Of a DNA stretch of 64,000 bases, positions 1 through 64,000 are shown one piece after another. How positions within the stretch are numbered: position 1 is the stretch's first letter; each line of letters begins with the position of its first letter. A program made the position numbers and the translations under genes. The stretch is from Blepharisma stoltei ATCC 30299 (taxonomy: Eukaryota > Protista > Ciliophora). Below the pieces are notes generated by a model. That model had not been told where the DNA came from. It was given only the letters and a program-made list of their open reading frames with translations, and searched no databases. The DNA lies in NCBI GenBank assembly GCA_965603825.1, contig CBFDEM010000040.1, positions 620,001 to 684,000 on the forward strand, written 5' to 3'.

Positions 1-584
1 CATTAAGCTGGTTGCCTTTTAAGAATAAAATTTTTAGGGTTTGGCGAATATCTCGAGGGTTGATTTGTTCGATACTGTTGTTTTCTAGATAAAGCTCATC
101 AATCTTATATAAAAATTACATCTGTTGCAGAAATGCCTTGGATTTGAGAAATCTGGTTCAAAGATAAGTTTACTAATTTAAGATTCCCTAAGGGTTGCAA
201 AGGCTTCATTGAAGTTATTTTATTTCCTTCAGCCTTTAAAACTTGGAGATTCTAAATGCAATTTACCTTATATCCAGAAATTCACTCAAGGGTTTCTATT
301 CGATTAAAGCTGATAACAAGCCTAACCAATGAAGGAATCACTAATCCATCCAAGCTTGAAATAAAATTGCAGGAAATATCAAGTTCTTTTAGATCTTTAA
401 GCTTATCAAAAGTTCCTCTTGGAATAACTTCTATCAAATTGCTTGAAAAAACAATACTCTTCACCTTTGAAAATTGATTGAGAGGACAGAGACTGCGAAT
501 ATTTGCTTTTATCATTTCGATCAGATAGATTTTGTCTGGCTTTTCTTGATTTTGCTGAATTATGAGGGCTGGAGTGAGTTCCAT
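1..584 (-). CDS. Leucine-rich repeat protein (3' end outside window); introns 252-266 (15 nt) and 104-119 (16 nt)
   Basis: LxxLxLxxN-type repeats (LKELDISCNFI, LVISFNRI, LKLVNLSLNQI, IDELYLENNSI). The frame continues through TGA 282-284 and is restored by removing GTAAATTGCATTTAG and GTAATTTTTATATAAG. Confidence 0.85.
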
Positions 585-648
585 TATAAATAAATGAAAA
601 ATGCGCTAAGAAGTAATGAATTATTTAATAGTAAAAGTGAAATTATAA

Positions 649-3600
649 TTATTCGAATAAATGAGGGTTATCAAGAGAGGTGTTAGCTTCAAAGCTGTGC
701 TCTGTTTCAGTTTGAGGAACTATTCTTTTCATTGAAGATTTTTTAATATTTAGCAATTTTTCGATTTTTGGCCTCAAAATTGTGTATAAAGTTCTAAAGA
801 AGATTATCAGACTTGCAATCAAATTAGATACCATAATGCTTCCTACCCAGAAATAGATTGATTGCTCAAGAGCAGTTTCCAAGCTGCTGCTTAAGTCAAA
901 TACAAAAAATGTTATATGAATGCATACAACTAACACTCCAATTTCTGAATAAATATTTGAAACCATAAGCACTGGATCTTCATGTGGACGATAAACAGCC
1001 ACGTACAAAGCAAATAACGCTGATATAGCAATAAGTATTCCCCCTTGCAAGCCTGGAAAATCTCTCAGCAAGATTAAAGTTAAAACATAAATAATCCTCC
1101 TTCAAATAAATAATAAATAATATTGACTGCTCATATGGCATTTTTCGATATCAAACTCATAAAACAGCGAGTCCCATGTTTTGAGAAATGCTTTACTCCT
1201 ATGAATTATTTTCTTTCGGTTTTTAATCATAAACAATAATAAGGCAAATGGTGTCATCACAATAAGAGTCTAAATTTTAATTACCTCCAAAATTAAGCAT
1301 ATGATTACATTGAACATCAAGAATCCATTACCTGTGGCAAACTACATGAAAAATACATCTAAAAGCCCTATTAGGGCTGTTGCTCCTATCTCAATATAAT
1401 TTTGTAGCCAAAATCTGACAAACACCGAGTATTTATAATCTTTCAAAGCATCCGTAAATCTTCTTCCTATTCATCTTTGTGAGCATTTTGACAGAAACGC
1501 AACAAGAGGAAAACACAAAATAATAGCCAGGAATGTTTCTATTATATTTCCAGAGTTCAAAAGCAACAGATTAGTTTCATAGCCATAATTATAAGCCTCC
1601 TTATAAGGCTTTATTCCTTCACTTTGGTCAATAAAGTCTGCAAAAAAATTAGGGACTATATTATAATTGTTCAAGCTCTTTAAAAACGCGTATAATGCTG
1701 GAGTAATTGATATAGAAGATAAGGTTATAAAAGACAATATTTCAATGGTGTTCATCATAGTCCACAAAGATGAAGGATTCATTGATACAAATGATGAAAC
1801 CATAACGGCTGAAACTGCTACTTGAGAACTCGTTTTGGCTTGCTGAGATATAGATTCTATATAAGGAGAGGTATAGTCATATTTGTATAAATAGCCTACC
1901 AAGCCATGTGTTGTGAGGACAGCATCATTTATTGAGAAAATCCCAGAACTGTTAGTGAAGTTTAAATATATAGGTGTATTGGCTATAATACTAAAATCAA
2001 TATTCATAGAAATAGAGTATTTATCAGCACCTTGAATTTCGAAAATTCACTTATAATTAGATTCTCCTTCAATAGTAATCAAAAAATCCCCATAATTTAA
2101 AGTGAATTTAAGCTCCTCACTGAAGGTGAGATATAAAGAATTGTCAATGTCTACTTCTAAATATGCCTCAAATGTCATTAAATTGCAATTATACGTCCCA
2201 TTATACCCAGTTATACAAGTACAATTATTATTGGCTAGTTTAGCATTATCAACACAAGTGATGCAAGAAGTCTTGGATTTGCAATATTTACATTTAATAG
2301 GACAAGAATAAGCTTCCCCATCATCTCCTCAAAACTGTCCTTCTGAAATAACTTGGCAATATTCATAATAAGGGTTTCACAAATATGGAGCATCACAGCT
2401 GCAAGAAGTTTCATTACTTGCATTTTGCTTACATTGAGTGCATGAATTTTTGATGTAATCTTGACATAACTCACATATATTATTATAGCACAAAGTACAA
2501 GAACTCCCAGAATCCTTGCAGCTATAGCTACAATCAGAGCTGCAGGAATCGCATTGAGAAAATGAAGGGCCTATCCAATATTCCAAAATTCTACAATTAG
2601 GGATGCAACTTTTTGCTAGCGGACAAGAGCTGCATGACTCAGTGCATTGAGAAGATTGTAATGATAAAGAGCTGATTGATTTTACAGAGTTATAAATCTG
2701 CATTCAATAAATAAAGCCTTTGAAAAAATTTGTATAATATCCAACAGATTGCTCATATGCACCGATTTTCACAGAAAGACTATTTGGGTCATCTATAAAA
2801 TAATCAGAAATGGTACCTGGACTACTGTCAGAAATAGTATTAACAAAGCACGTAATAATTGAATTTCCTGTAGAATCGAAATTTATAGTAAAAGATAAAT
2901 GGCTCCAGGAGTAATGGTTTACCACATTCTCACATTTGTGGGAAATAGTCGTTCCTTGGATGCGGAGCAAAATAGAAGGATAATAATTTGAAAGGGTTAT
3001 TGATACCAGCTGAGTAATGATGCTGAGACTGTTAGACTTATAGAATATAGTCCCAAATGAAATTTCAGGATTAATTCATACTGAAATCGTAAACCAAGGA
3101 GACAGTGATAGCTTTGGAGATTTATAACTTAAAAAAGGTGGCAATTGCAAAACGCTACTAATTCCATTGAAGTAAACTCCTCTTAGGTATGCTGCAATAG
3201 GGTCATATGAGTCATAGTTGGGATAGAAATCTTCAGAATTTCCTGTTAGGACTGGAATAAAGCTTTTTGAGTCATAAATTATGCCTGATAAAGTTTCAAA
3301 CTTTAAATCAAATATATAATCACTGTTCAAAGTGCATATATCAGATATAGCAGTGTAGCCAAGAGGACAAAATGTCATGCATATCCCATTGAGCAAAACA
3401 TAGCCTGCTTTGCATCCATTACAGCCATATTCTTCACTAGACGTACAAGATGAGCATTTAGAATCACAGATTTCGCATGCACCACTATTTACATTTCAGT
3501 AGTAATTTTCATCACAGACGCATGAGCCAAACTCTAGATTAGCTCCAATAAAGCATTGTGTACATGAGCCCAGCTCAAAATCAGAACAAATTTCACACCG

Positions 3601-6600
3601 AGGATCATAGCAGATATTACAGCTATCTGAATTTCGGCAGCCATTTGTGCAAGAACTGCAAGAAGAACATCCAGATATATAATAATATTGGTTTATATTA
3701 CAAGTTCACAAGCAGGCTGAGCCTTGGCTAGTTCCACACAGATCATTGACTTTTCCAGAAAAATCAGTAACTGCAGAGTTCCAAAGAGTAAATTCATAAA
3801 CAAAGCCTTTAAACAGCGTTGTAGTGCTTTTTCCAATAATGATTGTTTTAGAAACCACATCTCTGAATAAAAGTGTTGGATAATTTGCAGTATTTTTTAA
3901 TATATTATTAAGATATACACTAACAGTACTTGATATACTTGAATAACTAATGGTAAATGATAAATAATTCCATCCAGTCATTGTTAGGGCTGATGTTGTA
4001 TAGGCAGTTGTAACTTCGGTTGGGTCTTCAAGAGTTACTATTAAGGATCCATTTGATTTTAATGTCAATCTATTTTGCTTATATATAAGGTCACCTGATA
4101 TAATTGTATATACCCAGATACCCATTGAAGCACTGTTAAAAAGATAAATATCAGTGTTTGTTTCTAGATAACTACCACTGGAAAAATATAAGCCTCTATT
4201 TAGTGCAGGAATTGGGTCATCAGCTTCTGGGCTGTTCCAAAATTGGTATGTTGATGAGTGTGCTCCAGTGTTAAAGATGCCATAAGAGCCTTGAAAGGTC
4301 CCATAAAAAATTGTATCAATCACTGCATCTGTAACAGGATCACAATTAGGTAGAGTAAACTTATAAGGACAGTCACGTAAACAAATATGATTAATAATAG
4401 TAGAGCTACTATCACAGGTGCTGCATTCAAAATAATTAGTGCTTAAACAGTCATCACACAAATTATCACAAATAATGCAGGTTTGGGTTGGGGTATCAAA
4501 AAAGGCGTTTAAATTGCAGGAGCAAGATCCAGAGTTTAATGAAGCATTTGTAATACAGCTTGTACAGTCTCCGCTAAAGGATTCGCATGCTAAACATTCG
4601 CTTTGCTTGCATAGTCTGCATGTTAAATCTCTTACACAGCCCTTGGTACATGTATTTAGACAATTAGTGCATGCATCTGGGTATTTATTTATACCGCAGT
4701 CGCTTAAACAATTCTTCGCACTTGAACAGACTGTGCAACCTGTATTGCATCCAGCCGTTAAATAATCAGAATTTGCATATATATCATCAATATAAATATT
4801 AATCCTCGTTATAAATCCAGTAAATCCATTGCTATAAGTAGGGTCAGCACCTATAAAAAAGCTTCCTGTCGGCAAATCATTAAGCCAATCTGATCCTGAT
4901 TTTTTTGTCTGCTTTAACACCCCATTAATATTTAGCTTCAGTGTATTTGAGCCATCTTTATTAAAAGTGTTAGTAACAGACAGATAGCATCAATTATTCA
5001 AAATACTTGTGACTGATCCTGCTGAGATGCTTGATTTTTTCAATGTTAACGTTAAAGTTGCAATCCCATCGGTATCAATTCCAAGCAGAACTTTGGCTGC
5101 AGTTGTATATTTTTCTAATACTACGCCTGCTTGAAGTGCCTTGATTCAGATTGTTATAGTAAAAATTGGGCCAAACATGAATGTAGTTGATACAGCAGTT
5201 GTGCCTGAAAAATAGTAGCCTCGATTTTTGGCTGGCCAGGGGTCATTTGCATCGTAGTTTGGATATTTATTCGTTGATGAGCTGCCAATGTTCAATGAAT
5301 CTATAGTATTCAAAACAATTAAGTCTTGGAAATCGACTGAAAATGGTAAAATATTAGCAATATCGCATGCATTTGTAACGCTGTTTTTGGAATATCCTGA
5401 TGGGCAATTATCTTTATTGCATACACCTTCAATCAAATAATAGGTAGGAAAGCAAGCAGTGCAGTTATTGAAAGCTTGGCTATTGCAATAGGTGCACCCA
5501 GTAGAGCAGCCTTTGCATTGGTATAAGTTATCAATTAAATATCCTTGATCACAAGTGCAATTTCCTGGTCATCCTGAGGCATTCTCAACACAAGCTGTAC
5601 AATAATTTGCCCCATATCCAGTACAATCAGCACAAAGAGTACTGTAGCATTGATTACATTGAACACTTCGAGCGCATCCTGAGGTGACGTCGGTGCTGCA
5701 TGAGCCACCACAACTCGTTATATCATTATATGTTGACTTAGTATACGCATGGAGACATGTGATTCCTAGGCCAGTTCCACAAGAGTTATCATTTAAATAG
5801 TATGAAAAATCATTTATTGCTACATTTCACATCTGAAAACTGTATAAGAATCCAGTCATTCAGGTTCATGAGTATCCCAACTGTAGAGCTGCTGATTTCG
5901 CAGGGCGAAATATGCTTTCTGGGCAATATTGATCGGCTTTCACAGTACCTCCAAGAAACAGCTGGACTCTGGTTCCTCCATTTAAATATTGCATAGTTCA
6001 AGAAACATAGTTCCAACCATCTGCTATTGTCATATAGGCTGCATATTTATAAGCGGTTGTATTTGTATCCATAAGAACATATTGAAAATTTCCATTAGAG
6101 TTAAATATAAAATAAGAATTTGAAGCCATATAGCGGATGGTGTCTCCATCTACCATTGGATTCATCCAGCACCCGATTGAATAGCTGTGGGATATATAAA
6201 TGCCAGCCCCTGTTGTCAAATACATCAACTGAGATAGAAATATCCCTCTTTGGGACACAGGAACAGAATCAGATGCATCAAGTAATATAAAAAATGCTAA
6301 TCGGGAAGCATCTAAATTAACTGAGAAAAGCCCATAGTTATTCCCAGTTAGGTCTGCATTGAATTTTTGAGCAATAACAGGTGTAGCCACTTTAGTGCAA
6401 GGAGAGCCAAAACCATATGGGCATTCTCTTAAACATATATTATCTACAAGAAATTCATTTGAATAGCATATAGAGCACTCAAAAAAAGTTGTGTCTAAGC
6501 AGGTATAGCATTCAATGTCACATAAGATGCAATCTTGCATTGTAATATTCCAATATAAATTATGGTCGCATCTACAACCACCAGAACCATCAGGTATGGC

Positions 6601-8562
6601 CCCTGTGATACAAGATAAACAGTTCCCAGAAAATGATGTACAGTCAAAGCATGTGCTTGTTTTACATAGATTGCAAGATCTATTATCTCTGCATCCTTTA
6701 TTACAGAAACTTAGACAAGTTGTACATGAAGAAGACCCTGGGTATTCCAAATTTTGGCATGTCGGGCAGGAAGTACTTGGGGAAAGACCAGATCCACATC
6801 CTACATTGAGATTTCAACTAGCAGATGATTGAGTCTCATCATTATATAGGTCAAAGCTTCACAAGTAGCCTTGAAACCCTCCAGAATTTCCCCCTATTTG
6901 TGTATGGCCATTTTCATATAAATACGCAAAAGTAGTAGAGCTTTTTGAAGTGTCAAGAGAATTGTCAACATAAAGAGATAAAACTGTTTTACCTGCAACA
7001 ACACTGCCTGTTACAGATAAATAGTGCCAAGAATTCATAAGAGGAGTTGATCCTGTAAATAAGACTGTAGAGGAATCAGATAAAGTAAGCTTAACATATG
7101 CAAAGCCTGAGGAAAAATTTATAGATACTAACTTTACAGAAGGACTTGTTAAGAATTTGGTAAAAAAGTAGCCATCGCCCATTGGATAGACCCAAAAATT
7201 CATAGAAAATCATGGCGCGATGTTATTTGTTGATGAAAACATAGAAGAAGTGCCTGTAAAATAATATCCTCTTGAATATGCAGGTATAGGATCATTGCTA
7301 TCAAAAATTGGGTAGTCATTTGCACCATTACTGCCTATAAGAAAGGCTGCCCCAGAAATTCAGTCCAAAATAATTTTGTCATTTAAAGACAAAGATACGA
7401 CTAAATTTGAGATAGCAATGCATTTGTTCTGAGTAGAATCTTGAGTATATTTTGCTGGGCATGACGGCACACATATACCTCTTAATAGATATGATCCAGA
7501 ACTGCAAGACGAGCATGAATAATAGCCTAACCCTGAGCAAGTAGAACAAGAGCTGTCACAGCAATTTGGCGCTACCCCATTACCCACACAACTTGTGCAC
7601 ATTGAGCTACCATATCCAGTGCATGCAGAGCAGTCATCACTAGCACAATAAGAGCAATCAGTTCCACGAACACACCAAGGCCATGACGACGCACAGCCTA
7701 AACAAGTTTGACATGATGATCCATCCCAATAATAATTATTTACACAATTTGGAAAAGACCCAGAAATTGATGTCGTCGTCACAATGTCACTCCAAGCTTC
7801 AATGAAAGCCAAAAAGCCTTGAAAAGAGCTTGCAAAGCCGCTATTTCCAATAAATCATTTATAAGGATTCGCACTTGGATAATTTGCTTCAAAACCAATT
7901 ATTGAGTTCGCATTACTTGATCCATCAATAATAATACTAAGATTTATAGTTGTATAATCAGATTGCTGAATTTGAAAGCTTACTGCTTGCCATTGAAATA
8001 ATAGTCCAGATGCTTGATAATTTTGAGGAGAAAGGCTGCTATAAGCTTGATTTTTAAAATTTGATGTTATTTGATAGCCTGCTGATAATGTTTCACATCT
8101 TATATATTCAGTTCCTCCACTTGATACACTCAAAATGGTCCCTGGAGAAATAGGACGAATTCATATGTTGAGCGTAAATAAGTAGGATGGGATATAGCTA
8201 TTATTATCGATCAAGCTTGATGACCCTTCAAAATAAAAACCTCTATCTAATGTTGGTAAAGGAGTAATTTTACTTGGAGATATAAAAGCTGTTGAAGATT
8301 GCGTTGAGAATTCGCCAATAGAGCTTGCTGTTAGGCTCTGTTGAGTCGTGAAATCAACTGAAAAAAGAAGTCCTGAAGGAGCTGAGCATGCACTTCCTGA
8401 TAGAGTAGAAGTTGATGGGCATCCATCAACGCACAATAAATTTCCTATTAAAATGCCACTGCTACATGAAGCGCATGGATTTGTGCATGGATTGCATCCA
8501 TTGCAGCATTGAGAGATTGCAAAGCTGATTATCATAGAAAGGAAAGCAAGCTTTGTTTTCAT
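649..8562 (-). CDS. Giant (~2,627 aa) cell-surface protein: signal peptide, alternating furin-like Cys-rich repeats and LamG/ConA-like modules, C-terminal multi-TM region; introns 1342-1356 and 1270-1284
   Basis: Twelve ORF-track fragments share one frame and, where checked, end at TGA. N-terminus MKTKLAFLSMIISFAISQCC. Recurrent CxxC..C clusters and a P(I/W/L/V)PxxxRG(Y/F/I/L/V)(Y/F)(F/L)-type motif about six times. Hydrophobic helices at the C-terminus. Two 15-nt GT-AG introns remove in-frame TAGs. Not every gap was checked codon by codon. Confidence 0.85.
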
Positions 8563-9297
8563 TGAATTAATAAGTATTAATGTCAACAATTTTAAGAAAA
8601 ATCAACTCTTTTAAAATAATGATGATGAGGTTGAGAAATTAGAGAAAACTCAAAATTACCAGGAAAATGGCAAATAAGATTTATAAAAACGGATTAATAT
8701 GATAATCTAAAGGCTACCTTTTTCTTTATATCAAGGCAATTTTAAACAGCAAATGTCATATGCAGAATTCAACAAATTTTTTTGTAAAAATTTAATCACT
8801 TTTTAAAAAATAATTTTTATTCCAAAATTTTATTTACTTTTTTATTGCCTTCTCACAAAAGTCAATTGGCTTTAACTAACTAATTTTATTTTTTATTATT
8901 TATTAAAAATGCAATTTTATATTAAAATATTATTGCCGAAAAAAGCAAATTCAATCCTACTCAAGATTCTTTAGTTCTAATATACTAAAGTATTAAAATG
9001 TTGATAAGGAGTATATGATCAGTATATTTAGCATATAATAATAATAATAAAATGTCGATATGTCAGGATATTTATAAATATTCGAGATACCTAATCGCAT
9101 GAATGATAATAACTCAGAGTTTAGATTAGTATATTTATGTTTTTGTGATTTGAAAGCCAAAAGATATTCATGATGAATCGATCAAAAATTTCGTTTATAT
9201 GTAATACAAAAACATTATTGAGATTATTATGAAATATAATTTGAGTTCAATCATTTCTTAATGATTTTCTAGGTTTTATATTTTTAAGTTATGATAA

Positions 9298-12200
9298 TTA
9301 ATTTATATCTTCAACATCCAGACTATTCTCTGTGTCGTTTTTAGGAACAATTCTTTTTTTGGATAGAGACCTTTTCTTTAGTAAATCATCAATTTTAGGT
9401 TTTAATACTGTATATATAGTTCTGGAAAATATTACGATAGAAGTAATCATCTGCGAAATTACAATGCTTCCAACACATATTATGATAGATTCATCAAGAA
9501 AGCTTTGCAAGCCACTACTTAGGTCAAATACAAAAAGAGAAATTTGAATGACCACAAGCAAAACAGTGGCTTCTGAATAAATATTAGAAATTCTAAGCAC
9601 TGAATCTTTATGTGGTTTATAAATTACAATATACAAAGTAAATATCGCAGATAAAGCAACAATTATGACTGCTTGAGCGCCTGGGTAATTTCTAAGCAAA
9701 ATTAGCGACATTATATATATCAGCCTTCTTCATATAAAAAGCAAATAATACTGGCTGCTCATAACATTTTTATCGATATTAAACTCATAGAATAGCGAAT
9801 CCCACTTTTTCAATAATTTTTTGTTTTTGCTCATGATTTTTTTCCGATTTTTTAATAGAAAATAGTGCATGGCAATTGGAGTTATTGCAATAAGAATCTA
9901 AGTAAGAGTTACTTCAAAGAGCAAGCAAATAATAATATTAAATATTTCTGTACCATTATTTACAGGGAACTATATGATAATTACATTTAAAAGTCCAATC
10001 AAAGCTGCAGCTCCAATCTCTATATAACTTTCTAGCCAAAATCTAATAAAAACAGAGAATTTATATTCCCGCAATTGTTCAGTGAACTTTTTCCCTATCC
10101 ACCTATACGTACACTTAGATAAAAATGCGACTATCGGAAAGCATATAACAATTATGCACAAGCTTGTTAGTATACTGCCACAGTTTAAAAGAAACAAGTT
10201 TGTTTCATAGCCATAATCATAAGCCTGCTTGTATGGTTTTTCTCCATTACTTGAATCCACATATTTTTCAAAAATATTTGGCATTATATTAAAGCTATTC
10301 AAATTATTCAAAAAAGTATAAACTGACGCTGATAACGGAATGCCAGATAAGGTAATGAAAGATAAAACTTCTATAACATTGGTCATACTTCACAGAGATG
10401 AAGGATTTGGAGTTACAAAAGAAGAAATTAAAGACGTGGCTACTGCAATTTGAGACCCTGCAGTGGCTTGCTGTGCAATAGTTTCTATATAAGGAGAAGT
10501 GTATTCGTATTTATAAAGCGAGCCTTCTAAAGAGATATTTTCAAGGACAGCATCATATATTGAAAAAATATTTGAGCTATTTGTAAATGTTAATATAACT
10601 TTAGTTCCAGCAGAAACACTAGAACTGAAATCTATTGAAATAAAATATTTACTAGGCCCTTGAATCTCAAAATATCATTTGCAATTTGTTTTTCCTTCTA
10701 CATTAATTATGAAATCCCCATAGCTTAATTGAAATTTTAGCTCTTCAGTAAAAGTTAGATATAAAGAATTATCCACATCCACTTTCAGTGAAGCTTGAAA
10801 CGTAAGTAGTTCACAAGTATTTGTTCCATTATATCCGTGCAGGCAAACACACTCGCCATTTATAATTTCAGTATTATTTAAGCATTTGACACAAGCAGTT
10901 TCATTTGTGCATTTTTGGCATTTTTGAGTACAAGAATGGGCCAATCCGTCATCTCCTCAGTATTGGCCATCTGAAATTACTTCACAGCTGTCATAATATG
11001 GGTTTCATGAATAAGGAGAGTCACAGTCACAAGAAGTTTCATTACTGGCATTTGGCTTGCATTTGCTGCACCCATTTTCTGTATAATCCAAGCATAGTTG
11101 ACATATTTTATTATAGCACAGAGAGCAAGATTGGCTAGAATCTTTGCAGCCAAAAGTACAGTTTGAGCTACAGTTGGAGCAATTAGAATAAGAAGGGCCT
11201 ATTCAGTATTCTGAAATTTTACAATTTGGGATACAGGTCTTTGTGACAGGACAAGAATTGCAATTTTCATTGCATAATGCAGAATCCAGGGCTAATCTTG
11301 ATATTGGTTTAACTGAGTTATATATTGATAGCTTAAACAAAAAGCCTTTAAAATAATTTATATAAGTATCTGCGGCCTGCTGAAAAGCTCCAATTTTGAC
11401 AGAAACGCTATTTATATCATCCAGATAATAATTAGAAGTAGAAATAGCTGGATTTGTAGAAGAAATTGTATTAATAAAGCATGTAATTACTGTACTTCTT
11501 GATGAATCAAAATCTATTGTAAAAGATATATGATTCCACTCAGAAGCTGATATAATGTTCTCACACTTATGAGAAATAAGACTTCCTTTGAGATTCAGCA
11601 AAAGAGATGGGTAATAATTTACAAGGCTTACATAGACCATTTGAGAATTGACGATGGTGCTTCGAGATTTATAAAATAAGCAACTGTTTGAGTTTTCAGG
11701 ATTTACCCACAGAGAAATAGTAAATGATGGAGATAAAGTAAGCTTTGGAGAGCTGTAATTCTTATGTATAGGAAGATGCATAACACTGCTTACTCCATTA
11801 AAATAGAATCCTCTTAAATAGGCTGCTATAGGGTCATCTATATCATAATTAGGATAAAAATCTGATGAGTTGCCAGTCATCACTGGAATATAGCTTTGTG
11901 CGTCATGAATAATCCCTGAGAGGGTATTAAAATTCAAATTAAATATAAAATCATTATATAAAGTACAGATACCTGCACTATTAGCATAGCCAAGCGGACA
12001 AAAAGTTGTGCAAACTCCTTCAAGTAATACGTAGCCTGTTTTGCATGAAGTGCAGTCGTATTCTTTATTAGATGTGCAAGATGAGCATTTATAATAACAA
12101 ATAGAGCACGTTTGGTCAATTGTGTCTCAGTAGCAGCTTGGGTCACAAAAGCATCCACCTGATATAAGATTGGAATTGGAGATGCATTTAACACATGAGC

Positions 12201-15200
12201 CTTCGTTAAAATCAGAACAAATTTCGCATAAAGAGTCGTAGCATACGTTGCAATTTTCAGAATTCCTGCAACCTTCTGTACAAGAATTGCATGAATTGCA
12301 GCCTGATAAAGAATCGTGATATTGATTAAAATTACAGCTTCAGAGACAAGATGAGCCTTTATTTATTCCACATAAATTATTGGTTTTTGCTGAAAAGTCT
12401 GCAACTGCATAATTTCACAGTGTAAATTCATAGATAAACCCTGAAAATAATAGGGAAGTGCTTTTTCCAATAATCATTGTATGATATACTGCATCTCTGA
12501 ATAAATAAGCTGTGTATATGATTGATGATTTTACTATATTATTAAGGTAGACTGTAACAGAGGTGGAAGAGCTTGTGTAGTTAATTGAGATTGATAAATA
12601 ATTCCAGCCACTCATTGAAAGAGCTGAGGTTGTCATAGTATTTGCTGTTTGAGAAGGATCCTCTAGTACTATCTGCAATTGCCCATTAGATTTCAAAACA
12701 AGCCTGTCTTGCTTATACAGAACATCCCCATAAGTTACACTATATATCCAGATTCCTAATGAAAAACTATGAAAAAGATAAATACTAGTATTCGTCTCTA
12801 AATACATACCATTTGTAAAATAAAGACCTCTATTAACTGCAGGAATTGGGTCAACAGATTCTGAATTATTTCAAAAATAATATTTTAAAGGGTCTATACC
12901 TGTAGTCAAAATTCCATAGCTTCCTTGGAATGTTCCATAAAAAAGCTCATCAATTATTATATTATTAGTAGGGATGCATCCAGGGAGCTCAAATCCGTAA
13001 GGACAGTCATGCAAACACGTATTATTTATCTGGGTTGTACCTGCCGTGCAGCTACTGCATTCAAAAAAAGCATCAGTTAAGCAGATATCACACAAATAAT
13101 CACAAATAAGGCATTTTTGGCTTAGCGAATCATAAAAAGCATTTTGATCACAAAAACATGATCCTGAGTCTAAAGAAGCATTAGGAATGCAGCTTGTGCA
13201 GTTCCCAGAAAACGATTCACATTCTAAACACTCTCGCTGTTTGCATAGTCTGCATGTCAAGTCTCTTACACATCCTTTATTGCATGATCCTGCACAAGAT
13301 CCGCACGTGTCAGGGTATTTATTTAAAGCACAGTCACTAAAACAATTCAATGATACTGGGCATGCTGCACAAGTTCCATTACAAGCTGTCACAAAATCAG
13401 AGTCTGAATGTGCATCATCATTATAAATATTGACTCTTGTTAAAAACCCAACAAAGCCATTACTTTTGGTATAATCAGCTCCTATATACAGAAATCCTGA
13501 AGGTAAATCTCCAATTCAGTTTGCTCCTGAAGATTTTGTTTGTTTTAGTAGACCATTTAGGTATATATTTAAATCTGTTGTAGCATCAGTACTATTAAAA
13601 AAACTTGTAGCAGAGAAATAGCACCAATTGTTAAAGAGGCTTGAAACTGATGACGCTGAAAGAGAGCCGCTGCCAAATGTGATAGTTAATGTGGCAGCGC
13701 CGCCTGAGTCAATATAAACTAGCACTTTAGATGATGAAGTCCATTTCTGCAAAACCACCCCAGTCTGCAGAGGCTTAATTCACATTGTTATAGTAAAAGT
13801 TGGTCCAAACATAAAACTTGTATATGCAACGCTTGAGCCTAAAAAATAATAGCCTCTATTATCTGCTGGTCATGGATCATTGGCATCATAATTTGGGTAT
13901 TTATTGGTTGGATCATTCCCAATATTCAATGAACCAATTGTATCCAAAAGAATAAAGTCTTGAAAATCAATAGAGAAGGCTAAAATTGAGCTAATGTCAC
14001 ATGTATTGTTAACGGTATTTATAATGTATCCGGTTGGGCAGTTTGCGTTGCAAACTCCAAATAGTAAATAAAAATTAGGAAAACATTCTGAGCAGCTGCT
14101 AAACAGATCGCTACCACATACAGTGCATCCTGTTGGGCATAATTTACATTCATATACATGAATGGGTCTATATCCATCATCACAAAAGCAGTCTCCTGGA
14201 AACCCTGAAGCATGTGCACAGCAGGCAGTACACAAGTTAGGTCCATATCCTGTGCATGATGCACAAAGATTGCTATAGCACTGATTGCATTTAATTCCTC
14301 TTGAGCATCCCAAATTTACATCATTTGTGCATAAGCCACAGTTAGTTGTATCATTATAAAATACTTTATCATATGGGTAAAGACAGTTAACTCCATTTCC
14401 AGTACCACAAGAATCATCATTTATATAATGAGAAAAATCAAATATTGCAACATTTCATATCTGAATACTGTAAAAATATCCAACCATTCATATTGAGCTA
14501 TATCCTAGCTGCATTTTTGCAGATGATCTTGGACGAAAGATCCGATCAGATGTATATTGGGCTCCCATCGCATTTCCATTAAGAAAAATAGTAACTTGAG
14601 TCCCTGAATTAAGATATTGAAATGTAAAGGAAATATAATTTCAGCCTGAATTAACAGTTGTTGATACCTGATATTCACCGTTAGATATATTTCTATCAAC
14701 AAGATAATATTGCAAAGAATAGCTTGGAGGACTACTTTGAGTGACTGTAAATGCAGATTCAGCGCCAGCATAGTGTATTAAATCTCCATCAACCATTATA
14801 TTAGTCCAAAATCCCATAGAACAGCTATGTGATAAATATAGATTTGAAGACTCCAAATACATCAGTTCGGATAAAAACACCCCTCTCTGAGACGGAGGCA
14901 CAGGATCAGAGGGATCCAAAGCATCAAAAAAAGCAAGCCTATTTGCATCTAAATTTACTGTGAAAATTCCATAGCTGCTATTAAAACTAATGTCAAATTT
15001 TTGATCTACAACAGGAGTTGTTACCTGATTACAATTAGAATCAAAGCCATATGGGCATTCATTTATACACACCAGATCAATGCGAAACTTTCCTGAGCGG
15101 CATATAGAGCACTCAAATAGTCCCGTTTCTAGACAAGTTTTGCATTTCATATCACATAAAAAGCAGTCTGAAATTGAAGATTTTCAATAAAAACTTCAAT

Positions 15201-17199
15201 TGCATTTACACCCGCCAGATCCATCTAGCGATGCATTATCTATGCAGGATAAGCAGCTTCCAGAGAATGATGTGCATTCAGCACATGCATATGATTTGCA
15301 AAGGTCGCATATATCTGAATTTCTACATCCCTCAGTGCAAGAAGCTAAACAGTTTGAGCAGGAAGAAGTAGAATCCAGGTATTCTGAGAATTGGCAAGTT
15401 GGGCATGAAAGTCCAATTGGACAAACTGAGCATCCAGATCCACATCCTGCAGTATTTCAGCTTGCAGATCATTTAGTTTCATCATTATACAGTTCGAAAC
15501 TTCATAAATAGCCTTCAAAGCTGCTAGAAGTCCCACCAATAGTCATTTCCCCTATATCATATAAATAAGCAAGACTAATAGAACTTTTTAAAGTGTCAAG
15601 AGAGTTGTCAATATAAAGAGATAGCACTGTTTCGCCTGAAATAACAGTCCCTGTTACTGATAAATAATGCCAAGAGCTTAAAAGAGAAGTCGATCCAGTA
15701 AATGATATTATTGAAGAATCAGATAAAGTGAGCTTAACAGATGCTGAACCTGAGACAAATGATATTTTAGCTAAATCTGTAGTTGAAAATTTGCTGAAAA
15801 GACTACCACTTGTCATGAGATAAAGCCAAAAATTAAGAGAAAACCATGGGGAGAGATATTTTCCTTCTGAATACATGAGAGAGTTGGATGAAAAATAGTA
15901 TCCTCTTAAGTAAGCAGGTATGGGATCATTTATGTCAAATTCTGGATACTTATTTGTATTATTGCTACCGATATCAATTCCATTGATCTCATCCAATACA
16001 ATTTGGTCATTTAAGGATACAGAGAGTATTAAATTTGATATTACAACACATTGATTCAAAGTGCTATCTTCTGTATACTCTGATGGGCATGATGGAATGC
16101 ATATTCCTCTTAATAAAAATGTTCCAGAGTAGCATGAAGAGCATGAATAGTATCCTAGCCCTGAACAAGTAGCACATGAAGCATCACAACAACTTGGTGG
16201 ACTTTCATTATTTGCACAGCTAGTGCACATTGAGCTAAGATAGCCAGAGCATATAGAGCAGTTAGGACTAGCACAATAAGAACAATCTGTTCCTCTAACA
16301 CACCAAGGCCACACACCACAACTTCCTGAGCAATGATTGCATGATTGGCCATCTCAATAATAATTATTTAAACAGTTTGGTAGATTTTTTGTTATTGATG
16401 TGCCCAATATCTCACTCCGAACAACTAGAGAATAAAGAAATCCTTGAAAGGAATTTCCAAAGCTGCTTTTACCAATAATTCATTTATAAGCTAAATTTGG
16501 ATAATTTGCCTCTAAATTTGATATCGTTTTCGTATTGCTGGATCCGCCAATAATAATATTTAGATTTATTGTACGATAATCAGTCTGCTCAATTTGAAGG
16601 GTTACTGCTTGCCATTGAATTAATAGTCCGCTTATTTGTAAGCTTTCAGTATATGGTGATGATATTTGACTTTTAAACAATGATGTGATTTTATAGCTTG
16701 ACCCAACCGTTTCACATCTGATATACTCAGTTCCACCAATCCCAACACTTAAAATAACACCAGGGGAAATAGGAAGAATTCATACATTGAGCGAAAATAG
16801 GTAGGACGGGATTCAATTGTAAGTATCTATCAAGCCTGATGATCCTTCAAAATAAAATCCTCGATCTAAAGTTGGTAAAGGAGTAACCTTGGTTAATGAG
16901 TTAAATGCTATTGAGGATGGTGTCATAAATTCCCCGATATTGTGAGCAGTGAGGTCTTGCTGAGATGAAAAATCAATAGAAAATAGTATTCCAGAAGGGG
17001 CGGTGCATCCAAATACACTCCCAGGTAGCATAATTGCATTAGAGTTTGAAGGGCATGCATCTACACATAATAGACTTCCAATTAAATAAAATCCAGTGTT
17101 GCAAGAGGAACAAGGATTTGTACAGCCATTGCATTCTAGACAGCACTGAGAAAATGCAAAGCTTATAATACAAGGAATGAAGACAATTCTCAGGTTCAT
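9298..17199 (-). CDS. Tandem paralogue (~2,623 aa) of the Cys-rich/LamG-like multi-TM surface protein; introns 9970-9984 and 9898-9912
   Basis: All ORF fragments are in one frame. Colinear with 649-8562 (e.g. WPWCVRGTDCSYCAS, KGCVRDLTCRLCKQ, DPIAAYLRG). Two 15-nt introns sit at the same positions as in the paralogue. Confidence 0.85.
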
Positions 17200-17591
17200 T
17201 ATTTATTAATTATTAATCCAAAAACTGATTTATGGCTGATTTCATATAAGCTTAAAAATTAAAAAAGAAAATATGCTAGATAAATAGAAAAATGGACTTT
17301 ACCATAATTAAGGGATTTTCTATTTTCTATAATTTATAGTAAGTCTTTGATCAGCTATAGCAACATAAAACAATTATCGATAATTAATAGCTATAAAGCA
17401 TTCTCCCCAGGCTTTCTTAAAAACATCAAAGGTTTTCTTTCATTATTTCTATATCATTTATACGTTTTTTCTCCAAACACATGCCTAATAAATAAAAATA
17501 AAGGGCATTCGCTATTATATAGCAACAAATAATCTATTAATTTTAGTAGCAGGTGCTATAAAAGACACTATAGCAAAATAATACAAAAATA

Positions 17592-18681
17592 TTACTCATC
17601 TCTTGAGGTAGCCGGCCCACTTCTTGTTGTGGTGATTAGTGATGCTGGAAACTCCTTCATCAGCTCAATATGCTCTTCAAGCTTGTTTTCTGGATATATG
17701 CTGTATCTTTGTTTTGAAATAACAGTTTTAACTGCTTTATCTTTGTGACAATTTGTAAATCTATTTAATTCCAGACTTCCATCATCTCTTAAATCAAACC
17801 TTTCCTGTACACTTCTTTCAAAAATCCTTGCTATATTTCGCAATCCCTTATCAAAAGGATTTATTCTCAATTTTTCCCAAATTTGTTTAACTTTTTCCCT
17901 TGTCGTCAAATTATGTGCTATTAAATAGCTATGAATAACCCATAATCCAATAACAAACCATGACGCTCCTAGCCCTATAAATATTACGCAGAGCATTATA
18001 ACAGATGCATCATTTTCAAACCAGGTTTTACATACATACTCAATAGAAATTCATTCTATAAAAACAATATACCCAAACAAGCTGCTTAAAAATATATAGA
18101 AAAATTTATAATTCCTTTTCCCAATACAATTACTAACTCATGGGCAATGATGGTCGAAGTCTTCTACACAATGTCCGCATTCTTCACAGTGTGCTGCCCT
18201 TGGAGGCCTCAAAATATAGCCTATAATAAGACTCACAAATTGGGCAATATTTCAATTCCATAAGGACACCTTTATGAGGAATCACCAAATTTTTTAGCCG
18301 AATATTTTTTCTGATGTTTATAGACTCAATTTGAATGACCCTTGATAGCAGTGGAGCATTTTTTGGACCTGTGGCAAATGGAGGAATTTGTTTTGGAAGA
18401 TAGCCAGGTGTAGTGATTGCTGTGAAAATAAAAAAAATAAGGGAGAGCAGGGAAAGAATAAGGGAGATTATTAAAATAAAAGGCTTGCCGAGTGATAAGT
18501 AATGTAGTCCAGGATAAGAAATGAAAAATATTTCTGGAATGGTTAGCATGAGAAATGTAAAAACTGATCTTTTGAGATTTGAACTGATTATAGCTTACCC
18601 AAGGAGAATTCTTCCATTTAAAATAATTCTGTTATTTCCAGGCCACTGAAGATAGGCTTTGCCTTGCAGTTTTTTCATCAT
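17592..18681 (-). CDS. DHHC-type palmitoyltransferase (~352 aa); introns 18584-18598 (15 nt) and 18221-18236 (16 nt)
   Basis: Spliced translation gives [32 protein letters not shown][TGA=W][10 protein letters not shown], plus the NLTTRE and NPFDKG motifs and TM helices. Confidence 0.93.
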
Positions 18682-18848
18682 TTGATTAAATTTTTAGTTT
18701 TTTGTCTAATATAAATGAAATTTACTGACCTGCAATAAATTATATTTAGTCAGCCAAAATGATACTAAAAAATTGATATTATATAAATTTATTTCTAATT
18801 ACTATAAAAGCTTCATTTATTTCTAATAATTTCAAATCAGTTACCCAG

Positions 18849-20249
18849 ATGGAACAAGAGAAACTCAGAAAAATTTTATCCAATAGCTCTGAAGCAAGCG
18901 GCCAAAGCATTTATTCTCATCTTCAAGAGATTTTTTCTTACATCCTTCGCGAAAAGCCTGAAAAGCTTTACGAAAACTTCGAATCAATCTCTTCCTTCGT
19001 AAAAGCAAACCGCTTTCTCTATAGCGAGCCCAGACCAGCCTCAGATCTTCAAAACATCCAATCTCGTTGGACCGTCCTCAGCAACTGGATCAGAGACAAT
19101 GAAAAACTCCTTGAAAAATACAAAGTAAAGACTTCTCAAGGCTTCATCGTCGAATCCCACCCTCCAGCCCTGCATTCCTTAAGCGATTTCTTAAAAGACG
19201 CCAAACTCCTTGAATTCGCAGGAATTAGCTTTGGCGAAGAAGAAACCTACAGAATTCAAATGTCCCTGAAGCGGCTTATGAGAAGCAGCGGGGCGAAAGA
19301 AATGAGATTTTGGGGCAAAATATACGGAAGAGAAAAAGACTACTATATAGCAGAAGGCTTATTAGAAGGAGCCGGCAAAGAAGATGTAGAAAGACCAAAA
19401 GGCTTTGAAAAACGTGGAGAAGGTGTGAATAAGTACACATATTGGGTAACTGACAGCATCCTTGAAGACTGGATTGAGCTTCCTGACGTAAGTCCTCAAC
19501 AAATCATTGTGGCAAGACAGATTAAAAAAGTTTTCACAGGAAACCTAAATGCTGACATTTTAAGCTACCCGATTTTCCCAGGAAAAGAAAGGCACTTATT
19601 AAGAGCTCAGATCGCGAGAATAACCGCAGCCACTGTTTTGGCACCAAAAGGGATTTTTAAAGTCAATGAAGAAGACCCACAAGTGATTGAGCTTGAAGAG
19701 GAATTAGCTGTCCCTACTTTTGAAGAACTGAGCTCTGACGAAAGCTGGGTACATTTACATGCAAATATTTTAAAGGCTGGAAGAGTGACCCATGCGGAAC
19801 CTGAAGTCCCTGAAGGGGAAGAAGTCGATGTAGAAGAAATCAAAGCAAAAATGCAAGATGAAGACCCTGTTGTGGATAGAATTAAAATTATTAGTGAAGA
19901 CGAGCCAATCGCTGAAGAAGAAAAAGGCTGGCAGTTTAGCTTGATTGGGGATAATCAAGTGTATGGGGCTAAGCCACCAGCAGAAGGGTCGGTGTGCTAT
20001 GCAGCCAATGTGATAAGAAATGTGAGATGGCCAGGATCTTTAACAATTCACAAAGGTGGAGCGTGGGTCAATGTGTATATTGGATATGGAGTGAAACGAC
20101 TTGATCCAACATTTAACCCAATTTCACCTCCTGATGTCCTGCCTGACCCTGAAGACCCAGTAGAGCAGCCAGAGCCAACCCCATTAGTTGCTCCAGAAGA
20201 GCTAGAAAGTGACTCAGACGCAGAAAAAGAAAACGACGAAGAAGACTAA
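18849..20249 (+). CDS. RSPH4/6: Radial spoke head protein 4/6 family
   Basis: RFWGKIYG..KDYYIAE, GEGVNKYTYWVT, LPDVSPQQI..ARQIKKVFTGNL, FPGKERHLLRAQIARITAAT, RWPGS, VYIGYG; acidic tail. Confidence 0.93.
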   Translation: MEQEKLRKILSNSSEASGQSIYSHLQEIFSYILREKPEKLYENFESISSFVKANRFLYSEPRPASDLQNIQSRWTVLSNWIRDNEKLLEKYKVKTSQGFIVESHPPALHSLSDFLKDAKLLEFAGISFGEEETYRIQMSLKRLMRSSGAKEMRFWGKIYGREKDYYIAEGLLEGAGKEDVERPKGFEKRGEGVNKYTYWVTDSILEDWIELPDVSPQQIIVARQIKKVFTGNLNADILSYPIFPGKERHLLRAQIARITAATVLAPKGIFKVNEEDPQVIELEEELAVPTFEELSSDESWVHLHANILKAGRVTHAEPEVPEGEEVDVEEIKAKMQDEDPVVDRIKIISEDEPIAEEEKGWQFSLIGDNQVYGAKPPAEGSVCYAANVIRNVRWPGSLTIHKGGAWVNVYIGYGVKRLDPTFNPISPPDVLPDPEDPVEQPEPTPLVAPEELESDSDAEKENDEED

Positions 20250-20280
20250 GTAATAATTTCTTTATTATATTTCTTGCAAG

Positions 20281-21420
20281 ATGGATGAAGCTTTACATAC
20301 GTTTTCATACCAGAACCCTCAGTCTGCACGTACAACTTTAAACCGTCCGAAGTCTGCTTATAACATAAATTCAAGGCCGGCCACAGCGAGTAGAACTGCA
20401 ATCAGTTTGAATAGCAAAACTCGCCCATCAACTGCTGGCATCAAAAGTGCCAGAATTTCAAAAAATAGGAATTTGGATATCAAAGACCTAGAATCGCATT
20501 CCATGAATTGACTGACTGAATGAAATAGGATGTCGAAAACAGCTAGAAATAGCAGCAGCTCAAGGAATTCTTTAGCTTTAGTTTTAGGGGAAACTCAGCC
20601 TACGAAATCAAGGCCTATGAGTGCAGCCTATCCATTGCCTGAAGCAAAAAAGGTCAATACCAAGCTGAATTATGCTATTAATGCTTTTCCTTTGTATAAT
20701 ACATTGAGAAAGCTTGAAGAAAGAGATGTTGTAGACCAGTTTGCAATTGAGACAGCAAGATCAAAACTGATTGATGACAGATTTTTAAATAAATTTAAAC
20801 AAAACATTTCACCTGAACAAATTCTTATGATAAACGCAAATGACCCGAACAGCATGTCAGCGAGATATTTAGAATTAATCCATCAAGACAAATTATGCAA
20901 GCCTAAGGCAAGGCCTGAAATTCCAGTATATAAACCGCCACCACCACAGAATAAGCCAGAAATTGAAAAGCCTGAAAAATATACAAATAAATATAAGGAT
21001 GAGCTAATATTTATATGAAATAAAACGACTTATAAAGACCAAGAAAAAAAAACTGAATTGTGTGAAGAAAACATTAAAAAAAACAAGCATTTTTCTTCTG
21101 AAGTATATTTTAAGCAAAGGCATTCGATTGCAGATATTCTTAATGGCAGGCATAACCCTGACGACAATTTCAACAATCCAAATGATAATAAAGAAACTCC
21201 TATATATAGCCCCGAAGAAAATGCTCAAAAATTAATTAACACTGATTTTATTGAAGAGCGTTCTCCTCAAAGTGAGTTTATTTCAAGCACAAAATCAGTA
21301 AAGCCAGCTTATTCATCATCAATAAAGCCAAGCCAAGATTGTCCCGGCTTAGTCGCAGTCGGGACTGGCGTTAAAATCCATTCCCAAGTCCAATCAAAGC
21401 ACCGGTGGTCACTTATATAA
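20281..21420 (+). CDS. Hypothetical protein (~379 aa), low-complexity RPxSA/RPxTA repeats
   Basis: Three ORF fragments join in frame through TGA codons (20509, 20521, 21016) and end at TAA. Confidence 0.7.
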
Positions 21421-21523
21421 TTAACTGTGCATACTATATTTTGATCTCCTAAATTTTGAAATAAAATGGAATTACTGTAACTTTTGTAATCCCTGAAAAA
21501 TAAATATTTTAAATTAATCGAAA

Positions 21524-22456
21524 ATGGGATCATGTGCAATGACAAAACAAAAACAAGTGGCTCCTACAATGAACGAAATTGAGTCTCAATTCTCAGACAT
21601 AATAGTCGAGAAAGTCGACATATCAACCTTAGTAAAACCTGAAGATTTAAATTTACCAAAGCATCGCAGCATTTCTATCAATTTTTCTGACAAGTTAAAC
21701 TATCAGGAAACCCCTCTTAAAATTAAACCTCGGCCAGAAATTGTTCCGAGATTAGACATAAAAAAATTATTTCCTCAAAATCAATTAACTTCTGAAAAAG
21801 TTGACCTGAAAAAACAAGCTTGGCATTCAGGTAAACAGAAAGGTGGAAGACTTCTATTGAATACATCCAAAGACATTTCCTTCACCTCTGTTGAAAAATC
21901 ACCTGTAAAAGTTGAAGAAAGCAAGCCAAAAAATCTTCTTGATATGATTAAAAACGGTAAATCAGCTCTGAATTCTAGAATACAAACTCCAGATGAAAAC
22001 AATAATAATCGTATGGATGCCTCACAAGCCATTTTAGAAAGTAGCTGAGTCACTAGTTCTCCTGAGCTAAATGAGATGAAAATAGAAGAAAAACCTTATG
22101 GGAAAAACGCATCGTCTGAAAGGAAACTTTTGTCGTTCCCAAGCTTGAATTATCAGCAAAGGAGCAGCCTTAAAATACCTATAATTCCGAATCAAGATAT
22201 AGTAGTGACTGAGGAAAGTGAAATCATATCAGAAGCCAGTGACGAAACACCTATAAGGCCAGGGCTGCAGACGCCAGGGTCGTTTATTTCTCTTGGAATG
22301 GAGCCTGGAAATCACAAATTAAGGGCAACTCTTTCAAGAATTTCGACGATGAAGCCTGAATTCGACCAAGTGCCTACAGATTTTAATTCAAATGAGCCTA
22401 AGCAAGATAACCTTGTGATTGAGCGAACTAAACGAAACCTCCTTGCATCTTTATAA
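21524..22456 (+). CDS. Hypothetical protein (~310 aa) with N-terminal MGSC (possible myristoylation/palmitoylation)
   Basis: ORFs 21524-22048 and 22076-22456 join in frame via TGA 22046-22048. Confidence 0.7.
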
Positions 22457-22533
22457 AGTATATAGACTGTTGCATAAGTAATTAAATATTTAATTTACTA
22501 ATAAAAATACATTAATAACAATTAGTTACAATT

Positions 22534-23114
22534 TTAGAAGCATTTCTTTTGAGTTTGGTTACCTTTGTTATCCAACGCAATTGTATTTCTTTTTGGGGCT
22601 GATTGAGGGCTGTTAAACTCTGGGCAACATTTTGCAGCGATTTCTCTGAATAATTGTTCAACCTCGTAGTTCATTCTGGCTGATGTTTTAAGATATATAG
22701 CTCCAATTAAGTTAGCAAAATATTTAGCTTCTTCAAGAGAAACAGCTTCATTTTCAACTAAATCCTTTTTATTTCCTGCAATTATAACAACTATGTCTTT
22801 AGGCCCAAACTCTTGTAATTCCCAATGTCATCTTTTAAGGCTTTCAAAGCTTTCACGCTTAGTAATGTCATAAGTCATGATTACGGCGTTGGCGTCTCTG
22901 TAATACATTATGGCTAAATTGTGATATCTCTCTTGTCCCGCTGTATCCCAGATGTTGAATTTTATGGTCTTGTCGTTGAATTGGAGATACTTGACCATGT
23001 AAGAGATGCCGATTGACGACTCTCGTTCAGGGAAGGAATCAGCGACGAATCTTCTAATAAGGCTGGATTTGCCTACGCCGGAGTCCCTTTTATTTGGGTT
23101 TGGCCACCTTGCAT
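22534..23114 (-). pseudogene. Rab5-like GTPase pseudogene (duplicate of 24669-25277)
   Basis: A 13-nt deletion just after MQGGQTQIK removes VVLL and frameshifts to an early TAG. The C-terminus is KKCF instead of KKCC. The ORF track start at 23139 is TTG, not ATG. Confidence 0.85.
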
Positions 23115-23440
23115 GTTGGAGATGAAAATTATTATGCAATTGTGAGCAGATTTGATTGTCAAAGAATGATATTAAATAGATTAGAAGAAATAGTCTGTTT
23201 ATGTGAAGAACGTGATGCCCAGATTTAAATAATTGTGGTTATCTTTGAGAAATTTTTGTCAGGATAATGAGAAGATATAATTATTAAATAACTTTCTATA
23301 TAAATTAAGCTAAAATTAAATAAATTTATTTATGATTTAATTTTAAATTTAGATAATTAAATTTATCTATGCACTTTTCTGATTATCTTTTTATATTAAT
23401 CAAAATATTTTTTAAAAATCATTATGATTAAAAATTATTT

Positions 23441-24350
23441 CTATTTTGCATGCTGAGAGCGTCTTCCATTTTCAATTCTTATGAAGTTCGGCTTTACAAA
23501 AATATTTGTCATATTCTTGGAATTTTTCGATTCCAAGCTTATCATGCCACCTCTTTCATTATTAATATTTTTTGTTTTTGGTATCGGAGAACTTACATTT
23601 GGCGAATTTTGGTTTGATTTTTTAGCATGCATAAGCCTTTCAGCTTGTCCATTATCTCCAAACATCGAAATACGTTTATCTTCTGGAGACATTGGGCTCT
23701 TAGTTTCTTCAGGACTTGAAACTTCCATTCTCTATATTAAAATTACATAGACTCTGTTTTCAATATCATTTTCACCATTAAAATCATCACTCCAGCCAAA
23801 CGCTTGCTCCTGCATATCGCATAAAAATTGCTGCTGGGGGCCAAACATACTTCCGGCCTACACAATCTTATATAACCAATAAAATCTTCAGCTGGGAATC
23901 TATAATGCTTCATTGCATACATCCCAATTAGTGTGTTCGCTTTTCCAAGCCCATCCTTACAATGCACTGCAGCCCATTCTGGCTCTTCTTCACAAATCCT
24001 CAAAAATTGATTAATTACTTCTCTGTTTGGCACAGACCCATCTACAAAGTAGATATCATAATGCCTGATCATAAGAGTCGTAAATCTTTCTGCTTCATAG
24101 GTTTATTATTAAGACATACAACAGCAGTTACCCAATTTGCTTAGATATAGGTGCATAATCTTCAGGTGCTCACAGCTTAAACCTTGCTGATCAATTTGAG
24201 TTGGGTTTGGCGATGCAAAGGCTAGCATTTTGCCTGGGATTATTCAGTTTCAATCCCTATTTTCTACCCTTTCATAGAATTCTTAATCTTTTATATTAAA
24301 TGCTTTCATACCAAACCAATTTAATTGGATTGATTTATCCAATTCTCTTA
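23441..24350 (-). pseudogene. 5'-truncated Cdc14 phosphatase pseudogene
   Basis: Lacks the N-terminal third. The catalytic motif is degraded to HCKDGLGKANT. There is a 1-nt deletion at RPGSVLGP. It retains the 15-nt intron 23732-23746. Confidence 0.88.
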
Positions 24351-24600
24351 GGAAAGTAAAACCATATTAAAGCCAGTGACGAAACACCTATAAGGCCAGG
24401 GCTGTAGACGCCAGGGTCGTTTATTTCTCTTGGAATAGAGCCTGGAAATCACAAATTAAGGGCAACTCTTTCAAGAATTTAGACGATAAAGCCTGAATTT
24501 AAACAAGAGCCTACAGATTTTAATTTAAATGAGACTAAGCAAGATATCCTTGTGATTGAGTGACTAAACGAAACTTCCTTACAGCTTTATGAAGTATATA
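24350..24600 (+). pseudogene. Decayed 3' fragment of the MGSC gene (copy of 22212-22460)
   Basis: Near-identical to 22212-22460 but lacks the 5' part and has stop-creating substitutions. Confidence 0.8.
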
Positions 24601-24668
24601 GACTGTTGCATAAGTAATTAAATATTTAATTTACTAATAAAATACCTTAATAACGATTAATTGTTATT

Positions 24669-25277
24669 TTAGCAGCATTTCTTTTCTTTTGCTGCCTGAG
24701 TTTGGTTAACTTTTTTATCCAGCGCAATTGTATTCCTTTTTGGGGCTGATTGAGGACTGTTAAGGTCTGGACAAATTTTCGCAGCGATATCTCTGAATAA
24801 TTGTTCAACCCCGTAGTTTGTTTTGGCTGATGTTTTACGATATATAGCTCCAATTGAGTTAGCAAAATCTTTAGCTTCTTCAGGAGGGACAGCTTCAGTT
24901 TCAACTAAATCTTCTTTATTTCCTGCAATTGTAACAACTATGTCTTTAGGCCCAAACTCTTGTAATTCTCGATGCCATCTTTGAAGGCCTTCAAAGCTTT
25001 CACGCTTGGTAATGTCATAAGTAATGATTGCGGCGTTGGCGTCTCTGTAATACATTTTGGCTAAACTGTGATATCTCTCTTGTCCCGCTGTATCCCAGAT
25101 GTTGAATTTTATGGTCTTGTCGTTGAATTGGAGATTCTTGCCCATGTAAGAGGCGCCGATTGTTGCATCTCGGTCAGTTTTGAAGTTATCAGCGACGAAT
25201 CTTAAAACAAGGCTGGATTTGCCTACGCCGGAGTCCCCAAGCAAAACGACTTTTATTTGAGTTTGGCCACCTTGCAT
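24669..25277 (-). CDS. RAB5: Rab5/Rab22-family small GTPase (202 aa)
   Basis: GDSGVGKSS, TIGASY, WDTAGQERYHSLAKMYYR (Rab5-clade signature), GNKED, TSAK, C-terminal CC. The ATG is at 25277. Confidence 0.88.
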   Translation of the reverse strand: MQGGQTQIKVVLLGDSGVGKSSLVLRFVADNFKTDRDATIGASYMGKNLQFNDKTIKFNIWDTAGQERYHSLAKMYYRDANAAIITYDITKRESFEGLQRWHRELQEFGPKDIVVTIAGNKEDLVETEAVPPEEAKDFANSIGAIYRKTSAKTNYGVEQLFRDIAAKICPDLNSPQSAPKRNTIALDKKVNQTQAAKEKKCC

Positions 25278-25602
25278 GTTGGAGATGAAAATTATTATGC
25301 AATTGTGAGCAGATTTGATTGTCAAAGAGCGACGTTAAATAGATTAGAAGAAATAGTCAGTTTAAATGAAGAACGTGATGCCCAGATTTAAATAATTGTG
25401 GTAATCCTTGAGAAATTTCTGTCAGGATAATAAAAAGATAATTATTAAATAACTTTCTATATAAATTAAGCTAAAATTAAATAAATTTATTTATGATTTA
25501 ATTTTAAATGTAAGATAATTAAATTTATCTATGCACTTTTCTGATTATCTTTTTATATTAATCAAAATATTTTTTAAAAATCATTATGATTAAAAATTAT
25601 TT

Positions 25603-26937
25603 CTATTTTGCATGCTGAGAACGTCTTCCATTTTCAATTCTTATGAAGTTCGGCTTTACAAAAATATTTGTCATATTCTTGGAATTTTTCGATTCCAAGC
25701 TTATCATGCCACCTCTTTCATTATTAATATTTTTTGTTTTTGGTATCGGAGAACTTACATTTGGCGAATTTTGGTTTGATTTTTTAGCATGCATAAGCCT
25801 TTCAGCTTGTCCATTATCTCCAAACATTGAAATATGTTTATCTTCTGGAGACATTGGGCTCTTAATTTCTTCAGGACTTGAAACTTCCATTCTCTACATT
25901 AAAATTACATAGACTCTGTTTTCAATATCATTTTCACCATTAAAATCATCACCCCAGCCAAATGCCTGCTCCTGCATATCGCATAAAAATTGCTGCTGGG
26001 GGCCAAGCACACTTCCAGGCCTACACAATCTTATATAACCAATAAAATCTTCAGCTGGGAATCTATAATGCTTCATTGCATACATCCCAATTAGCGTGCC
26101 CGTTCTCCCAAGCCCAGCCTTACAATGTACTGCAACGCCTCCTGGCTCTTCTTCACAAATCCTCAAAAATTGGTCAATTACTTCTCTGCTTGGCACAGAC
26201 CCATCTACAAAGTAGATATCATAATGCCTGATCCCAAGTGTCGTAAATCTTTCTGCTTCATAGGTTTTATTATTAAGCCTAACAACAGCAGTTACCCCAA
26301 GCTGCTTAAATAAAGGTGCATAATCTTCAGGTGTTCACAGCTTAAATCCTTGCTGATCAATTTGAGCCGGGTTTGGCGATGCAAAGGCTAGCATTTTGCC
26401 TGGGATTATTCAGTTTCAATCCCCATTTTCTACTCTTTCATAGAATTCGTAATCTCTTATATTAAAAGTTTTCATATCAAACCAATTTAATTGGATTGAT
26501 TTTTCCAGTCCTCTAAGACAATGCAAAATTGAGCATCGATATGGAGAATTTGTACCTCCAGCATCACGAAAACCTTCAAAAGGAGGCAAGGACTTAAAAG
26601 GTTCAAATGATTGTTCGGGTGATCGATTTAAAATGATGACTTGAAACGCACACATCAGGTAAGCTGCATTTATGCGCTTGTGAGGGAGCAGGGATGTGAA
26701 GTGATAGATTCTATGTGAGCTGTGTGTGGGGGAGTTCACTAGTTTTTCAAGTTCTGAACAAAATTTGTAAGTCATGCCGATATTTAATGGGCCAAAATCT
26801 AAATAGAAAGGCTGGTATACTAAGTCGTTGTCGATACAGAAGTAAAAAGAGTTTCGTTGATTTCGCGGGGGCGCTCTGTCACTGATTCAATAAAGTTTGT
26901 TAGGAATAATTTCAACAGAGGTGTTCAGTTCTGTCAT
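25603..26937 (-). CDS. CDC14: Cdc14 dual-specificity phosphatase (~439 aa); intron 25894-25908
   Basis: YQPFYLDFGPLN, FRDAG, YEFYERVENGD, HCKAGLGRTGT, RPGSVLGPQQ. Fragments are joined by TGA=Trp and one 15-nt intron. Confidence 0.93.
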
Positions 26938-27209
26938 TTTATTATTTTTCAAATTTGGCAATTTAAAAGAAGGAGAATTTGACAAAAATATTTGGTGAAA
27001 AAATTGTTTAATCAAGATGAAATAGACTCAAAATCAATGCAAAGTGACCAAGCATTGAGCTTAAAAAACTTAATAATAATTTAGAATCAAATTTATATCC
27101 TTATTTAATAGAATAGGCTTGAAAGCTTTAACTTAAATTTGTGAGCTTGTAAAGAGAATAATAAGGTTTAATAACTCCGAAGAAACCAATTCTATAGCAA
27201 ATACAAATA

Positions 27210-27638
27210 TTATAGAGCATGCATTGCTTTTATAATTGCATCCTTAACGCAATTATTTTTTAATTCATTAAAGCTTAATCTTTCCTGCTGTGCACTTTTT
27301 GCTTTTATTTTGAGTAGTTTTTGTTCTTTTATTGATGCCTTTTGTTGCTCAACTTTAGACTCAAATTCTTTTCTAGACTCATTTTGTTTTCGAATTTCTT
27401 GAATTGACTCATAAACTTTATCTTTGTAGCATTCATTGAAATCCATAAATGTCTTCCATCCATGATATCCTCATCTTACTTTGCTTCATCTCCCAATTTT
27501 TCAGATTAACCTGCAACGAATATTGAGATACCGAATATTATGCTTTTTCTCCTTCTTCTTTTTTATTTTCTTTATGTTCTTCTTTGGTTCTTTGCAGCTT
27601 AAAGCTTCTTTATGTCAGATATCACTAGCTGTAGCCAT
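27210..27638 (-). CDS. Small basic/coiled-coil hypothetical protein (~142 aa)
   Basis: Open from ATG 27638 (MATASDIWHK...) to TAA if TGA=Trp. Has a tandem paralogue at 27832-28202. Confidence 0.6.
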
Positions 27639-27831
27639 TTATTATTAAAAGAAAGAAATGCGCATGAAGATACATTCTAAGAGCTGATTTGAAATAGGCT
27701 TTGAGAGGTTTATGTAATATGTCTCGAATGAAAATCTTGCTAATTAAGAGATCGAAATATATTTCATTTTATAAAGAGAATAATAAGGTTTAATAACTCC
27801 GAAGAAACCAATTCTATAGCAAATACAAATA

Positions 27832-28202
27832 TTATAGAGCATGCATTGCTTTTATAATTGCATCCTTAACGCAATTATTTTTTAATTCATTAAAGCTTAT
27901 TCTTTCCTGCTGTGCACTTTTTGCTTTTATTTTCAGCACTTTTTGTTCTTTTATTGATGCCTTTTGTTGCTCAACTTTAGACTCAAATTCTTTTCTAGAC
28001 TCATTTTGTTTTCGAATTTCTTGAATTGACTCATAAACTTTATCTTTGTAACATTCATTGAAATCCATAAATGCCTTTCATTCATGATATCCCACAGAAT
28101 AATACGCTTTTTCTCCTTCTTCTTTTTTATTTTTTTTATGTTCTTCTTAGGTTCTTTGTATCCTGAAACTCCTTTATGTCCGATATGACTAGCTGTAACC
28201 AT
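27832..28202 (-). pseudogene. Frameshifted tandem copy of 27210-27638
   Basis: Near-identical 3' half and flanks. It is 58 nt shorter between the ATG and MDFNEC, which puts the two halves out of frame. Confidence 0.6.
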
Positions 28203-28949
28203 TTATTATTTAAAGAAAGAAAATGCGCATGATACATTCTAAGAGCTGATTTGAACTAGGCTTTGAGAGTTTTATAGAATATCTCCCAATGAAGATCTTG
28301 TTCATTAAGAGATCGAAATGTATTTTATTTTATGGAAAGAAATTTTTGCGCTTTATTGTTGGTATTATTTTATTTTTTCGAAATTTAAAGTAATGATGAG
28401 ATCTAGAGGAGTTAATTATAGAGTGAGATATATTTTAATAGAATCTTTGATTCTTCAATCAAAATACAGCCTATTTATTCGATATCTTAGGAAGACTTTA
28501 GCTCATCCACATTGTGAGATATTTTCACTCTATTTCGACTAAACATGAAAACGAGTCAACTCTAAAAATTGATAAATTCTCTTTCAGCGCTTAGAGCTGC
28601 TTAGGTATCTCCAAATTTAAGGAAACTAAAGCTATCACTATGGTATAGTATACTTCATGAGAAAAATGAAAATCGAATTTTTAATAAGCTTGATCTAAGG
28701 ATAAAGATGATATTAAGCTTCTTTATTTATTTGCATAAAATATTTTTGCATTTTATGAACAGTTATCTGCAATCAACATTCCTGAATTTAAATAATTTTA
28801 GAGTATATAAATCTATAATTTGAACAATTTCTCTAGGAAATACATTTAATTTTGTCCTAACTTAACACTATCAATAAGTATATGCTCATTGAGGTTAAAT
28901 TCTTCATTATATGCCATTTGCCAAGCTTTAGCAAATTCCTCGCCAAGAT

Positions 28950-30242
28950 ATGTCTAAACTAAACACAAGGACATTTCATTTTCTCTTTAGATATCTGGTC
29001 AGAACAGTAATAATAATGTTTCGTGGGATAATTCCTTACAGTTGTCTTAATATTGACTGCAGCTGGACAGATCCGTTTAGAGCAATCAAAAGAGTCTTTT
29101 ACACATCTGAAAGCTCTGCAGTGCTCGTCAGGAGAATTTCCCAGTTATTTCCTCAAGAGAAAAACGTATTAGTGACAATAAGTGTCAGAACAGCTGTTGA
29201 TTTGCTTTTGCAAGTTTTAGCGCTTCCTGCAGGAAGTGAAATCATCATGTCTGCTATCAATATCCCAGAAATTGTAAGAATCATCAAAATCCACAACTGT
29301 GTTCCAGTGCCTGTCGACATTGATATCGGAAACTTAGCTACCTCAGTTGACAGAGTTGAAGCTGCAATCACCCCAAAAACTAAGCTTGTCTTGGTCGCAT
29401 CTATATTTGGCACCAAAAATAGTTTGGCTGATATAGCAAAACTAACTAAAAAACATAACTTGATTCTATTTGAAGACTGTGCAGAAGGGTATTGTGGAAA
29501 TGGATACTCAGGAGACCCAAATGCTGACATAACTGCATTCAGTTTTGGGCCAATTAAAACTTCGACAGCTTTTCAAGGAGCCATTTCTTTCATTCGAAAT
29601 GAAGAGCTTTTTAAAGAAATGGAGACCCTCCACAGCTTTTATCCAGCCCAAAAATCCAGGGTTTTCCTTAAAAAAGTCCTTAAATACTCTTTTGGAAAAC
29701 TTTTGATTAATTCTAGGTACATAAATGCAGCTGCAAGAAAGTTTTCTTTAAAATTCAAAATTGATTACAAAAAATATGTAGTCGCCATGATGAGGGCTTT
29801 TACACCAGGCCAAGATTTAACTATTTATCGGTCTCAGCCTTCGAAAGCAATGCTTTCATTTTTGCTTCAAAGGATCCAAACTTTTAATGAGGCGGTCTTT
29901 GAAAAACAGATGGAAAATATCAGAATTGGCACAGAAGTCTTGGAATCAAGCGGACTGCAAATTCCTGGAGGCAATGGACCTAGAAGAAATTATTGGCTGT
30001 ACCCAGTACTTGTTGACAATCCTGAAGAGATATGTAGGCAGCTTCAAAACCTAGGCATTGATGCTTATAAAGGCGTTTCTCAGCTTAATGTCATCGAAAC
30101 AGAGGACGCTTTTCATCAGAAGCCTGAAAATGCAATAAAAATGTTTGAAAAACTCATTTATATTCCTATGCATAAGAATATCCCACCTAATGATATTGGA
30201 AAGATCTTCTCAATGGTTTCTAAAGTAATCCAAGATAATTAA
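28950..30242 (+). CDS. DegT/DnrJ/EryC1/StrS-family PLP-dependent aminotransferase (start may be ATG 29016)
   Basis: PVPVDID, AAITPKTK, LFEDCAE, FSFGPIKT (PLP lysine), YWLYPV, IYIPMH. Confidence 0.85.
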   Translation: MSKLNTRTFHFLFRYLVRTVIIMFRGIIPYSCLNIDCSWTDPFRAIKRVFYTSESSAVLVRRISQLFPQEKNVLVTISVRTAVDLLLQVLALPAGSEIIMSAINIPEIVRIIKIHNCVPVPVDIDIGNLATSVDRVEAAITPKTKLVLVASIFGTKNSLADIAKLTKKHNLILFEDCAEGYCGNGYSGDPNADITAFSFGPIKTSTAFQGAISFIRNEELFKEMETLHSFYPAQKSRVFLKKVLKYSFGKLLINSRYINAAARKFSLKFKIDYKKYVVAMMRAFTPGQDLTIYRSQPSKAMLSFLLQRIQTFNEAVFEKQMENIRIGTEVLESSGLQIPGGNGPRRNYWLYPVLVDNPEEICRQLQNLGIDAYKGVSQLNVIETEDAFHQKPENAIKMFEKLIYIPMHKNIPPNDIGKIFSMVSKVIQDN

Positions 30243-30266
30243 GTTTAAATAATTATTAATTATCAA

Positions 30267-30485
30267 ATGGAGTTCAGGAGTATGACACAAAAACAGTATG
30301 TGAATTGAATGTTTTGGCTTGGATTTTTGCTAGCCATGGCTTATGTGGTGTTCACTATGCTGGAATCGTCAATGAGCTGTATTGATGCTGATGGGTGCCT
30401 TAAAACTTGGTGTGAAATGGACTGGCTTGAATCAGAAGTGCAAGACAAGATAAGACAAAATGATTGCATACTTCTAAATAAATAA
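30267..30485 (+). CDS. 72-aa single-TM micro-protein with four Cys (not in ORF track)
   Basis: MEFRSMTQKQYVN[W]MFWLGFLLAMAYVVFTMLESSMSCIDADGCLKTWCEMDWLESEVQDKIRQNDCILLNK*. A GC-richer island between AT-rich spacers, with one in-frame TGA. Confidence 0.65.
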
Positions 30486-30691
30486 TTCCTGTTCTTACTT
30501 ATTTTTTGAAATTTTTGCGCTCACTCGGATGTTTATATCAAAATTTTGCATTTCTTTATAATTATAGCAAACTTTATTATATGAATTATTTAAAAGGATT
30601 TCTATAATAACTCGCTCGCATTGCTAGATTATTTTCTATATTAATTGGAGAATTAAGTATTTATAATAATTCAATATAAAAATAAACCAGT

Positions 30692-31267
30692 ATGGAAGGA
30701 TCAGCAAAAGTTATTTTTGTGCTTGGTGGGCCTGGGGTTGGCAAAGGTACCCAATGTCAAAAACTAGTCCAAGAGCACTCAAACTTTGTCCATCTTTCTG
30801 CTGGTGAATTATTAAGAGGAGCACGAGCAGGCAATCATAGGTTTAAAGAAGTTATAGAAAGTAATATAAATGCTGGTAGAATCGTTCCATCAGAAATCAC
30901 AGTCGAACTCTTAAGAGAAGCTATGATAAACCAAGGATGGGCAGCCAAGAGATTTCTCATTGATGGATTCCCAAGAAACGAAGAAAATTATGAAACATGG
31001 AACAGGATTCTCCCTGAGGTAGAGGTTGAATGCTGCCTATTTTTAGACTGCAATCATGATTTGATGGTTGAGCGCATCAGAAGTAGAGGAGGAGGCAGAT
31101 CTGATGATGATCCAGAAATTGTGAAGAAAAGACTTGTAACTTATGAAGAACAAACCAGGCCAATTATTAATAGATATCAAAGTCTTGGAAAATTAAGGAC
31201 TGTTAGTTCTGAGGGAACTCTTGAAGAAGTCTATCAAAATGTTCTAAGTGCTCTAGAAATATCTTAA
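30692..31267 (+). CDS. CMPK: UMP-CMP kinase (adenylate kinase family)
   Basis: VIFVLGGPGVGKGTQC, HLSAGELLR, GRIVPSEIT, FLIDGFPRN, GRSDD. Confidence 0.92.
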   Translation: MEGSAKVIFVLGGPGVGKGTQCQKLVQEHSNFVHLSAGELLRGARAGNHRFKEVIESNINAGRIVPSEITVELLREAMINQGWAAKRFLIDGFPRNEENYETWNRILPEVEVECCLFLDCNHDLMVERIRSRGGGRSDDDPEIVKKRLVTYEEQTRPIINRYQSLGKLRTVSSEGTLEEVYQNVLSALEIS

Positions 31268-31319
31268 TTATTTTCTGGAAATTCTTAATATAAAACACAT
31301 TTAAATCGATGCTAATTAA

Positions 31320-34300
31320 TTATGCTTTCGGTATTACTCTCCACTGGAAGACGCATTGATCATCTCCTCCAGTACTAAACAAATACCTATCATCCACACT
31401 GAACTTAACATTCGTCACATGTGAGCTATGCCCTCTTCCTAAAGCAGACTCAGCTCCTTTAACAATGCATGGATACCTAAACACCTTAACAGTACTAAAA
31501 TCGTCACCAGTCGCTAACAAGTAATATTCATTATTTCCAAACTTTCTCTTACTTCTATCAGTTGCATTCACATCAGTCCCATCTGAATAAGGCGGATAAA
31601 TTTCTTGAACTGGCCATCCAATCACACAGCTCCAAGTAGCCCAGTGCTCATCTCTCAGCGACGTGGCCCCAGAAGTTATTTGTTTCCCTGTATTTGCATC
31701 CCAAAACAGCAGCTCATACGCTCCACAATTAGAATGAAGGAAATTTGAGTCCTGAGACCAGTCAAAATGAGTGATATAAGAGCTATGTCCTTTGCAGATT
31801 GCAATACGATTAAAATCAGAAACCGTATAAATGTCAATAAAATTGTCATGAGACCCTACAGCAAGCTTTTCTCCGTCTGGCGAAAATTTCACATCAGAAA
31901 TTTCTTCTTTTCTGTTTTTCTTTTGAGTGATGATTTCCCAAGAATTTAGGTCTATAATGGTAAATGAGCCGTCTTTAAAGCCAACAACAAGCATTGAGCC
32001 GCTTGGATGGACACCTATGCATCTAGCCATGGCTGAGATTGGGATTTCAATATTTTCAGTGAATTTAAGCACGTGGATTTGGGATCTGCTTTCAATGTCC
32101 CAGAGTCTTAGAGTTCCATCATCAGAAGCTGTGATATAGTTTCTTCTGTTAGGTAAAACTGCGAGTCCCCACACTTCATTTGTGACAGTTCTGCCTCTTG
32201 AAGGAGTATAATGACCTACAACTAGTCTTCTAAAGTCGTTAGATCTTATATTGACTTCATAAATTTCTGAGCCATATGTTCCAACAGCTAGCCATTCACC
32301 ATCTCCTGATATGCTTGCAGCTCTAATTAATGGACAAATAGACCCGTGCTGATTGAAATCAAATGATTTTAACTTTCTTAATGTAAGGTCCAGAATATGC
32401 ACAAGTCCATCTTTGCCGCCTGACACAATTGTTCTTGTATCAGTCCATAAGCTATCGACCGCTTTTTGGTGGACTTCATAAGCTTTAACTGCTCCAGTTC
32501 CTTTCCATTTAATAATCTCTCCAGATCCTGCTCCTGTATACACATCAGCTCCAATTGCAATCGCGCTTAACAAATTTGTATTATTTTTTCCAAAAACTCC
32601 TTTTTTGCCAGTCACAGTTCCTCCAGCAAGACTTCAGGCTTTATAATGCTTGATCCCAACAGTCACAAATGAGCTTTCGGCAGTAAAGACTACGGTAAGG
32701 ATTTTTTCTCTATCTCCTTTAACAAAACAAATAACAGCCCCTGTTTTCAAATTAAAGACCGCTACATTGTGGTCATCTCCAGCACTAACAGCTACAAGCA
32801 TCCCTCCAGAAGGAGAAAATGCAAGAGCAGCTACACCATTTTCAATCGGTTTCTTAAACTGTGCTACTGGCATTAATGAAGAAGTATCCCACACATAAAT
32901 GCTTGGCCTCCTTCCTACTTCTCCTGTAGCTGCTAATTCTTTATTAGGGCTTAAGGCAAATGCAGTGACATCATCGACATGTTTATTGAAAAATGACTGA
33001 GAATGGGAGTCTCTTTCATAAATAATTCCAAGTCCAGCAGCATGATATATAAGTCTTCCGTCAGGGAGATATAATAAGTTGTTTCTGCAGTCTTTTCCTC
33101 TATAGCCATGGACAAATTCTAACTCAATGTCAACAGCTGGGGCGAGTTTTTGGTTCCTAGTAGGTCTTTTGAAATCTGAAGGAGCTTTTAAGGCACCAAT
33201 CCAAGGTTTGGTCGCCATAAATTCATCGCCTTGGCCTGCTTCTTCGAGCTTAAAAAAGTCTTCTTCGGCGTTTCCGTCTTCAAGCTTAGCTTTAGCTTTT
33301 TCTTTTTTGTCAGCTTTCTTTTGAAGGATTTCTGTTGTGGTGATTTCTTCAGGCTCTTCTGATTTTTCTTCTTCGGCTTCTTCTACTTCATGAGGCTCAT
33401 TTATGTCAGTTTTCCATATTAAAATACTTTGCTCTGCAATGGAGATAAGGTAATTATCATCAGCAGAAAACCTTAAAGAGGAGGCTGGAGATGAGTGGCC
33501 TTTAAATGACTTGCAAGCTTGTTTTGGGGCTACTGCTGGGTATTTATAAAGGTTAATCCTTTGATTTTCGTCACTTGTAGCAAGTAGTTTTCCATTGTTC
33601 GAGCTGCAGACTGCAATGGTCTTAAGACCTTCTTGTCAGGCTGATTGTGATTGCCATCCTAATGGACAAGTCCAGTTTCTCCATTCAAGATCTTTGATGG
33701 ATTCAAAAGGAACAGAAGACTGAGAGTTTATGCTTATAAATCTGAGCTCAGCTTTGGAAGTGTTAACGGCGAGAATTGAGGAATCTGAAGACCAGGATAA
33801 ATGCTCAATACCTCCTGATATGTCTGGCTTAATTTCTGAAGTAATGGATAAATTGCTGCCACTTATTGTTATGATTTGGATATCGCCTCCTGCAAATCCT
33901 AAGGCGATTTTTTCATTATCAGGGGAAAATTTAACTGATGTTGCTTCAGAGCCAGCTGACTTATGGAATAGATGCGAGGCAGAAAGGTTTGGTAGATTTC
34001 CAGCATCAAATAGGGTTAATTTTCCTGATGCTACGACTGCTGCTAAGAATAGTCCATTTGAAGACCAGTCAATAGACACAAATGGTTCTTGTGAATCAAT
34101 CGAAGCAATTGCAGATTTTTGATCAATATCCCACAATCTCAATGCTTTATCTCCTCCACACGTAGCAAAAATACTTGCTACCCTTGGATGAGCCGCCAAT
34201 CCTTTTAATTCTCCTTCAAAGCTTCCTGGGTTTATCACACTTGCATTTTCCCATCCAGAAATATTCAAAATCTGTGACGATTTCGTTCCTACCAGGACAT

Positions 34301-37300
34301 TTCCTTCCCCATTTACATCAATTGACCTAATTCCATAACTAGTAAACTGACTAATCGCAAAGCTTCTTAAGCTTCTAAACGAGCTGTCCCATTGCTTCAC
34401 AGTCCCTTCAGACCCTCCACTAATAAGCTGTTGCTCAAGGGCACACAAAGAAAGGACGCTTCCATCATGAGCTTTTATGTATCTTTCTAAATTTTTCCCA
34501 TCCCATATAAACAAATTCCCTTGCTTTGTCCCAGTCACTAATTTCTTATTATAAAAAACTCCACAGTATTGTTCTTCAAAAGCTTTTACAGCTGAATTTC
34601 CTTTAGTTGCTGTGCAGTTTTGGCTAGCTGCAGTAAAGAATTTTATAAATTTCGGCCCAAAAATTACCAATTCAGTATTGGAAACAAATAAAGCCCCATT
34701 AACCAGTCCTTTATCCACTTTAGTGCTGCAGATTAGCCTGTTATTTTGCCAGTCATAGACTGCCAGACTATGGTCACTATCAGTGCCTACTGATAAAAGT
34801 TTGGCTCCATTTGGTGAAAAATTGAGAAATCTTATAGAACTTGTATGGAAACCCGCAAGTGAGCAGACATTTTGCATAGTTTCTGAGTCCCAGATGTGGA
34901 TTTCAGGCTTAGAACCTTTAAGCTTGCTATATGCCCCAGTTGCTACTAGCTTTTTGTTAGGGTGTAATGCAAGAGAAGTGACTTCTCCTGTATGGAGTTT
35001 ATAATATTGCTGAATTTTTGACGATGGGTCTAATAGAACTCCAAATGTGGATGCAGGGTAAATTATTTTTCCATCACTGAGGAATTTCAAATTATCTCTA
35101 GGAGCATTGTATCCAAACGCATGGAAAATATCAATTTCTTCGTCAGGCATTTTGGCAAGGGCTGGAATTGCTGAGAATCCTGTAGGTGAAGCAGTTTTTA
35201 CTTCATCTTGCCATGATAAGATGATTTCTGATTTAATAGGCTTTTTGGCGACTGATTTTTCTTCAGCTTGCTCTATAGGCTCTTCTTGGATTTCTTCAGC
35301 TCCTTCTTCATGAAAACTCCATTGGAAAATAGCTTTATCACCTCCTCCAGTTGTAATTAGTTTATCTCCAAGGAACCTACAATTAGTGACATGAGCTGAA
35401 TGTCCTCTATATGCATTGAACCCTGACCCTTTAACTGCACATGGATACTTAAACAGTTTTACCTGCCCAAAGTCATCAGCAGTCGCTACCACTCTTCTCG
35501 AAGGACTTCTATTCAATGCATTTACATCAGTCCCATCAGAGCAAGGTGGCCAAATTCCTTGAACAGGCCATCCAATAATGCAAGACCAAGTTTTCCAGGC
35601 TTCATCTTTAAATTCAGATGAGCCACCAGGTAGGTGTTTTCCATTAGTGATATCATGATAAAGGATTTCATAGCTCATACTATTTGACTGGATAATATGT
35701 CCATTCATAGAAAAGTCAATATGAGTAATTGCAGAGCTGTGACCTTTCATTTTATGGAGAAGTCTGAAGCTGCCTACTTCGTAAATAAATATTAAAGCAT
35801 CGTGAGCTCCTACAGCTAAATGAGAGCTGTCAGGGGAAAATTTTATTTCTGAGATTGGCTTTTTGCGGTCATGGGCTGAGTGGAGGATTTGTAAGGATTC
35901 TGAGTTGTAGATGAGAATTTTGCCTGACTCGAGACCGACAGCTATTAAGTCACCATTGGGAGAATAGTCAACTGTCATACAAGCAGCTTCTAGCTTAGCT
36001 TGGTTTATTTGGATCTTTGTAGATGAGTCCCAAATAGATAGTAAGCAGTCTTGTCCAGCAGTTGCAAATTTAGTTTGGCTAGGATGTGTGGCAAGTCCCC
36101 AGAGTTCTTTATCATAATGCCCTTTCATTACTATCCTGCTTTCTGCGCCAGAAATTTCATATATTTCACTAGCTCTAGTCCCTACCAAAATCTTCCCATT
36201 TCTTCCTTCAAATACACTTCTAATCTTTGGTAGCAGACTACCTGCAGATTTTATATCAAAACTTTGTATTTTGGCCAATCTTTCGTCTAGAATATGGATC
36301 ATCCCATCATTTCCTCCTGAAATAATTCCATTTCCTGCAGGTCTCTGTGATAGACAAATAATGCTTGACTCGTGGACTTTGACGGCATCTCCTAGCGTAT
36401 TTTCATTCCATCTAAAAATGCAGCCATTAAAAGCACCAGTCACTGGAGTGCCACTAATAAAGCCGATACTTACTAAAGCTTGTTGCTGAGTATTTGGGGT
36501 CTTATTCCAGCCAATACCTTTTTTCGCTGTAATTGTATTGCTGTTTATGGTCAAAACTTCATAGACTTTAACTCCACAAGCAATAAGTTTATTAGGAATG
36601 GTAGGGTGGAACTTTAAATCCATAAAATTGTCTTTACCAGCCTTTCCAGTCGCAGACACATTTTGCATAGCTCCTGATTTTCCTGTTGTTTTATTTATGT
36701 CATAAATCACTACACAATGGTCATCGTCAGCGCCCATAGCGGCTATTTGGCTTCCGTCAGGAGAAAAAGTGATTATCGAGATACCTTTGGTAAAAACTCC
36801 TTTAAAAGTTTTGAGGCATTCCATTGTTTCTGTATTCCAGACACATAATAAAGGACTTTTTCCGATTTCACCTGTGGCTGCAAGAGTCCCATCTGGGCTT
36901 ATATCAAAAGAAATGATATCGTCAGTGTGGGCAATAAAATGGTTTTGGGTATTAGCAGAAGTGTTAAGGGCAACTCCTATAGCGGCTGTATGATAAAGGA
37001 CGTCTCCATTTGCAGTGTATTTTATATTATTTCTGACATCATGACTTCTGTAGCCATATACATATTCAAGTTCTAAATTTGCATCTGGAGGGTCGTCATC
37101 TCCAGCTTTTCTTCTATACCCAGTTGGAACTGAAGATCTAACTGCTGCTTCCCATGGTTTTACAGCTCCAAACTGATCGCCTTCTCCTACTTCAACAATA
37201 TCAAAGTAATTTTCTTCTCCGTTTTTCACTTTTTCTTGTACCGCAGTTCTCTTGAACTTTTTCTTGTCAGTTTCATTTTCTAAGTCACTGTCAACTTCTG

Positions 37301-37883
37301 GGCTTTCTTCACTTCCCCAGTTAGGGCGTTTATCTTCAGTCGTAATAAGTTCAAGCTTTTCAAGTATTTGCACAAGCTCTATATCTCGTGTAATAAAGCT
37401 GACCCATTCCCTAATGGAGATTGTATTATCATGATTGACATCAACTTTGTCAAATACCCTATGAGTATGCTCATTTAGGTGGTCAGGTGAGAAGGCTGGT
37501 GCTCCTGTCATATGGCAAAGGGCATTCATCCCAGTTGTGAGCATCACAAGAAGCTCATCAAAAGAAATAGAAAGGGAATGATCTAAATCGTATAGCTGGA
37601 ATAGCAGATTTGCTTTGGTTTCTAGTGATGAGTCTGAAATGATTATCAAGCCTCCTATAAGCTCATAAACATCAATTTTTCCGCTTGAGGATGGGTCAAA
37701 GAGCTGCCCTACTAGTTCACATTGAGATGGGGAAAGTGATAAAACTGGCTCAATTTCTTGAACTGATAAAGAACGAGAAGATTCAAAAAGTTTGGAGTTT
37801 TCATAGAGAGCGTTGATTTGGTCAGAGGTAAGGACAAGAGACTTTAAGTCTGGATGGACATGATGAGATTCGCTGATACCCAT
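31320..37883 (-). CDS. EML5/EML6-like WD40 (HELP/TAPE x3) microtubule-associated protein with N-terminal EF-hands (~2,187 aa)
   Basis: Three HELP-like starts (LELEYVYGYRSHDVRNN, IDIFHAFGY, IELEFVHGYRGKDCRNN), WSCIIGWPVQ, EF-hands DLDHSLSISFDE and DVNHDNTISIRE. ORFs join in frame through TGA 33636 and 32634. Confidence 0.9.
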
Positions 37884-38026
37884 TTATTTATTAGAGTTAT
37901 TTTTAGAAATTATTAGCTTAGCTAGATGTATCAGAAAATGAAAAATAGATAAAATTTTGCAGCTGGGAGGTTAGGAATGAAGGTAATTTTTATTTAAATT
38001 ATTACTGTATCATACCAAGATGTGTA

Positions 38027-39082
38027 TTATCGATTTTTTGAATTTCCTGAGACGCCAAATTTTTTAATTTGCAGTCTGAGTTTTGCGTTTTCTGACTTTA
38101 CTTTGTCAAGGACTTCTTCTAGTTTTGAGCACTCTAAGACTAAATATTTGCTGTTTGACTCTGCTAATTTTTGTTCAGATGATAATTTCGTGATTTCAAT
38201 TTCTTGTGATTTTAATAAGGATTCTTTTGAGACATGAAGCTCTTTTAACTTCTGCAGCTCCAACTCATTAGTTTTATTTGAAAAGAAGTCTTGATTTCTT
38301 ATTTCAACAACTCCGCTTGTCAAGCTCTGGACCATTAAAGTCTTAGACTCAAGCTGGCTGTTTAAGCTAGAAATCAAATCTTCCTGCTCTTTTTTAATTT
38401 TTGAAAAATTTAGGGCATGCTTTTCTTCTTCTCTCTTGATTTGTTCTTCTAAATCTTGCACCTCATTTTCAAAGTTTCTACATAATAAAAGCTCATGATT
38501 TCTGATATCTTGCTCTAAGACCCTTATTTCTGTAATTAAATTGCTTTTTATTAGTTTATTGTCAGTTTTTCGAACTTTTATATGCTGCTCTACTCTTCGC
38601 TGTTTTTTTAAAATAATTTCAATTTCAGAGGAAAGCTTGCTGATATCGTCTGCTAAAATTTCTTTTTTGCAGTCCATTTCTTCTTCTAAAGCTTTAAATT
38701 GTTCTTCGTGTGATGATTTTATGCTGGCTAAGTTGTCTTCTTCTAATTGTTTTGATATATTATTTTCTTGGTTTAAAATTTCTAGTTGTTTTTTTAATGA
38801 ATTTTGAATTCGTTGAGATGTCTTGGCTTGGAGAGCTATTTGTTGACTAAGCATATCAACTTGAAAGTGATGGTGAGATTCATGCTCATCAGAATTCCGT
38901 GAAGAAGCAGTATCATTTATTTTAAGAATCGAGTTTTGAGAAATCGATTTACAAAAATTTAAGTCTAGAGGGTGATTTCCTATATTTCACGAGTTGCAAC
39001 GTGGAATTGTGAGATTTGATGTATTTCTTTCGCCAGATATTGTAATCCTCATGTGTTGTTTATGATATTTTGTTCGGGACAT
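38027..39082 (-). CDS. Coiled-coil hypothetical protein (~351 aa)
   Basis: The ORF extends in frame to ATG 39082 through one TGA; E/K/L-rich heptads. Confidence 0.7.
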
Positions 39083-39873
39083 TTATAAATATTAATCCAG
39101 TATTTTTTTAACTTGAAATCTGAGGATTTTCTTTAATAAAATTAATAGCAGGGATAATAACAAATAATTTAGAGAAAATTGATAAATAATTATATCTGAA
39201 AAATTTCTTCTATTTGTATCTAATTTAGGGATTTTTATCGAGGCTGGGGTATATTACTTCGCTCGGAGATTTGCTATTGCGCTCGAAGAATTTAACTCAC
39301 TCTCCATAATAATGTTAAATTAAATAATTATAGCTCGAATTTTTAGTTTTCAGCTGATTGATTATGTGAAAGTTATAATTTCTCGAATTAAAAATTGTTT
39401 CTTGGAATCTTTTAGGTTAAGTCGATTTTAAATTTTAATCGAAGCTTATTCAATTCATTTATTCAATCCTCTTCCATTTCAACATTCCTTTTTATTTCAA
39501 GAGCCAGCTCATAATATCTAAACAAATTTTGTGCACACTCGCGGAGAATAGAAGCAAGCATAATATATGCTATCCTCTTGGCATTTATCTTCAACATATT
39601 ATTTCAAGCAGCTCAAACTATTTGAATCATTTAATTATAAATTATCTATATTTTTCATTAATTGATTATTTTTGCAATCATCGGAATATAAATACTTAGA
39701 TAGATAGAAATTTTTTAGTTATTATTTATACAATTTCGACATTTCTATATTTCATTATATATTTTAAGCTCATTTACTATAAATAAGGGTCTTTAATTAC
39801 TAAAAATGCAAATAACTATTCCATTTGTTCTATTATGATTACTATTTTAAATCTTTATAGCCAAGTAAATCAA

Positions 39874-42800
39874 TTAAAAATTATAGCTCACTCTTAATAA
39901 TTTTTTGCCTTCAGCTCCTGGGTTAATTTTTCTTTTTAATGTCTCTTCTTCATACGTCTTATCTATATTAGCTAAACTTGGGTCTTTGTTAATAATTTTT
40001 TCGATTAACTCATCAATATTGTTGCCACCAAGCTTATCCCTTGCCTTTTCTGTTAAGTCCATCCTGGAATTATCTCTAGATAATATTGAAGATAGGGGCA
40101 GTATTCCTCCACTTGCCGTGCTAAAGTGATTGTCTATCTCTTCAGCATCACAATAGCTAAATTGATGCTCCTTAATGAATACTGTCAATTTTCTTGTGCT
40201 AGAACATTTGTAAAGCACAATGCCTCGAATGATTACACTACGAAAATGACTGTGTTTAAATCTGAAGGCAATGTCCATATATTTCTTGGAGTAGATCTGT
40301 CAAAGAGCATCATTAGCTCTTTCAAGTACTTCCTTATAATTAGCAACGTGTAAGATTTTAAATTCATGAATAATGATGGTAGAGGATTCTCCTGGATTTG
40401 GAATAAAAATACCATCAGTTTTTTCCCCGAAATTATTAGCTGTCCCTATATGCAATTTATATTTAGGTCTTAAGGCTTGCTCTAATGACATAAGCACTAT
40501 TCCTCCTGTATAAGTTTGGAAAAAAGTTTCATTTATGTTTAAATTGCTGTCTATTTTATTAAGTAGCTCAACTTGAATAAGACTCTCGAGCTGCAATTTG
40601 TCCTCTAAACAATCAATATATTTATTTATCCACATAAAACGATTAATATTGTTTTCCCCAATTGCTTTATCGATTCATGTGTTAAACAATTTTTCATAAA
40701 AATATATCTTTATTTCTTTATTTGGGACTAGATAGACTTTATTTCTCATAAGGTGTCAAGTATCCAGCATGAAGCAGTAGCACACAAGCATCATCTTTAG
40801 CTCTTATTTGATCATATATTGGCCTATCTAAAACGAGATATCCAGCCTTCATTATTTCAAATATTTTATGATTAGGATCAATAGTATTAAACACAGAAAT
40901 AAGCAGGTCTGGGTCATGTTCATTACGCCAATAAGTTTGTAGAGGTGCTATATTCTGCACTGAAGCGCTTGATAAACAATTCATTACCGACAAAGGGTTG
41001 TAAATATTTTGTCTCCCAACCGTTTACCCACCATATCATTGTTTTATCAATTGCTTCTGCTGTATTAAATGTGCAAGTGATTTATGAGCCAAATGGCGTT
41101 CTATTAATTCATCAACTTCCGGTTCAGTGAATCCAAAGTAATCAGATAAATAATTATCCAAAACAGTGGAAGAAATAAAATGCCCTGAAGGAAATATTTC
41201 AATCAGCGGATAATAATAAACTCCAGTTACAATTATTTTCCTAATATAATAATGCTGCCCACAGACTAGTGAACCCAGCATTATTCTTAGAAGATCTATC
41301 ATGTTATGCCGCTGCTCTATATCAGTCCCTGCGTTTCTAATATTACAATCATAGTCATCGATAATTAAAATAACGCTCTGATTATGAATCATATTTAGCA
41401 TGATAGCCAGGTCTTGCAATACTTTATATATGTTTATTTTAGACCTATTTGATAGATATAGTCTAAATAACTTCACTTCCTCAGGTAAATCTATTTTATT
41501 TTTATCAATAATTTTTTCCAAACCTTCAGTTGTTAGATCCCTAAAATTTGTATATATTGAAGAATCTCTTAATTTTTGCTCTAAATATTGATGATATGAA
41601 AGAACATGCTCACGTAATGTTTTTGATAGCGCAATCTTGATCTCTTCATAATAAATTTCAGCATTTGAGGTTCAAATCTTAGGAAATACAAATAAAATAG
41701 TCGGGATTTTTCCAGCGAACATTGTATACTTCTCTTTATCTGCAATCATTATGTTTTTACGCCTTCTATCGTCCGAGTCGCTTTTATCAGTGCTATTTCT
41801 TTTCCCAGTAAATAAATATAAATTTAAGAATTGTTCGTGTCAATTTATCTGAGGATTTAGGAATGCTTGGAGCATGCTCATGTTAAATGATTTACCCCAA
41901 CCTGTTGGTCTAGTAATAGCAATATGTGTATTATTGTCGTCTAAAATTGCCTTTATAAGCATTGTTTTGTCAACAATAATAGTGTCTTCGTCGACTGCTC
42001 TTTTAAAACTTTGAATTGTAGAGTTTATCTTACAATTTTTTTTGACCTTAATGAGTGATTGATATGTCGAAGGCAATTCAGTTGGTGTATTTAATAGATC
42101 AGAATCTGATTCTCCTTTTTCCTTGAATGAATCGAGAAATTGAAGTGCATCATCTAATTTATTATTGTCTTGGTACATTGATAATACACACAATTGGCTT
42201 ATATTCAGTTTCTTTGCTAAAAATCCTTCTCCACCTTCCAAAATCGGCCATAATGACAGTTTTGCAATAAGCTCGTTTAAAATTGCCTTTTCTATCATTT
42301 TTAGTAATTCCGAACTAAAATTGTTTCTAAGACTCTCAATGTTTTCCTCCTCAGTAAGATTGATTCCTAAATCTTCAAAGATAGCCAATATTTTATTACT
42401 TCAGTTCGCATCAAAGTATGAAAATTCATTTAAATAGTTGCAATTTCCTGTGGAAGTCAGCATTATTGCGTTGAATATCAACCATAGCCAGCTTTGGGAC
42501 GTATTCCTACTCTGCTTGATGCTGAGCGAATCGTTTATTATAGCTAATGGGAAAAGCCCTCCAATGGTATATAAATCTCCATTAGAATTTTTATATGAAA
42601 TTTGTGTTTTCAATAAAAATTTTACCAAGGCTGGCAAATTATAATTATTACCAGACGAATCGACCATATAAATTAACTCAGAGGAGTTAGACAGAGGCTC
42701 TCCATCAAGGCTTGTATAGTTTTTGGGAATAATTACCATTGATTGCCATATATAATTTTCTTTAGCTTGTTCACCCGGCTGATTTTTGTCATTTATATTC

Positions 42801-43078
42801 CAAAAAGAAACAATAGGCTTTTTTAGTTCTTCACAGTCCCTCCTGACTATTTTTTCGAGTTGTGTCAGGCAAATTAATATACCATTAATTTCATCACTAG
42901 AGGCGGGGGAATAATTGAATATAGCATCTATGCTTTTAATATGGACTCTGCCTTTGTAAATTGATTTGAGCACTCTTTTAATGTCATAAGCAGATAAGCA
43001 GCATTCAGTTGAGCTTAAGTAGTCAGAACTTTGAAATCTTTTAAAAACCTCATAAAGGGGCTTTTCCAAACTTTCCAT
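39874..43078 (-). pseudogene. Copy A: pseudo-protease + AAA-ATPase-like + PD-(D/E)XK nuclease gene, disrupted
   Basis: IVDKT, RPTGWGKSFNMSML, IIDDYD, FGFTEPEV, LLLHAGYLT, KTDGIFIP..IIIHEFK, ALWQIYSKKY. Premature TAA at 41024-41026 and a +1 frameshift near 40740. Confidence 0.8.
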
Positions 43079-43621
43079 ATTTAATTATTATTTGTTGAAT
43101 AAAGGCAATAAGTTAAATTCATATATCGAAATTAATTCTTGAATCAATTATAAATAGAAAATTAAATTAATTGCAGGATAAAGGTTTTTGCATATAAATA
43201 ATTTGTATATCTAAATTAAAAGAAATTTTCTTAATTTTCAGAAGGATTTAACATTGGATTTAATTAAGCTTAATGTCCAGCATCATCAGAACAATTTTTT
43301 CCAAAGCATCTAATCTTCTATTCATTGAGATTTTAATAACTTTAATTTTATTTTTGCAAAAATTTATGCAGAATAGAATATATAATTTTGCTAGATCCAA
43401 ATGAATCTTCCACTCTGAGGTCTGCTTAAACTGTTGTCTTGGCCAATAGCAAGTTCATCTATAAATTACTTTGAAAAACTTTCTGGCTAAAGCTTTGTAT
43501 AAAGATCACATATTATTACTTGATAATGATACATATTTTACTATTCATTTTAGGTTCTGGGAAAGTTAATTTTAAAATACTTATAAGATATTTTATACTT
43601 TGAAATGAATAAAAATCAAAA

Positions 43622-43735
43622 TTAAGTATTATAGGTAGGAATTTTTGACTTGATAAAGAATCAATTTATTCGCCTCCTTGCTCTTCTTGTGCCAATAATA
43701 CGTTTATAATGTTTCTAACATAATTTTCTAGATAT
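43622..43735 (-). pseudogene. Decayed 3' fragment of the PACRG-like gene
   Basis: Matches 59285-59400 (...EEQGG.E....IKSKIPTY.T*). A shorter copy lies at about 53896-53955. Confidence 0.75.
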
Positions 43736-43909
43736 TTTTACAATATCCATATCTTCTAATTTTCATTAAATGCTTTAATCCTCGGCACGTTTCGGAGCTA
43801 TAAATAAATGTTTTAATTAATAGGAAAAAAATAATAGTCCCATTTTTTCTCTATGAGATTGTAATTTTCAGATTTTTATGACCGTGATAATCAATTAAAA
43901 TTATTAGTA

Positions 43910-46900
43910 TTATTTTTTTCCCCTTTTGGTTCCTTCAGCTCCTGGGTCAAGTTTTCTTTTTAATGTCTCTGCTTGATGTGTCCTGTCCATATCAGCTAAA
44001 CTTGAGTCTTTCCTTATAAGTTTTTCGATTAATATACTAATATTTCTCCCGCCAAGTATATCCCTTGCCTTTTCCGTAGATTCAGCACTACATTTATCTC
44101 TACACAATGCTGAAGATAGGGTCAGTATTCCTCCATTTATCGTGCTAAAGTGCTTATCGATCGCTTCAGCAATATCATAATTAAATTTATGTTCCTTAAT
44201 GAATACTTTCCAACTTCATTCAGGAGGGTTTCTGTAAAACACAATACCTCGAATAATCACACTACGGAAATGACTATGTTTCGAGTGTAAGGCAATATCT
44301 ATATATTTCTTGGAGTAGATCTGCCAAAGAGCATCATCAGCTTTTTCCTGCACTAAATCATCGTAAGCAAATTCTAATTTTTTAAGTTCATGAATAATGA
44401 TAGTAGAGGATTCTCCTGGATTTGGAATAAAAATGCCATCAGTTTTTTTGCTAAACTTATTAGTTTCTATATACAATTTATATTTAGGTCTCAATGCTTG
44501 CTCTAATGCTATAAGAGCTATTCCTCCTGTATAAGTTTGGAAAAAAGTCTCATTCTTACTGCTATGGTCTTTTATCTTGTCTAGTAGATCAGTTTGAATA
44601 AGATTTTGAAGCTATTCTTTATCCTCTAAGCAATCAATATATTTATTTTTCCACGTAAAATGATTAATATTATCATTCTTAGCTACTTTATTGATTCATG
44701 CCACAAATAATGTTTCATAAAAATATCTTCTTATTTCTTTATTAGGGACTACATAGACTAAGTTGTGTTACTTATTTTCATAGGGTGTCAAGTATCCAGC
44801 ATGAAGCAGTAGCGCACAAACATTATCTTTGATTCTTATGTCCTGATATAATGGCCTATCTAAAGCAAGATACCCAGCTTTTATTCTTTCAAATATTTTG
44901 TTATCAGGTTCAATAGTATTGAATACTGAAATGAAAAGCCTTTCGCCATCTACATTATGCCAATATGTGTGGAGAGGTGCCTGATAAATCTGAGAAGCGA
45001 TTGATAAGCAACTTAGTATTGAAAAGGGGTTATAAATTTTTTGTCTTCCAACCCTATACCCATCATATCATTGTTTTATCAATTTTTTCTGCTCAACTAT
45101 ATTTGTATGTTGGTCTTGTACCAAATATTGTTCAAGTAATTCGTCAACTTCGGATTCAGTAAAACCAAAAAATCAGAGTAAAAATTATTTAAAACCGTAA
45201 AAGGAGTAAAATTTTGACTAGGAAATATAGCAAGAAGCGGATCATAATAAACTCCAGTTACAATTATTTTCCGGATATAATATAAATCTTGATAAACTAG
45301 AGGATAAACTATATCTCTTAAAAGCTCTCTAGTTTCTGTTCAAACTCTCTATTTGCCGCTGTCCGTTTATAATTACTATCGTAGTCATCTATAATAAAAA
45401 TGACCGGTTCATTATGAATCATATACAGCATTCTGGCCAGGATATTCAATGCTATGCATATATTTATTTGAGAAAAATCTGATAGATAAAGTCTATATAA
45501 CCTTATTTCCTTAGGTAATACTATTTGATTTTGATCAATTATTTTTTCCAAAAAAAATTTGATTGTTGCACCCTTAAAGTCTACTCTTATTGAAGAGTCA
45601 CTTATTTTTTGTTCTAAATATTGACGATATGAAGAAATATGCTCTCATAATATCACTGCTATTGTAAGCTTGATTGCTTCATACATTTCAGCATTTGAAG
45701 GATAAATCTCGGGAACTTGAAATAAAATAGTAGGAATTTTTCCTGCAAATTTTCTATACTTACCATCATCTATTTTCATAATTTTTTTACTTTCCCCACC
45801 AGTAAATAAGTATAAGTTTGCGAATTCTTCAGACTCGCCTCTCTGAGGATTTAGAAATGCTTGAAGCATACTCATGTTCAGTGATTTGCCCCAACTTCTT
45901 GGTCTAAGAATAGCAATTTTATAGGTAGAATCTTCTAAAATTGCTTTTATAAACAAAGTTTTGTCGATATAAATATTGCCGTTGTCGACTATATGTTTGA
46001 AATCTGCACATGAAGTATCGATCGAGCAATTGGCTTTCACCTTAATTACTGAATGAGGCGTTGGAGGCGATTCATCTCTATTTATTCTTGAGGAAATTGG
46101 AGTCTTAAATATATCATGTTCTATTTCTTGGCTTTTTCTTAATAAGTCTATAAATTGGAGAGCATCATCCTCTTTGTTATTGTTTTGGTAATCTGATAAT
46201 ACACACAATTGGGTTATGTTCAAAGTTGATAAAAAGCTTACTTGATCTTCAAAAATCAACCATGAAGATAATTTTATATGTAATTCGCTTAAAATTGCCT
46301 TTTGTATCATATCTAATCATTGAGGACGAGGACTTATAATAAAATTTTCAATTTCTGCACACTTAGCAAAATTGATGCTTAAATCTTCTAAAGTAGCTAA
46401 TATTTTACTAGCTCAGTGAACGTCAAAATTTGAAAAATCGTTTAAATAGTTACAATTTCCCGATGAAATCAGCATTACTGTATTGAATATCAGCCATAAT
46501 CAGCTTTGGGAGGGATTTCCGTGCTGCTTAATGCTATATCACATATTATAGCTGATGGAAAAAATCCTCCAAAAGTATTTGATATCCCATTAGGCTTTGT
46601 ATATGGAATTTGTGCTTTCAACAAAAATTTCATCAAATCTGGCAAATTATAATTATTGCCCGATGAATCTACCATAAAAACTAACTCAGAGTCATTAGAA
46701 AAAGACTCTCCATCACAATTTGTATAGTTTTTGGGAATAATTACCATTAATTGCCATATATAATTTTCTTGAGCTTGTTAACCTCTCTGAGATGCATTTT
46801 TGTCACTTATATTGATCTTCCAAAACGAAACAATAGGCTTTTTTAGTTCTTTATTATCCCTCCTGACTATTTCTTCGATTTTCGCCATACAAGCTAGCAC

Positions 46901-47098
46901 CCCATTTATTTCATCGGAAGTGGCGGGAAAGTGATTTAAAGGAGTATCTATTCATGCAATATAGATTCTGTCGTGGTAAATTGATTTAAGCACTTCTTCA
47001 ATTCCATAAGCAGACAGGCAATATTCTGCTGAGCTTGAGCGGTCATAGCCTTGAAAATTCTTAAAGACATCATAAAGGCGCTTTTCCAAACTTTCCAT
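43910..47098 (-). pseudogene. Copy B: pseudo-protease + AAA-ATPase-like + PD-(D/E)XK nuclease gene, disrupted
   Basis: Same motifs (YIDKT, RPRSWGKSLNMSML, IHELK). Frameshifts near 46535 and about 45340, TAA at 44768-44770, TAG at 44612-44614. Confidence 0.82.
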
Positions 47099-47637
47099 AT
47101 TTTGATTATTTTTTTAATTTTTTGGAGACTAAAAAAATAGCCAAAAATAAATGTTGTGAAATTTTGACAAACATGCCAAAAATTATAAAAATATTATAAA
47201 AATTGGAAAATACTAAAAATTTGTAAAATAGAATAAGATCGTAAAGTTTTGGAAAAATTGCTATAAATATCTAGAATTAGCTTATTCAAATGCTTCTTGA
47301 CCTTATTTTGCTAGTGCACGATTCGGAGATGCATATATTCAGAGTTTTGCTTTCAAGATTGTACAAATTTAAGCCTCTTTTTAGAAAAGCACCAAAAAAC
47401 CTGCACCATCTGAATTCCATGAAACCCTGAAACTATCTTACCCCAATACTGTCTGAACTTACGCTTTCGGAACACGATTGAGAGATCCATATTTTCAGAG
47501 CTTTTTTAAAATATAAGAACCCATATGCTACATTTTCCCCCAAAAAGCACCCAAAGCCAAGCCACAGCAGTTTCTATGAAACTCTTGAGCTCGTCTACAT
47601 TAAATTAATTTTTATTATTGACTCATATTTTTATTTA

Positions 47638-48129
47638 ATGAAGTACATTGGTGCAACTCATTATAAAACTGGATACCAGCTCTATTATGCTCATAGACTA
47701 GCAGATCTAAAAACCAAGCCAGATTTCATATTTGAAATAAGTGAATTTTTTAAGCTTGCAGGTGCTGGATGAAGGAATCTGCCCAAAGAGGAGAAAGAGG
47801 TGTGGATTTCAAGAGCAGAAGAGGAGAAAAAAGAAAATTCGAAGAGGGAGCCAGCTTTCATTGCAATTCCATCAAAAAATAAACATTCTGAAAGTGCAGA
47901 ATCCTGTTCATCAAGCGAAAGCTATGGTGAGAAAAAACATAAAAGGAAGAGAGATAAGCAAAAGGACAAAAATAAGTCTAAATCTGATAAAAAATTCAGG
48001 AAAAGCCACATAAGCAAAAACGAGTCTGAATCATCTGAAAGCGATAAAAGTGGCACAGAGAGCGATCATAGCTCTGGCAGAAAGAAGCAGAAAAATATCA
48101 GATTAAATAAGCACTTCAGATTTCAATAA
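47638..48129 (+). CDS. HMG-box protein (163 aa) with Lys/Ser-rich tail
   Basis: KTGYQLYYAHRLADLKTKPDFIFEISEFFKLAGAG[TGA=W]RNLPKEEKEVWISRAEEEKK fits the HMG-box consensus; in frame with ORF 47800-48129. Confidence 0.75.
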
Positions 48130-48335
48130 TAATAATCATATAAATATTTAGATGGATAAATATTTTTGAGTTATAATTTTTGAACTTTCTATTAAATACT
48201 TTAGTTCTCATTTACACATTTTGGAGCTATAAATAAATGTTTTAATTAATAAAAAAAACAAATAGCAGTCCCATTTTTTTCTGTATGAGATTCGAATTTT
48301 GATATTTTTATAACCATGATAATCAATTAAAATTA

Positions 48336-51300
48336 TTAGCCCCCTCTGAAGAATTTTGTGCCTTCAGCTCCTGGGTCGGTTTTTCTTTTTAATGTCTCTT
48401 CTTCATATGTCTTATCTATATTAGCTAAACTTGGGTCTTTGTTAATAATTTTTTCGATTAAATCATCAATATTGTTGCCACCAAGCTTATCCCTTGCCTT
48501 TTCTGTGGAGTCTATCCTGCAATTATCTCTACACAATACTGAAGATTGGGACAGTATTCCTCCATTTGATGAACTAAAGTATTTGTCTATCTCTTCAGCA
48601 TAATCATAGTTAAATTTATGCTCCTTAATAAATACTTTCCAAATTCCTTGAGTAGGACTTCTGTAAAGCACAATACCTCGAATAATAACGCTACGAAAAT
48701 GACTATGTTTCAAGCGTAAAGCGATATCCATATATTTCTTTGAGTAGATCTGCCAAAGAGCATCATCAGCTTTTTCCTTCACTTTTTCATTGTGAGAAAG
48801 CTCTAATTTTTTAACTTCATGAATAATAATGGTAGAGGATTCTCCTGGATTCGGAATAAAAATGCCATCAGTTTTTCTACCGAACCTATTCGCTTCCCCT
48901 ATATGCAATTCATATTAGGTCTCAATGCTTGTTCTAATGCTATAAGAGCTATTCCTCCTGTATAAATTTGGAAAAAAGCCTCATTTTTGATGTAACAGTC
49001 AGTCATCTTATCAAGTAGCTCAACTTGAATAAGATATTGAAGCTGGTCTTTGTCCTCTAAACAATCAATATATTTATCTATCCATGTAAAAAGATTGATT
49101 TTATTTTTCTCAATTGCTTTATCGATTCATATCATAAACAATTTTTCATAAAAATATCTCTTTATTTCTTTATTAGGGACTACATAGACTAAGTTGTGTG
49201 ATTTATTTTCATAGGGTGTCAAGTATCCAGCATGGAGCAATAACGCACAAACATTATTTTCAATCCTTGTTTCCACATATATTGGTCTATTTGAAACAAG
49301 ATACCCAGCTTTCATTATTTCAAATATTTTGTTATGAGAGCTAATAGATTTGAATGCTGAAATGAAAAAATTTTCATCGTCATATTAAACCAAATGAGAT
49401 TCAAGTAATTTGTCAATTTCATATTCTGTAAAACCAAAAAAATCAGAGAAATAATTATTCAAAACAGTAAAAGGAGCAAAAGGTGCCCCGCTAAATATCT
49501 CAATTAGCGGATCATAACAAACTCCAGTTATAATTAATTTTTCGATATATCTAGGACGGTAAACTAGAGGATTCAACATCTCTATTATAAGGCGTATCAT
49601 TTTATGTCGTTGCTCCATATCTGCTGCCCCTGTAATATTGATATCGTAGTCCTCTACAATTAAAATAATGGGTTTTTCATGAATTCTATATAACATGATA
49701 GCCAAATCTCTCAATGCATCTAAATTTATTTTAGAGCTATCTGATAGATATAGTCTGAATTGGGTCATTTCGATTGGCAAATCTATTTTATTCTGATCGA
49801 TAATTCTTTCTAAATTTCTAATTTTAAGATCCTTAGTGTCTAGGGAAATTGAAAAATCTTTTATTACTTTTTCTAAATATTGGCGATATGAATGAATGTG
49901 CTGTTGTAATGTTTCTCATATGCTATATTTGATCGCTTGATGGTATTTTTCAATATTTGGATTTCTAATCTTGGGAAATGCAAATAAAATTGTAGGAATT
50001 GTTCCAGCTTTCTCTATATACTTCCCATTATCTGCATTTATTATATCCAAGTTATTTAAGCTACACCCAGTAATAAGTATAAATTTTCGAATACTCCATT
50101 TTTGCCTGCCTTAGGCTTAGGATTTAGAAATGCTTGTAGCATGCTCATGTTCAGTGACTTACCCCAGCCTCTTGGTCTCATAATAGCAATATTATCATAA
50201 TCTTGTTCAAAAAGTGCCTTTATAAACATTGTTTTGTCAACATAAAGTTCTCCTCCATCAATTATTTGCTTAAAATTTGAATTCTGAGTGCTGAACTTAA
50301 GATTTTTTTGACCTTAATAACTGAATGATATGTTGGAGATGATTCATTTTCATATAATCTTATTGAAGTTGGTGTATTAAATTGATAAGGATCTGATTCT
50401 TTGCTTTGCTTTAATGAGTCGATAAACTGGAGTGCATCACCCACTTTATTATTGTCTTGATACTCTGATAAGGCACATAATTGACTTATATTCAAATTAT
50501 TTGGTAAAAATTTTACTTGATCTTGCAAAATAGGCCATGATGATAATTTTGCATATAGCTCGTTTAAAATTGCCTTTTCTATCGTTGTTACCCATTTGAA
50601 ATCTAAATTGAATCATAAATTCTCAGATTTTTGCTCTAGAGAAAAATTAATGTTTAAATCCTCAAAAATGGCTAGTATTTTATTGATTCACTTCTCATCA
50701 AAATTTGAAAACTCTCTTAAATAGTTGCAATTTCCTGTTGAAATCAGCATTAATGTGTTGAATATCAATCATATCCAGCTTTGGGAGCAATTCTCGTGCT
50801 GCTTACTACTAAGCTTATCATATATTATAGCTGATGGAAAAAGCCCTCCAAAAGTATCTGTATTCCTCTCCGATTTTTCATATGAAATTTGTGTTTTCAA
50901 CAGAAATTTTAACAAACCTGGCATTTTATAATTATTCCCAGATGAATCGATCATAAAAACTAACTCAGAGGAGTTAGACAAGACTCTCCATCAAGATTTG
51001 TATAGTTTTTGGGAATAATTACCATTAATTGCCATATATAATTTTCTTCAGCTTGTCCACTTATCAGCATTGAGTTTTGGTCAGTTGTATTGATTTTCCA
51101 AATAAAAACAATAGGCTTCTTTAGTTCTTTATGATCATCCTTGACTATTTTTTCGATTTCTGACATATAAGACAGCACGCTAATGATTTTATTGATAGAG
51201 GCGGGAGAATAATTGATAGGAGTATCTGTGCCTTGTATATGGATTCTGTCACTGTAAATTGATTTAAGCACTTCTTTTATGCCATAAGCAGATAAAGAAT

Positions 51301-51366
51301 ATCTTTCTAAGCTTAAGCGATAATAACTTTAAAAAATTTAAAAAGGTCATAAAGCCCCTTTTCCAT
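48336..51366 (-). pseudogene. Copy C: pseudo-protease + AAA-ATPase-like + PD-(D/E)XK nuclease gene, disrupted
   Basis: RPRGWGKSLNMSML, IVEDYD, IHEVK. Frameshifts near 51330, 50982, 50305 and 48912, and an internal deletion at about 49383 removing the WYDGY/YNPF segment. Confidence 0.82.
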
Positions 51367-51885
51367 ATTTTGATTATATTTCATTTTTTGTTTACTAAAG
51401 GAAATAAGTTAAATTCATACTTCGAAATCAAGTCTTGAATAATAATTATGAATAAATAAGTTAGTGAAAATTTAATTAATTGTAGGATTAAGATTTTTTG
51501 CTGATCATATATAATTTGCTGCTATGTAAGTGAGAGGTAGCAGAAAGTAATCTTTATTTTTAAATAACAAGCAATAACAACTTGGCTCTAAAGCAGATGA
51601 TGCTTTCTATCATTACAACTTGCTCCAACATGTTAGTGCTTTTCGTCTACACACTAATTGCTCCAAATAACAATTTGCTTGGAGTTATGCTCATTATGCT
51701 TAGCTTTTTCAATTTAGCATCATAAATACTAAGAATGATAATAAATAACAAGGTTTCATAATGACTTATCATTTTCAAACTAAAAAGCAAAATTCTCGAT
51801 TATTAATGTAATTTATGGAATCTGATCCCCCACGTTTAAGGATAATCAGAATTTCCAAAATTAATAAATATTTATTTGTGAAGTC

Positions 51886-52443
51886 ATGGATACAGGAGAA
51901 ATGTATACTTAACTTAGTTCCTTTTTCTTAAAAATCATCGTGTATGGATGTAAAAGTTCTGGACGATCTAATATTATACGCAGATATACAGATGAAGCTT
52001 TTGAAGAAAAAGGGCTCAAATATAATTATGATTTTGTAAGTTTCATGAAGAAAATAAAAGACAAAGTAGTGCAAGGAAAATTGTTGAGGCTTCAGATATG
52101 AGACGCAAATAATATAAATTGGCACAGGGATTTTATAAAATCAGCGCACGGTTGTGCAATTATAATAGATTTAACAAATCCTGATTCATTTCATAGCGCA
52201 TTATATTGAAAAAGAGAACTTGATAAATACTTTTTAAGTAAAAGCCCAGAAATCATATTAATTGGAAATAAAGCAGATCTTAAAAGTAAGAGATTTTTCA
52301 CATTTGAAGAAGCCAAAAAGCGTGCAGATAGCTTGGAAATGTTTTATGTTGAAGTATCAGCAAAGACAAACTTAAATTTAGAAAAATCATTTGAAATTTT
52401 AATTAGAAATATCCTAAATAGAATCTCCAAGAAGGCAAGCTAA
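51886..52443 (+). CDS. Divergent Rab1-like GTPase-fold protein (not in ORF track); introns 51903-51917 and 52036-52050
   Basis: LKIIVYGCKSSGRSNI, LQI[W][19 protein letters not shown]. Open after splicing. Lacks AGQERF and a C-terminal Cys. Confidence 0.8.
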
Positions 52444-52555
52444 TCATAGAATTAAATCATCTAGTAGCATATATATATGTTGCATCAAAATAATTATTTT
52501 TAGCCTTCAAGTAATAAACATAATCTATATAGCTTAGAATTAAAATAAAATACAG

Positions 52556-52779
52556 AATATATATTTCTTGGAGTAGATCTGCCAAAAAGCATCATCAGCT
52601 TTTTCCTGCACTAAATCATCGTAAGCAAATTCTAATTTTTTAAGTTCATGAATAATGATAGTAGATGATTCTCCTGGATTTGGAATAAAAATGCCATCAG
52701 TTTTTTTGCTAAACTTATTAGCTTCTATATACAATTTATATTTAGGTCTCAATGCTTGCTCTAATGCTATAAGAGCTAT
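52556..52779 (-). pseudogene. Isolated ~220-bp fragment of the PD-(D/E)XK nuclease core, near-identical to copy B 44300-44520
   Basis: About 3 mismatches versus copy B by eye; flanked by unrelated sequence. Confidence 0.85.
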
Positions 52780-54142
52780 AGGAAATTGGAGGCATGAGTT
52801 GTAAAGGGGAAATTCAGCTCAACTGTACGCTTGGGTGCAATGCTGCGGGTTCGATGGCTGAGCTGCTTCTTCACCGTATGTAAAATCTCTGAAAATTCAA
52901 AAAATCCTCTGAACGTCTTCCAAGCGGTTTACGACGCGCTCTTAATGCTTCTGATAATTTTCCAGCTCTTCAAAAATGGTTTCTGAACTGCTTGATTAAT
53001 CATTTTATGGAAGTTCACCATAATTGATTTTCAGGACGACTCTCAAAAAGGAATTAATCCTTGCATCATAATTATAAATAGATAAATTAAATAAATTGCA
53101 GGATAAAGGTTTTTGAATATAAATAATTTGTATATCTAGTTGAAAAATTTTTCTTATTTTTCATAAGGATTTAAAATTGGCTTTGACTAAGCATGGTGTC
53201 CATCATCAGAACAATTTTTTCAAAGCATCTTATCTTTATTCATTGAGATTATCATAGCTTTAATTGCCTTAAGCACTCTTCCTTATTTTGGCTGGCTGAT
53301 ATAATAAATATATTTCTCAGCTAAGGTTTGGTCTTCGGTGGGCTAACTTCGAGGATGTGATTTTATTATAACTGGCAAGTTTTGCTAGCATAAGTGCTAG
53401 ATACCACTTTGGTTATGATTAGAGGCTAGCTCAAGCATACTTCAAAGCTGGATATACCTAGTCTAAGACATCTTCTTTATGCTGCTTCACTACACTATGA
53501 TCAACTTTTTTAATTGAGTAATTTTATTGGTTTCCCAACGAGTTCAAGCATTACTTAGACAATTTTCTCAGACAGATGATCATTTTTTTGGCTAATATAT
53601 CGAAATTTTCGAAACCTGTGGATATTTATTTTTGCAAAAATTAATGCAGCAATAGAATATATAATTTTGCTAGATTCAAGTGAATCTTCCACTCTGAGGT
53701 CTGCTTAAACTGTTGTCTTGCGCCAATAGCAAGTTCATCTATAAGTTACTTTGAAAGCTTGTTGGCTAAAGCTTTGTATAAAGACTACATATTATTATTT
53801 GATAATGATACATATTTTATTATTCATTTTAGGTTGTGGGGAAAGTTAATTTTAAAATACTTATAAGATATTTTATACTTTGAAATGAATAAAAATCAAT
53901 TTATTCGCCTCCTTGCTCTTCAAGTGTCAATAATACGTCTTTAATGTTTCTAATGCGCATATAAATATTTAAAGGGATTCTATTTTTGAGTAATAATTTT
54001 GGATTTTCATTAAATGCTTTAATCCTCGGCATTTTTCGGAGCTATAAATAAATGTTTTAATTAATAGAAAACTTATTTTTTCTCTATGAGATTCTAATTT
54101 TCAGATTTTTATGACCGTGATAATCAATTAAAATTATTAGCA

Positions 54143-57100
54143 TTATTTTTTTTCCCTTTTGGTTCCTTCATCTCCTGAGTCATATTTTCTTTTTAATGTG
54201 TCTGCTTGATATGTTCTGTCCATATCAGCTAAACTTGAGTCTTTCCTTATAATTTTTTCGATTAATTCACTAATATTTCTCCCGCCAAGTATATCCCTTG
54301 CCTTTTCTGTGGATTCTGCACTGCCTTTATCTCTACACAGTACTGAAGATAGGACCAGTATTTTTCCATTTGTCGTGCTAAAGTGTTTATCAATCTCTTT
54401 AGCATCGTGAAAATTAAATTTATTTTCCTTAATGAATACTTTCCAATTTCCCTCAGGAGGGTTTCTGTAAAACACAATACCTCGAATAATCACTCTACGG
54501 AAATGACTATATTTCTCTCGTAAGGCAATATCCATATATTTCTTGGAGTAGATCTGTCAAAGAGCATCATCAGCTCTTTCCTGAACTTTATCATCGTAAG
54601 CTGATTCTAATTTTTTAAGTTCATGAATAATGATGGTAGAGGATTCTCCTTGATTTGGAATAAAAATTCCATCAGTTTTTTTGTTAAACTTATTAGTTGC
54701 CTCTATATACAATTTATATTTAGGCTTTGGTGCTTGCTCTAATGCTATAAGAGCTATTCCTCCTGTATAAGTTTGGAAAAAAGCCTCATTTTTACTGCTA
54801 CGGTCTTTTATCTTGTCTAGTAGATCGGTTTGAATAAGATTTTGAAGCTGTTCTTTATCTTCTAAGCAGCCAATATAATTATTCATTCACATAAAAGGAT
54901 TAGTATTATAATTGTTCCCTTCTTTATTGATCCATGAAACAAATAATTTTTCATAAAAATATCTTCTTATTTCTTTATTAGGGACTACATAGATTGAGTT
55001 TTTTGGCTTATTTTCATAGGGTGTCAAGTATCCAGCATGAAGTAATAGCACACAAACATTATCTTCAATTGTTGTGTCTTGACTTAATGGCTTGTCTAAA
55101 ACAAGATACCCAGATTTCATTATTTCAAATATTTTATTATGAGAGTCAATAGTATTGAATACTGAAGTGAAAAGCTTTTGGTCTTTTTTATTATGCCAAT
55201 ATGTTTTAAGAGGTGTTGCATTATGCTTCGAAGCACTTGATAAGCAACTTATTATTGAAAATGGGTTGTAAATTTTTTGTCTTCCAACTCTATAACCATC
55301 ATATCATTGCTTTATCAATTTTTTCTGCTCAACTATATTTGTATGCGAGTCTTGTGCCAAATAATGCTCAAGTAATTCATCAACTTCGGATTCAGTAAAA
55401 CCAAAAAATTCAGAGTAAAAATCATCTAAAACCGTAAAAGGAGTAAAACATTGATCAGAAAATATATCAAGTAGCGGATCATAATAAACTCCAGCTACAA
55501 TTATTTTCCTAATATATGCATTGATTGTACAAACTAGTGGATTAAGCATATATCTTAAAATCAATGTAGCTTCTTGTCTTTGCTCTGTATTTACCTCTGC
55601 CCGTTTATAATTACTATCGTAGTCATCTATAATTACAATAACCTGCTTTTCATGAATCATATACAGCATGGTAGCTAGATCATTCAATGCTGTATATATA
55701 TTTATTTCAGATCTATCTGATAGATAAAGTCTAAATAACTTCATTTCCATAGGTAAATCTAATTTTGCCTGATCAATAATTTTTTCCAAATCTTGAAGTG
55801 TCAGATTACTGATTGAAGAATGAATTATTTTTCCTTCTAAATATTGTCGATATGAGGAAACATGCTGCTGTAATGTTTTTCCTATTGCAGTCTTGATTTC
55901 TTCATGCATTTCAGTATTTGAAGGATTAATCTCGGGAAATGGAAATAAAATAGTAGGAATTGTTCCTGCAAAATTTCTATATTTACCATCATCTATTTTC
56001 ATAATTTTTTTGCACTTTTCATTATCTAAGTTGCCCAAATTAGTATTATTTCTTTCCCCTGTAAATAAGTATAAGTTTGAGAATTCTTCAGACTTGCCTC
56101 TCTGAGGATTTAGAAATGCTTGGAGCATGCTCATGTTCAGTGATTTGCCCCAACATCTTGGCCGAATAATAGCGGTTACAGAGCTAGAGTCTTCTAAAAT
56201 TGTCTTTATAAAAATAGTTTTGTCCACATAAATATTGCCGTTGTCGACTATATGTTTAAAATTTGCACTTGAAGGATTAAATGAACAATTTGGTTTTACC
56301 TTAATTATTCAATGGGGCGTCGGAGGCGATTCAACTTCATTTATACTTGTGGGAATTGGAGTTTTCAATAGATCTGAATCTAATTCTTGGCTTTTCCTTA
56401 ATGAGTCGATAAATTGGATAGCATCATCCTCTTTGCTATTGTTTTGTAACTCTAATAATATACACAATTGACTTATGCTCAAATTGTTTGCTAAAAAGCT
56501 TGCTTGATCTTCTAAAATTATCCATGATGACACCTTTGAATGAATCTCGGTAAAAATTGCGTTTTGTATCATGTTTATCCTTTCAGAACTAATAATAAAT
56601 TTTGAATTTTCTACCCACTTAGCAAAATCGATGCTTAAATCTTCGAGAATAGCTAATATTTTATTAGTTCAGTGCACGTCAAGATTTGAAAATTCATTTA
56701 AATAGCTACAATTTCCTGAGGAAATCAGCATTACTGTATTGAATATCAGCCATAGTCAGCTTTGGGAGGGATTCTTGTGCTGCTTAATGTTTAGTGTATC
56801 AAATATTATAGCTGATGGGAAAAATCCTCCAAAAGTATTTGATCTCCCATTAGACTCTGTATATGAAATTTTTGTTTTCAACAGAAATTTTAACAAAGCT
56901 GGCATTTTATAATTATTCCCAGATGAATCGACCATATAAACTAATTCAGAGGCATTAGAAAAAGACTCTCCATCAAAATTTGTATAGTTTTTGGGAATAA
57001 TTACCATTAATTGCCATATATAATTTTCTTGAGCTTGATGACCTCTCTGAGATGCATTTTCGTCACTTATATTGATTTGCCAAAAAGAAACAATAGGCTT

Positions 57101-57358
57101 CTCTAGCTCTTGACGATTAACCCTGACTATGTCTTCGATTTTCGCCATACAAACTAACACACCATTTATTTCATTGGAAGAGGCGGGAGAGTGATTTAAA
57201 GGAGCATCTACTCCTGCAATATAGATTCTGTCGTGGTAAATTGATTTAAGCACTTCTTCAATCCCGTAAGCAGACAGGCAATATTCTGCTGAGCTTGAGC
57301 GGTCATAGCCTTGAAAATACTTAAAGGCATCATAAAGGCGCTTTTCCAAAGTTTCCAT
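54143..57358 (-). CDS. Copy D (intact, 1071 aa): inactive CE-clan protease-like domain + AAA-ATPase-like (PF09820-type) + PD-(D/E)XK nuclease (PDDEXK_9-type) + basic tail
   Basis: All six ORF fragments are in one frame. The gaps were translated and contain only TGA, no TAA/TAG. No introns. Motifs: YVDKT, RPRCWGKSLNMSML, VIIDDYD, FGFTESEV, WYDGY, YNPF, LLLHAGYLT, VPNKEI, KTDGIFIP..IIIHELK, ALWQIYSKKY. Confidence 0.88.
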
Positions 57359-58405
57359 ATTTTGATTATTATTTTTAATTTTTTGGAGACCAAAATCGAT
57401 GTCGAAAAAAAGCCAATAAAATAAATAATTGTAAAATGTTGACAAACATGCAGAAAATCTATCAAAATTTATCTATATATTATAAAAAATTCGAAAAATG
57501 ATAAAAATTTGTAAAATAAAATAAGAGTGTTGTCAAAAAGTCAAAAGTTTGGAAAATTTGCAATCAAAAATTTATAGCTTGCCCACTTTGTTGATTTTCA
57601 TGATGATTATAATTTTTTCATTGGACTTCATGCAGTATAAAAATTAAGTCCTTAAAATAGTTTATTTTAATTTAATATCTAGGAGAAACCCTTATATAAG
57701 CTTTAATAATTTCAGATAATTACTTCTAGTTTTAGATAATTAGCTCAGAAATATTTTTGGAACTATTTTTTATGATAAATTGGATAATTTAGTAAGCTCA
57801 GGCTATATTATTTTTATTGGAATTAACATTTATTTCATCTCGTTTGATTGTGAATTCATGGAAATGTTAATTCATACTTCGAAATCAAGTCTTGAATAAT
57901 AATTATGAATAAATAAATTAGTCAAAGTTTAATTAATTGTAGGATTAAGATTTTTTGCTCATCATAATTAATTTGCTGCTATGCAAGTGAGAGGCAGCAG
58001 AAAATAATCTTTATTTTTAAATCAGAAGCTATTATGACTTGGCTCTAAAGCAGATAATGCTTTTCTGTCATTAAAATTTGCTTCAGCACGTTAATGCTTT
58101 CCGTCTACACACTAGTTGCTCAAAATAACAATTTGATAGGAGTTATCTCATTATTTAGCTTTTTCAAAAAATTTTTCATTTATCATCAATAATGGTAACA
58201 AATAGCTAGGTTTCGTAATGACTTATCATTTTCAAGCTAAGAATCAAAACTCTCAATTATTAATTTAATTATAAAATTTAAGCTTATTTTATTTATTTAA
58301 GATTTTATTAAGCTAAAAAAATTTAAGTTTAATCTATAGGATCTGATCTTCCATGCTTAAGGATAATGAGAATTTTTAAAAATAATAATATTTATTTGTG
58401 AAGTC

Positions 58406-58957
58406 ATGGATATAGGAGATTAGTATACTGTACTTAGTGCTTTTTTCTTAAAAATTATACTGCTAGGATGCCAAAGTTCTGGAAAATCTAATATTTTACT
58501 CAGATATACAGATGGAGTTTTTGAAGAAAAAGAGCTAACATATAATTATGATTTTGTAAGTTTCATGAAGAAAATAAAAGACAAAGTACTACAAGAAAAA
58601 TTGATGAAGCTTCAGATATGAGACACAAGTACTATATACAGGAATTATTTTAAATCAGCGCACGGTTTTGCAATTATAATAGATTTAACAAACCCTGATT
58701 CATTTCATAGCGCATTATATTGAAAAAAAGAACTTGATAATTACTTTTCAGGTAAAACCCCAGAAATCATATTAATTGGAAATAAAGCAGATCTTGAAAA
58801 TCAGAGATTTTTCACATTTGAAGAAGCCAAAAAGCGTGCAGATAGCTTGGAAATGTTTTATATTGAGGTATCAGCAAAGACAAACTGAAATATAGAAAAA
58901 TCATTTGAAATTTTAATTAGAAATATCCTACATAGAATCTCCAATAAGGCAAGCTAA
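58406..58957 (+). CDS. Divergent Rab1-like GTPase-fold protein (not in ORF track); introns 58423-58437 and 58556-58570
   Basis: [31 protein letters not shown]...YDF|KIK...KLQI[W][15 protein letters not shown]...IGNKADL...EVSAKTN...ISNKAS*. Confidence 0.82.
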
Positions 58958-59284
58958 TCACAGAATTAAATCATTTAGTAGCATATATATATGTTACATC
59001 AAAATAACTATTTTTAGCCTTTAAATAATAAAAATAATCTATATTGCTTAATAATTAAAATAAAATAAAGAATAGCATTTTAGGATATGGATAGCAGCTC
59101 CTCGATAATATGCTTTAAAATTTACTAGTTAAAGCTCTGTATAAGGAGTGCATATTTTATGCTTTAGGATACGTAGGATACACATTTTGGTTATCCATTT
59201 TAAGCTTCAGACCAAAGTAAAGATTTATAGCTAATTCTAAATTTATTTATGGAATATTTTATGTTTAAATTACACAAACCACTA

Positions 59285-59938
59285 TTAAGTATGATAGGTC
59301 GGGATTTTTGACTTGATAATAGGAACAATTTCTTCTCCTCCTTGCTCTTCTAGCGTCATTAATACTTCTAAAACTTTATCCCTATAATTTCTCTCATTCA
59401 TTTTCTTTCCTAGCTGCTGAAGAAACAGATGAACATGATTATTCAAATAAGGACCCACCAGTTCTGAAAGCAGCCTATATTGAACTTACTTTAATGTATC
59501 TAAAGCTGAACTGACGGCGCCTTTATCACTATTTGTCAAAGCTTGTCGTAAAGGCATTACTAATCTCGGAATTAGAGGTATTGTTTTTTCTACAGCGCCC
59601 TCAGCTGTCAACAGTTCTTTAGTCCCTTGACGAGATACAAACATATAAGGATGCTCAGTTTCTATGAGCCCTTCAAAAAGAGTAACCAAAAGAGGGTCAT
59701 AGCTTAGCTGAGAAGGCGGAGTTGACCATAACAAACTCATAGAAACAGATCCATGATTGATTCTGCATGGAATCCCACCTGCAGAGTATACATATCCAAG
59801 ATTTCTGTATAATATTTACGTTTTACTCTTATTTTTAGGCTTGAAAGGATCAGCTGCTTTAACTTGAAGTCTGTCACTAGGCTTAGAGCTAAAAGAGTTA
59901 GCTTTTTTCTTTTTAGATTCTTCTTGAGCTGGCCTCAT
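59285..59938 (-). CDS. PACRGL: PACRG-like protein (~207 aa); introns 59805-59819 and 59475-59489
   Basis: YSAGGIPCRINHGSV, YDPLLVTLFEGLIETEHPYMFVSRQG, LEEQGG..IIKSKIPTY. Confidence 0.88.
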
Positions 59939-59983
59939 ATTTTAACAAATATTTTATTTAAATAAATACTCAAAAAAGCATTA

Positions 59984-61045
59984 CTAAATGCTTGACATTA
60001 TCTTTATTAAATTTTCCTGCAACTTTTGATTTGCCTCATATAAATCCCTAGTTTTTTCTTCAAATACTGCTGAGCTTTCTGCTAGCGAATCATATTTCAC
60101 TTGTAAATTTCTATATTTTTCTATCAGATCTTCTAGCCTCTTTTTCAAATACTCATTTTCTTCAAAATAATTTTTATCATTATTTTTTTCTTTTTTCTTT
60201 TTTGCTTTTTTCTCAGTTTTCTCTTCTTTTTTCTTGTCTAAATCTTTAAGTTTTGCCATCAAATGGTTATTTAAATCTTGCATCCTCAGCATAGTTTTTT
60301 TATTTTCTTGGATTTTTTCTTCATATTCTTTGATCTTCCTAACTCTTTCTTACTGTTCGATTTCTTTATCTTTTTTTCGTAGCTGATTTTTAAAGGAACC
60401 TTCCCCTCTATTAATATTGGAATTTACGTTGACTAATGACTGGCATGACTCAATAGTTTTGTTTTTCTTTATTATTTCCTGCTCGAGATCTTTTATTATA
60501 GCTTCTTTATCTTTTAAAGCTTTTTCTAGTGATTTGATAGTAGCTAAAGCTCCTTGTAGCCTCATTTTGAGATTTGAATGAGGGTTTTTTTGTTCGTTTG
60601 AGCTATTAGAATTTTCGCTTTTTTTGATACTTGGGGTGGTTTCTTTCAAAGTTTCAATATTTTGAGAGTTTTCTGAATAATGACTTTGTAAGGTCAGCTG
60701 GAAAGGAGAGCTTGAAATAAATTTTTCTTTTTCAGATTCGCTGGAAATGCAGAGATCGTCTTCTTCGTCCTCAATTTCTTCTTGATTATCGAAATGTTTC
60801 CCAAGCTCTTTATCAAGTTCTTCCATTTCTTGCTTAATTGTTTTGAGAAATTGTTTATCATAATTGCTTTCTTTAGTTTTCATTCCAAGAGCATTATTGA
60901 GCTCCTCGTCAACTCGGGAGAGGTTGTTTTCTTTTTTAGGGGTTATTTGAGCTGATTTTATAGGTGAGTCTGCGATTTTTATTCTTTCTTCGGATTCTTT
61001 AATTATATTTCGAAGTTTTCTAAGATCAGGGATTTTCCCACTCAT
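59984..61045 (-). CDS. Coiled-coil hypothetical protein (~348 aa); intron 60339-60353
   Basis: Removing GTAAGAAAGAGTTAG joins the two ORFs in frame. Confidence 0.75.
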
Positions 61046-61104
61046 TTTGTAAATTAAATTATATTTATGAGAATTTTTAATTTTGTTTAATGAATTGATA
61101 TTAG

Positions 61105-62547
61105 TTAAAGATCTTCTTTTTTCTGATTTTCGCTTTCCTTTTTAGAAGCCTGGTCTCTTGGTCTTGGCTTATATTCTGAAGAGACTACTCTGTTTTTCTT
61201 TATGAACTCAATGATATCTTCAGCCTTTTTTTCTTTATTTGTATATTCAATTCCTGAGCTCTCACCAGCCTTGAATAGCTTTAGAGTAGGGAATGAAAAA
61301 ATATCATGTCCAGGGATATCATTTGCCATTGCGTCAATTGCATAAATAGATAGAGTGTCATTACCAATTGTTTCTAAAACTTCATCCAACTGTTTTTCAA
61401 GCACTCTACAATGCATGCACCATGGAGCATAAAAGTGGACTAACACATCTTTTTCAGCTGAAGGTACAAGTTTCTTAAAGTTTGACGTTGTTAATAACGA
61501 ATCATCGTCAGGGGCTAACTGAGACTTATAGAACTGTTTTGCTGTCCCATCTTCCCATTCTTTAATAAGATACCCTAACTCTTCTTTAGCCGCTTTATCT
61601 GCTGGGTATTTACGAAGAACTCCATTAATTGGTTTTATTATCATCGCAAAAGGCTGTTTATCTGGATTTACTCCAAGAAGTTCAGCAAAGGTCAGATGCT
61701 GATGCAAATCTCCAATAGAAAATTTTATTTTTCCATGATGTGTCAAGGCTAGTTCATCAACAATCTCATCCAGTTCACTTTGTGAGGAATTTCTGAATAC
61801 AAATAATCCAGGCTTATTGTTATCAAAAAAGTACTCATAAGCTGCATCCCCAAATGGCAAAACCCATCCGTATTTTTCTTCGTCAATAAAAGCTTTTAGC
61901 TTATCAGCTTTAAGCTCTCCTTCAAATACCTTAGTTTTATAGTCATTTTTTTTAAAAACCACAAAGGAAGGATTAGCGTATTTATAAACAGAAAGAGCGA
62001 CTGGGTGTATAGAAATCCCTATTAAGGCGTTTTGTTCAAATTTAATAGCTTTTGCAAGCTCATTTGAAGCTTCAGAATCCTCGTCAGCAAAAAGTACAAA
62101 AACAGTAGGATTTTCGCTTATAAATTGTTGGACGTCAGGGTAAGACCTCAAAAGTTTTACCTTTGGGGATAATCTTAGTTTCACCCATTGGGTAATATCA
62201 CTTGCTGTCTGAGGGCCAGTGTATTCATAATGGACCTTCCCTGAAAAGTAGTGGAATGAAGGGCCAGCCTTGATATCATATGCAACACCTATATGCTTAT
62301 TATGTCCCATATCATACTGGCCTAGCAAAATATCTGATTGATCTTTAAATGATGCCGCGACTTTTTTCATTTCTGGCAAAAGTCGCTTATAGTGCCCACA
62401 CTTAGGCTCATAAAACATCACAAACATGTCTTTCGGCTCTTTTACAGCTTCCATCCAGTTCAGATCATCAAGAAAATACAGATTTTCGTCATGAATTAGC
62501 TCTCCGTATGTTAAACTTAGCAAGGCAAAAAACACGTGTCCCCACAT
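61105..62547 (-). CDS. PDI: Protein disulfide isomerase family (a-b-b'-a'), ER-retained
   Basis: Signal peptide, FYEPKCGHY and FYAPWCMHC thioredoxin sites, FPTLKLF, C-terminal KEDL. Confidence 0.9.
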   Translation of the reverse strand: MWGHVFFALLSLTYGELIHDENLYFLDDLNWMEAVKEPKDMFVMFYEPKCGHYKRLLPEMKKVAASFKDQSDILLGQYDMGHNKHIGVAYDIKAGPSFHYFSGKVHYEYTGPQTASDITQWVKLRLSPKVKLLRSYPDVQQFISENPTVFVLFADEDSEASNELAKAIKFEQNALIGISIHPVALSVYKYANPSFVVFKKNDYKTKVFEGELKADKLKAFIDEEKYGWVLPFGDAAYEYFFDNNKPGLFVFRNSSQSELDEIVDELALTHHGKIKFSIGDLHQHLTFAELLGVNPDKQPFAMIIKPINGVLRKYPADKAAKEELGYLIKEWEDGTAKQFYKSQLAPDDDSLLTTSNFKKLVPSAEKDVLVHFYAPWCMHCRVLEKQLDEVLETIGNDTLSIYAIDAMANDIPGHDIFSFPTLKLFKAGESSGIEYTNKEKKAEDIIEFIKKNRVVSSEYKPRPRDQASKKESENQKKEDL

Positions 62548-62560
62548 TTTTATCTTAAAG

Positions 62561-62797
62561 TTATGTAAAAATTTTATTTAAAAGCAGCTTATTAGAGTAA
62601 ATCATTGTACCAATAATTTCGTCAGGGTCCCATAGGATTTGAGGTGATTTTTCAATTAAATATTGAGTTGTGTTGTGAGGCGCCTTAGGCGGAAATCGTC
62701 GGTCATATCGAAAGGTACGGGTCTTCAGCTTGGAGCGAGGCTGGATTTTGTGAATTTTTTTGCTGCTGGTTTGGCTCGTTGGTAGATAGGTCTTCAT
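62561..62797 (-). CDS. 78-aa basic protein with a HEXIM-like P(Y/H)NT motif
   Basis: Basic stretch followed by PPKAPHNTTQYLI; GC-richer than its flanks. Confidence 0.6.
   Translation of the reverse strand: MKTYLPTSQTSSKKIHKIQPRSKLKTRTFRYDRRFPPKAPHNTTQYLIEKSPQILWDPDEIIGTMIYSNKLLLNKIFT

Positions 62798-64000: not shown

Follow-up and report, generated by a model that had tools for sequence, protein, structure and literature searches.

A decaying array of ATPase-nuclease genes of probable Midichloriaceae ancestry in the ciliate Blepharisma stoltei

A gene array and its genomic setting

In a 64,000-nt stretch of Blepharisma stoltei DNA (the window) we found four co-oriented paralogues of about 3.2 kb and a 222-nt fragment, all on the minus strand between positions 39874 and 57358. 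The copies were located by tblastn searches of the window with copy D as the query, with TGA translated as Trp, as it is in B. stoltei. Copy D (54143-57358, minus strand; tblastn span 54146-57358) was an intact gene of 1071 codons that ended in TAA and contained six in-frame TGA codons (201, 230, 350, 685, 824 and 934). Its translation was identical to P0021, a deposited B. stoltei protein of 1071 aa. A preliminary description of this DNA had proposed this continuous frame and listed ten sequence motifs within it, and both the frame and all ten motifs, in the order given there, were recovered.

The same description had reported four co-oriented, intronless paralogues and a fragment. Number and orientation of the paralogues as well as the fragment were found as described, but copies A, B and C were broken by frameshifts and stops and only D was intact. 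Copy A (39874-43078, minus strand; tblastn 39901-43078) showed 58-63% aa identity to D and had 686 open codons corresponding to the N-terminal domain and the ATPase; the annotation gives this stretch as the 684-aa protein P0022. The frame of copy A is interrupted by a TAA at codon 689, and 11 nt are deleted at codon 782. With additional 3' frameshifts, this leaves its nuclease part out of frame. Copy B (43913-47098, minus strand) shared 59-79% aa identity with D over its pieces and 86% identity at the nucleotide level, and was a pseudogene with five frameshifts and three premature stops (TAA/TAG). Copy C (48354-51372, minus strand; 51-70% aa identity to D) was likewise a pseudogene: it had lost 162 nt by deletion and was interrupted by six frameshifts and by premature stops. 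The fragment (52558-52779, minus strand) represented part of the nuclease domain (aa 868-942 of D, 87% aa identity); its identity was 98.6% with copy B and 90% with D. The array is decaying: beside the intact D there remain a truncated A, two dead copies (B and C) and a fragment.

Copy D was transcribed, as RNA contigs covered it from end to end (54106-57355). No segment was skipped in these contigs, and the gene is therefore intronless. The contigs came from one study and show a transcript, giving neither its level nor the stage at which it is made. RNA contigs were missing between genes, at 57535-58322, and next door to D a 15-nt intron was spliced out at position 58556. The genes flanking the array were typical ciliate genes (radial-spoke, EML and PACRG-like). 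Each intact paralogue of the family contained 5-15 TGA codons and no in-frame TAA or TAG, and the conserved Trp of a WYxGY motif (W685 in D) was encoded by TGA in 11 of 11 intact paralogues. The proposed location in the ciliate nuclear genome and the adaptation to the host code are both borne out by these data, which show that the gene has long resided in a genome with TGA as Trp and is transcribed. As the nearest relatives of the array are bacterial, it could also be read as an assembly contaminant or as misassembled endosymbiont DNA. This is so improbable as to be negligible: on a contig of 841 kb the array is surrounded by ciliate genes, paralogues lie on nine contigs, TGA at conserved Trp positions would be a stop in Rickettsiales, and the same RNA runs show splicing. 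Contamination was ruled out on the grounds of the spliced RNA, the ciliate flanks and the TGA codons at conserved Trp positions.

Domain architecture of the copy D protein

The central part of the protein (aa 365-625; 55484-56266, minus strand) matched the Pfam model PF09820 (AAA-ATPase_like) with 83.9 bits on full-length D (gathering score 26.1) and 69.8 bits on a stop-free piece. Walker A (RPRCWGKS, K405) and Walker B (VIVIIDDYD, D578/D579) were present, and their columns were invariant or nearly so in our alignment A3. A match to PF08011 had been predicted along with PF09820. The latter was found, but PF08011 (gathering score 25.5 bits) gave no match on P0021 at E<=0.01, and its sole match in a six-frame search of the genome was an unrelated locus on contig 56. 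Searches of the N- and C-terminal parts with Pfam, PADLOC and NCBIfam yielded no family besides PF09820.

The assignment of the nuclease domain therefore rests on other evidence. Profile, alignment and structure placed a PD-(D/E)XK nuclease domain of the PDDEXK_9-like type at aa 834-965 (54464-54859, minus strand). When aa 365-965 of D were compared with a profile of proteins carrying both PF09820 and PF08011, a single alignment of 190 bits covered profile positions 11-547 of 559, and the C-terminal sub-profile alone scored 20.4 bits on D, where none of 200 shuffles exceeded 9.5. All catalytic residues were retained (E858, E886, D896, E913-x-K915 and Q935). An AF2 model of the C-terminus of a 72%-identical paralogue (pLDDT 83) had exclusively PD-(D/E)XK enzymes as top structural matches, among them the Wolbachia proteins CidB (ND2, Z 9.9) and CinB (Z 9.0) and EcoRV (Z about 6.5). 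CidB and CinB were the best structural neighbours, with an rmsd of 3.5-3.7 A over 146-156 residues, and as sequence identity to them was just 15-18% we do not claim membership of their family. The combination of an ATPase with a PD-(D/E)XK nuclease proposed in the preliminary description was thus upheld by the PF09820 match, the collinear profile alignment and the fold of the paralogue model. The kinship to Wolbachia CifB suggested there holds for the nuclease domain, as a structural one. Both this model and that of the N-terminal domain were built from paralogues of D with shallow alignments of 9 and 18 rows.

For the N-terminal part (aa 1-250; 56609-57358, minus strand) an AF2 model built from the N-terminus of paralogue L042 and compared by Foldseek and VIA, together with alignment A3 and a lead from the ESM Atlas, indicated a clan-CE fold as in Ulp1, OtDUB and RickCE. 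The model matched OtDUB with Z 15.1 (rmsd 2.8 A over 164 residues), RickCE with Z 13.8, the CidB deubiquitylase domain with Z 12.6 and Ulp1 with Z 10.5. There were 85 chains at Z>=8, and 50 of 50 entries among the matches listed were clan-CE proteases. The fold is thus common to D and the clan-CE enzymes OtDUB, RickCE, SseL, ChlaDUB and Ulp1/SENP, but the His-Asp-Cys triad with its Gln oxyanion residue was not found. In D, Ile114 and Ser200 occupied the catalytic His and Cys columns of alignment A3 and only Asp144 was retained, and the aligned Blepharisma copies had Ile, Ala or Leu for His and Ser for Cys. Neither D nor N-terminal pieces from four paralogues matched PF02902 (C48). The triad motif (HW / D / Q..DCG) was retained in bacterial and in some environmental ciliate homologues. 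Judging from model and alignment, the N-terminal domain of copy D is probably an inactive protease domain.

At the very end of the protein (aa 1054-1071; 54146-54199, minus strand) alignments A3 and A4 revealed a basic tail resembling a bipartite NLS (KRK-x10-KREKK). A comparable tail ended most eukaryotic members of the family and was absent from bacterial homologues, and it may direct the protein to a nucleus. The preliminary description had overlooked the N-terminal clan-CE-like domain and the NLS-like tail, as well as the other loci of the family and its sharing across ciliates.

Relatives and origin of the family

Word-indexed homologue searches returned only close Blepharisma paralogues or bacterial proteins of about 560 aa with 24-29% identity. 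A search of 185,579 bacterial species for the Walker-A variant RPR[RKG]WGK[TS]xN yielded 253 relatives that were confirmed. The 80 best of these 253 came nearly all from Rickettsia, Tisiphia, Midichloriaceae, Cardinium, Coxiellaceae and Legionellales, with a few from unclassified MAGs. Among named bacteria, the full N-terminal domain was found only in Candidatus Cyrtobacter zanobii, a ciliate endosymbiont. Its 2000-aa protein (L054) aligned to residues 10-995 of D with 25% identity (E 3e-51) and had an intact protease motif (HW / D / Q..DCG). The L054 contig also carried genes for a DnaG-like primase and a YhgA-like transposase.

In a quick-search tree with SH-aLRT as the sole support measure, 12 Blepharisma paralogues formed one clade (98). 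A larger clade (97) joined them with 10 environmental eukaryotic sequences and with one protein of a Midichloriaceae MAG (L055). The sister of this larger clade was Cyrtobacter plus protein P0106 (99), and the whole group was nested within two-domain proteins of (obligate) intracellular bacteria. Environmental homologues were called ciliate from their neighbouring genes and, for contig L049, also from a 74% match of uS5 to B. stoltei. Because the clade nests among proteins of intracellular bacteria and lies next to Cyrtobacter, the endosymbiont origin put forward in the preliminary description is well supported at the sequence level: the ancestor of the family appears to have been a multidomain gene in intracellular bacteria of the Midichloriaceae-like (Rickettsiales) type, which agrees with the predominance of intracellular bacteria among the best 80 relatives. 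The opposite direction, a three-domain gene born in ciliates and later passed to endosymbionts, would account for L055 lying inside the eukaryotic clade, at an unresolved fork, and for the restriction of the full N-terminal domain to Cyrtobacter among named bacteria. We regard it as very unlikely, since the great majority of proteins with the ATPase-nuclease core are bacterial, proteins with clan-CE, ATPase and nuclease domains encoded on a bacterial Tn3/resolvase/Fic contig fall outside the Cyrtobacter-eukaryote group in the tree, and bacterial copies keep the active protease triad, parts of which are lost in many eukaryotic ones.

The domain order of D was shared by L054 and by the bacterial proteins P0041, P0080 and P0156. 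Unlike D, bacterial proteins of this architecture keep the His/Asp/Cys triad and lack the NLS-like tail, and they carry long extra C-terminal regions, with an HhH motif in P0041 and ankyrin repeats in Midichloriaceae L055. The same core of ATPase, middle region and nuclease, collinear over about 600 residues, is found in DUF1703 proteins (PF09820 plus PF08011) of Rickettsia, Tisiphia, Cardinium and Simkania. These are likewise expanded in intracellular bacteria, where a single genome can carry tens of divergent paralogues; the expansion in Cardinium cCpun has been described (PMC6387759). Compared with them, the Blepharisma protein has an additional N-terminal region of about 360 residues with the clan-CE fold and a basic C-terminal tail, and its gene is nuclear, uses TGA for Trp and lies beyond the reach of the PF08011 model.

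Family turnover and possible functions

Copies of the family were found on nine contigs of the genome, no fewer than 11 of them intact and about 12 broken, and the loci (13 clusters) seemed to lie towards contig ends. The intact frames, at least 11 in number, had 1030-1120 codons and 25-72% divergence, and dN/dS was 0.36-0.66, lowest in the nuclease part. With one intact and three broken copies in the window, this pattern supports the birth-and-death evolution that had been postulated. No partner gene was shared between loci, and a two-gene module was ruled out because the Rab-like genes adjoining C and D were absent at 16 other family loci. A transposon structure was ruled out as well: no terminal inverted repeats were found around D, whose flanks held only weak AT-rich inverted matches (best 33 nt, 76%). 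We found no literature on this family in ciliates.

The copies might simply be neutral relics of a transferred bacterial gene, duplicated by unequal crossing-over and now decaying, with the open copies functionless and their transcription incidental. The broken copies (three of four here, about half genome-wide), the dN/dS range and the already dead protease domain would all agree with this. We nevertheless consider it unlikely, given that so many long frames stayed open despite their divergence, Walker motifs and nuclease residues were retained, dN/dS was below 1 with its minimum in the nuclease, and the NLS-like tail was gained and then kept.

The reading that we favour, and consider somewhat likely as a whole, is that of a decaying array of a Midichloriaceae-derived B. 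stoltei multigene family whose four-part protein may act in genetic conflict. The D protein would enter a nucleus and work there as an ATP-regulated DNA endonuclease, with the dead protease domain used for regulation or for binding, of ubiquitin-like proteins for instance. The family could defend against foreign DNA or intracellular bacteria, or could represent a selfish toxin. Such a role is suggested by family turnover, elevated dN/dS and the tendency towards contig ends, although a dN/dS below 1 together with many pseudogenes equally fits plain relaxed constraint. PADLOC-DB component models matched neither D nor its paralogue nor the Cyrtobacter protein, and NCBIfam gave no match. The preliminary description, whose observation was confirmed, is hence only partly supported in its interpretation, and a role in toxicity, drive or defence may be entertained for the family.

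One specific version is a selfish toxin or toxin-antidote element similar to Cif, in which a nuclease toxin would bias inheritance at conjugation with a linked or cis-encoded antidote. CifB-type factors of cytoplasmic incompatibility have two PD-(D/E)XK modules in tandem, in some cases also a C-terminal deubiquitylase, and an adjacent cognate cifA-like gene. Both end domains of D resemble modules of Wolbachia CifB, both families are of Rickettsiales origin, and birth-and-death turnover in tandem arrays would be expected of such elements. D differs in having one nuclease module, an N-terminal clan-CE domain and a central PF09820 ATPase that is missing from Cif proteins, so that domain order and number are unlike those of CifB. 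Comparison of neighbours between loci revealed no CifA-like partner and no conserved neighbour, Rab-like genes standing beside C and D only, and terminal inverted repeats were lacking. This makes a Cif-like element quite unlikely. A bolder scenario, to which we assign a low probability, is that heterotrichs captured a Cif-like Midichloriaceae effector with deubiquitylase, ATPase and nuclease domains, directed it to the nucleus by a new NLS and turned it into a family resembling innate immunity. The dead protease would then sense ubiquitin-like signals or the effectors of pathogens, or act as a decoy for them, and the ATPase would switch on the nuclease against bacteria, viruses or mobile DNA.

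Whichever role the genetic-conflict reading may take, transfer of whole multidomain effector-type genes from an endosymbiont to a ciliate nucleus, followed by expansion, has to our knowledge rarely been documented. Here the donor lineage, Midichloriaceae, to which inhabitants of ciliates belong, is traceable, host adaptation is visible in the TGA-encoded Trp at conserved positions and in the NLS-like tail, and protease residues were lost stepwise across ciliate lineages. The DUF1703 ATPase-nuclease family is expanded in Rickettsia, Cardinium and Bacteroides and is uncharacterised; the Blepharisma genes offer a tractable eukaryotic system for it and connect it by structure with Wolbachia's Cif nucleases. 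Should the family act in defence or drive, it would give protists a conflict system of a new kind.

Tandem array and its transcription

In the B. stoltei assembly (41.46 Mb, 64 contigs) the window is located on contig 40 at 620001-684000. The published somatic genome uses UGA for Trp and has introns of 15 or 16 nt (PMC9942806). With TGA read as Trp, broken frames of the window became ORFs reaching 2422 codons, and deposited proteins matching window genes carry the Blepharisma stoltei label. The array is flanked by ordinary ciliate genes encoding radial-spoke head, EML-like, DegT aminotransferase and PACRG-like proteins and Laminin_G_3 giants. The latter form a tandem pair of paralogous frames (1345-8610 and 9973-17202, minus strand; 2422 and 2410 codons with TGA as Trp).

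Searching the window with the protein of copy D recovered the four co-oriented paralogues and the fragment of the preliminary description, all on the minus strand: copies A (39901-43078), B (43913-47098) and C (48354-51372), the fragment (52558-52779) and, matched by its own protein, D (54146-57358). As had been claimed, D is one unbroken frame of 1071 codons that includes six TGA and ends in TAA, and its product equals the deposited 1071-aa protein P0021. Nucleotide alignment to D showed that A, B and C are all broken. In copy A, codon 689 is TAA and 11 nt are deleted at codon 782; the remnant of 684 aa is annotated as P0022. B contains five frameshifts and three stops, and C six frameshifts, premature stops and a deletion of 162 nt. 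Between the fragment and copy B the identity is 98.6%.

The duplication units were larger than the genes, as 51400-52559 and 57860-59074 both hold a Rab-like gene together with the sequence upstream of it. These two small-GTPase genes (51913-52440 and 58424-58954, plus strand, 78% identical) lie head-to-head with C and D. Both lack the Gln of the switch-II motif DTAGQ (WDANNINW and WDTSTIY), and one has GRS instead of GKS in its P-loop. Rab-like genes were not found at the other family loci; two further, more distant Rab-like frames are located at 22648-23073 and 24747-25256 (minus strand). Upstream of the Rab-like neighbour of D lies the PACRG-like gene (59200-59940, minus strand), and short copies of its 3' end downstream of D (53897-53940) and B (43446-43709) mark the segmental duplication units. 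The stretch 53052-53265 shows 86% identity to 43130-43347, downstream of the start of copy A.

RNA contigs from four runs of one 2022 study tiled D (54106-57355), and the same runs yielded no contigs at 57535-58322. In the Rab-like neighbour the contigs omit exactly 15 nt at 58556, a gap as long as a Blepharisma intron. This spliced intron and the contig-free interval indicate that the runs represent RNA and that D is therefore transcribed, with the contigs showing neither expression level nor stage. No intron was seen in D in these four runs. At 54557 the contigs of three runs (X2-X4) have C for T, changing the codon of the invariant Trp934 from TGA to TGG; this may be the allele of the other mating strain, or these contigs may be transcribed from copy B or from the fragment, both of which have TGG there. 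Contigs from all four runs also covered 53201-53841, between fragment and D, yet this stretch is without a long ORF.

Domain composition of copy D

The predicted PF09820 ATPase was recovered at residues 365-625 (83.9 bits). The likewise expected PF08011 was not, as the Pfam model does not reach D. The proposed pairing of ATPase and nuclease was nevertheless borne out with a profile built from 18 bacterial PF09820+PF08011 proteins, which aligned D 365-965 to its positions 11-547 of 559 in a single 190-bit alignment. The nuclease part of the profile alone scored 20.4 bits on D, versus 9.5 bits for the best of 200 shuffles, and the conserved columns are filled by E858, E886, D896, E913, K915 and Q935. 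The C-terminus of paralogue L031 (72% identical to D), modelled with AF2 (pLDDT 83, pTM 0.82), gave predicted structural matches exclusively to PD-(D/E)XK enzymes, the best being Wolbachia CidB ND2 (Z 9.9, rmsd 3.5 A, 156 residues) and CinB (Z 9.0), ahead of EcoRV (Z about 6.5).

For the N-terminal domain a Pfam search gave no match, and a language-model search suggested Peptidase_C48. The AF2 model of this domain from the paralogue L042 (pLDDT 69.7) matched clan-CE proteases alone (OtDUB, Z 15.1; RickCE, 13.8; CidB DUB, 12.6; Ulp1, 10.5). In the family alignment (A3) the catalytic His column is Ile, Ala or Leu and the Cys column is Ser in the Blepharisma copies; HW, D and Q..DCG are kept in bacterial and some environmental ciliate homologues. 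A basic C-terminal tail, often with a bipartite NLS pattern, is present in most eukaryotic members and absent from bacterial ones. Judged by its sequence, this tail might serve nuclear targeting.

A gene family resident in the ciliate genome

We found 30 PF09820 matches in the genome, on contigs 10, 14, 22, 27, 32, 40, 54, 58 and 62, and the N-domain accompanies PF09820 at these loci. With TGA as Trp the genome contains at least 11 open frames of 1036-1121 codons, and about a dozen more copies are split or partial. Paralogues are 25% to 72% identical to D. Adaptation to the host code, previously suggested for D, extends to the family: each intact paralogue contains 5-15 TGA and no TAA or TAG, TGG and TGA interchange at conserved Trp columns, and the Trp of WYxGY is TGA in 11/11 intact paralogues. 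The gene has therefore long been resident in this code. Pairwise dN/dS was 0.36-0.66; the nuclease region gave the lowest values and the N-domain the highest. None of the 13 family clusters lies further in than the outer 31% of its contig, a position towards contig ends that is suggestive only.

A second, shorter PF09820 gene type (contig 22, 337165-337719; 461-aa frame at 2511-3893 of locus L035, minus strand; 118 bits) was not matched by the D protein at E<=1e-4. Contig 56 has a single PF08011 match (427280-427546, 59 bits). Both may be separate acquisitions.

Origin and possible function

HMMER, run against 1.84 billion representatives, returned 3937 relatives, some of them long proteins with the same layout as D. 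Two metagenomic contigs with long homologues also bear kinesin, Myb, MORN and PX genes (L048) or uS5 and PH-domain genes (L049), the best named match of this uS5 protein being B. stoltei (74%); the hosts are thus related, uncultured ciliates. The L049 homologues form a tandem pair (6499-9591 and 10001-13027). In both, Gly takes the place of the catalytic nuclease Asp, and one of them (P0063) retains the His and Cys of the protease in aligned positions, so that domain decay is the reverse of that in Blepharisma. Another group, P0041 and kin, is bacterial, with Tn3 transposase, resolvase and Fic genes as neighbours.

Among bacteria, a scan of one genome per species with the Walker-A variant of the family yielded 253 relatives, and the best 80 of these came almost all from obligate intracellular lineages, plus a few unclassified MAGs. 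At the top of the list stood Ca. Cyrtobacter zanobii, which lives as an endosymbiont in the ciliate Euplotes, together with a Midichloriaceae MAG. The protein from Cyrtobacter, encoded on a bacterial contig, aligns collinearly with D 10-995. In the phylogeny that the preliminary description had envisaged (84 rows, 584 columns, LG+C20 PMSF, SH-aLRT support), the Blepharisma copies formed one clade (98) within a clade of ciliate sequences and the Midichloriaceae MAG protein L055 (97). The sister of this larger clade was Cyrtobacter with the homologue P0106 (99), followed by the P0041 group (97), and the whole was nested among proteins of Rickettsia, Tisiphia, Bacteroidota, Cardinium and Legionellales. 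The simplest reading is a transfer from a bacterium to a ciliate. The L055 protein (486-5975, 1830 aa), which carries ankyrin repeats at its C-terminus, branches at an unresolved fork within the eukaryotic clade. This position might reflect back-transfer, mis-binning or a closer donor, and would be compatible with several transfers or with a back-transfer.

DUF1703 proteins have no known function, bacteria included (PMC6387759). PADLOC and NCBIfam gave no match, and neither a conserved partner gene across the family loci nor transposon ends were found. Based on the conservation of catalytic residues, the tail, copy turnover and an ancestry among effector-like proteins, we infer that the protein would be a nuclear, ATP-controlled endonuclease, in which the dead-protease domain would be the regulatory part, and that it may be used in genetic conflict of some form.

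Follow-up and report, generated by a model that had tools for sequence, protein, structure and literature searches.

What is the N-terminal domain of the proteins encoded by a gene array of Blepharisma stoltei, and what does it contribute to the ATPase and nuclease parts that follow it? We studied this in a window of 64,000 nucleotides (the whole stretch of DNA analysed), for which an earlier note had proposed that the domain is a CE-clan deubiquitinase (DUB) that has lost its catalytic residues.

The array and its reading frames

Searching the window by tblastn with copy 1 as the query located four copies, all on the minus strand, and a remnant of another (Table 1). Copy 1 had zero stops and zero frameshifts, and lies in an open frame at 54143-57472 (1,109 codons, with TGA read as Trp and TAA/TAG as stops). 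Its translation was identical to the public protein P0004. We read TGA as Trp because copy 4 has TGG at the site of copy 1's TGA and because P0004 is the exact translation. The region to which attention had been drawn, 56690-57358, represents residues 1-223 of copy 1; on the minus strand it starts with the Met codon at 57358 and has a single in-frame TGA inside. A bacterial, Mollicutes or organelle origin of this TGA = Trp window was ruled out by the EML/HELP and PDI genes on the same contig.

The four-copy array described in the earlier note held with respect to the motifs, which were present in every copy, but not with respect to intactness, as only copy 1 is intact and copies 2-4 have TAA/TAG stops and/or frameshifts. 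In copy 2 the frame changes five times or more, and there is a stop at 49387. Copy 3 had a TAA at 46780 inside the N-terminal domain, later stops at 45187, 44770 and 44614, and frame changes near 46500, 45340 and 45200. In copy 4, whose annotated product is P0003 (684 aa), the frame is stopped at 41026 and shifts near 40746, which removes the nuclease. Introns as the cause of these breaks were ruled out by the in-frame TAA/TAG stops. The gene family is therefore also decaying locally, with three of the four window copies broken. Contigs (rather than reads) from four runs that were guessed to be RNA spanned 54106-57351 only, which is the gene body and not the flanking intergenic DNA, and were without joints; copy 1 appears to be transcribed.

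Table 1. Features of the array in the 64,000-nucleotide window, with residue numbers of copy 1.
Feature	Position	Strand	Details
Copy 1, only intact array gene	54146..57358	-	1,071 aa with TGA = Trp; stop codon 54143-54145
Predicted CE-clan pseudo-peptidase domain, aa 1-235	56654..57358	-	AF2 model of copy-4 domain, fold matches, profile homology
Ile114-Trp115 at CE-clan His-Trp position	57014..57019	-	Homologues: His 83, Trp 111 (hmmalign)
Asp144-Ser145, catalytic Asp of the DS motif kept	56924..56929	-	Homologues: Asp 104, Ser 98
Gln193, oxyanion-hole Gln position	56780..56782	-	Homologues: Gln 90
Gln199-Ser200-Trp201 replacing Asp-Cys-Gly	56756..56764	-	Homologues: D/C/G 83/81/101
Linker, aa 236-355, pseudo-peptidase to ATPase	56294..56653	-	Absent in paralogue subgroup L008, L009, L011 (alignment)
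AAA-ATPase_like module (PF09820)	55079..56293	-	Walker A GKS (Lys405), Walker B-like IIDDYD
C-terminal PD-(D/E)XK nuclease-fold domain	54146..55078	-	Glu886, Asp896, Glu913-x-Lys915
Remnant of another copy	52558..52779	-	87% identical to copy 1 aa 868-942, part of nuclease domain (tblastn)
Copy 2, pseudogene	48354..51372	-	N-domain motifs present, spread over three frames
Copy 3, pseudogene	43913..47098	-	Stops and frame changes
Copy 4, truncated gene	39901..43078	-	N-domain 42404-43078 intact, without TGA

Fold and catalytic positions of the N-terminal domain

Searches with the domain as a single sequence gave results that, taken together with Foldseek E-values of only about 1e-3 (below), would suit a chance likeness of motifs in a domain unrelated to CE-clan peptidases. 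Pfam had no family for the N-domain alone (E up to 10), and PF02902 (Peptidase_C48, the Ulp1 family) matched neither the N-domain (E limit 10) nor the copy-1 piece (E limit 1), nor did it match P0004 in full length or any of nine relatives (E limit 0.01). In P0004, P0023 and P0010, NCBIfam and PADLOC had nothing relevant, and the same was true of NCBIfam for P0009. With phmmer, the N-domain had only a chance fimbrial match among PDB sequences (E 0.25), and the sole match of a word-based search of 5.8 billion proteins was the window's own product. The look-alikes of the domain in a protein atlas were Peptidase_C48 and ElaD clusters and giant-virus hypothetical proteins, which we treat as leads only.

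The structural comparison that the earlier note had asked for gave the CE-clan fold it expected. An AF2 model, built on the orthologous copy-4 domain from an alignment of paralogues only, had a pLDDT of 75 and a pTM of 0.79, with low confidence in the last 12 residues and some loops, and had the alpha/beta fold of papain-like enzymes, arranged as in the CE clan. When VIA-align compared it exhaustively with 48,161 PDB chains, all of the top 30 matches belonged to the CE clan (Z 13.0 to 5.1, 133-170 aligned residues), and the first unrelated fold appeared at Z 4.8. The bacterial enzymes OtDUB (Orientia, 6ups; Z 13.0), RickCE (Rickettsia bellii, 5ham; 11.8), SseL (9.8) and ChlaDUB1/2 (9.3), and the DUB domain of Wolbachia CidB (7fiu; 10.6), were accompanied by the SUMO proteases Ulp1 (8.8), NEDP1 (8.5), SENP1 (8.4) and SENP5 (8.3). 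The best Foldseek matches were OtDUB, poxvirus I7L, Ulp1, CidB, NopD, SseL and SENPs. In the model, the His position is on a strand, the following strand ends with the Asp, and the Ser lies where a helix starts, predicted at copy-4 residues 193-208.

Profile searches supported the same assignment. A paralogue-profile search of 1.84 billion proteins identified 138 representatives at E <= 1e-3, of which 71 were at E <= 1e-10, and homologues with E-values down to 1e-47 had HW/DS/Q..DCG in matching columns. Against PDB sequences, the best matches of the family profile were again bacterial CE-clan DUBs, with RickCE, OtDUB and CidB at E 0.0045-0.0055 and their HW, DSLG and QQ..CG elements aligned. 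Together, the thirty consecutive CE-clan matches, the column alignment and the profile-versus-PDB matches refute the chance-likeness reading, to which we assign a negligible probability. The N-domain belongs to a family of CE-clan peptidases for which Pfam has no model.

The motifs reported previously for the array proteins, KPIV(S/F)(F/I)W.I, ENYIWQ.MVIIPK, (Y/F)M(V/I)DSSG and Q....SQSW(L/I)WLIFN, were all seen in each of the four window copies. These copies are paralogues, 58-79% identical, so their agreement does not amount to four independent observations; independent support was given by some 20 paralogues of greater divergence (34-45% identity) and by the 138 database representatives. 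The proposed correspondence of W, DS.G and Q...S with the catalytic elements was borne out column for column against HW, DS and Q..DCG of catalytically complete homologues, and the same alignment confirmed, in all four copies, that His is replaced by Ile and Cys by Ser. The Trp following Ser200, the nucleophile position, is encoded by TGA in copy 1.

Most family homologues have the His, Asp/Asn, Gln and Cys of catalytic CE-clan peptidases in that order, whereas the window domain keeps Asp144 and Gln193 but not the His and Cys. As its fold and homology are nevertheless those of the clan, it is a CE-clan member by descent and fold and not a catalytic member. With both the general base and the thiol missing from its sequence, the domain would have no cysteine isopeptidase function and is predicted to be a pseudo-peptidase. 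We therefore regard it as highly probable that the array proteins begin with a genuine CE-clan domain of ~235 residues that is catalytically dead (His = Ile114, Cys = Ser200).

Constraint on a domain without the catalytic His and Cys

All of the approximately 20 paralogues in the B. stoltei genome were dead. At the catalytic His position they have I/T/A/L/F, or S in the divergent C58 subgroup (which has S/N/Q/G at the four catalytic positions), and never His. The dead paralogues group as a single clade, as would be expected if the residues had been lost once, before the family expanded. Relatives that retain His and Cys, for which a search had been suggested, were found elsewhere. P0023 and P0139, from protist-like metagenome contigs with eukaryotic neighbours, have CE, AAA-ATPase_like and nuclease parts with an intact H-D-Q-C tetrad, and the architecture is consequently not exclusive to B. 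stoltei. P0011 is H-D-Q-S, that is, with the Cys to Ser change alone. Across the CE+ATPase family the catalytic Cys switches state at least three times while the CE domain is kept. The bacterial family members were from Holosporaceae, Legionellales, gammaproteobacterial MAGs and a conjugative element, and are giant effector-like ankyrin/LRR proteins, a setting typical of secreted effectors.

The H-D-Q-S state of relatives such as P0011, the Ser found at the nucleophile position in every aligned paralogue and the kept Asp144 are points in favor of the domain still being an enzyme, a serine-type hydrolase or acyl-transferase with Ser200 as nucleophile and a different general base. We consider this very unlikely, as none of the genome's paralogues has a His at the catalytic position, no other His was common to all paralogues (in an alignment judged by eye rather than by a formal column count), and the oxyanion Gln is variable: Gln193 was present in the four window copies, and other paralogues have Leu or Met. 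This variation suggests, from sequence, that the cleft may be drifting.

A further possibility is that the dead protease fold is a relic in a decaying family, kept only as a scaffold, for structure or oligomerisation of the ATPase-nuclease, with no ligand role. The broken state of most window copies, the variable Gln, the C58 subgroup and the repeated switching of the Cys all speak for it. In addition, dN/dS of the N-domain was 0.33-0.62, relaxed relative to core genes, compared to 0.27-1.0 for the rest of the protein, with some of the compared copies being pseudogenes; these values indicate that constraint on the N-domain is only moderate. However, in every paralogue pair the amino-acid identity of the N-domain exceeded that of the rest of the protein, making it the most conserved part, and Trp115, the Asp-Ser pair and the nucleophile-position Ser were kept in every paralogue aligned, including sequences only 34-45% identical, although a pure scaffold would have no need of them. 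We judge the scaffold explanation to be rather unlikely, while giving it real weight.

From the conserved residues, we propose that the pseudo-peptidase retains its active-site cleft, with the Trp next to the former His, the Asp-Ser pair and the nucleophile-position Ser. This cleft would most likely dock ubiquitin or a ubiquitin-like protein (Ubl) by its extended C-terminal tail, or another peptide, without cutting it. The attached AAA-ATPase_like / PD-(D/E)XK nuclease module would thereby be recruited or gated. That the ligand is specifically ubiquitin or a Ubl is a tentative proposal, which we think has somewhat less than an even chance of being correct.

The attached ATPase-nuclease and comparison with known systems

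PF09820 matched residues 365-625 of P0004 with 83.9 bits (cut-off 26.1), and this match was also seen at the level of the genome. The PF08011 (PDDEXK_9) HMM had no match in P0004, and its only match in the genome was on another contig. Assignment of the nuclease rests on fold and motif because PF08011 does not match the array C-terminus. The AF2 model of this domain (pLDDT 78) had as its top two VIA matches the PD-(D/E)XK domains of Wolbachia CinB and CidB, with Z 9.8 to 7esz_A (CinA-CinB complex) and 8.9 to 7esy_B (CidB ND1-ND2), followed by EcoRV, DrdV, McrC, MGME1 and AddAB. The intact D-ExK that had been claimed for the nuclease is consistent with the E...D...ExK motif in the array C-terminus.

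Both domain types thus match CidB/CinB structures, in agreement with the earlier proposal that the array proteins have the CidB domain set in a different order. In CidB, tandem PD-(D/E)XK domains at the N-terminus precede an active Ulp1-like DUB at the C-terminus. The window proteins do not have this architecture; their order is reversed, with the CE domain N-terminal and a single nuclease domain C-terminal, and they have an AAA-ATPase_like (PF09820) module in between that is lacking in the cytoplasmic incompatibility (CI) factors. Sequence identity to CidB/CinB was only 13-16%. CidB combines an active DUB with degenerate nuclease motifs, and the activity pattern predicted for the window proteins appears to be inverted relative to it.

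Relative to the bacterial CE-clan DUBs, the window domain is without His and Cys, comes from a nuclear gene of a ciliate that reads TGA as Trp, and has an ATPase-nuclease as its fusion partner in place of effector repeats. The Ulp1/SENP proteases share its fold and have an identical order of catalytic elements, but the window domain lacks the catalytic His and Cys and a PF02902 match at the thresholds tried. Among pseudo-deubiquitinases, the MPN- subunits Rpn8/CSN6 and inactive USPs, for example, are of the JAMM and USP folds. Like the window domain, they have lost catalytic residues and kept the fold as a non-catalytic module of a larger machine. Full-text searches of the literature turned up no fusion of a CE-clan pseudo-peptidase with an ATPase-nuclease.

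The remainder of the protein resembles DUF1703 proteins (PF09820 with PDDEXK_9, PF08011), which are expanded in Cardinium, Simkania and Rickettsia (PMC6387759). The window ATPase module is of the PF09820 type, the C-terminus is likewise PD-(D/E)XK with E...D...ExK, and DUF1703 proteins also form multi-copy sets of divergent paralogues, as in the window family. The array proteins differ in adding an N-terminal CE-clan domain and linker, in having a nuclease that falls below PF08011, and in being products of eukaryotic nuclear genes.

In a broader reading, which we consider improbable as a whole, intracellular bacteria (of Holosporaceae, Legionellales or Rickettsiales type) would have been the source of the ciliate family, through effector or toxin modules of the sort from which the CI factors also arose. 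The family would now be a host-encoded ATPase-nuclease guided by ubiquitin or a Ubl. Its dead CE domain would recognise a ubiquitin-like mark, carried by invading symbionts or viruses or by chromatin while nuclei develop, and thereby license DNA cleavage. A variant of this reading is that the array is a selfish genetic element of the ciliate, similar to a toxin.

The findings define a CE-clan family outside Pfam whose members occur both in heterotrich-like ciliates and, within effector-like proteins, in intracellular bacteria. Loss of catalytic completeness within an expanded family has a parallel in the Blepharisma PiggyBac paralogues, where only one member is catalytically complete (PMC9942806). 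As the catalytic Cys switches within a fixed CE + ATPase + PD-(D/E)XK architecture, active and dead versions are directly comparable, and the active P0023 and P0139 are natural controls, against the dead window proteins, for what the CE domain does for the nuclease. Given that the best or near-best solved relatives of both terminal domains are Wolbachia CI factors, research on CI and symbiosis gains a relative, encoded by a eukaryote, in which both types of CI-factor domain can be studied. If the pseudo-peptidase is not a reader of ubiquitin or Ubls, it would still represent a well-documented pseudo-enzyme family; if it is, it would be an unusual way to aim a nuclease in a eukaryote.

State and apparent transcription of the array copies

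With TGA read as tryptophan and TAA/TAG as stops, very long open frames run across the window, which has a G+C content of about 30-37%. Blepharisma stoltei ATCC 30299 has been described as having a somatic genome of 41 Mbp, with UGA encoding tryptophan and introns of 15-16 bp (PMC9942806), and the assembly containing the window comprises 41.46 Mb in 64 contigs. The window's contig, C40, is eukaryotic, as shown by its genes for a protein disulfide isomerase and for a microtubule protein of the EML/HELP type.

Searching the window with the copy 1 protein (tblastn) identified four minus-strand copies and one fragment. The four copies are 58-79% identical; they are paralogues, and therefore not four independent observations of their motifs. 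The motifs reported in the earlier note could be read in all four. The tryptophan it had bracketed is encoded by TGA in copy 1 and by TGG at the same site in copy 4, which confirmed the reading of TGA as tryptophan. Only copy 1, which is identical to the public protein P0004, is intact. Multiple frame changes and TAA/TAG stops make pseudogenes of copies 2 and 3. Copy 4 is truncated ahead of the nuclease, a fifth copy persists as a remnant, and the array is decaying locally.

Contigs from four runs of one study covered 54106-57351 at 99-100% identity with no joints, and left 53800-54100 and 57416-58335, both intergenic, uncovered. Based on this transcriptome-like pattern, with its intergenic gaps and absence of joints, copy 1 seems to be a transcribed gene without introns; the evidence is moderate, as the four runs were guessed to be RNA and were represented by contigs rather than reads. 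A separate covered island lies between copies 1 and 2.

Coordinates of the array copies, other features of the window and family loci elsewhere (window positions unless a contig or locus is named)
Feature	Position	Strand	Description
Copy 1	57358-54146	-	1,071 codons
Copy 1 C-terminal domain	54146-55078	-	modelled
Covered island	53134-53795		all four runs; about one third of copy 1 word depth
Fifth-copy remnant	52558-52779	-	222 bp; tblastn fragment
Copy 2	51372-48354	-	spread over many frames
Copy 3	47098-43913	-	N-domain TAA at 46780; several frame changes
Copy 4	43078-39901	-	stop at 41026; frame change near 40746
Copy 4 N-domain	42404-43078	-	TGA-free; modelling target
EML-type gene	31320-37883	-	2,187 codons; repeated HELP motifs and EML-type beta-propellers (several EML units per protein)
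Tandem paralogous open frames	1342-8610; 9970-17202	-; -	about 2,400 codons each (TGA = Trp); Laminin_G_3/concanavalin-like domains, pieces tested otherwise without Pfam match
Divergent subgroup (L063-L065)	G000:C58:82776-84443, 90072-91281, 120295-121716		same architecture
Linker-free subgroup (L008, L009, L011)	G000:C27:628271-635946, C14:60712-64362		lacks the ~120-residue linker
Tandem pair, protist-like metagenome contig	L022:6499-13027		two CE + AAA-ATPase_like genes (H-D-Q-C; H-N-Q-C); standard code
P0010 gene, bacterial relative	L025:8001-15251		2,416 aa

Fold and catalytic positions of the N-terminal domain

Single-sequence searches with the N-domain (residues 1 to about 235 of the array proteins) against Pfam, PDB sequences and a word-indexed protein database returned no useful match. 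About 20 loci in this genome carry the domain, at 34-67% identity, and an alignment of their stop-free pieces was the input for an AlphaFold2 model of the copy 4 N-domain (mean pLDDT 75, pTM 0.79). When the model was compared structurally with all of 48,161 PDB representatives, ranks 1-30 were all CE-clan peptidases: OtDUB (Z 13.0; 151 residues aligned, rmsd 3.9), RickCE (11.8), the CidB DUB domain (10.6), Lpg1148 (10.3), SseL (9.8), ASFV pS273R (9.7), ChlaDUB1/2 (9.3), poxvirus I7L (9.0), NopD (8.9), Ulp1 (8.8), SENP3, SENP1 and SENP5 (8.6, 8.4 and 8.3), and XopD, SdeA DUB, RavZ, AvrA, adenain and others (8.1 down to 5.1). The first unrelated fold had a Z of 4.8. The top matches in Foldseek, run as an independent comparison, were OtDUB, I7L, Ulp1, CidB, NopD, SseL and SENPs, with weak E-values of about 1e-3. 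In the model the His position lies on strand 110-117, the following strand (135-140) ends in the Asp, and helix 193-208 has the nucleophile position at its N-terminus, a predicted topology that fits the CE clan. The CE-clan fold proposed in the earlier note, as opposed to a structure that is not papain-like, was borne out by these top 30 matches.

A profile of the paralogues, searched against 1.84 billion representative proteins, had 138 matches at E <= 1e-3, of which 71 reached E <= 1e-10 and 17 reached E <= 1e-30, and the 138 representatives were aligned back onto the profile for column counts. The commonest homologue residue was His (83) at Ile114 of copy 1, Trp (111) at Trp115, Asp (104) at Asp144, Ser (98) at Ser145 and Gln (90) at Gln193, and Asp-Cys-Gly (83, 81 and 101) at Gln199-Ser200-Trp201. 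Judged by its motifs (KPIVMI.NT, GG.HWQ.CVILPKNY, FF.DSL and QQ..G.DCGWWAVYNA), the domain of the family consensus is plainly that of the array proteins. A 51-member family profile matched RickCE, OtDUB and the CidB DUB domain among PDB sequences, with marginal but consistent E-values (0.0045-0.0055) and with their HW, DSLG and QQ..CG in register. As both the homologue columns and the motifs of these enzymes align, the earlier assignment of His to Ile and Cys to Ser was correct residue for residue; the W, DS.G and Q motifs, whose misalignment would have spoken against it, align with the catalytic elements.

The catalytic His was absent from every paralogue of this genome, being replaced by I, T, A, L or F, and every paralogue included in the family alignments had Ser at the Cys position; the Gln position was Q, L or M. 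Searching this genome with a profile made up largely of active members identified no catalytically complete member. The N-domain is a conserved and apparently expressed CE-clan fold that lacks both general base and thiol and is attached to an ATPase-nuclease. It would be unable to hydrolyse isopeptide bonds, and residual serine-based chemistry, with Ser at the nucleophile position and the His lost, is highly improbable.

The active-member profile also brought to light a third subgroup, on C58, that is more degenerate still: its four catalytic positions read S/N/Q/G (GSWDLLVILPS, YRNS, QN.GGWWALF). In the linker-free subgroup the pseudo-peptidase domain runs almost straight into the 'FVDKT' motif of the ATPase.

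Relatives in other protists and in bacteria

Among database relatives with CE, ATPase and C-terminal modules, the catalytic states were mixed. The search for homologues retaining His and Cys that the earlier note proposed was successful: the relatives P0023 and P0139 keep H-D-Q-C in the same architecture. P0023 has a tandem neighbour with H-N-Q-C, P0038 has H-D-I-C, P0011 has H-D-Q-S, and others are heavily substituted. The P0139 contig carries tubulin-tyrosine ligase, kinesin, Utp12 and WD40 genes, P0023 adjoins a second family copy and a ribosomal S5 gene of eukaryotic size, and both contigs read in the standard code. Given these eukaryotic neighbours, the architecture exists in other protists too, there in a form predicted to be active. 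The tandem pair on L022 indicates that arrays of the CE + ATPase family also occur outside this genome.

In a maximum-likelihood tree of 22 same-architecture proteins, the members from this genome formed one clade (SH-aLRT 100), and across the tree the presence of the Cys had to change at least three times. As regain of a full tetrad is implausible, these changes are best read as repeated losses.

The bacterial relative P0010 (E 8e-45) keeps its CE tetrad intact and matches NACHT weakly. Its gene is on a bacterial conjugative element, where genes for HicAB, RecD2, a TraG-type coupling protein and a TrwC relaxase are its neighbours. Relatives also came from scanning species-representative genomes: one Holosporaceae bacterium, one uncultured member of the Legionellales and several MAGs of Gammaproteobacteria encode them. 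The readable open frames of bacterial relatives were 1,484-2,477 aa, three of four having ankyrin and/or LRR repeats, and another relative has an OTT_1508-type deaminase domain. These predicted architectures resemble those of effectors of intracellular bacteria. Reviews place protist symbionts within some of these lineages, and a bacterial origin of the ciliate array genes is plausible.

Attached modules and possible role of the N-domain

Residues 365-625 of copy 1 matched AAA-ATPase_like (PF09820; 83.9 bits); in this module GKS forms the Walker A motif and IIDDYD is Walker B-like. The C-terminal 311 residues were below threshold for PF08011 (PDDEXK_9). The C-terminal domain modelled well (pLDDT 78) and had PD-(D/E)XK nucleases as its structural matches, led by 7esz chain A, from the Wolbachia CinA-CinB complex (Z 9.8), and by CidB ND1-ND2 (7esy_B; Z 8.9), followed by EcoRV, DrdV, R2 endonuclease, BpuSI, McrC, MGME1 and AddAB. 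The nuclease motif (Glu886, Asp896, Glu913-x-Lys915) is present in copy 1 and largely conserved in the family. Expansions of the DUF1703 ATPase-nuclease pair have been reported in Cardinium, Simkania and Rickettsia, its function not being known (PMC6387759).

Both ends of the array protein thus have close solved relatives among the Wolbachia CI factors CidB and CinB, but its domains stand in reverse order with an ATPase between them, and the nuclease motif alone looks intact. The comparison with the CidB domain set in the earlier note held for both domain types, the differing order and the dead protease beside an intact nuclease motif; it is a likeness in parts, and the array protein is not a member of the CI factors.

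In ten paralogue pairs, some including pseudogenes, dN/dS (Nei-Gojobori) was 0.33-0.62 for the N-domain and 0.27-1.0 for the rest of the protein, and amino-acid identity was higher in the N-domain in all ten. These values suggest purifying but not strong selection on the N-domain. That it is a purely structural relic is less likely than not, and only slightly less likely than the recognition role proposed below.

In Ulp1/SENP structures, the Trp beside the catalytic His helps to clamp the Gly-Gly tail. Of the cleft, the N-domain retains this Trp, whose His neighbour is lost, as well as the DS motif and a Ser at the nucleophile position; these elements suggest that it may still dock an extended C-terminal tail. 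Full-text literature searches found no prior description of a fusion of a CE-clan pseudo-peptidase, an ATPase and a nuclease. Together, the data support a ciliate nuclear multigene family in which a CE-clan pseudo-peptidase is joined to an ATPase of DUF1703-like type and to a PD-(D/E)XK nuclease resembling those of CI factors. We tentatively propose that putative ubiquitin or Ubl recognition by the N-domain may recruit or gate the nuclease, with some other role taking up the remaining probability.
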